A stretch of 32,000 nucleotides of DNA, from contig CAKUIA010000001.1 in the NCBI GenBank assembly GCA_934660865.1, positions 150,001 through 182,000 on the forward strand, read 5' to 3'. The notes beneath the pieces were generated by a model. It had not been told where the DNA came from. It did not search any database and worked only from the letters and a program-made list of their open reading frames with translations. The position numbers were made by a program, and so were the translations under genes. Shown one piece after another: positions 1 to 32,000 of this stretch. Position 1 is the stretch's first letter; each line of letters begins with the position of its first letter. The DNA is from an uncultured Opitutales bacterium. GTDB lineage: Bacteria > Verrucomicrobiota > Verrucomicrobiia > Opitutales > Intestinicryptomonadaceae.

Positions 1-38
1 AAGAAGGCATTTTCAGTCTGCTAAAACGCACATTCGAT

Positions 39-353
39 ATGCCCGAAAATAAAATTACCTTTAAAAACTACGAGCAAAACGCAATTTTACGGCTTATGGA
101 ATGCGATTCGGGCTATGTGGCGATTATAATAAACAACCAAAGCGAATTTGCAAAAGGGACAAGCGCCTCTTTGCTGGGCGGCATTTTTGGCAATGGCGAA
201 AACGAAAAAATCCCGTTAAGAAAAATAGAGCTAAAAACCGAATTAAAAAACCCGAAAATTTTATTCTCTACAAACAATACCGACTTTATAGACGGCAACA
301 CTCTGCATATTGCAGGCAATAGCGTTTGCGTTTTGTACTACCCCAAAAACTAG
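39..353 (+). CDS. hypothetical protein (frame stays open to the window edge, so it may be 5'-truncated)
   Basis: ATG at 39, stop at 351-353. The same frame has no stop back to base 3. No motif recognised. Confidence 0.45.
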   Translation: MPENKITFKNYEQNAILRLMECDSGYVAIIINNQSEFAKGTSASLLGGIFGNGENEKIPLRKIELKTELKNPKILFSTNNTDFIDGNTLHIAGNSVCVLYYPKN

Positions 354-380
354 CGCAATTTTTCGGATTTACGGGGAACA

Positions 381-450
381 GGGCGTTTTTTTAGTCGGGT
401 TTTTAATTGCAAAAACACAACCAAATAAAACGCCAAAACGCCCTTTTTTT
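381..450 (+). terminator. possible compound intrinsic terminator after the first ORF
   Basis: GGGCGTTTT (381-389) can pair with AAAACGCCC (435-443), or with the tandem copy AAAACGCC at 427-434. An inner hairpin is GTTTTT/AAAAAC (399-416). A T7 run follows at 444-450. Confidence 0.35.
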
Positions 451-490
451 GAAAAAATTTTGCCCAAGCTGCAAATTTTCAAAAAAATGC

Positions 491-521
491 TTGCAATATT
501 TTTGCGGAAAACTTTTATAAA
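491..521 (+). promoter_or_regulatory. candidate sigma70-type promoter for rpsR
   Basis: TTGCAA (491-496), spacer of about 18-19 nt, TATAAA (516-521), about 22 nt upstream of the rpsR ATG. Confidence 0.3.
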
Positions 522-542
522 TAGCTTTTACAAATATTTACT

Positions 543-728
543 ATGAGCGAACAACCTAAAAGAAAACCAGCTTCCGAATTAAACTTTACGGACACAGAGG
601 CTCTCAGCCGCTATGTTACCGAAACAGGCAAAATCCTCCCCCGTAAATTTACAGGCCTTACAGCCAAAGAGCAGCGCCACATTAAAAAGAGCGTAAAGCA
701 CGCGCGCAATATGCTCTTAATGAAATAG
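543..728 (+). CDS. rpsR: 30S ribosomal protein S18 (short, 61 aa)
   Basis: The core TDTEALSRYVTETGKILPRKFTGLTAKEQRHIKKSVKHARNM aligns by eye to the E. coli S18 core ([32 protein letters not shown]). Confidence 0.9.
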   Translation: MSEQPKRKPASELNFTDTEALSRYVTETGKILPRKFTGLTAKEQRHIKKSVKHARNMLLMK

Positions 729-750
729 GCCTTTTTACGCATATATAGCA

Positions 751-1734
751 ATGGGTTTAAAAGGCGACAACGCTTTTGCAAATCCGTCTAACATCGAGCT
801 GTCTGAAGATATACTTAAGGCGGCTCGTATTATTTTAGACGGCGACTGTGTTGCCGTGCCCACCGAAACGGTGTACGGGCTTGCGGCCAACGCCCTAAAC
901 GAGAGCGCATGCCGCAAAATTTTCGAGATAAAAAACCGCCCGTTTATAGACCCTTTAATTGTGCATGTTTCGGATATGCAAATGGCCGAAAGCATTGCAT
1001 ACTTTAACGACAAAGCCCGCAAGCTAGCCGAGAGGTTTTGGCCGGGGCCGATGACTATTGTCTTAAAGAAAAAAAACGTAATCCCCGATTTGGTTTCCGC
1101 AAATCTCGACACGGTTGCAATTAGAATGCCGTCGCATAAAATAGCGCACGCCTTAATTGTGGCCTCTAAAGTGCCCTTTGCGGCCCCAAGCGCAAACCCC
1201 TTCGGGTATGTAAGCCCCACAAAGTCGGAACACGTACGCGCCCAGCTGGGCGACAAAATAAAACTTATTTTAGAGGGCGGCCAATGCGACAGGGGTTTGG
1301 AATCTACCATAATCTCGTTGGCAGACCCGAACAAGCCCCTGCTTTTGCGCTTTGGGCCTTTGGCAAGGGAGGAGCTTGAGGAATTTTTGGGCGAAAAAGT
1401 TATAGTTCCCGAAAAGAATCCCGCCCAGCCCATCGCCCCCGGAATGATGAAATCGCACTACAGCCCCAAGGCAAACTTTAGGCTGTTCGAAAACGAAAGC
1501 GAAATTCCCGAAAATTTCGACGGAGCGATTATATTTTTAAAGCGTCCAAGCTGCCCGAAAAACAACCACTTTTGGCTTTCCGAAGACGGAAATTTGGCGG
1601 AAGTTGCAAAAAATCTTTACGACCTTATGCGCAACTGCGACAAAAAATATTCGCAAATACTCTGCCAAAAGCCCGAAAATTCGGGAGTGGGAGCCGCAAT
1701 TAACGACAGACTTGCCAGGGCGAGCAAAAAATAA
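751..1734 (+). CDS. tsaC: L-threonylcarbamoyladenylate synthase, long Sua5-type (TsaC domain plus Sua5 C-terminal domain)
   Basis: 327 aa. Contains VAVPTETVYGLAANA, RPFIDPLIVHV, WPGPMTIVL and FAAPSANPFG, which are typical YrdC/Sua5 motifs. Confidence 0.9.
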   Translation: MGLKGDNAFANPSNIELSEDILKAARIILDGDCVAVPTETVYGLAANALNESACRKIFEIKNRPFIDPLIVHVSDMQMAESIAYFNDKARKLAERFWPGPMTIVLKKKNVIPDLVSANLDTVAIRMPSHKIAHALIVASKVPFAAPSANPFGYVSPTKSEHVRAQLGDKIKLILEGGQCDRGLESTIISLADPNKPLLLRFGPLAREELEEFLGEKVIVPEKNPAQPIAPGMMKSHYSPKANFRLFENESEIPENFDGAIIFLKRPSCPKNNHFWLSEDGNLAEVAKNLYDLMRNCDKKYSQILCQKPENSGVGAAINDRLARASKK

Positions 1735-1815
1735 AAAATTTATGGGGCTTTTTTGCAAAAAAAGCTTGCACTTGTAATATAACTATATTTACTGAAACCT
1801 TTTAAATTTACGATA

Positions 1816-2130
1816 ATGAAAGCGACTATTAAAATTCAAGGAAAACAACTGACGGTATCGGAAGGCGAAATCTTTTTCGTAAACCGCTTCTGCGACTCCA
1901 AAGCTGGCGACACAGTTACCATTAACGAAGTTCTTATGCTCGGCGACGGCGCCGAAGCGAAGTTTGGCACGCCCTATGTCGACGGAGCGAGCGTAACCGC
2001 CAAAATTCTCGAAAACAAGCGCGGCAAGAAGGTAGACATCTTCAAAAAGAAACGCCGCAAGGGTTATCAGCGCAGAAGAGGCCACAGGCAGGAATTGTCT
2101 GTTATAAAGGTAGAATCTATCAAAGCATAA
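1816..2130 (+). CDS. rplU: 50S ribosomal protein L21
   Basis: [10 protein letters not shown]...EVLMLGDG...[11 protein letters not shown]...[14 protein letters not shown] matches the L21 pattern (E. coli GGKQHRVSEGQ...RRRKHYRKQQGHRQ). Confidence 0.93.
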
Positions 2131-2145
2131 GGAGGCTAATCAGTT

Positions 2146-2385
2146 ATGGCACATAAAAAAGGTCAGTCGTCGGCAGGCAACGGTAAAGATTCTAACGCAC
2201 AACGTCGCGGCGTAAAGAAATACGGCGGCGAAGCTATTTTGGCAGGCGGCATTATCGTTCGCCAGTGCGGCACAAAGGTACACCCCGGCTTGAATGTCGG
2301 AATGGGTAAAGACTACACCCTCTTTGCATTGAAAGACGGCACCGTTAAGTGGGACGGCGCACACCGCAAAGTTTCGGTTTTGTAA
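2146..2385 (+). CDS. rpmA: 50S ribosomal protein L27
   Basis: [29 protein letters not shown]...[13 protein letters not shown] matches the L27 N-terminus. A strong SD, AAGGAGG, sits at 2129-2135. Confidence 0.95.
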
Positions 2386-2416
2386 TTTAATAAAACCTTT
2401 ATTTGATTTTGTTTAT

Positions 2417-2442
2417 GGCGGGTAAAACCCGCCATTTTTTTT
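2417..2442 (+). terminator. intrinsic terminator after rpmA
   Basis: GGCGGG (2417-2422), loop TAAAA, CCCGCC (2428-2433), then ATTTTTTTT. Confidence 0.8.
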
Positions 2443-2592
2443 GCGCATAATTCGGGCAAAAAATATTCAAAAAAGTTTTTGCGAAAGTTGTGTCCTACCC
2501 GCATTAAACAAACTTTATACCTTAAAAAAAACGGCAAAAATACCGCAGTGGTTTTCCGCGCACTTTGCAAAATCCCCCCGCCCTATTGGGCA

Positions 2593-2636
2593 CAAAAAAA
2601 ACTCCCAAAGCAATTTTGCATTGGGAGTTTTTTGTT
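2593..2636. terminator. bidirectional intrinsic terminator (ends the minus-strand glnB-arn-EEP operon)
   Basis: A 13-bp stem with one mismatch, ACTCCCAAAGCAA/TTGCATTGGGAGT (2601-2628), flanked by an A8 run upstream and a T6 run downstream. Confidence 0.75.
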
Positions 2637-2658
2637 TTATGCGGAAAATGCCGCAGTG

Positions 2659-3552
2659 CTATTTAAGAACGGCCTCGATAAATACGGGGAAGTGGTCGGA
2701 CGGAAACTTTGTTTTGTTGCTGTCGCTTATTACCCTGTACGAATTTACTTCGGTGTTGTTCTTGTTCACAAAAATATAGTCTATGCGCGTTTTTTGCGAA
2801 GGCTCAAAACCCTTAAATGCGTGGTATGTAGCTTCGGGGCCGTAGGGGGCTTTTTTCGACAACCCGCGCGAATCCTTGAATGTGTCGGAAGAAAACATAA
2901 TTTTCATCGGCTCGCTGTCGGAAAATGCGTTAAAGTCGCCCATGCAAAATACCGCGGTATTTTTGTCAAGCTCGCCCATTTTCTTTAGCAACAATTTTGC
3001 GGATTCGGCTCTGGCATAGGGTGCTATGTGGTCGAAATGGCTGTTGAACACAACAACGGTTTTGCCGCTTATTTTGTCGCGCAATTTGGCAAATGTGCAA
3101 ATTCTTTTGTGCTCTTTAACGTCCCAACCCAGGCTGGGCACTTCGGGCGTTTCCGAATACCAGAAGGTTCCCTTGTCGAGCAGCTCGAAGCGGTTTTTCT
3201 TGTAGTATATCGCGCAGGTTTCGCCCGCCTGTTTGCCGTCGTCGCGGCCCGCGGCAACAATGTCGTATTGGGGAAGCTCTTTGCCTATATATTCAAGCTG
3301 CTGCCAAAAGGCCTCCTGCGAGCCCCATATATCGAAGTTGTAGTAGTTTACAAGGGCTTTAACCTGCTCTTTGCGCAGGTCCCAAATGTTTTCCTTGTCC
3401 CAGTTGTTTAGCAGCCTTAGGTTCCAGCTGGCAACCTTTACGGGCGCGCCGCCGGCGCAGGAACTTGCGCCCTTGCAGGGAAATTTAGAAAACACAAAAC
3501 CTGCGGCAAATGCCGCAACCGCCAAGCATATAACCAATATTGTTTTTTTCAT
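2659..3552 (-). CDS. secreted endonuclease/exonuclease/phosphatase (EEP) family protein
   Basis: N-terminal signal peptide MKKTILVICLAVAAFAAG. EEP-like motifs VASWNLR, GDFNA and the C-terminal SDHFPV. SD AGGAGG lies 7 nt upstream of the ATG. Confidence 0.8.
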   Translation of the reverse strand: MKKTILVICLAVAAFAAGFVFSKFPCKGASSCAGGAPVKVASWNLRLLNNWDKENIWDLRKEQVKALVNYYNFDIWGSQEAFWQQLEYIGKELPQYDIVAAGRDDGKQAGETCAIYYKKNRFELLDKGTFWYSETPEVPSLGWDVKEHKRICTFAKLRDKISGKTVVVFNSHFDHIAPYARAESAKLLLKKMGELDKNTAVFCMGDFNAFSDSEPMKIMFSSDTFKDSRGLSKKAPYGPEATYHAFKGFEPSQKTRIDYIFVNKNNTEVNSYRVISDSNKTKFPSDHFPVFIEAVLK

Positions 3553-3576
3553 TTTATAATCCTCCTATATAAAAAA

Positions 3577-4473
3577 TTAAACCTGCTGCGCCAATAGGCC
3601 GCTGCGCCCCGCAAATTCGAGCATTTTTACTTCGCATACCCGAATTTTCTGCGGCTCGGCCAACAGCTGTTTTGCCCAGTCTTGCAGCGAAAAGAATTCT
3701 ATATTGCGGGCTTTTGCCTCTTTTATAAAGCCCTCAAAATAGTCGAAATAATTTAAGGCCTCCAACTCCGAATGTATTGTCATAACCGACATTTCGGCAT
3801 CGAGAATTTTGTCCAAATACATTTGCTTTATGGAGTCCAAGGTGTTCGAACCTACGCCCAAAACTTCGTCCAAAGTAGGCAGCGTAGACGGTATCTGAAG
3901 CGTTTTAAACGTTTTGCCGCCCATTTTCGGGAAGAACGGGCTTTTGCCCCGCGTATCCGAAGCATAAAGCAAATTGTTTGCGTCTTCCACCGCAATGGCG
4001 TCGGGCGAAATTTGCCAACCCGGAGCGCCGCAGCAAAGTGGGGCTTGCCCGTAAACTTCAATAAAAGCCGCTTTCGCCTTTTCAAATTCGGCGGCTACGG
4101 CAGTTTTAGACATTTTAAAAATATTGTCCTGCCAGTTGTAGTGGTTCCACGAATGTATGCCGCATTCAAAGCCGCTGTTTTTTGCCTGCAACATAATGTC
4201 GGCACATTTTTTGTAGATTACGGGAGCGGGCAAAAGGGTTCCGTACATAAGGGTTTTTAGGCCGTAGTTGCCCGCCACATTGCTGCGCAGGCACTTTTTT
4301 ATAAAGCCCTTTCTAAACACCCTTGTTATTGCCCTGCCCGTATTGTCGGGCCCGAAACTGAAAAGGAATGTTGCGGGCACCGCATACTTTTCAAACAAAC
4401 GAAGAAGGGGTATTATCCCCTTCTTTGTTCCCTGATACGTATCTACGTCTATCTTTATTGCAAGCTTGGGCAT
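3577..4473 (-). CDS. arnD: ArnD-like 4-deoxy-4-formamido-L-arabinose-phosphoundecaprenol deformylase (polysaccharide deacetylase fold)
   Basis: Collinear by eye with E. coli ArnD: IKIDVDTYQGT / LRIDVDTFRGT, SFGPDNTGR / SVGPDNMGR, LQIPSTLPTLDEV / AQIPVTLPTWDEV. The start shares nt 4473 with the upstream stop (TAATG). Confidence 0.8.
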   Translation of the reverse strand: MPKLAIKIDVDTYQGTKKGIIPLLRLFEKYAVPATFLFSFGPDNTGRAITRVFRKGFIKKCLRSNVAGNYGLKTLMYGTLLPAPVIYKKCADIMLQAKNSGFECGIHSWNHYNWQDNIFKMSKTAVAAEFEKAKAAFIEVYGQAPLCCGAPGWQISPDAIAVEDANNLLYASDTRGKSPFFPKMGGKTFKTLQIPSTLPTLDEVLGVGSNTLDSIKQMYLDKILDAEMSVMTIHSELEALNYFDYFEGFIKEAKARNIEFFSLQDWAKQLLAEPQKIRVCEVKMLEFAGRSGLLAQQV

Positions 4474-5522
4474 TACTTTCTCTTTTGCTCAAGTTCGTAG
4501 TCTTTGCCCAACAAGTGGTAGTCGAGAGTAAGACGTATGGCGGTTTTTAAGTCGGTTGTGGGCTTCCAGCCGAGTTTTTCTTCGGCCTCTTTTATGGAGG
4601 GAATTCTGTATTTTACGTCCTGGTAGCCTTCGCCGTAATACTCTTTTGCCGAAACCGTTTCTATTTTTGCATTTTTTGCGCAGTCTTCGTAGCCCTTGTA
4701 TTCGCCAATCATTTCGACAAGCATATCGGCCAATTCCTTAATCGAAAAGTCCATATAGGGATTGCCTATGTTGAATATCCTGCGCGAGGCGACGCCGTCT
4801 TTATTTTCTATGATTTTCAGCATGCAGTCCATAGCGTCGTCTATAAAGGTAAAGCTTCTGCGCTGCGCGCCGCCGTCTACAAGCTTGATTGGCTTGTTGT
4901 TTATTATGTTGTGTATAAACTGCGTAAGCACGCGCGAAGAGCCCTCTTTGGGGGCTTTAACATCGTCCAGCTTGGGACCTATAAAATTGAAGGGTCTAAA
5001 CAAGGTAAAATCCAGACCTTCGTGCATGCCGTACGCCCAAATTACGCGGTCTAACATCTGCTTAATGCACGAGTATATCCAGCGTTCTTTGGGAACGGGG
5101 CCTAGGGTAAGGTTGGAATTATATTCGTCGAAAGAATCGTCTTGGCACATGCCGTATACTTCGGAAGTAGACGGGAACAATATGCGCGTTTTGTATTTTG
5201 CGCAAAGTTTAACAACCTCTATGTTCGACTCGTAGTCGAGCCTGTAAACCCTGAGGGGGTCGGTTACGTACATTCTGGGGGTTGCAATGGCAACCAGCGG
5301 AATTACCACATCGCAGGCCTTTACCTGTTCTTCAATCCAGTCGGTATCTACGGTAACGTCGCCCTGTTTAAAGTGGAATTTTTCGTAGCCCAAACAGTTT
5401 TCAAGCTTGTTCGACGCCATGTCGAACGCGAAAATTTCCCAGTCGGTTTTGTTGAGAATTGCCCACGACAGCGACGAGCCTATAAAGCCGTTCGCGCCCA
5501 GTATGAGAATTTTTTTAGACAT
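4473..5522 (-). CDS. arnA: UDP-glucuronate oxidative decarboxylase, stand-alone ArnA C-terminal (dehydrogenase) domain
   Basis: ILILGANGFIGSSL, CDVVIPLVAIATP, ILFPSTSEVYGMC, RWIYSCIKQMLDRVIWAYG and FTLFRPFNFIGP closely follow E. coli ArnA residues about 315-660. There is no N-terminal formyltransferase domain. Confidence 0.85.
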   Translation of the reverse strand: MSKKILILGANGFIGSSLSWAILNKTDWEIFAFDMASNKLENCLGYEKFHFKQGDVTVDTDWIEEQVKACDVVIPLVAIATPRMYVTDPLRVYRLDYESNIEVVKLCAKYKTRILFPSTSEVYGMCQDDSFDEYNSNLTLGPVPKERWIYSCIKQMLDRVIWAYGMHEGLDFTLFRPFNFIGPKLDDVKAPKEGSSRVLTQFIHNIINNKPIKLVDGGAQRRSFTFIDDAMDCMLKIIENKDGVASRRIFNIGNPYMDFSIKELADMLVEMIGEYKGYEDCAKNAKIETVSAKEYYGEGYQDVKYRIPSIKEAEEKLGWKPTTDLKTAIRLTLDYHLLGKDYELEQKRK

Positions 5523-5536
5523 ATGCTTTGTTTCGA

Positions 5537-5887
<351 letters not shown>

Positions 5888-5924
5888 TTAACAAAGCCGC
5901 AGCAAACGCAAGTTTTTTTAGGCA

Positions 5925-6785
5925 ATGGGCAAAATTTCGACACAAATTTTGGAGGATTTCGCAAAGCGCGAACTGTTCGACGCAGTGGGCGTGTGCGAAG
6001 CTTTGCCCGTCGAAAAAAAGTATGCCGACAAATTCCTGGAATGGGTAAATTCGCAAAATTCGGGGGCTTTGGATTATATGAAACGCAACATAGAAGTTAG
6101 GCTAAACCCGCAACTGTTGCTAGAGGGCGCAAAAAGCGTTATAGGCTTTAGGGCAAACTTTTGGCGCACCGTTAGTGAAAACCGCATTGCAACCTACGCG
6201 CAGGGCAAAGACTACCACATTGTTTTAAAGGAAAAGCTTTTTAGGCTAAACGCCCTTTTAAGCGAACTTGGCGGCACGCAAAAATTGTGTGTAGACAGCA
6301 CCCCCTTAATGGAAAAATATTTTGCGCAAAAATGCGGATTGGGCTTTATAGGCAAAAACTCGCTTTTAATAAGCAGGCCCAACGGGGCGTTTAACTTTTT
6401 GTGCTTTGCCATAACTACGCTGGAATTCGACAGGCTTTCGCAACCGATAGACGACTCGTGCCGGGACTGCGACATTTGCATTAGGGCGTGTCCGGTAAAG
6501 GCAATTAACGGCAACTACACTGTAAACGCCGCAAAGTGCATAAACGCCCTTACAATAGAAGAGGCAAAACCCGTTAAAATAGGCAACCGCAACTTTATTT
6601 TCGGGTGCGACATTTGCCTTAGGGTGTGCCCTAAAAACGAAAAAAGCCAAACGCCGAAAATGCCCGAATTTTGCAATAGGTTTGACAATTTAAGCGAAAC
6701 TGCAACTCTAGAAAGTTTAATGCCCATTGCGAAAAATACGCCGATGGAAAGAACCATAAAAAAACTGCTAAGGCAAAAAAAATGA
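5925..6785 (+). CDS. queG: epoxyqueuosine reductase (short form)
   Basis: YAQGKDYH, DSTPLMEKYFAQKCGLGFIGKNSLLI, and two ferredoxin-type Cys motifs: CRDCDICIRACP and FGCDICLRVCP. Confidence 0.85.
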   Translation: MGKISTQILEDFAKRELFDAVGVCEALPVEKKYADKFLEWVNSQNSGALDYMKRNIEVRLNPQLLLEGAKSVIGFRANFWRTVSENRIATYAQGKDYHIVLKEKLFRLNALLSELGGTQKLCVDSTPLMEKYFAQKCGLGFIGKNSLLISRPNGAFNFLCFAITTLEFDRLSQPIDDSCRDCDICIRACPVKAINGNYTVNAAKCINALTIEEAKPVKIGNRNFIFGCDICLRVCPKNEKSQTPKMPEFCNRFDNLSETATLESLMPIAKNTPMERTIKKLLRQKK

Positions 6786-7426
6786 AAAGAACATTCATAT
6801 TCGATTTCGACGGAACATTGGCCGATACATTCCCGCTAATTTTATACGCTTTCGGCAAGGGCTTCGAGGCGGTGGATATGCCCGTTCCTAGCAACGAAAA
6901 TATGGTTTCGCACTTCGGCCCGTCCGAAGAGGGATTTTTTAAGGCCTATAACACCGACAAGGCAAATACCATGTTTGCCGCCTATATACAGGCCTACGAG
7001 CGCGAGCACGAAAAGTTTTCGCCCAAGCCCTTCGACAATATGGTAGAAATTTTCGACTACATAAAAGCCAAGGGCGACAATCTCGGACTTATAACGGGCA
7101 AGTGCCTGCAAAGCGCAAAAATAAGCCTTAAGCACTACGGCATAGATTTCGGCATATTCGACTTTGTTAGAACCGGCAGCCCCGACGGCAACACAAAGCC
7201 GCAGGCCATGAAAGACGCAAGGGAATATTTTAAGGAAAATTCTTCGGAATATTATTATATTGGCGACGCTTTAAGCGACATAAAAGACGCGCAAGAATCG
7301 GGCTTTGCGCCCATTGCGGCAGCCTGGGCAAGCCACGCCGACAAAGCCGGCCAGCTTAAGCTAGACCCCTACAAACAATTCACCACCACCGAAGCTTTCT
7401 TTACCTGGCTTAAAGCCTTGAAATAA
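6782..7426 (+). CDS. HAD-superfamily hydrolase (phosphoglycolate phosphatase-like)
   Basis: N-terminal FIFDFDGTLADT (DxDGT motif), a later GLITGK, and GDALSDIKDA. ATGA overlap with the queG stop. Confidence 0.8.
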   Translation: MKRTFIFDFDGTLADTFPLILYAFGKGFEAVDMPVPSNENMVSHFGPSEEGFFKAYNTDKANTMFAAYIQAYEREHEKFSPKPFDNMVEIFDYIKAKGDNLGLITGKCLQSAKISLKHYGIDFGIFDFVRTGSPDGNTKPQAMKDAREYFKENSSEYYYIGDALSDIKDAQESGFAPIAAAWASHADKAGQLKLDPYKQFTTTEAFFTWLKALK

Positions 7427-7477
7427 AACCTCGGCAAAGCACACAAAACGCAGGTGGGCAAAGGACAGCAACACAAG

Positions 7478-8290
7478 CTAAAGCAAGTTGCGTTTATACA
7501 TGTCAAGCTGGGAGGTAAATTGGGTTTTTGCAAATTCTGCGGCAAAGACCGCGTTTGGGCACTCCAGTTTATGCCCGCCGTTGGGCATTTGCAAAAAGCT
7601 TATTTTTGACGAAAGTTTTGCGGCTTTTTGGTAGTAGCGCACGGCGCAGTCTATGGGCACTGTTGTATCTGCAGTGCCGTGCACAAGCAAAACTTCGGGC
7701 ATATCTTTGTTTATATATTCGCTTGGCGTAAGATTTTTTACAATGTCGCTTTCCATTGTGGCGTTCTTGCCGAAAAGGCCTTTTACCAAAGCGGGGCTTG
7801 CATTTTTAAACGAAAGAAAATCGCAAACCGCGCTAACTGCGCACACGCATTGGGGGGTAAATTTATAACTTTGCAGTTCGGGGCTTCCCAAAAAGCCGCA
7901 TGGGCATGCCGTGCCGCACAAGAGCGCCAAAAGCCCCCCTGCCGACCTGCCGTAGAACGCCATTTTGCCCGAATTTAACCCCAAAGTTTTGGCGTTTTTA
8001 GACAAAAAACGCGCGGCGTCGAAACAGTCTACAGCGCAGTCGTATACGGTGTTTGCCCCGTTGCCTACAAGCGAATACGAAATGCTGGCGCACGCGATGT
8101 TTGCCGACAAAATCTGCCCGAGCCTTTCGGGGAAAATTTCGAAGCGCCTGCCCGAAGTAAAGCCGCCGCCGTGTATAAACACTATAACCGGGGCGCCCTC
8201 TTCGGGTACGAGTTCGGGCATGTGCAAAGTTAGGCCAAGCTCTAAATTGCCCCTTTTTTTATATACAATGTTTTCGAACACGCGCTGCAT
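7478..8290 (-). CDS. alpha/beta hydrolase (esterase/lipase, HGGG type)
   Basis: VIVFIHGGGFTSG oxyanion motif, GRSAGG nucleophile elbow, and a C-terminal HGTADTTVP region. The ORF-track start at 8380 is a TTG, so I prefer the ATG at 8290 (MQRVFEN). Confidence 0.75.
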   Translation of the reverse strand: MQRVFENIVYKKRGNLELGLTLHMPELVPEEGAPVIVFIHGGGFTSGRRFEIFPERLGQILSANIACASISYSLVGNGANTVYDCAVDCFDAARFLSKNAKTLGLNSGKMAFYGRSAGGLLALLCGTACPCGFLGSPELQSYKFTPQCVCAVSAVCDFLSFKNASPALVKGLFGKNATMESDIVKNLTPSEYINKDMPEVLLVHGTADTTVPIDCAVRYYQKAAKLSSKISFLQMPNGGHKLECPNAVFAAEFAKTQFTSQLDMYKRNLL

Positions 8291-8403
8291 ATTTACATAT
8301 TCGGCAGATTCTGCAAAAAATCGGAATTTGTCAAAAAAATTTACGCACAAAACTATTTGACAAACTTGCACCAAAGGCAAAATCTTTTTATTTATATAAC
8401 GCT

Positions 8404-9579
8404 ATGGACAACTTAAAATCGAAGAAGCTTACCTACCGACTGGCGGCCGCGCTTTTCTTTTTTATGATAGGCTCGACATTTGCGGCGTGGGCAAGCCGAA
8501 TACCCGACATAAAAGAACACCTTAACATTACCGACGGGCAGCTTGGCACGGCTTTGCTTGGGCTGCCGATAGGGCAAATGCTGGCGATGGCGGTTTCGGG
8601 CCACCTTGTGGGCAAATTCGGCAGCAAAAAAATGCTTTCCATAGGAATGTTGTTGTACCCGTTGGGCTTTATATTTATCGCCTTTTGCAACAGCTACTAC
8701 CAGTTTATTGCAGCTTTGCTTGCAACTGGCGTTTTTGCAAACTTAAGCAACATTTCGGTAAACACGCAGGCCGTGGGCGTAGAAAGGCTATACGGCAAAA
8801 GCATAATGGCGGCCTTTCACGGCGTATGGAGCTTGGCGGGCTTTTTGGGCGGGCTTTTAAGCTATTTGGTTGTAAAGCTAAACGTTTCGGTTTTAACGCA
8901 CTTTTCGGTTGTGTATGCAATAGTGGCAATTCTTGCAATTTTTGCGCAAAAATACCTTTTGCCGCAGGATATTGCCAAGCAGGAAAAACACCCGAACCAA
9001 AAACACGGCGTAAACTTGCCCGATATGTTCCTTGTTTTGCTGGGCTTTACGGCGTTTTCGTCGATGGCGTGCGAGGGCACAATGTTCAACTGGAGCGGCG
9101 TATATTTTAAAAGCGTTGTAAACGCCCCCAAAGAATACATTTCGCTGGGTTATACCGCCTTTATGTGCCTAATGGCAACGGGCAGGTTTTGCGGAGACTT
9201 TTTTATAAACCGCTTCGGACACACAAATGTAATGAAATTTAGCGGCATTTTAATATTTTTCGGGCTAACGCTTTCGGTTGCAATGCCCACAATGCTTTTT
9301 GCCGCTTTGGGCTTTGCGTTTGTGGGCATGGGGGTATCTTCAATAGTGCCGCTTTCGTACAGTCTGGCGGGGCGCTCAAAAACAATGGACACCGGCAACG
9401 CCATTGCAACTGTTGCAACCATAGGGTTTTTCGGCTTTTTAATGGGCCCGCCAATAATAGGCTTTTTGTCGGACAAATACAGCCTTAGAGTTTCGTTTTT
9501 AACGATTGCGCTTGTAGGGCTTTTGATGACGGCAATTTCGCCGCTGGTAAAACGCAAGCTTGCCGAAAACGAAGAGTAA
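8404..9579 (+). CDS. MFS transporter
   Basis: 391 aa, about 12 hydrophobic segments by eye, with an MFS-like loop GHLVGKFGSKKM after TM2. Confidence 0.75.
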   Translation: MDNLKSKKLTYRLAAALFFFMIGSTFAAWASRIPDIKEHLNITDGQLGTALLGLPIGQMLAMAVSGHLVGKFGSKKMLSIGMLLYPLGFIFIAFCNSYYQFIAALLATGVFANLSNISVNTQAVGVERLYGKSIMAAFHGVWSLAGFLGGLLSYLVVKLNVSVLTHFSVVYAIVAILAIFAQKYLLPQDIAKQEKHPNQKHGVNLPDMFLVLLGFTAFSSMACEGTMFNWSGVYFKSVVNAPKEYISLGYTAFMCLMATGRFCGDFFINRFGHTNVMKFSGILIFFGLTLSVAMPTMLFAALGFAFVGMGVSSIVPLSYSLAGRSKTMDTGNAIATVATIGFFGFLMGPPIIGFLSDKYSLRVSFLTIALVGLLMTAISPLVKRKLAENEE

Positions 9580-9624
9580 AAAACAAAAGCAAACGCTGCT
9601 TTTGACAATAGTTTACAAAGTGAA

Positions 9625-9665
9625 GGCGGCCAATCTTCCCCAAGATTGGCCGCCAATTTATTTTC
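9625..9665 (+). terminator. intrinsic terminator after the MFS gene
   Basis: Perfect 13-bp stem GGCGGCCAATCTT / AAGATTGGCCGCC (9625-9637 / 9642-9654), loop CCCC, then AATTTATTTT. A second small hairpin, TCTCCC/GGGAGA, lies at 9687-9702. Confidence 0.75.
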
Positions 9666-9789
9666 TACTTTACTTTTATTACCCCATCTCCCTTGCGGGA
9701 GAAATAGTTTTATTTTCGGTAGTTGAATATTTACAAAAATTGCAAAAAGTCAAGCGGTTTTTATAAAAAATATGCTTTTTTTGCCGTTT

Positions 9790-10833
9790 TTATATGGTAT
9801 TGCCCCTAATTAGATAGGTTTCGACCGTTTTGTTCAAGTCGGGGTTCCAGTCTAAAATCTGTTTGCCTACCTGCCTTCCCATATCGTAAAAATCTATGCT
9901 TATGGTGGAAACTCCGCCCTCTATTATGTGCTTCATCGCCATATCGTTGTAGGTAATTATGCCGTAGTCGCGCTTAAGCTTTAGCCCCTCGCTTTGCGAC
10001 ATCTTAATAAGGTGCACCAAGTCGGAATCCTGCACCAAAAACCATAGGGTATTGCGGTGTATGTTTGCGGGCAAAACCTCGTCGTCTACATAGCAGTTAA
10101 AGCCGTTTCTTTTGCAAAATTCGCGGAACATTGCAACGGTTTCCTGCGGGTGGGCATGGTGCGGGTTGTTTACAAACCTAAAGTCGAAGCCCTTGTATTT
10201 TTCCAAATCGGGGGCAAGCTTTTCCATAGCCTTTAAAAAGTTCGTGTCGAAATTCTGTATTATTCTGGAACACGCCTTGTTGGGGAAATCCACGTCTAAA
10301 TCTATAAGTAAAAGCTTTTTTTGGTCTATAGACGACAGCAGCTTTGTTGTCTGCTCGGAGCGCATGGGAATTACCGCATAATATTCGTACTTACCTATTG
10401 CGTTTTCGAGCAAAGTTGTAAAGTTCCTTTCGCTGCGGTTGTGCGAGGCAAAATTAAGGGTGGCCTTGTCGCCTACAACGTCTATTATGCCCCTTGCAAT
10501 GGCGGCCTTGTAGGGCGTGCTTAAAAAGTTGAAAAGCAAAAACACGTTGCGCTTTTTGTCGTAGGTAGACTTAAGCACGAAAAACGACTTGCCCTGGTGC
10601 GCGCCTATAAGCCCCTTTTCCTTTAGCGTGCCGTAGGCCTTTCTTACGGTTTCGCAGGCGATTTTGCAAAAGCGCGCCGTTTTGTTTATCGAGGGCAGAA
10701 CATCGCCCTTTTTAAGCGTGCCCGAAATAACCGAGTCTATAACGACATCGGCAATAACCTGCGGCTTGGGTTTTTCGGATTTGTCGAGCGAGTCTTTAAG
10801 CAGTGCAAGGAAGTTGTCTTTCATACTGTGCAT
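9790..10833 (-). CDS. GntR-family wHTH regulator fused to a LacI/periplasmic-binding-protein-type sugar-binding domain
   Basis: The N-terminus LPSINKTARFCKIACETVRKAYGTLKEKGLI is a GntR-type HTH. The remaining ~260 aa alternate beta/alpha segments like a Peripla_BP sensor domain. An alternative ATG lies at 10824. Confidence 0.7.
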   Translation of the reverse strand: MHSMKDNFLALLKDSLDKSEKPKPQVIADVVIDSVISGTLKKGDVLPSINKTARFCKIACETVRKAYGTLKEKGLIGAHQGKSFFVLKSTYDKKRNVFLLFNFLSTPYKAAIARGIIDVVGDKATLNFASHNRSERNFTTLLENAIGKYEYYAVIPMRSEQTTKLLSSIDQKKLLLIDLDVDFPNKACSRIIQNFDTNFLKAMEKLAPDLEKYKGFDFRFVNNPHHAHPQETVAMFREFCKRNGFNCYVDDEVLPANIHRNTLWFLVQDSDLVHLIKMSQSEGLKLKRDYGIITYNDMAMKHIIEGGVSTISIDFYDMGRQVGKQILDWNPDLNKTVETYLIRGNTI

Positions 10834-10982
10834 TTTAAAATATATTTATACTTAACAATCTTGAAAACTTTACTACTTAACTTTTTTTATTTTGGCAATG
10901 TTATTTTTACGCACGCACAAATAAACTTGTAAAAAGGGCGTTTGCGTCGAGAATTTTTAGGCGAATTTAACAACATAAAAAG

Positions 10983-11633
10983 ATGAAAGCACAAGAAATA
11001 ATAGACAGCGTAAAAAGCAAAAAGCTTATCGCGGTAATTACAATTAACGACGCAAAGAATGCGGTTCCCCTGGCAAAGGCGCTATACAACGGCGGCATTA
11101 GCGCAATAGAGCTTACTTTAAGGACCGACGCTGCGTTGGAATCAATAAAAAGAATACGCGCCGAAGTTCCCGAAATGGTGGTAGCTGCGGGCACGGTTCT
11201 TACCCCCAAGCAGATAGACGAAGTTGTTAAAGCCGGCGCGCACTGGGCGGTTGCCCCCGGGACAAACCCGAGGGTTTTGCAGGCCGCAAAAGACGCGGGG
11301 CTTTTCTTTGCCCCCGGCATTATGACCCCCTCCGACATAGAGGCTGCTTTGGAATTCGGTTGCAGGCTTTTAAAGTTTTTCCCCGCGGGCACAACGGGCG
11401 GCATGAAACACCTAAAGGCAATGAGCGCGCCCTACAACCACTTGGGGCTTTCGTACATTCCCCTTGGCGGCGTAAACACCACAAATTTGGCCGACTTTGT
11501 AAGCGATCCTTTAATTGCCGCAGTTGGCGGTTCCTGGTTGGCAAAGCCCGACCAAATCAAAAACGGCGAATTCGACAAGATTCAAGCCCAAGCCGAAGAA
11601 GCCGCAAAGATTATCGCCTCGGTAAACAAATAG
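10983..11633 (+). CDS. eda: 2-dehydro-3-deoxyphosphogluconate / 4-hydroxy-2-oxoglutarate aldolase
   Basis: LIAVITI, GISAIELTLRT, VAAGTVLT, FAPGIMTPSDI, LKFFPA (Schiff-base Lys context), and IPLGGV. Confidence 0.88.
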   Translation: MKAQEIIDSVKSKKLIAVITINDAKNAVPLAKALYNGGISAIELTLRTDAALESIKRIRAEVPEMVVAAGTVLTPKQIDEVVKAGAHWAVAPGTNPRVLQAAKDAGLFFAPGIMTPSDIEAALEFGCRLLKFFPAGTTGGMKHLKAMSAPYNHLGLSYIPLGGVNTTNLADFVSDPLIAAVGGSWLAKPDQIKNGEFDKIQAQAEEAAKIIASVNK

Positions 11634-11662
11634 TTTTTTAATTTAAAACTTTGCAAAACAAG

Positions 11663-11696
11663 AGAGCCGCTCCATTTCGGAACGGCTCTTTTTATT
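11663..11696. terminator. bidirectional terminator between the convergent eda and BNR genes
   Basis: AGAGCCGCTCC / GGAACGGCTCT (11663-11673 / 11679-11689, one mismatch), loop ATTTC, then TTTTATT. Confidence 0.7.
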
Positions 11697-11731
11697 GCGT
11701 AAATTCAAGTTGCGCTATTTTTTTGCGGTGT

Positions 11732-12955
11732 CTATTTCCTCTTATTTTTTACGTTCCACTTTACAACATACAGCCCCACGCCCTCCGATGTTTTTGTGTA
11801 GAACATTGTAAGCAAAGATCCGTCTTTTAAAAGCGCCGTGCTGGGATACCCCGCATCGCCCTTCGAGCCTTCCAGCGCGCCCGCCAAGCGTATTTCGCCG
11901 CCCCAAGTTTTGCCGAAGTCGCCGCTGATTTTAGCGTAAACGCCCTCTTTTCCCTTGGCGCGTTTTGCGTAGGTGCACAAAATGCCCCTGTCGCCCAAAT
12001 TCAGCAAATGCGGCGGGTAGCCTTCAATGTCTACTTCGTGCGCAAGCGTCCAGGTTCTGCCAAAATCGAAGCTTTCCGACTGCAAAAGTTTTGTGTTGGG
12101 CTTGTCAGAATCGGTCTTGTCCTGCCTGCGCATTTGCGCCAAAAGCATTCCGTTTGAACATTCCACAACGCAGGGTTCGGAAACCGTTTTTTTGTCGGTA
12201 TCTACAAACTTTTTTGCGACGGGAATTTCGCCTATAACATTCCATGTGCGCCCAAAATCTTTTGATTCTTCGGCAAAAACCTTGCCCGTGCTGCGGTCTT
12301 TCCACCATTGTTCGGGGTTTTCGTGCGGGTCTATTGCGCGGTCGCGGCGCTTGCCCACATACAGCAAATTTTTTGTGCTAAGCAAAATTGCGCCGTGCGG
12401 AGCCGAAGTATAGGTTTGCACCGGCCTTGCCCATTTGCGCCCCACGGTATCTACCGAGCGTATCTGCCAGTTGCCGAGGGCGGCTGCCCTCTCCTTTTCG
12501 GTTGTATTTTTAAACACTATTTTAGATTCCTCAAAGCCCTGCCAGCTTGCAACCCTTCTGGAATCCAAGCCCGAGTAAAACGATACCAGCAAATTGCCGT
12601 CGGGCATTTCGCAAACGCCCGCGTCGCGGTCGTCTACAAGCGACGAATAGACCGTTTCGGGGCTGCTCCAAGTTTTGCCAGAATCGTTCGAGCGTATAAG
12701 CTGGATTTTCCCCGAAAAGCACATTTTCGCGTTTCTGTCGCCCGAAAATACCGCTACTAACTCGCCGTTTTGGCGGGCAAGCAGCGTGCTCCACGCCAAA
12801 TACCTGCCCTTTACAAAGCAGGCGGGCTTTATCCATTCAATCTTGGCCGCACCCTGCTCGGTGGGAACATCGGTTATCACAAAATCGTTGTCGGCGGCAA
12901 ACGCCGCAAACGTTGCAAACATTGCAAAAACTGAAAATATTTTTTTAATATTCAT
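11732..12955 (-). CDS. secreted BNR/Asp-box repeat protein (sialidase-superfamily beta-propeller)
   Basis: Signal peptide MNIKKIFSVFAMFATFAAFA. Four Asp-boxes: SNDSGKTW, SKDFGRTW, SFDFGRTW and SGDFGKTW. I could not find a FRIP/RIP motif. Confidence 0.75.
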   Translation of the reverse strand: MNIKKIFSVFAMFATFAAFAADNDFVITDVPTEQGAAKIEWIKPACFVKGRYLAWSTLLARQNGELVAVFSGDRNAKMCFSGKIQLIRSNDSGKTWSSPETVYSSLVDDRDAGVCEMPDGNLLVSFYSGLDSRRVASWQGFEESKIVFKNTTEKERAAALGNWQIRSVDTVGRKWARPVQTYTSAPHGAILLSTKNLLYVGKRRDRAIDPHENPEQWWKDRSTGKVFAEESKDFGRTWNVIGEIPVAKKFVDTDKKTVSEPCVVECSNGMLLAQMRRQDKTDSDKPNTKLLQSESFDFGRTWTLAHEVDIEGYPPHLLNLGDRGILCTYAKRAKGKEGVYAKISGDFGKTWGGEIRLAGALEGSKGDAGYPSTALLKDGSLLTMFYTKTSEGVGLYVVKWNVKNKRK

Positions 12956-12983
12956 AATGTCCGTTTTGTTGAAATTATATAAA

Positions 12984-13157
12984 CTACTTTGCCTTGCGCC
13001 TGAAAAAGCCGCGCTTTGGCTTTTCCGTATTTATGCTGCCCATGCCGTGAACTTTCCTGTATTTGTCGGCAAACACAACCTTTGCTATGCAAAATACGAA
13101 AAATAAAACCACGCAGGTTGTGGAAATTAAAAATGTAAGCCAGCCGCCGAATGTCAT
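12984..13157 (-). CDS. small single-pass membrane protein translationally coupled to the NSS transporter (candidate MetS-like small subunit)
   Basis: The ATG at 13157 overlaps the transporter TGA (ATGA, 13154-13157). The 57-aa product is MTFGGWLTFLISTTCVVLFFVFCIAKVVF plus a basic tail. Confidence 0.55.
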   Translation of the reverse strand: MTFGGWLTFLISTTCVVLFFVFCIAKVVFADKYRKVHGMGSINTEKPKRGFFRRKAK

Positions 13158-14863
13158 TTTCTTAGCCTCCTTGCCCTGTATGCTTTCGAAAACTTTGCAA
13201 TTCCCGCAAAGAACAAATATATAAAGAGCATAATGCAAACGCTCATAACCGCAATCTTGTCGGGGTTTTTGCCTATAATGTCGCTAAAATACGAGCTTTT
13301 GCCCTCGAAGAGTATCTTTACCTCTTTAGAAATCCAAAATATGAAAATTGCGAAAAGCGCAAATGGGGCAAAATACTGCAGAATATAGGCGGTAATCATC
13401 GGCGCTTTCATTAGCGACCCCCTGTTTGCCATTCTTATGCCGCGCTTTGTTCCTATCACATAAACAAAAACCGCCGCCATAATCATCGTCAAAATATATA
13501 TGCAAACCTGCCCCGCCCAAAAGTCGAAAGTATCTAGCGCCTTTAAATTTTTGGAAAAATACGCCACAAAGAACGATGGGAACACGCTAACTGCCAGCAT
13601 TACCCAAACGGCGTGCCTGCGGCCGAAGTTTACGGCTTCGCCGAAAAACGCTATTGCGGGCTGCAACATTGAAAGCGAGCTTGTAACCGCGCCCAAAAAC
13701 AAAAGCGAAAAGAACATAAAGCCGAACAAAGCCCCGCACCATAGCGAAGAAAAAAACACGGGCAAAATCTTAAAGCCCAAGTCGAACAAACTTAGGCAAG
13801 ACCCCAGCGTTGCGCTTACGCCGAAGAACGCAACTGCGGCGGGAACGGTAATCAACCCGCCTATGCAGACTTCGCAAAATTCGTTTGTACTTGCCGCGCT
13901 AACTGCGCCCAAAACAATGTCGTCGTTCTTTTTTATGTAGCTGGCATACGTCATTATCGCGCAAAAGCCCACCGTAAGGCTAAAGAACACCTGGCCTGCG
14001 GCGGCAATCCATATCTGCGGGTTAAGCAGCTGCTTTAAAAGCGAAATTCTTACAACCCTAAATTCGTTCGGATTTTTTGCCGCAACGCTTTCGCCCCGGG
14101 CTATGGCGGGTGTGCCGACAAGCCTTTCGGCTTGCACCCATTCGTTTTTACTCGAATCGAATTTTTCCAGCAAAACCTGCTCGGGGTTCCACATAAAGCC
14201 CAAGCCCGTATTCAGGCTTTGTTCCGGCTTGTTTATGTCGGGCGTGCCCAGGCACATAACCCTTACAACCAAAATAAGCCCCAGCAAAAAAAGCATCGGC
14301 ATTGCGTATTTGCAAAAGAACTCTATACCCTTCGAAACTCCCCTGTATATTATGTAAAAGTTCAGCGCAAAAACTATCAAAAAATACGGCAGCAACTTCT
14401 TAAAGCTGAACGAAAACGCGCCGCCGTCGGCGTTTATGCCCGTAAATTCGTTAAAAAACCCCGCCGATTCCGCTAGGGTTTTAAAGTGCAAATTGTCGAA
14501 CGCAAAGTTTACCGCATAGCCCAAACACCAGGCCTCTATGTATATGTAGTACGAAAATACGATTGTCGTAAGCATTACCGCCAGCACCCCGATGTATTTT
14601 GCGCACTTGTTTTTCCATAGCGAATGGAATATGCCCACGGGCGAATTAAAGCCCAAAAGACCGCCCTCGCGCCCCATTGTCCATTCCACAATCGAAAGGG
14701 GCAAGGCTATGAAGAAAAAGGATATAACATACGCAATCATAAACGACGCGCCGCCGTAGGTTGCAACCTGCCCGGGGAATTTAAGAAAATTGCCCAGGCC
14801 TACGGCGCTGCCTGCAACCGCAAGAATTACGCCTATGTGCGAGCTCCAGTTTTCCCTCTTCAC
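13154..14863 (-). CDS. sodium-dependent transporter, neurotransmitter:sodium symporter (NSS/SNF) family
   Basis: N-terminal signature RENWSSHIGVILAVAGSAVGLGNFLKFP, 569 aa, many TM segments. The start is a GTG at 14863, 4 nt after the cysE stop. No in-frame ATG lies upstream of the conserved motif. Confidence 0.9.
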   Translation of the reverse strand: MKRENWSSHIGVILAVAGSAVGLGNFLKFPGQVATYGGASFMIAYVISFFFIALPLSIVEWTMGREGGLLGFNSPVGIFHSLWKNKCAKYIGVLAVMLTTIVFSYYIYIEAWCLGYAVNFAFDNLHFKTLAESAGFFNEFTGINADGGAFSFSFKKLLPYFLIVFALNFYIIYRGVSKGIEFFCKYAMPMLFLLGLILVVRVMCLGTPDINKPEQSLNTGLGFMWNPEQVLLEKFDSSKNEWVQAERLVGTPAIARGESVAAKNPNEFRVVRISLLKQLLNPQIWIAAAGQVFFSLTVGFCAIMTYASYIKKNDDIVLGAVSAASTNEFCEVCIGGLITVPAAVAFFGVSATLGSCLSLFDLGFKILPVFFSSLWCGALFGFMFFSLLFLGAVTSSLSMLQPAIAFFGEAVNFGRRHAVWVMLAVSVFPSFFVAYFSKNLKALDTFDFWAGQVCIYILTMIMAAVFVYVIGTKRGIRMANRGSLMKAPMITAYILQYFAPFALFAIFIFWISKEVKILFEGKSSYFSDIIGKNPDKIAVMSVCIMLFIYLFFAGIAKFSKAYRARRLRK

Positions 14864-14867
14864 TTTT

Positions 14868-15662
14868 TTACGAAATTTTTTGGTTCATTGTTTTAGATGG
14901 CTCGGCCTCGGCGGCAACGCCAACGGGCTTTGCGGGAACGCCCGCAACGGTGGTATGCGGGGCAACTTCGTCGAGCACAACCGAGCCCGCCCCTATTTTT
15001 GCGCACTTGCCAACTTTAATGTTGCCTATAATTTTTGCGCCTGCGCCTATCAAAACGCCGCTGCCGATTTTCGGGTGGCGGTCGCCCACCTCGTTGCCCG
15101 TGCCGCCCAAAGTTACTTCGTGCAAAATCGAAACGTCGTCTTCTACAACCGATGTTTCGCCCGCCACAAAAGACGTTGCATGGTCTAGCATAATGCCCCT
15201 GCCGAAACGCGCCGCGGGGTGGATGTCTACCGCAAAAACTTCGCTGTTTAGGCTTTGCAGGTAATAGGCCAAATCAATTCTGTTGCACTGCCACAAATAG
15301 TGCGAAACCCTGTAGGTTGTAATCGCCATAAAGCCCTTGTAATACAGCAGGGGCATTATGTAGCTTTTGCAGGCGGGGTCTCGCGTTCTAACGGCCGCCA
15401 AGTCGTCCAAAACGGCCTCCTTAATTTCCGGGGAATTTTCGAAAGCCTCGTTGAAAATCGAATACAAATGGTCGTAGTCCATTGCAAGCGAAACCAGCCT
15501 GCGGGATATTCTCGAGGCTACCGCCTCGAATATGTCGGACTTTTCCAAAATGGTTGAATTTACCAAAGCGCGCAATGCCGGTTCCTTTTCGGCTATGTTT
15601 TTCGCCTCGGTTAAAACGTCGTTCCAAACCGCGCTTTCTATCTCCTTATAATTTTTGCCCAT
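14868..15662 (-). CDS. cysE: serine O-acetyltransferase
   Basis: RTRDPACKSYIMPLLYYKGF (SATase N-domain) plus a hexapeptide-repeat C-terminus (IHPAARFGRGIMLDHATS...GVLIGAGAKIIGNIKVG). The ATG at 15662 is preferred over the TTG at 15782, which would overlap the upstream gene. Confidence 0.9.
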   Translation of the reverse strand: MGKNYKEIESAVWNDVLTEAKNIAEKEPALRALVNSTILEKSDIFEAVASRISRRLVSLAMDYDHLYSIFNEAFENSPEIKEAVLDDLAAVRTRDPACKSYIMPLLYYKGFMAITTYRVSHYLWQCNRIDLAYYLQSLNSEVFAVDIHPAARFGRGIMLDHATSFVAGETSVVEDDVSILHEVTLGGTGNEVGDRHPKIGSGVLIGAGAKIIGNIKVGKCAKIGAGSVVLDEVAPHTTVAGVPAKPVGVAAEAEPSKTMNQKIS

Positions 15663-15664
15663 AG

Positions 15665-16618
15665 TTAAACCAAATTTTGCGGCGTGTTGTTTAAATACAT
15701 TCTTAAATTTTCTTCGGCAATTTTTAAAAGCCTGCGTTTTGCCTGTTTTGTTGCCCAAGCCGTGTGCGCTGTAATGCGGCAATTTTCAACGCCAAGCAAA
15801 ACGTTGCCGTCTTTGGGAGGCTCGGCCGACAAAACGTCTATTCCCGCAAACGCAACCTTGCCCGAATTTAGGGCATTTGCCAGCGCTTTTTCGTCTACAA
15901 GGCCGCCGCGGGCGGTGTTTACAAGCCAAACGCCGTCTTTGCACAAAGCCAAAGTCCGTTCGTTTATAATCTTTTTATTGCTTTCGCACAAGGGACAATG
16001 CAGCGATATTATATCGGCGTTTTTAAAGAGAAAGTCCAGCGAGACAAAGTCGGCGGTGCCGTCGCTCGTATTCGGCATTTTAGAGGGGGCATAGGCCAAA
16101 ACTTTCATATCGAAAGCCTTTGCAATTTTAGCCACTTTTTTGCCTATTGCGCCGTAGCCTATAAGACCAATCGTCTTGCCGGCAAGCTCCTCTAGCGGGG
16201 TTTTTGAAAAGCAAAAATCGGGACTGTTTTGCCATGCGCCGCCCTTTACCGCAGCCGAATTTGTTTCGGTAAAAGTGGCAAAATTAAGCAAATGCGCAAA
16301 TGTGGCCTCGGCTACGCTGTTTGTGCTGTATTGCGGAATGTTGCATACCGCAATGTTCCTTTTTCGGCAATAGGGCAAATCGACATTGTTGCAGCCCGTC
16401 GCCATAACGCCTATGTATTTTAGCTTCGGCAGACAGTCTATCTGCGCTTTGCCCATAACAACTTTATTTACAAGCACACATTCGCAGTCTTTTGCGCGGG
16501 CTACAATCTCTTCAGGCAAAGTTCTGTCGTAAAACGAACATTCGCCCATTTGCCTAATGCCCGACCAATCCAAATATGCGTCCGAAAGCGGAGCGTTGTC
16601 TAATACGGCAATTTTCAT
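15665..16618 (-). CDS. D-isomer-specific 2-hydroxyacid dehydrogenase (glycerate/phosphoglycerate dehydrogenase-like)
   Basis: MKIAVLD start, NAD motif GLIGYGAIGKKVA, then NTARGGLVDEKAL and the H of ITAHTAW. The ATG at 16618 is preferred over the TTG at 16654. Confidence 0.85.
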   Translation of the reverse strand: MKIAVLDNAPLSDAYLDWSGIRQMGECSFYDRTLPEEIVARAKDCECVLVNKVVMGKAQIDCLPKLKYIGVMATGCNNVDLPYCRKRNIAVCNIPQYSTNSVAEATFAHLLNFATFTETNSAAVKGGAWQNSPDFCFSKTPLEELAGKTIGLIGYGAIGKKVAKIAKAFDMKVLAYAPSKMPNTSDGTADFVSLDFLFKNADIISLHCPLCESNKKIINERTLALCKDGVWLVNTARGGLVDEKALANALNSGKVAFAGIDVLSAEPPKDGNVLLGVENCRITAHTAWATKQAKRRLLKIAEENLRMYLNNTPQNLV

Positions 16619-16629
16619 GGCAAATCCCA

Positions 16630-17172
16630 TTAAAACGGGAACATTTCCTTCCAAAACGAGTTGCCCGCCTCTTTTTGTCTTTGTTTTTCGCTTTCGCTAA
16701 GTGGTAATTCGTGCACGGCCTGCGCTTTGTCCTGCAAAGCCTTCATTTGCTCTTGCGAAGAGTTTTTTGCAACCTGTTTCCTTTCGGGCTCTGCGGCATT
16801 TTCCGTTTCGATTTTCGCCGAATCAACCGCGTCTGCATTTGTTTTGTCGATAAGCACAAGCAGGTCCAAATCGGCCTTTTTGCCGGAATTGTCTATGGCC
16901 CTTTTCAAATTTCTGTTTTCGCGCATTAGGGCAAATGTTTGCGAGCGCGCTGCCTTTTCGGCAGCGTCTATTTTCGACTGCGCCAAAGCCGCCTCTTTTT
17001 CGGCCTTGGCAAGCTTTGCCTTAAGGTCTTGGCAGGTTTTTGTCAAAGATTCGGCCTTTTGGGCAAGTGCCTGATTTTGTTTTAGCAGCAAATCGTAGTC
17101 GCCCTGCGCAATGTCGCCGTAAGAACAAACTGTAGCTGCGACAAAAAGCGCGGTTATTGCATAAATTTTCAT
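16630..17172 (-). CDS. secreted coiled-coil protein, unknown function
   Basis: Signal peptide MKIYAITALFVAATVCSYG followed by K/A/E/Q-rich heptad-like sequence. A GTG at 17214 would add MACNAVVFTIVCCD in frame. Confidence 0.6.
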   Translation of the reverse strand: MKIYAITALFVAATVCSYGDIAQGDYDLLLKQNQALAQKAESLTKTCQDLKAKLAKAEKEAALAQSKIDAAEKAARSQTFALMRENRNLKRAIDNSGKKADLDLLVLIDKTNADAVDSAKIETENAAEPERKQVAKNSSQEQMKALQDKAQAVHELPLSESEKQRQKEAGNSFWKEMFPF

Positions 17173-17243
17173 ATCGCAACATACAATAGTAAAAACAACC
17201 GCATTGCAAGCCACTATTTAGGCTAAAAACTTGCAAAAAAAGG

Positions 17244-18050
17244 CTAAAACGGGCAATACAGTTTATGGAAATCTTCGGGGCTGTTTATGTTGCATATTTC
17301 GGGATTGTCGGAGGCTATTATTGCCTTCGAGTAGTCGGGAATGTTTTTTGCCCGCTTTTCGTTGTAGTTGGGGCTTATTGCAACGCCGCTTTCCGGCACA
17401 TAAAGGCAAATGTCTTTGCAGCAATAATAGTTATGAAAACCCAAACTCTTCATAAGGGCGCCTATTTTGCGCTGCGTTTTTTCGTCTAAAAACTTAAACA
17501 TTGCGTAGTTTGCCGCCAAATAAACTGCGTAGTTGCCCCTGTTTTCCCTTTTGTTTAAAATTTTCTTTAAATCCAAAAGTTTTGCGGGCTTTTTAGGTTC
17601 GCAATATCTTACATATACGCAAGTTGCGCTATTTTCGCCGCAGTTTTTGCCGAACGATATGCAAAAATCGCCGTTTTTTTGCAAAAAGCCCGACATAGCT
17701 TTGTACGAAAAATTTTTAAGCTCGCAATAGGGAATGTTTTTAAGGCTAAAGTCTGCGCTAAGCTTTAATTTTTTGGCATAGTATTTTGCAAAAATACCCC
17801 TTACAAAGGCCGTATTAAACAGGCATTTTCTGTGCAAAGTTGCCCCAAACAAATACTTTAAATACGCAAGTTTTTTAAAGGGCGAATTTGCCCCGTCGAA
17901 GCGGAAAGGCTCGAATATTCCGTTTTGCGCAAAACCGCCGCCGTTAAAAAACGCGTCTAAAAACGAAAATTCCGACACGGCAAAAACATCTATAGTTTTT
18001 TCGTATTTGCACTTGGGCGCATTTTGCGCGTTAAAAACCCAGTTTGTCAT
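17244..18050 (-). CDS. hypothetical protein (268 aa, Cys/aromatic-rich, basic)
   Basis: Clean ATG-to-stop ORF with no competing frame. No motif recognised. Confidence 0.6.
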   Translation of the reverse strand: MTNWVFNAQNAPKCKYEKTIDVFAVSEFSFLDAFFNGGGFAQNGIFEPFRFDGANSPFKKLAYLKYLFGATLHRKCLFNTAFVRGIFAKYYAKKLKLSADFSLKNIPYCELKNFSYKAMSGFLQKNGDFCISFGKNCGENSATCVYVRYCEPKKPAKLLDLKKILNKRENRGNYAVYLAANYAMFKFLDEKTQRKIGALMKSLGFHNYYCCKDICLYVPESGVAISPNYNEKRAKNIPDYSKAIIASDNPEICNINSPEDFHKLYCPF

Positions 18051-18231
18051 CTTGCTACCGTTTTATGTTTTGACTTTTAAAATATTCGGTTTCGTTTGTA
18101 GCGCATAAACAAAAACTATTCAAACGTTTTCTGAAATTCTTAAGCATAATTGGCACACAAAAAAAACGGCATAAATTGCATGTAAAAATTTCTTGTTAAG
18201 TTTGCAAAATATGCTTAGGTTCGGCTTTAAT

Positions 18232-18684
18232 ATGGTAAAAATATTTAAATTTTCACAGATAAAAGACTCTCCATTTGCCGCAAAAAAGGGTTTTGATAAA
18301 CTGGTTGAATACGTTTTAAAAAACGATGTTTTTAAAATGCCGCTGGGCAAATACGAAATAGACGGCAAAAACCTGTTTTTTGAAATTTCGAACTGCAATT
18401 TGCGCGCAAAGCAAAATGCTCCGCTGGAAGCCCACAAAAAATACGCCGACTTGCAGCTTATTTTAGAGGGCGCCGAAACATTCGGGCTTTCCGACACAAA
18501 CGTTTGCAGGAGTGTGAAAACCCCGTATAACCTGGAAAAAGACATGGAGTTTTTTGAAGACGCCCCCGAGCAGTACAAAAACCTAAGCGCGGGCGAATTT
18601 ATGGTGTTTTTCCCCGAAAACGCGCATGCGCCTCTTATCGGCGAAGGCTCGGTAAAAAAGATTGTGTTTAAGATACTTCTTTAA
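18232..18684 (+). CDS. YhcH/YjgK/YiaL (DUF386) family protein
   Basis: GKYEIDGKNLFFEIS...LEAHKKYADLQLILEGAE...GEFMVFFPENAHAP matches the family pattern (E. coli YhcH: GRYELQGDNIF...ELHEQYIDIQLLLNGEE...GMFAVFMPGEPHKP). An alternative ATG lies at 18211. Confidence 0.8.
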   Translation: MVKIFKFSQIKDSPFAAKKGFDKLVEYVLKNDVFKMPLGKYEIDGKNLFFEISNCNLRAKQNAPLEAHKKYADLQLILEGAETFGLSDTNVCRSVKTPYNLEKDMEFFEDAPEQYKNLSAGEFMVFFPENAHAPLIGEGSVKKIVFKILL

Positions 18685-18752
18685 CTGCAAGTAAAATTTG
18701 TATTTGACCGAACGCGTGTTTATATAGATTATACACGCGCATTTATAAAAAT

Positions 18753-18790
18753 CGGCAAACTCAAAAAAACAAAGCTTTTGCCGCTTTTTT
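18753..18790 (+). terminator. terminator-like hairpin 1 in the yhcH-cstA spacer
   Basis: CGGCAAA (18753-18759) / TTTGCCG (18777-18783), then CTTTTTT. Confidence 0.55.
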
Positions 18791-18801
18791 AATGCAAAAC
18801 A

Positions 18802-18830
18802 CGTCTCCGCATAAAGGAGACGCTTTTTTT
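18802..18830 (+). terminator. terminator-like hairpin 2, 26 nt upstream of the cstA ATG
   Basis: CGTCTCC (18802-18808), loop GCATAAA, GGAGACG (18816-18822), then CTTTTTTT. Confidence 0.7.
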
Positions 18831-18855
18831 CTCTCTTACCGCACACATCTACATT

Positions 18856-20319
18856 ATGTTCTTATTTTTAACAGGTATGCTTCTTTTGGCGGCCGGCTAT
18901 TTTTTCTACGGCCGCTTGGTGGAAAAAATATTGTCGCCCGACGACAGAAAAACTCCGGCAATAGAAATGGCCGACGGCGTAGACTACGTTGTTCTTCCGC
19001 ACTGGAAGAATATGCTTATACAGCTTTTGAACATTGCGGGGGTCGGCCCCGTAATAGGGGTTATTTTGGGCATAAAATTCGGCGAAATAGTTTTTTTGGT
19101 AATCCCCTTCGGCAATATGATTGCGGGGGCAACCCACGACTTTCTTTCGGGAATGATGTCGCTTAGAAACGGCGGCGCAAACTTGCCCGCAATAATCAAA
19201 GACAATTTGGGCAAGGGCTACTACCGGTTTTTTTCGGTATTTAGCGTGTTTTTGCTGTTGCTGGTTGTGGCGGTTTTCATAAACATTCCGGCAAACCTGC
19301 TAAGCAGCCTTGTGTGCGAAAACTCTTCGCTATTTTGGTATATGGTAATTGCAATTTTTGCCTACTACATTGCGGCAACGCTGTTTTCGGTAGACAAGAT
19401 TATAGGCAAAATATACCCGCTTTTCGGCGCAATGCTTATATTGGGAACGGCCGCAATTTTTGTCGCCCTTATGTGGCAGGTATTTAAAAACCCCGCATTG
19501 CTTGCCGAAAGCGCGGCCTTTAAGGAAAGAATGTTTACCGCCGAAAACGGCAACCCCGTTTTGCCCGTGTTGTTTGTAACCATTGCATGCGGCATAATTT
19601 CGGGCTTTCACGCAACGCAGTCGCCCATAGTTGCGCGTACAATGAAAAGCGAAAGGCAGGCGCGCCAGTCGTTCTACGGAATGATGATTGTCGAAGGCTA
19701 CATAGCAATGATTTGGGCGGGGGCTGCAATGGCAATCTACAACATTTGCCCCGACTATATGCTTATTAAAGCCGACACCGTTTTGGGCAAAATTACCGAA
19801 TACTTTTTGGGGACAAATGTGGGAACTGTAACAATACTTTCGGTTGTAATTTTGTCGATAACATCGGGCGATACCGCCATGCGCAGCGTAAGGCTTTCGC
19901 TTGCCGAAATGTTTAGGCTTAACCAAAAACCGCTTTTTAACCGCGTTTTGCTGTGCGCGCCCGCCGTGGTTGTTGTGGCTCTTTTGCTGCTATGGTCAAA
20001 CCAAAACGCGCAAACATTTAAGCATTTGTGGAACTATTTTGCGTGGGGCAACCAGGTTTTGGCGGCCTCCACTTTAATGGCGGCCACGGCCTGGCTTGTA
20101 AGAAGCGGCAAAAATTACTACATAGCAATAGTGCCCGCAATGTTTATGACTTTTATAGTTTCGTGCTACATAATTTGGGTTTCGCCCGAACACAAAGGCC
20201 CATACGGGCTTGGGCTTAATTTGAATTTGTCGTACATAATTGCAGCCGTATTTACGCTTATTGTTTCTTACGCCGTAATGCGCAGGGCAAAGAAGGCCCC
20301 CAAAATTTTTGACAAATAG
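18856..20319 (+). CDS. cstA: carbon starvation protein A family transporter
   Basis: N-terminus ...GYFFYGRLVEKIL...DGVDYVVLPHWKNMLIQLLNIAGVGPVIGVILG, plus ATHDFLSGMMSLR. 487 aa polytopic protein. Confidence 0.88.
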   Translation: MFLFLTGMLLLAAGYFFYGRLVEKILSPDDRKTPAIEMADGVDYVVLPHWKNMLIQLLNIAGVGPVIGVILGIKFGEIVFLVIPFGNMIAGATHDFLSGMMSLRNGGANLPAIIKDNLGKGYYRFFSVFSVFLLLLVVAVFINIPANLLSSLVCENSSLFWYMVIAIFAYYIAATLFSVDKIIGKIYPLFGAMLILGTAAIFVALMWQVFKNPALLAESAAFKERMFTAENGNPVLPVLFVTIACGIISGFHATQSPIVARTMKSERQARQSFYGMMIVEGYIAMIWAGAAMAIYNICPDYMLIKADTVLGKITEYFLGTNVGTVTILSVVILSITSGDTAMRSVRLSLAEMFRLNQKPLFNRVLLCAPAVVVVALLLLWSNQNAQTFKHLWNYFAWGNQVLAASTLMAATAWLVRSGKNYYIAIVPAMFMTFIVSCYIIWVSPEHKGPYGLGLNLNLSYIIAAVFTLIVSYAVMRRAKKAPKIFDK

Positions 20320-20355
20320 CCACAAGCACAGATTCCTTCTTTTGCACACCGAAAA

Positions 20356-20389
20356 CGCCGCAAAAAACCTGCGGCGTTTTTATTTTTTT
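20356..20389 (+). terminator. intrinsic terminator after cstA
   Basis: CGCCGCA (20356-20362), loop AAAAACC, TGCGGCG (20370-20376), then TTTTTATTTTTTT. Confidence 0.8.
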
Positions 20390-20475
20390 AGGCCGAACAA
20401 AAACATTTATAATAAAAAACGCCTTTAGTTGTTTTTGCTTTTTACGATTTGTTTAACACAAACAAATATAAAAAA

Positions 20476-20985
20476 ATGAATAGTTCGTCTCTAAGAATTA
20501 CAGGTGTGTTTTTGCTGTTGTTGGGAATATTGTGCCTGGCGTATCCCGTTTTTTCGGCATTTTGGGCGGAAAGCTTTACGGCCATAGTTTTGGCCATTGC
20601 CGCAGTATTTACGTTTGCGCTGGCGGCCAAGGAAAGCTCGTATGCCGATAAGGCCATATACGCATTTATGGGCATAATATACATTGCAGGGTGCCTATTT
20701 TTGGTGTTTAACCCCGTTGTGGGGCTTACGGTTATGATGGCCGCCTTTGCCGTGATATTCTTTTGCGAGGGAGTTTTTGCGCTGGCATTGTTTGCACGCA
20801 AAAGCAGACACCGCAACTGGCTTATGCTTATAAACGCATTGGCAAGTTTTATTTTGGCGTTTTTGGTTTTTGCAAACGTAAACGAAGGCGTTTTGTTTAT
20901 TGGCTTGCTTGTAGGCATAGATCTTATTTTTACGGGAATAGGGCTTTTGTTTTGGTCGCCGCAGGCCCGTTTAAACGAAAGCTAA
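20476..20985 (+). CDS. HdeD/DUF308-family membrane protein
   Basis: Repeated pairs of TM helices (GVFLLLLGILCLAYP..., GIIYIAGCLFLVFNP..., LINALASFILAFLVF..., IGLLVGIDLIFTGIGLL) typical of DUF308. The ATG at 20476 is preferred over the TTG at 20449. Confidence 0.7.
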   Translation: MNSSSLRITGVFLLLLGILCLAYPVFSAFWAESFTAIVLAIAAVFTFALAAKESSYADKAIYAFMGIIYIAGCLFLVFNPVVGLTVMMAAFAVIFFCEGVFALALFARKSRHRNWLMLINALASFILAFLVFANVNEGVLFIGLLVGIDLIFTGIGLLFWSPQARLNES

Positions 20986-21011
20986 AAGGCATACGATATT
21001 CGCGCAATAAA

Positions 21012-21048
21012 AGCGGCATACGCCTTGTCGGGGTATGCCGCCTTTAAT
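21012..21048. terminator. bidirectional terminator between the hdeD-like gene and the 729-aa gene
   Basis: GCGGCATAC (21012-21020) / GTATGCCGC (21032-21040), preceded by AATAAAA and followed by CTTTAATTT. Confidence 0.65.
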
Positions 21049-21068
21049 TTGCCCGCCAAAGCGCCCTG

Positions 21069-23258
21069 CTACTTTGCCTTTGCGGCAGCGGGAACTTCCG
21101 TTTTTGCGGGGGCTTCTTTCGCCTTGTCTTTCCCGGCATTTTCCTTTTCGGCTTTCGCCTTCATATAGGAGCTTTGCGGCAAAAACTTTGCGTCTTTAAA
21201 GCAGCCGAAATACCATGCGCCGTAAAATATTGCCGTTATCAAAGCCAAAATAACCACAAAATTCCTTACGCCGTGGTGCGGCGAATACGGGTCTAGCAGG
21301 TCGCGCTTGGAACCCTTCGGCAAAGAGGCTGTGTTTGTAAGCATGCCGCCAAAGGCTATATTTATTTTTGCCCTGGTGTTAACGGCCCAACCGTTTGCGT
21401 CAAGCAATGGGCCTAGGTTGCGCATTCTAAGCTTTAAGGCCGCCAATACCATAGAAGGCAGCGATATTGCAAGTATTATGCCAACAATGCCAAGCGGTAT
21501 ATACCAGCCCAGGCCGAAAAACGAATCCAGCAAAATGCCGAATGTTGCGGTCAGGCCGCTTACGGCAACGCCCAAGGCAGCCACCGTGCCGACATCTATC
21601 TTCTTTTGAGGGGCTGCAACCGAAGTTTGCAGGTTTGCCTGCGCCTTTTCGTCGGCCTGGCTTGCAAATTTTGCAATTTGCTCGGAAATCCATTTCGAGC
21701 ACTTTTTGTAGGGCGACCAAAAGGCCTGCGCAATGCTTATCGGGTTTTCGACCACTTTTACAACAACGGCGTCCCAGTCGCGGCCGAGGGTGTCGTAAAA
21801 CACGCCGTTTCGCCCCGCCATTAGGTTGTCGTTGTCGCCCGAAGTTACGGCGGCTACAATGGTCATGGGCGGCATACCCGCCCTTTTGCAGTTGCAGTAA
21901 AGCAGGTATGTGTAGCTTAGCGCGCTCATTGCCGAATGGTTGCCGACGTTTTCCACGGCAATGCACAAATCGCAAACCCTTTGGTCTATATAAAGCCTGC
22001 CGACCTGAAATGCCGACTTGTTTTTGCCCTCGTAAAACGACTTAAAGCTTACAAAATTTGTAAGCACTCCGAGCAGGTCGGCGTTAAGACGAACAAGCTT
22101 TTCCACCGAGAATATCGCGTCGTATTCGGCGCGCAGCGTTTCGTCTTTTTCGACTATTTTTGCGAGCTTTTTGCGGTAGTCCAAGTCCGCAAATTTTGCG
22201 ATAAAATCTTTGCCGAGTTTGTCGGGCAAGTCGTTCGGTTTTGCCGAAATCCATTTTGCAAAAGGCGCAAATTTGGCCGCTATTTTTGCAAAGTCGGCCG
22301 CGCTAATTTTGGCAATTTCGCCGCCCAAAATTTTAGAGGCTACGTCTTTAAAATTGTCTACCTGAACTTGCCAGGCGGGGTTTACGCCTTTTTCGAAATC
22401 GAAAAATTCGCTGTCGCCAATCAACGCTATGGGCAGCTTTTTAAGCTGCGCGTCGCGCGAATCTGCATCGGCAAAAATTGCAGCTATTTCCTCCTTTGCG
22501 GGGTTTAGGCTGTCGGCCGAGGCACTGTCGTAGCTAAGAACCGCCCTGCGGGTAAAGTAGTCGTTCAGCTTTTCGGCAACGGCATTGTAGGCGTCGTAGG
22601 CGGCCGCTGTTTCGCCGCCCAAAAACAGAATGTCTTTGTCGTTAACTTCGTTTTCCAACCAGCTTTGCGAAGCCTTTAAATCGTCGAAAAACGCGTTTAT
22701 TTGCGCCAAATCTACACCGTCTTTGCCCGACCTGTCTTTTTTCGCGCCGTACAATTCCGCTATTTTCCCGATTAAATCGGCACAGACCGTGTCGCCTTCG
22801 GCCGATTCGGGAATGATTATGCCGTCGGCATTAAAAATTGTATTTTCGTATACCGAGCCTCTGTCGAAATCTTCGGGCAAAAGGGTGTTGTTCCTGCCGA
22901 AGTTTTTTGCCAAGTGTTCGGCGGCCGCCTTTACTATTTTCGAGTTTTCGCTGTCGTCGCTTATGTTCGAAATTTCAAGCTCGCGGCTGCCGTCCAAAAG
23001 ACAGTCGGCGTTTTTCAGCATTTTGCATGTCCATTCGCAGGCGTCTATTAGCTCTTTTGCGCGTATTTTTCCGTCGCAGTCGGTATCTATAAAGGCGAGT
23101 GTTTTTTCGTTTAAATTCGTTCCCTTAACGGGGCAGCTTAACGCAGTCCACAATTTTAAGTCCAGATTGCGCAAATTTGCTATGTCGCTACCCGACTCGA
23201 ATTTTACCTGATAAACGCCGCCCGCTTTAAAAAAGCTCCAAGTATGTTTAGTTTCCAT
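21069..23258 (-). CDS. large hypothetical protein with a canonical EF-hand loop and three C-terminal TM helices
   Basis: 729 aa with no signal peptide. DTDCDGKIRAKE (aa 58-69, nt 23052-23087) fits the 12-residue EF-hand loop at positions 1, 3, 5, 6, 8 and 12. Hydrophobic helices at about aa 556-579, 584-608 and 665-686. K/A/E-rich tail. Confidence 0.75.
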   Translation of the reverse strand: METKHTWSFFKAGGVYQVKFESGSDIANLRNLDLKLWTALSCPVKGTNLNEKTLAFIDTDCDGKIRAKELIDACEWTCKMLKNADCLLDGSRELEISNISDDSENSKIVKAAAEHLAKNFGRNNTLLPEDFDRGSVYENTIFNADGIIIPESAEGDTVCADLIGKIAELYGAKKDRSGKDGVDLAQINAFFDDLKASQSWLENEVNDKDILFLGGETAAAYDAYNAVAEKLNDYFTRRAVLSYDSASADSLNPAKEEIAAIFADADSRDAQLKKLPIALIGDSEFFDFEKGVNPAWQVQVDNFKDVASKILGGEIAKISAADFAKIAAKFAPFAKWISAKPNDLPDKLGKDFIAKFADLDYRKKLAKIVEKDETLRAEYDAIFSVEKLVRLNADLLGVLTNFVSFKSFYEGKNKSAFQVGRLYIDQRVCDLCIAVENVGNHSAMSALSYTYLLYCNCKRAGMPPMTIVAAVTSGDNDNLMAGRNGVFYDTLGRDWDAVVVKVVENPISIAQAFWSPYKKCSKWISEQIAKFASQADEKAQANLQTSVAAPQKKIDVGTVAALGVAVSGLTATFGILLDSFFGLGWYIPLGIVGIILAISLPSMVLAALKLRMRNLGPLLDANGWAVNTRAKINIAFGGMLTNTASLPKGSKRDLLDPYSPHHGVRNFVVILALITAIFYGAWYFGCFKDAKFLPQSSYMKAKAEKENAGKDKAKEAPAKTEVPAAAKAK

Positions 23259-23281
23259 AAGCCGTTAAAATATATAAACAG

Positions 23282-23309
23282 CCTATAAAACGGGCGCGCA
23301 ATTTGTCAA
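23282..23309 (-). promoter_or_regulatory. candidate sigma70-type promoter of the 729-aa gene
   Basis: Minus-strand TTGACA (23309-23304), 16-nt spacer, TATAGG (23287-23282), about 24 nt upstream of the ATG. Confidence 0.35.
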
Positions 23310-23344
23310 ATATGCTTTGCTTTAAAAGGCACAAAAAAAGCTTA

Positions 23345-23419
23345 TGGCACCCCCTATCGGATTCGAACCGATGTTTTCTGAATGAGATTCAGAAGTCCTA
23401 ACCACTAGACGATGGGGGC
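23345..23419 (-). tRNA. tRNA-Glu (anticodon CUC), CCA encoded
   Basis: The minus strand reads GCCCCCA TC GTCT AGTGGTTA GGAC T TCTGA AT-CTC-AT TCAGA AAAC ATCGG TTCGAAT CCGAT AGGGGGT G CCA. D, anticodon and T arms all pair. The acceptor stem has G1-U72 and an A7/A66 mismatch. Confidence 0.85.
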
Positions 23420-23444
23420 ACTATAAGCTAAAATCAATTCAGGA

Positions 23445-23473
23445 AATATCGCCAAAAGCCGCAGAATTGTCAA
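23445..23473 (-). promoter_or_regulatory. candidate sigma70-type promoter for tRNA-Glu
   Basis: Minus-strand TTGACA (23473-23468), 17-nt spacer, GATATT (23450-23445), about 25 nt upstream of the tRNA 5' end. Confidence 0.4.
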
Positions 23474-23485
23474 GCAATTTGCGGC
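23454..23485 (-). terminator. possible terminator after the DUF805 gene
   Basis: Minus-strand GCCGCA (23485-23480) / TGCGGC (23463-23458) followed by TTTT. The loop contains the -35 hexamer listed above. Confidence 0.35.
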
Positions 23486-23522
23486 ATTTTTTTGACGCAA
23501 AAAAACCAAACAATGCGCGCCG

Positions 23523-24014
23523 TTATATGTCTATCGTATCGCCGTTTTGCTTGTCGGGATTTTCGGCGGCAACAACCGTTTGGGACTGTTGCGAACTTTT
23601 ACATTCGTCTTTGAAGAAAGTTGCACCGTATTTATTGTCGGAACTTTGCCCCCTGCAAAAAAGCAGGATAATAAACACAACAAAACTTGCAATAGGGACA
23701 AGCGACAACACCGAAAACCAGCCGCTTAGCCCCAAATCGTGAAAGCGTTTTGCGGATATTGCCAGCGTTGTATAGCTTATCACAATCTGAAATGGCAAAA
23801 ATATAAATCTGGCGAGATTGGACGTTAAAATATCCTCTGCACTGGCCCCGTTCATGGAAAGGCCAATGGCAAAGGGAACCATTATAAACACTGCCAAAAG
23901 CCCGAAGAACAGACTGGACAATATAGAATAGATTAAGTAGTCCAAACGCCCTATTCTTCCCTTAAAGGAAAAGAACATTCTGACACACTTTTTTATAAAA
24001 CTTTCTTTTTGCAT
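23523..24014 (-). CDS. DUF805-family inner membrane protein
   Basis: FSFKGRIGRLDYLIYSIL near the N-terminus and AKRFHDLGLSGWF after TM3 are the DUF805 (YhaH/YhaI-like) signatures. Confidence 0.8.
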   Translation of the reverse strand: MQKESFIKKCVRMFFSFKGRIGRLDYLIYSILSSLFFGLLAVFIMVPFAIGLSMNGASAEDILTSNLARFIFLPFQIVISYTTLAISAKRFHDLGLSGWFSVLSLVPIASFVVFIILLFCRGQSSDNKYGATFFKDECKSSQQSQTVVAAENPDKQNGDTIDI

Positions 24015-24078
24015 ATTTAGATTATAATCGCAAAAAATGCCTACTATTCAAGCAAATTGAAGCGGCAAATTTTTGCAC

Positions 24079-24110
24079 AAAAAAATCTCCGAAGCAACTT
24101 TCGGAGATTT
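24079..24110 (-). terminator. intrinsic terminator after metY
   Basis: AAATCTCCGAA / TTCGGAGATTT (24083-24093 / 24100-24110), loop of 6 nt. On the minus strand the stem is followed by a U7 run (plus-strand A run 24079-24085). Confidence 0.8.
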
Positions 24111-24144
24111 TCGTTTTTGCCTTTTGCGGGAATACCGATTGTCC

Positions 24145-25419
24145 TTACAAAACGCTGTCGAGCGCCTCTTTTAGGTCGTCGATATGCTCCAGGCCAATCG
24201 AAAGGCGTATAAGCTCGGGAGTTAGACCGCTTGCCGCCTGCTGGGCTTCGTCTAGCTGCGAGTGCGAAGTTGAAGATGGGTGCAAAATAAGGCTTTTTGA
24301 GTCGCCTACGTTTGCAAGGTTGCTGAAAAGCGGGATATTGTCTACCAACTTTACCGCCGCATTGTAGCCGCCCTTTACGCCGAATACTACCATTCCGCCG
24401 AAGCCATTTTTAAGATATTTGCTTGCAAGCGGGTAGCTTGGGTCGTCGGGCAAGCCGGGGTAGCGAACCCACGAAACCGACTTGTGCGCCTTAAGGAATT
24501 TTGCGATTTCAAGCGCGTTTTCGCTGTGGCGCTTTATGCGCAAAGGCAAACTTTGCAAGCCCTGCAAAAATATCCACGCGGCGTCGGGGGCAAGGGTTGG
24601 CCCTATGTTGCGCAAGCCTACCGTTCTTAGCCTTAAGATGAAGGCAAGCTTGTTGTTTTCGCCCAAGTCGTGCGCAAAGCGCAGGCCGTGGTAGCCGCCG
24701 TCGGGCTCGTTATACAACGCAAACTTTTTGTCGCTCCAGTCGAAATTGCCCGCGTCTATAACTGCGCCGCCAATGCCCGTGCCGTGCCCGCCAATCCATT
24801 TGGAAAGCGAGTGTATTACAATGTTCGCGCCGTAGTCTATCGAGCGTATCAATGTAGGAGGCGTAAAAGTTGCGTCTACAATCAGGGGCAGGTGGTATTC
24901 TTTTGCGATTTTCGCGTAGCCTTCAATGTCGGCCGCGTCCAAAACGGGGTTGCCCAAAGTTTCTATGTAAATCGCGCGCGTGCGCTCGTTTATGGCGGCC
25001 TTTACTTCGGCAAAATCGTTTACCTTTGTAAAGTGCGCCTTAATGCCGAACTGCGGCAAAATGGAATTGAACTGAACGTAGGTGCCGCCGTAAAGGTTGT
25101 TGGCGGCTACCAGCTCGTCGCCCGCTTTTAATATGTTGGTTATGGCAAACGCTATTGCCGCCGTGCCCGACGAAAGCGTAAGGGCAGCCGCCCCGCCCTC
25201 TAAGGCTGCAAGCCTCTTTTCGAGAACGTCGTTTGTCGGGTTCATTAAGCGGGCGTATATGTTGCCCGGTTCTCTCAGGGCAAAAAGGTCTGCACCGTGC
25301 TTTGCGCTTTTAAAGTTAAAAGCCGTTGTTCTGTATACGGGAACGGCCCTTGCCAATGTAGTCGGGTCGGGAACCTGCCCTGCGTGAAGTGCCAATGTTT
25401 CGGGTCTGTAGTTGCTCAT
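24145..25419 (-). CDS. metY: O-acetylhomoserine (O-acetylserine) sulfhydrylase, PLP-dependent
   Basis: [40 protein letters not shown], and the PLP-lysine context [11 protein letters not shown]. 424 aa. Confidence 0.9.
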
Positions 25420-25460
25420 TTTATTTTCCTTTCAAATAGTTTGTTGGTGTTTTGTTGGTG

Positions 25461-26459
25461 TTAAAATTCGTATTTTATAGAGGCCGCCCATGCGGTGTTT
25501 TCGCGTGTATTTAAAACCGTGCCCAAGTGGCCGTAGCCCGCGGTAACAGTAAGGTGCTCGTTTACAACGGCCGCAAGCCCTATCGTCCACCAGTCGCTTT
25601 CTTCGCCTACAAGCTGTTTGGAGCCCGCGCTTATCGGCGAATATTGGTTTATCTTTTGGCGGTATTCAAAGGCCGCAAAAAGCCAGTCGGTTATGCCGAA
25701 TACCGCGTTGCCTTCGGCGGAAAATTCGTATTTGCCGGAATAGCCCGTATAGCCCAAGTTTGAAGCGTCGGTAGCCCTGCCCGTAATCGACAAAATTAGA
25801 GGGTGCCCGTAAATCAAAAATGTTTTCGAAGCGGTTATGGTAAATTCAACGCCGTATTCCCTGTCGTAGCCCTTTTGCGAAAGCAGGCCGCCGAGGTTGT
25901 CGTTTATTTCGCCAATGCCGTCGTTATACTTGCCATGAACGCCAACCGTTATTGCCGGCACAAAGCCTTCGTAAAAATCGTTTTCCTTTATCACGTTAAA
26001 GCGGGCGTTTACGGTGTGCAGCCAAACGTCGTTGCGGTCTATATTTGCCCCCGCATACTGCAAAATGTCGCTTTGCAGCGAACCCGTGCCGAAGCGGCTT
26101 GCGTTGTACGAAAGCTCCAATTTGCCGAACAGCGTTTCGCTTACTACAAAGCTTTCAACATTCTTTTGGCGCGCGTTAACGTAGGTTGCGCCAAAACTTG
26201 GCAGGGCAAAATCGGTGCCTTCGGGCCCCGGGTTTACCAAATAGGCTATGGGGGTTAAAACCACGCCGCCTACGCCGTCTATTGTAAACAAAGGCAAAGG
26301 AGCTGCCTTTTGCGGCTTTGCGCTTTGCTGCGTTTTGTTTGCGGCCTCTTTGGGCTGGGCGGCTTCGGCGTTAATGGCGGCTTCGTTCGAGGCCGCATAG
26401 GTTATGGGAGAAACGGCAAGGATTGCCGCCAGTTTATATATTGCAGAAATTTGTTTCAT
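25461..26459 (-). CDS. outer-membrane beta-barrel protein (putative porin), unknown family
   Basis: Signal peptide MKQISAIYKLAAILAVSPITYA, alternating amphipathic beta-strand pattern, and a C-terminal ...SIKYEF ending in an aromatic residue. Confidence 0.65.
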   Translation of the reverse strand: MKQISAIYKLAAILAVSPITYAASNEAAINAEAAQPKEAANKTQQSAKPQKAAPLPLFTIDGVGGVVLTPIAYLVNPGPEGTDFALPSFGATYVNARQKNVESFVVSETLFGKLELSYNASRFGTGSLQSDILQYAGANIDRNDVWLHTVNARFNVIKENDFYEGFVPAITVGVHGKYNDGIGEINDNLGGLLSQKGYDREYGVEFTITASKTFLIYGHPLILSITGRATDASNLGYTGYSGKYEFSAEGNAVFGITDWLFAAFEYRQKINQYSPISAGSKQLVGEESDWWTIGLAAVVNEHLTVTAGYGHLGTVLNTRENTAWAASIKYEF

Positions 26460-26553
26460 TTTTATTGTCCTTATGCTTTTTAATTTTTTTGTTTGTTTAA
26501 TTTTTGCCTTTAATGGCGTGTTTGTTTTTTTGTCGATTTCCGTTTAAGAGCAA

Positions 26554-26598
26554 CGGCGGCCAATTCCTTTTTTTGGAACAACGGTTAAACCGCCGCCG
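26554..26598 (-). promoter_or_regulatory. GC-clamp hairpin in the porin-metY leader
   Basis: Plus-strand CGGCGGC (26554-26560) pairs with GCCGCCG (26592-26598). An inner hairpin TTCC-T7-GGAA lies at 26564-26578. No U-run follows on either strand. Confidence 0.45.
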
Positions 26599-26695
26599 CA
26601 AACATTCGCATAGAACAACAACAGCTTTGTTTTTCGCTTATAAGATCGTAAAAATCTTTGTTGTGTGAAAATTGCCTGTAAGTTTCAAATTTCAT
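26585..26695 (-). CDS. candidate leader-peptide sORF (36 codons) with three consecutive Cys codons
   Basis: Minus-strand ATG at 26695 through TAA at 26587-26585. Translation: MKFETYRQFSHNKDFYDLISEKQSCCCSMRMFAAAV. It is below the length cutoff of the ORF track. Confidence 0.3.
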   Translation of the reverse strand: MKFETYRQFSHNKDFYDLISEKQSCCCSMRMFAAAV

Positions 26696-26781
26696 TATGT
26701 CTACCGTTATGGTAATGTATTTTTAAAAGTCAACACATTTTTTAAAAATTTTTTATTTTTTAGTAAAATAGCCGTATAACT

Positions 26782-26809
26782 TGCATATTTACTGCATATT
26801 TTTGCATAT
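26782..26809. repeat. three direct TGCATAT repeats at 10-11 bp spacing
   Basis: TGCATAT occurs at 26782-26788, 26793-26799 and 26803-26809, in the 573-bp divergent intergenic region. Confidence 0.8.
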
Positions 26810-27032
26810 ATTCGCCCGATTTGCCCCAAATATTTTTCATAATATAGGCAATATAAAAGCCATTCACTACTTTTTTAATAGCGTAATATGCGCAACAGGA
26901 AAATGTGCGGCTAAAATGCGTATGCAATAAACGAATAAATAAAACAACAGTGCTTTTATTTTGAGAATACAACAGCCAAAAAAGTTTCCGATAAAAACAT
27001 GTGGCAACCTACAATTTATCCACCAATAAAAA

Positions 27033-27554
27033 ATGAGAATCTTTACCGCTATTTTGCTTATAATTTTGTGCATATTCCTGTTCGATTGCTCAACGCAGCC
27101 CAAGCTTGAGCCGCAGACCGCGCAAAATATAGACATAAGAAAATATATGGGGCTTTGGCACGAGGTTGCGCGCTCGAAAAACCTTTTTGAAAACAACATT
27201 GTAAGCGCCCAAGCCCAATATTCGCTAAATGCCGACAACACCGTAAGCGTGCTAAACACAGGCACGCGCAAAAACGGCATAACAAAAAACATAAAAGGCA
27301 AAGCCTACGCCCCAAACCTGCACGACTTTTCAAAGCTAAGGGTTACATTTTTTTGGCCCTTTTACGGCGACTACAATATTTTGGCCGTAGGCGAAAACTA
27401 CAACTGGGCGCTTGTAGGCGGCGACAAATATTTGTGGATACTTTCCAGAACCATTCCCATACCCAGAAGCGAGCTAAACGACATTCTGCAAAAAGCAGCC
27501 TCTTTAGGCTACACAACCGACAACCTAATATACAACCAAAACACGGTAAAATAA
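27033..27554 (+). CDS. blc: bacterial lipocalin (Blc-like)
   Basis: YMGLWHEVAR (lipocalin motif 1), later YAPNLHDFSKLRVTFFWPFYGDYNILAVGENYNWALVGG...LWILSR. Signal peptide with Cys19; the lipobox LFDC is atypical. Confidence 0.88.
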   Translation: MRIFTAILLIILCIFLFDCSTQPKLEPQTAQNIDIRKYMGLWHEVARSKNLFENNIVSAQAQYSLNADNTVSVLNTGTRKNGITKNIKGKAYAPNLHDFSKLRVTFFWPFYGDYNILAVGENYNWALVGGDKYLWILSRTIPIPRSELNDILQKAASLGYTTDNLIYNQNTVK

Positions 27555-27603
27555 GCTTTGTATTTTTTGATGTAAATTATAACAAAAACAAAAAATACAA
27601 AGC
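27555..27603. terminator. 14-bp perfect AT-rich inverted repeat between the convergent blc and activase genes
   Basis: GCTTTGTATTTTTT (27555-27568) / AAAAAATACAAAGC (27590-27603), with a 21-nt loop. Confidence 0.45.
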
Positions 27604-27610
27604 GACAAAC

Positions 27611-28393
27611 TCACGGCAAACTTACGGTTTTTTTTGTCAATCCAGAGAGTTTTTCTGCAATTATTTTTCCGTAATATAAATCGGGCATATCCGCCTTAAA
27701 GTACGGCTTTTTCAAAGCGATAGCCTTTTCTATACCGAAGGGAACATATGGTTCTATATGAATCTCCGACACCGACGAAAACGAATTTGCCATGTCTGCA
27801 ATTTTTTGCAAACAAAACCCGCTGTCGTTTAAAGAAGGAATCATAGGGCACCGCAAGAAAATGCGAGTACATGCATATTCGGCATTTTCCGCAATAGCCT
27901 TGTCTATAAAATTAAGATTATCAACAACTACATTTAACGGCTTGCCCGTATATTCAAAATGCTTTTTTTCGTCTAAAATTTTTATGTCAAAAAGCCATAA
28001 ATCTACCAACGGCAAAAAGCGCGCAAGCACAGACTTTGCAGCATAACCGCTAGTTTCCACCGCCGTATGCACCCCGTGCGATTTTGCGCCTTCCAACAAC
28101 TCAACAGCAAAATCGGGCGCAGCCAAAACCTCTCCACCCGAAAGCGTAAGCCCGCCAGCCGACGCATCGTAAAAATCCTTGTCTTTTAAGACTTCGTTTA
28201 AAACCGCCTTAGCAGACATTACTTTGCCTATAGGCGTTCCGTCGGGATACTGCCCTATTCCGAAATCCTGACTTTCTGGAGAATGGCACCAAATGCAGCG
28301 CAACGGACACCCCCTAAGGAACACAACAGTGCGTATTCCGGGGCCGTCGTGGGTTGAAAATTTGTCTATTTTTAAGACAACCGCTTTTTGCAT
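27611..28393 (-). CDS. glycyl-radical enzyme activating protein (radical SAM, short PflA-like form)
   Basis: FSTHDGPGIRTVVFLRGCPLRCIWCHSPES (CxxxCxxC at 28286-28309) and GGLTLSGGEVL. The ATG at 28393 puts 28 aa before the first Cys, as in PflA. The ATG at 28477 would overlap the GRE by 79 nt. Confidence 0.88.
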   Translation of the reverse strand: MQKAVVLKIDKFSTHDGPGIRTVVFLRGCPLRCIWCHSPESQDFGIGQYPDGTPIGKVMSAKAVLNEVLKDKDFYDASAGGLTLSGGEVLAAPDFAVELLEGAKSHGVHTAVETSGYAAKSVLARFLPLVDLWLFDIKILDEKKHFEYTGKPLNVVVDNLNFIDKAIAENAEYACTRIFLRCPMIPSLNDSGFCLQKIADMANSFSSVSEIHIEPYVPFGIEKAIALKKPYFKADMPDLYYGKIIAEKLSGLTKKTVSLP

Positions 28394-28398
28394 GGACT

Positions 28399-30768
28399 CT
28401 ACACAAGCCTGTGTCGTTCTATAACCTCGTTTTGCCAACGTTCCGACAAAGCGACAAAACGCGCAGAAAAACCGCATACTTTCACCATTAAATCCATGTG
28501 GCGTTCGGGGTGCTTTTGCGCGTCTATAAGGTCTTCTACAGAATTGCAGTTAGGCTGCAAAAGGTGCCCGCATTTCTTTGCAAAAACCCTAAATATGGCG
28601 GCAAAAGTCTCGGCACTCATAGCGTGCTTGTCGAAAGTAAGATTGGCGTTCGATGCAATCAGACATTCGTGAGGAAGCGTTGCGATAGAGTTCAAAACCG
28701 TTGTAATACCCTCTTTGCAGCGGTATTCGCTGGGCGAAAATCCCTGCGCAAAGCGGTCGCCGTTGTACCTGCCGTCGGGAGTCGCCTTTGCACCGTTTCC
28801 CCAATACATAAACTCTCTATATATCAAAATCGCCAAGTGGTACGAATCGTTTTGGTCGGTCGTAAAACCCTCTATGTCGTCGTGAATTTTCCGCATCCAC
28901 CACACCATTTGCTCGCACGACTTTTTCGAACCGTCGCCCCAATACGGAGCCTTTAACACCTCTGCGCGCAAACGTTGTCCGTCGTCGCCCTCCCAGTTGT
29001 TTCGAACGGCATTCAGCAGCTCTTTTATAGTGCAAATTTTTTTGTCGAAACAAACGTATTCTATTGCCAACAGCGAATCCACAACATTGCCCAAAAACGC
29101 CAAAGTGATTACGCGCGGGCGAGATGCTACACCGCCGTCGGTAGTATCGCGTCGGCTTTCTATTGCACCTTTTAGACACATAGAATATACGGGATAAGGC
29201 GAAACCTTCGCAATTTGCCTTCCGTACCTAGTATATTGCCCCATCGCACTCCTGAAAAACTTTATAAAATTCCTGTATGCAATGCGCTGCGCATCGCCCG
29301 CGCTCTTTGCGTTTTGCAGGGGTTCAATTTCTATTTGCGCCTCTTTTTCTAAATTTTTATCCTGGTATATTGAAAGCTCCAAAGTTCTTACAACGGAAAC
29401 ATAGTTTGCGTCGTCTACGTCCATTACCGAATCTATGTAGCCATTCCAACAACCGCACGCAACATATTCCCTTGCATCCTCGTCAGAAAAACCGCAATTT
29501 TTGTAATATGGAATATGGCGGTCGTCGTTAAACAGCGCAAACACACAATGCCCCTTCATAAGCATATCTCCGATTTGCAGGAAATATTCTTGCGGCGAAT
29601 TAGACGATATCCTGCAATGCAATTTTGGGAATACACAATCTGCGGCATAGTGCATTTCTATAAACATTTTTGTTAGGTCGTTATACACTACGTTCCCGTA
29701 TTTGTCGCACCCGCCCAATGTTATGGGAATTTCCATTTCGTGGTCGTCGTATCCGTCTACCTTGCGCATACCGTCGTGATGGCAATCGGCGGTAATCATA
29801 AATTTTGCAATCAATTCCTTTGCCTGGGCTACAGTTAAACGCCCTTCGGCTATGTCGGCCTTGTACAGGCCATACAGCCAAGCATCGCAACGCCCCATTG
29901 CATACACAGAAACCCCGTCTATATAGCCGAGTATTTCGCGCATAAACCAAAGAGTGTTTAGCCCTTCGTAAAATGTTTTCGGCGGTTCCCACGGGCAACG
30001 CTTTGCGGATTGCGCAATCATATTAAAGTTATTGCGCTGCCTTTCGGTTAAAGACGGGTCTTTTAAACGCCTTTCTGCTTCGTCTGCAAACGAAAGCTGT
30101 ATCTTATGCAGCGTTTTCAATCCTTCAATAGCTGTCTGCAACTCCTTTTTGCCCAATATATCGTCGCTTGGACAGCTCTTTAACGCTGCTTGAACATCGG
30201 CATAAACGCCGCCAAAACCCTTGCTTAAAATTGTTCTCGCAGGTGGAATATGGTGAATTGAATCGACAAAAGGCCCGCAACAAAGCGTGAGGCGTTCTTT
30301 ATTGCGCCTCTTGAACACCTTAAAGGCTTCGTCGGGAATCAAGTTTTTTTCACGGTAAAAACGCGAACAAAGATGCCAAGCCATTCTGGCTGGGCGCGCT
30401 CCCGCCCAGCCACCGTTTACGCCAGCTTCAAAATAAAACGGCGATTCGGTAAAAATAAACGGGACAAAGTGCGTACGCATAGACTCGTACAATTTTTTGC
30501 GTATATCCAATGCATCATAATTGGGGTTGAGTTTTGTATACGCGATTATTTCGCTCTGAATTTTCTTTACGCTGTCTATTTGTCTAATGTCTTTTGCTTT
30601 ACCGTGGCATTCGTCAGGATAAAAAGCGCGAAGCTGCTTGCGTAAAGCCGCATAGTCTTCGGAGCAATTTAAACTTGAAGCCCCAAGCACGCCATTGCCG
30701 GCAAAAACCGTTGCAGTTGCTGCCATAGCCGTATTTTTTAAAAAATTTCTCCTCGATATCATATACAT
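28399..30768 (-). CDS. PFL2/glycerol-dehydratase-type glycyl radical enzyme with an N-terminal twin-arginine signal
   Basis: C-terminal VKVCGFSARFVALSERWQNEVIERH (Gly766 at 28471-28473). Cys loop AREYVACGCWNG (Cys440 at 29449-29451). N-terminus MYMISRRNFLKNTAMAATATVFAGNGVLGASS. Confidence 0.88.
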   Translation of the reverse strand: MYMISRRNFLKNTAMAATATVFAGNGVLGASSLNCSEDYAALRKQLRAFYPDECHGKAKDIRQIDSVKKIQSEIIAYTKLNPNYDALDIRKKLYESMRTHFVPFIFTESPFYFEAGVNGGWAGARPARMAWHLCSRFYREKNLIPDEAFKVFKRRNKERLTLCCGPFVDSIHHIPPARTILSKGFGGVYADVQAALKSCPSDDILGKKELQTAIEGLKTLHKIQLSFADEAERRLKDPSLTERQRNNFNMIAQSAKRCPWEPPKTFYEGLNTLWFMREILGYIDGVSVYAMGRCDAWLYGLYKADIAEGRLTVAQAKELIAKFMITADCHHDGMRKVDGYDDHEMEIPITLGGCDKYGNVVYNDLTKMFIEMHYAADCVFPKLHCRISSNSPQEYFLQIGDMLMKGHCVFALFNDDRHIPYYKNCGFSDEDAREYVACGCWNGYIDSVMDVDDANYVSVVRTLELSIYQDKNLEKEAQIEIEPLQNAKSAGDAQRIAYRNFIKFFRSAMGQYTRYGRQIAKVSPYPVYSMCLKGAIESRRDTTDGGVASRPRVITLAFLGNVVDSLLAIEYVCFDKKICTIKELLNAVRNNWEGDDGQRLRAEVLKAPYWGDGSKKSCEQMVWWMRKIHDDIEGFTTDQNDSYHLAILIYREFMYWGNGAKATPDGRYNGDRFAQGFSPSEYRCKEGITTVLNSIATLPHECLIASNANLTFDKHAMSAETFAAIFRVFAKKCGHLLQPNCNSVEDLIDAQKHPERHMDLMVKVCGFSARFVALSERWQNEVIERHRLV

Positions 30769-30909
30769 AACATTTTGATTTTAGTATCCGAAGCGACATG
30801 GTATTTTACCACCGCAAAATTACAAGTAAAAAAAACTTTATCACAACTATTCCCGCAATAATTCCAATATTGCGCTACGGAAATTCAAAAAAATACAAAT
30901 TTAGGGCAC

Positions 30910-30935
30910 CTACCAACCTAATCTACAACCTAAAT
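30910..30935. repeat. tandem imperfect 13-nt direct repeat upstream of the GRE operon
   Basis: CTACCAACCTAAT (30910-30922) followed directly by CTACAACCTAAAT (30923-30935). An inverted TTAGG lies at 30901-30905. Confidence 0.7.
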
Positions 30936-31059
30936 GCAGTAGAATACGATTAGAAACTTAAACACTGCAAAAAATACAGTTTCATTTATTTGTTATAAAA
31001 TTGTTTTTCAAAACACAACAACAAAACAACAAGCACAAAACCGAACCGCCCGCAAACCC

Positions 31060-31093
31060 AATAAAAATGCGGGTTTTCCGAAGAAACCCGCAT
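31060..31093 (-). terminator. intrinsic terminator after tRNA-Thr
   Basis: Minus-strand GCGGGTTT / AAACCCGC (plus 31069-31076 / 31084-31091) followed by TTTTATT (plus AATAAAA 31060-31066). Confidence 0.75.
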
Positions 31094-31105
31094 AAAAATT
31101 AACCG

Positions 31106-31178
<73 letters not shown>

Positions 31179-31214
31179 CAAGTATTAAAGCTGTTTATGA
31201 AAGCACTAGCGTGT

Positions 31215-32000
31215 TTATTTTGCAAGCTTTTTTTGATTTAAAATTACGTCTTTGCCGAAAATCCTTCTAATTATGTAATAAAATACGGGGGTCATTAAAC
31301 AGCCGCATATTGTTACGCCCAACATACCGAACAAAACCGATGTTCCCAATGCCTGCCTTAGCTCGAAACCCGAGCCCGTGCCGTATGCCAAAGGAACTAC
31401 GCCCAAGATAAATGCAAAAGATGTCATCAAAATGGGGCGCAAGCGGTTTTTGGAAGCATTGCTTACTGCGCTTACAATCTCCTCGCCCCTTGCCTCTCTT
31501 TGCTTTGCAAATTCGACAATCAAAATCGCGTTTTTGCAGGCAAGGCCTATAAGCACAACAAAGCCTATTTGCGACATTATGTTGTTGTCCATTCGCCTAT
31601 AATCTATGCCGAGCACCGCAAACAAAAGCACCAGCGGCACAATAAGTATAACCGAAAGGGGAATTGTCCAGCTCTCGTACAGCGCCGAAAGCAAAAGAAA
31701 AATAAACACAACGCACACGCCGAAAATATACAGCGCGGTGTTGCCCGCCTTGCGTTCCTGATAAACAAGGTCTGTCCACTCTATGCCCATGCCCACGGGC
31801 AAAATTTGGCGGGCAAGCTCTTCTATTTGGTTGGCAACATAGCCCGTGCTATAGCCCTTTTTAAGGTTGCCCTGAATGGGCGCGCTTGAATAAAGGTTAA
31901 ACCTTTCCACACGGTCGGGGCCAATGCCGCGCCTTATTTTTACAAGCGAGCCGAACGGAACGCTTTTGCCGTTTTTGCTGGGAACTTTTAAGTTGTATAT
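31215..32000 (-). CDS. RND efflux pump inner-membrane subunit (AcrB/HAE1 family), C-terminal part only; continues past the window edge
   Basis: The C-terminal TM bundle IFLLLSALYESWTIPLSVILIVPL...GLACKNAILIVEFA...RLRPILMTSFAFILGVVPLA is typical of AcrB. The frame stays open from 31910 to 32000 (…NLKVPSKNGKSVPFGSLVKIRRGIGPDRVERFN). Confidence 0.88.
   Translation of the reverse strand: MYNLKVPSKNGKSVPFGSLVKIRRGIGPDRVERFNLYSSAPIQGNLKKGYSTGYVANQIEELARQILPVGMGIEWTDLVYQERKAGNTALYIFGVCVVFIFLLLSALYESWTIPLSVILIVPLVLLFAVLGIDYRRMDNNIMSQIGFVVLIGLACKNAILIVEFAKQREARGEEIVSAVSNASKNRLRPILMTSFAFILGVVPLAYGTGSGFELRQALGTSVLFGMLGVTICGCLMTPVFYYIIRRIFGKDVILNQKKLAK

Follow-up and report, generated by a model that had tools for sequence, protein, structure and literature searches.

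On the reverse strand of the window (the whole stretch of 32,000 nucleotides that was analysed, from an uncultured gut Opitutales bacterium), a gene for a glycyl radical enzyme (GRE) is followed immediately by a gene for a GRE-activating radical SAM enzyme, and the GRE precursor begins with a predicted twin-arginine (Tat) signal peptide. The features of this locus are:

27611..28393, minus strand: GRE-activating radical SAM enzyme of 260 aa, without signal peptide and without ferredoxin-like insert (TIGR02494)
28286..28309, minus strand: activase CX3CX2C motif C29-PLR-C33-IW-C36 (invariant alignment columns; Pfam Radical_SAM and Fer4_12)
28399..30768, minus strand: GRE precursor of 789 aa, uncharacterised PFL2-like family (ORF call, Pfam, Foldseek)
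28456..28485, minus strand: glycyl radical motif VKVCGFSARF with Gly766 (Pfam Gly_radical; C765 and G766 invariant in all four aligned groups)
29440..29454, minus strand: Cys loop G439-C440-W441-N442-G443, putative thiyl radical site (G, C and W invariant in all four aligned groups)
30676..30768, minus strand: predicted Tat signal peptide, residues 1–31, MYMISRRNFLKNTAMAATATVFAGNGVLGA↓SS (TIGR01409, pLDDT, hydropathy)
30736..30756, minus strand: twin-arginine consensus S5-R6-R7-N8-F9-L10-K11 (direct sequence reading)
30803..30830, minus strand: promoter-like site TTTACT-16-(TG)TAAAAT, ~35 nt upstream of the first ATG (consensus scan, weak)
31067..31178, minus strand: tRNA-Thr (31105–31178) and terminator-like hairpin (31067–31093), the upstream boundary of the GRE-activase unit (ARAGORN, Rfam, terminator scan)

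Upstream of the GRE gene, the Rfam search gave no match to a riboswitch or leader RNA. The GRE reading frame ends in ...HRLV-TAG and is followed by AGTCC and then by ATG CAA AAA, the first codons of the activase (MQKAVVLK...), such that direct reading bears out the 5 nt between GRE stop and activase start given in the initial annotation.

The 789-aa ORF had been described as a PFL2-type GRE with Gly766 and a Cys loop, in agreement with Pfam and with the invariance of both motifs. The PFL-like domain (PF02901) spans residues 171–650 (E=6e-75) and the Gly_radical domain (PF01228) residues 673–772 (E=3e-18). Foldseek matches the window GRE to 1r8w, 5i2g and 2f3o with a TM-score of 0.78, and comparison with B12-independent glycerol dehydratase (GDH), 1,2-propanediol (PD) dehydratase, CutC and PflD gives a TM-score of ~0.78 at only ~19% identity. 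VKVCGFSARF with Gly766 and the loop G439-C440-W441 are unchanged in all full-length homologues that were taken from the fetched loci and aligned, in four groups: 26 signal-bearing members and 7 signal-less paralogues of the clade, 9 sequences from Lentisphaeria/Victivallales and 19 from Clostridia. Judged by its radical domain, its barrel with a finger-loop Cys and its dedicated activase, the window protein would qualify as a member of the GRE superfamily.

The fold is the same as that of the cytoplasmic PFL2-type GREs (GDH, PD dehydratase, CutC, HypD, PflD/YbiW; TM-scores of 0.74–0.80), with which the window GRE shares the C-terminal glycyl radical domain, the mid-barrel Cys loop and the adjacent radical SAM activase. 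However, identity to these enzymes is only ~19–25%, and the loop reads GCWN rather than GCxE. Thus, the catalytic Glu of the GCxE dehydratases and lyases (GDH, PD dehydratase, CutC, HypD, IslA) is absent at position 442, two residues after the Cys. Position 442 is Asn in the window GRE and in 73% of clade members; Lentisphaeria have Asp and Clostridia Gly. The AlphaFold model of the loop (residues 440–453) is of low confidence (pLDDT <50). In addition, the window GRE falls below all NCBIfam equivalog and subfamily cut-offs of the named GRE families (PFL2-3, HypD, CutC, sulfopropanediol dehydratases, PFL, IAD, HPAD), scoring 227.7 against 678.2 with TIGR01774 (PFL2-3 subfamily), 197.6 against 1100 with HypD and 189 against 1050 with CutC; the remaining NCBIfam GRE models score it lower than these three. 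Compared with the known PFL2-type GREs, the window GRE alone bears an N-terminal export signal.

The N-terminus of the window GRE reads MYMISRRNFLKNTAMAATATVFAGNGVLGASSLNCSED and contains the exact S/T-R-R-x-F-L-K motif that the initial annotation had reported. With TIGR01409 (TAT_signal_seq) the full-length protein scores 19.7 bits and residues 1–50 score 24.1 bits, both above the NCBI curated cut-off of 16.7. The weakly hydrophobic, G/A/T-rich h-region that had been proposed is likewise present, as SRRNFLK is followed by 25 uncharged residues, of which 60% are G/A/S/T, with a maximum 10-residue KD hydropathy of 1.65. A Tat motif scan of the 1012 candidate ORF starts in the window matched the GRE as the only real N-terminus, the second match being an internal start within a transporter gene, and from residue frequencies we estimate the chance of an exact [ST]RRxFLK at ~1e-6 per protein N-terminus. 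Candidate cleavage sites are L-G-A↓S-S or G-A-S↓S; the L-G-A↓S site was placed by eye rather than by a predictor and has Leu at –3, which is acceptable, if not ideal, and xxA↓x sites occur at comparable distances in the orthologues. By sequence criteria, residues 1–31 are therefore predicted to be a genuine Tat signal. Neither tatA, tatC nor further Tat substrates were found within the 32-kb window.

The initial annotation had suggested testing whether the RR motif co-varies with the clade, and [ST]RRxF[LIM] is indeed retained in 8/8 orthologues of the window's subclade (MAGs of Opitutales, Verrucomicrobiaceae, Kiritimatiellia and Lentisphaeraceae), at 64–99% identity. TIGR01409 is also passed by P0002 (20.8 bits) and P0006 (28.2 bits), with P0005 borderline at 16.6 bits. 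The h-region diverges among the eight orthologues while the RR motif stays, and the motif is under purifying selection. This pattern bears on the assignment of the start codon, since translation from M15 or V27 would yield a cytoplasmic GRE without the RR pair. An in-frame ATG (codon 15) and GTG (codon 27) are available, and no obvious Shine-Dalgarno sequence is seen ahead of the first ATG. Nevertheless, we consider such a mis-assignment very unlikely, because the motif is conserved at the protein level whereas the possible alternative starts shift position among the orthologues, and because initiation at M15 would give a protein that begins with an orphan hydrophobic stretch. The position of the promoter-like site also fits translation from the upstream ATG, although the consensus scan found 4 sites where 7.9 were expected and the site is hence weak.

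Signal-less relatives indicate where the GRE fold itself begins. Homologues from Lentisphaeria/Victivallales (43–47% identity) and from Clostridia (33–35% identity) begin near query residue 38 without a signal, as do ~25 more distant cluster representatives (50% identity clusters; Lentisphaeria, Clostridia). Overall, signal-less family members start at approximately query residues 37–41, just 3–12 residues ahead of a conserved LRxxLRxFY helix, and not at M15- or V27-like positions. In the AlphaFold model of the window GRE, pLDDT is <50 at residues 1–6 and 10–35 and residue 36 opens the first helix modelled with confidence, such that residues 1–31 are predicted to lie outside the fold. The initial annotation had called this segment an extension beyond the GRE fold, which holds for its position outside the fold but not for total length: the window GRE does not exceed GDH or HypD in overall length, and its residue 178 pairs with residue 170 of GDH in the alignment. 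The extension is thus argued from the signal-less family members and the structure model, not from length.

N-terminal, non-catalytic targeting extensions are also found in CutC and other microcompartment GREs, and the segment might on this precedent be an encapsulation peptide. This we regard as scarcely credible. The peptide is of another kind: read from sequence, it is not an amphipathic helix, but consists of an RR n-region and then a G/A/T-rich stretch devoid of charge. Moreover, a BMC-H tblastn search (with PduA as query) gave no match in the window or in 84 loci, and BMC Pfam domains are absent among the neighbour genes; encapsulation of the window GRE was rejected, as no shell genes were found in either set.

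The export signal extends well beyond the window's subclade. Following automatic classification corrected by inspection, signals of the Tat-RR, Tat-like RK or Sec type are present in ~115 of the 120 closest homologue clusters, and ~60 of the 120 have classical Sec-type signals. The RK-type h-regions do not differ in hydropathy from the RR-type (1.99 versus 1.92, p=0.55), whereas the Sec-type h-regions are more hydrophobic than both (2.52, p<1e-5). The RK variants, which were identified by motif and hydropathy analysis only, gave no matches to TIGR01409. In a neighbour-joining (NJ) tree all signal-bearing forms fall within one crown clade, and the signal is an add-on to the GRE family, having arisen once, in a Kiritimatiellae/Verrucomicrobia clade. 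It is lost again in some clade paralogues (L027, L030, L031, L033, L079, L006, L046). One form (P0051, L041) is a fusion of a Sec signal, an exported GH16 glycosidase and the GRE, the only real fusion observed; longer ORFs of 990–1215 aa in L010, L012 and L019 were rejected as open-frame artefacts of high-GC DNA, their true starts being TRK-type signals. The Sec-type signals and the GH16 fusion would make little sense if the catalytic domain did not work outside the cytoplasm. From their sequences, export signals of both Tat and Sec types are a clade-wide trait that includes activases with Tat-type signals.

Links to the Tat pathway are found at several related loci. In L012, the GRE-activase pair is closely followed by tatA/B (PF02416) and tatC (PF00902, E=6e-50), and the sister Opitutales loci L029 and L084, which carry the same GRE clade, have classical Tat substrates nearby, namely, a Gfo/Idh/MocA protein (MKRRTFVKN) and a flavoprotein (SRRDFVKM). 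Gut metagenomes of humans, ruminants and horses contain the family in abundance, with as many as 418 sequences in a single 90%-identity cluster. Kiritimatiellae genomes contain several GRE paralogues each, set among glycoside hydrolases and esterases.

Could the N-terminal peptide nonetheless be a vestigial or repurposed Tat-like tag, serving in chaperone binding as in NarG, as a membrane tether or in regulation, on a GRE that stays in the cytoplasm? To our knowledge all characterised GREs are cytoplasmic, remnant Tat motifs occur on cytoplasmic enzymes such as NarG, and both the signal-less activase and the loss of the signal in some clade paralogues are in keeping with such a tag. We find this reading quite unlikely, however, as the n-region and h-region are intact and pass TIGR01409, unlike degenerate NarG-type remnants, the signal interchanges among paralogues with bona fide Sec signals and with the GH16 fusion, and the RR motif is strictly retained by the orthologues.

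The activase of the window scores 218.6 bits with TIGR02494 (cut-off 174.35). It has no N-terminal hydrophobic segment, and relative to the Tat-signal activases it lacks the auxiliary Cys residues and the N-terminal extension. The earlier description of this activase as signal-less is therefore upheld and applies equally to all eight subclade orthologue loci, where both the signal and the ferredoxin-like insert have been lost. By contrast, the Kiritimatiellae activase carries a Tat-type or Tat-like signal in 114 of the 120 closest clusters, and such signals are also borne by the activases of the sister-lineage loci L009, L012, L016, L041 and L048; these activase signals were assigned by motif and hydropathy analysis only and none matches TIGR01409, one RR-containing activase included. 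The pairing of activase and GRE is not haphazard: where a signal-less activase and the N-terminus of the GRE could both be read (8 loci), the GRE signal is Tat-RR in seven, TRK in one (L019) and Sec in none. Sec-type GREs occur in genomes with a Tat-type-signal activase, such as UMGS1035 (L012 and L020). L080 departs from this pairing, in that an activase with a Tat-like signal adjoins a signal-less GRE of another family.

Based on these observations, we suggest as the best explanation, with a probability of roughly 0.6, that the window GRE carries a genuine Tat signal, is folded and activated in the cytoplasm, and is exported to act in the periplasm. The GRE would fold in the cytoplasm, where the signal-less activase, whose gene starts 5 nt after the GRE stop, would most likely generate the glycyl-radical form; the activase would require SAM and a cytoplasmic reductant. 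The Tat translocase would then carry the folded GRE into the periplasm, presumably with cleavage of the signal, and there the enzyme would act on a probably carbohydrate-derived substrate. Across the clade, no conserved functional partner hinting at the substrate was found besides the activase, and the neighbour genes differ at every locus of the window's subclade. Against the proposal, a cytoplasmic activase could not restore the radical of a periplasmic GRE after quenching, and the catalytic thiol would be exposed to a compartment in which thiols are normally oxidised.

Activation followed by export is not the only possible order, given the Sec-type paralogues and Tat-type-signal activases of the sister lineages, which by their sequences imply extracytoplasmic activation there. 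Because the clade includes both kinds of protein, periplasmic activation is a live alternative, at least in the sister lineages. The window GRE might likewise be activated in the periplasm, either by its activase co-exported on the GRE Tat signal or by another exported activase. Co-export of a signal-less partner on the Tat signal of another subunit is known for hydrogenases, Sec-type GREs can gain activity only after export, and the reversed arrangement at L080 fits piggy-back export. For the window GRE we nevertheless hold this to be unlikely, since no periplasmic SAM or low-potential electron source is known, no GRE-activase complex stable enough for co-export is on record, and the simplest reading of the loss of signal and insert throughout the subclade is that its activases are cytoplasmic enzymes.

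A broader scheme, which we put forward as speculation and would on balance doubt, places the whole glycyl-radical system of gut and rumen PVC bacteria outside the cytoplasm: GREs would be exported via Tat or Sec and, in many lineages, the activase with its Fe-S cluster via Tat, radicals would be generated in the periplasm, and glycan-derived substrates would never enter the cell, the window GRE representing an activate-first-then-export variant. If true, this would imply either that the periplasm has an unrecognised source of SAM and low-potential electrons or that the activase is loaded before it is exported and works for a single turnover.

Activation in the cytoplasm before export has parallels among known Tat cargoes. 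The [NiFe] hydrogenases, the DMSO-reductase family and the Gfo/Idh/MocA oxidoreductases mature in the cytoplasm before export, and hitch-hiking on a signal-bearing partner is documented. The window GRE resembles these enzymes in its S/T-R-R-x-F-L-K signal and in a maturation that would depend on the cytoplasm, whereas its 'cofactor' would be a radical on the protein backbone, put in place by a radical SAM enzyme, rather than a bound metal centre or nucleotide; we know of no Tat cargo with such a radical. A second parallel, abundant in PVC bacteria, is provided by sulfatases that are modified by a cytoplasmic radical SAM enzyme, the anaerobic sulfatase-maturing enzyme (anSME), and later exported to the periplasm, although anSME leaves a stable formylglycine rather than a radical that persists, and the sulfatases are unrelated to GREs. 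In Chlamydomonas, PFL and PFL-activating enzyme both bear N-terminal targeting peptides and meet in another compartment, similar to the Kiritimatiellae loci where GRE and activase both carry signals. There, however, the destination is an organelle matrix with SAM and reductants, not the periplasm, and in the window only the GRE has a signal.

The oxygen-sensitive GREs and the radical SAM enzymes that activate them are regarded as strictly cytoplasmic, and installation of the radical draws on SAM and reduced flavodoxin or ferredoxin. The initial annotation had considered an exported GRE undescribed, and a full-text literature search found no description of one; a clade of GREs with export signals in gut and rumen bacteria, some with signal-bearing activases, likewise appears to be undescribed. 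If the GRE is exported, a protein-backbone radical either survives Tat transport or arises outside the cytoplasm, radical C-X bond chemistry becomes available in the periplasm of anaerobes, and the Tat pathway gains a new kind of cargo. Because of its abundance in gut metagenomes, its expanded paralogues and its glycoside hydrolase and esterase neighbours, the family may represent an unrecognised route of anaerobic glycan breakdown.

Among the individual loci, the cluster 'ACT1' was considered as a second activase and rejected, as it is an AraC-type regulator. The activase gene of L002 is present and overlaps another ORF. Clade-specific invariant cysteines, considered as a possible sign of periplasmic disulfides, are retained by the signal-less paralogues as well.

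The glycyl radical enzyme (GRE) gene of the window and the gene for its radical SAM activase form one unit, bordered by a tRNA-Thr gene and a terminator on one side and by a divergently oriented lipocalin gene on the other:

28399-30768, minus strand: GRE, 789 aa; Pfam PFL-like at residues 171-650 (E=6e-75) and Gly_radical at residues 673-772 (E=3e-18)
27611-28393, minus strand: GRE-activating radical SAM enzyme, 260 aa, beginning MQKAVVLKIDKFSTHDGPG; 218.6 bits against the GRE-activase model TIGR02494 (cut-off 174.35 bits)

The two Pfam domains agree with the initial annotation of the 789-aa open reading frame, and all testable features identify the protein as a GRE. The activase was correctly placed 5 nt past the GRE stop in the nucleotide sequence, where the GRE end HRLV-TAG is followed by AGTCC and the activase start ATG CAA AAA. 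No riboswitch was found upstream of the unit. A listed 288-aa reading frame for the activase was rejected: its extra part is only open frame that runs upstream into the GRE, and it contains no hydrophobic segment.

Among solved structures, the window GRE comes closest to GDH, propanediol dehydratase, A. fulgidus PFL2, CutC and PflD, at a TM-score of about 0.78 and an identity of only 19–25%. The protein reaches the cut-off of no NCBIfam family and lies outside all named GRE families. The Cys loop of its family reads G-C-W-N/D/G, and thereby lacks the Glu that is present in the Cys loop of the GCxE dehydratases and lyases.

The N-terminus of the GRE, MYMISRRNFLKNTAMAATATVFAGNGVLGASSLNCSED, contains SRRNFLK, an exact match to the consensus for twin-arginine (Tat) export of folded proteins, followed by 25 uncharged residues (60% G/A/S/T) with a maximal 10-residue Kyte-Doolittle hydropathy of 1.65. 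Against the NCBIfam Tat signal model TIGR01409 (curated cut-off 16.7 bits), the whole protein reaches 19.7 bits and its first 50 residues 24.1 bits; Pfam's Tat model gives no match at E<=0.01. The Tat motif noted in the initial annotation is upheld, and by sequence the GRE is a predicted Tat substrate; the pattern occurs at no other real N-terminus across the 32-kb window. The AlphaFold2 model from an alignment of 24 sequences (mean pLDDT 83, pTM 0.86) gives pLDDT values below 50 at residues 1–6 and 10–35; confidently predicted helices begin only at residue 36. The further proposal that this segment is an N-terminal extension of the GRE fold holds relative to signal-less relatives, which start at about query residue 38, but not by length relative to GDH and HypD: the total length equals theirs and query residue 178 corresponds to residue 170 of GDH in the alignment, so that length alone gives no proof of an extension.

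A protein search with the window GRE returned 395 homologues, the best 120 clusters of which are 54–98% identical to it. Among these 120, RR Tat motifs are found at the N-terminus of about 30, the same motif with RK (T-R-K-x-F-I) in about 20 and classical signals for the other export route, Sec, in about 60 (for example MKKLLVSALVASVAVVEVWAG), with only two or three complete sequences having no signal. Signals are absent from the Lentisphaeria/Victivallales homologues (43–47% identity), which begin at about query residue 38, 3–12 residues ahead of a conserved LRxxLRxFY helix, and from all Clostridia/Oscillospiraceae homologues (33–35% identity), which share this start position. When 1.84 billion cluster representatives were searched exhaustively, the signal-bearing clade was reduced to a single representative (P0241, with a Sec-like signal), and none of the next ~25 full-length relatives (31–45% identity, about 750 aa) carries a signal. 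In a neighbour-joining tree, all signal-bearing forms fall within one Kiritimatiellae/Verrucomicrobia crown clade, inside which RR, RK and Sec signals switch repeatedly, with a few secondary losses. Judged from these sequences, a single clade has gained the predicted export signal as a derived trait and conserved it. The window's own subclade consists of the window, L001, L002, L003, L004, L005/L083, L026 and L084; [ST]RRxF is kept in 8 of its 8 members at 64–99% identity, while the h-region drifts and alternative in-frame start codons shift in position; the RR motif tracks the clade, as had been put forward for checking. TIGR01409 is passed by the homologues P0002 (20.8 bits) and P0006 (28.2 bits), with P0005 borderline at 16.6 bits.

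A genome scan with one genome per species identified 79 GRE loci, all from MAGs or uncultured-isolate assemblies, a restriction that may explain why the export signal stayed unnoticed. In Kiritimatiellae MAGs, the GRE is present as several paralogues (loci L013-L079, grouped by MAG): RGIG6720 and RGIG10146 have three each, RGIG2765, UMGS1035, UBA1731 and others have two, and signal types are mixed within single genomes of this kind.

Several observations on the clade and its loci suggest that the signals serve export. Hydropathy of the h-region is indistinguishable between RK and RR signals of the GREs (1.99 versus 1.92, p=0.55) and higher in the Sec-like signals (2.52, p<1e-5 relative to both classes), which is the difference expected between predicted Tat and Sec signals. 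One family member, P0051 (1038 aa; L041:6093-9554), combines a Sec signal, a GH16 glycoside hydrolase domain and a family GRE in one naturally fused chain. In locus L012, a GRE-activase pair is followed downstream (11530-13521) by an OmpA-family lipoprotein gene, tatA/B (PF02416) and tatC (PF00902, E=6e-50), the lipoprotein gene being the only one that intervenes. Classical Tat substrates are encoded nearby in two sister Opitutales loci of the same GRE clade, namely a Gfo/Idh/MocA oxidoreductase (MKRRTFVKN) in L029 and a flavoprotein (SRRDFVKM) in L084. BMC shell genes were found in none of the loci examined.

Six cysteines of the window GRE (C134, C199, C258, C378, C531 and C684) are invariant in the Kiritimatiellae/Verrucomicrobia clade, missing from the Clostridia homologues and also present in signal-less paralogues; they may serve as disulfides or as a metal site. 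In about 10 Kiritimatiellae loci, signal-bearing GREs are adjoined by ~1000-aa proteins that contain two CxxCH motifs, HZS_alpha as the middle domain and FGE-sulfatase as the C-terminal one; these proteins are candidates for a partner in the periplasm or for an electron carrier:

L025:2-2779: HZS_alpha protein
Cluster c3, in L004, L008, L013, L020, L026, L050, L076 and L077: HZS_alpha proteins

The activases that adjoin family GREs are of two kinds. Kind A, with no signal, no ferredoxin-like insert and the motif CHSP, is present in the window, whose activase the initial annotation had described as signal-less, and likewise in L001, L002, L004, L005/L083, L084, L019, L026, L029 and L049. Where the N-terminus of the partner GRE is visible, seven are Tat-RR, that of L019 is TRK and none is Sec-type. 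In the window's subclade, the ferredoxin-like auxiliary-cluster insert of the activase (window 27611-28393) has been wholly lost, leaving a PflA-like enzyme. We suggest that the window GRE would fold in the cytoplasm and there lose a hydrogen from Gly766 to the activase, which has no signal and depends on SAM and a reductant of the cytoplasm; Tat would then move the folded GRE across, probably as a dimer, the signal would be cut near Ala31, and the enzyme would work in the anoxic periplasm.

Kind B activases carry a Tat-signal-like N-terminal extension of 35–40 residues (for example MELLDRRVFIAGAASFAAVPLLGA and MTITRKEFIASTAAFAVSPMLAG), and their ferredoxin-like insert, which contains 8–10 Cys in Clostridia and Victivallales homologues, is reduced to four Cys:

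L009:12510-13346: kind B activase
L012:10526-11401: kind B activase
L016, about 4000-4763: kind B activase
L041:9586-10431: kind B activase
L048:1893-2774: kind B activase

Among the 120 clusters closest to the L012 activase (71–99% identity, P0121-P0240, mostly Kiritimatiellae), RR is found in 49 and RK or KR in 65, in each case ahead of 12 or more uncharged residues and a basic AAGRxVKTP c-region; the remaining six are mostly truncated gene calls. TIGR01409 gives no score on kind B signals, which are called from motif and hydropathy only. Such Tat-type signals would imply export of an Fe-S radical SAM enzyme, and they prompt the main alternative to activation before export, namely that the activase hitch-hikes on the signal of the GRE or that activation happens outside the cytoplasm. 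The same alternative is prompted by locus L080. Its GRE belongs to another family (24% identity to the window GRE, Cys loop GCYEF) and has no signal; the gene two positions upstream encodes an activase that does carry a Tat-like one, and every other product of the operon bears a Sec or canonical Tat signal:

L080:14379-16688: signal-less GRE
L080:10001-10858: activase with Tat-like signal

Hitch-hiking is one possibility for this GRE. UMGS1035 has both a Sec-type GRE that lacks an activase of its own (L020) and a kind B activase (L012). Across the loci, in small numbers, the pattern is coherent: a GRE with a cytoplasmic activase appears to use the folded-protein export route, and one with an exported activase appears free to carry RR, RK or Sec signals. 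The comparative evidence supports the reading originally proposed for the window GRE, a putative export by Tat after activation, or at least folding, in the cytoplasm, and extends GRE export from a single protein to a putative clade-wide system. Searches of full-text literature, in a collection with few subscription journals, returned no description of an exported GRE or activase, in line with the expectation that such export is undescribed.

Genomic context points to carbohydrate-derived substrates, on the basis of the GH16 fusion and of carbohydrate-related neighbours. In Kiritimatiellae, these neighbours encode DUF4838, GH71/99-like, CE15 glucuronyl esterase, AXE1 and GH39 proteins as well as 3-keto-disaccharide-hydrolase-domain and HZS_alpha+FGE-sulfatase-domain proteins; GH78 and GH43 lie near the GRE in L083 and GH92 in L002, and the cytoplasmic Clostridia homologues are adjoined by an AraC regulator, sugar-type ABC transporter components and an SDR. 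The only conserved neighbour of the GRE in the window's subclade is the activase. Downstream of the unit, the window and L002 both encode an O-acetylhomoserine sulfhydrylase and a signal-bearing DUF3034 protein. A serine acetyltransferase gene follows further on, and a NitT/TauT-type ABC transporter and a porin lie beside the GRE in L084; this gives a weak hint of sulfur metabolism. Five window reading frames, one of 729 aa and four smaller, have no Pfam match at E<=1e-4.

24145-26459 and 14868-15782, minus strand: putative sulfur-linked neighbours
21069-23258, 16630-18578 and 20442-20918, minus strand: reading frames without Pfam match

The window (46% G+C) matches contig CAKTSY010000004.1 (L002) of an uncultured Opitutales MAG (Verrucomicrobiota) from Hadza gut metagenomes, with a 99% identical GRE and the same neighbours. 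In this reference contig, 99% identical to the window, an 826-aa GH92 alpha-mannosidase-like gene separates the lipocalin gene from the DUF3034 gene; it is absent from the window, a strain-level insertion or deletion:

Window 26460-27033 versus L002:13758-16238: GH92 indel
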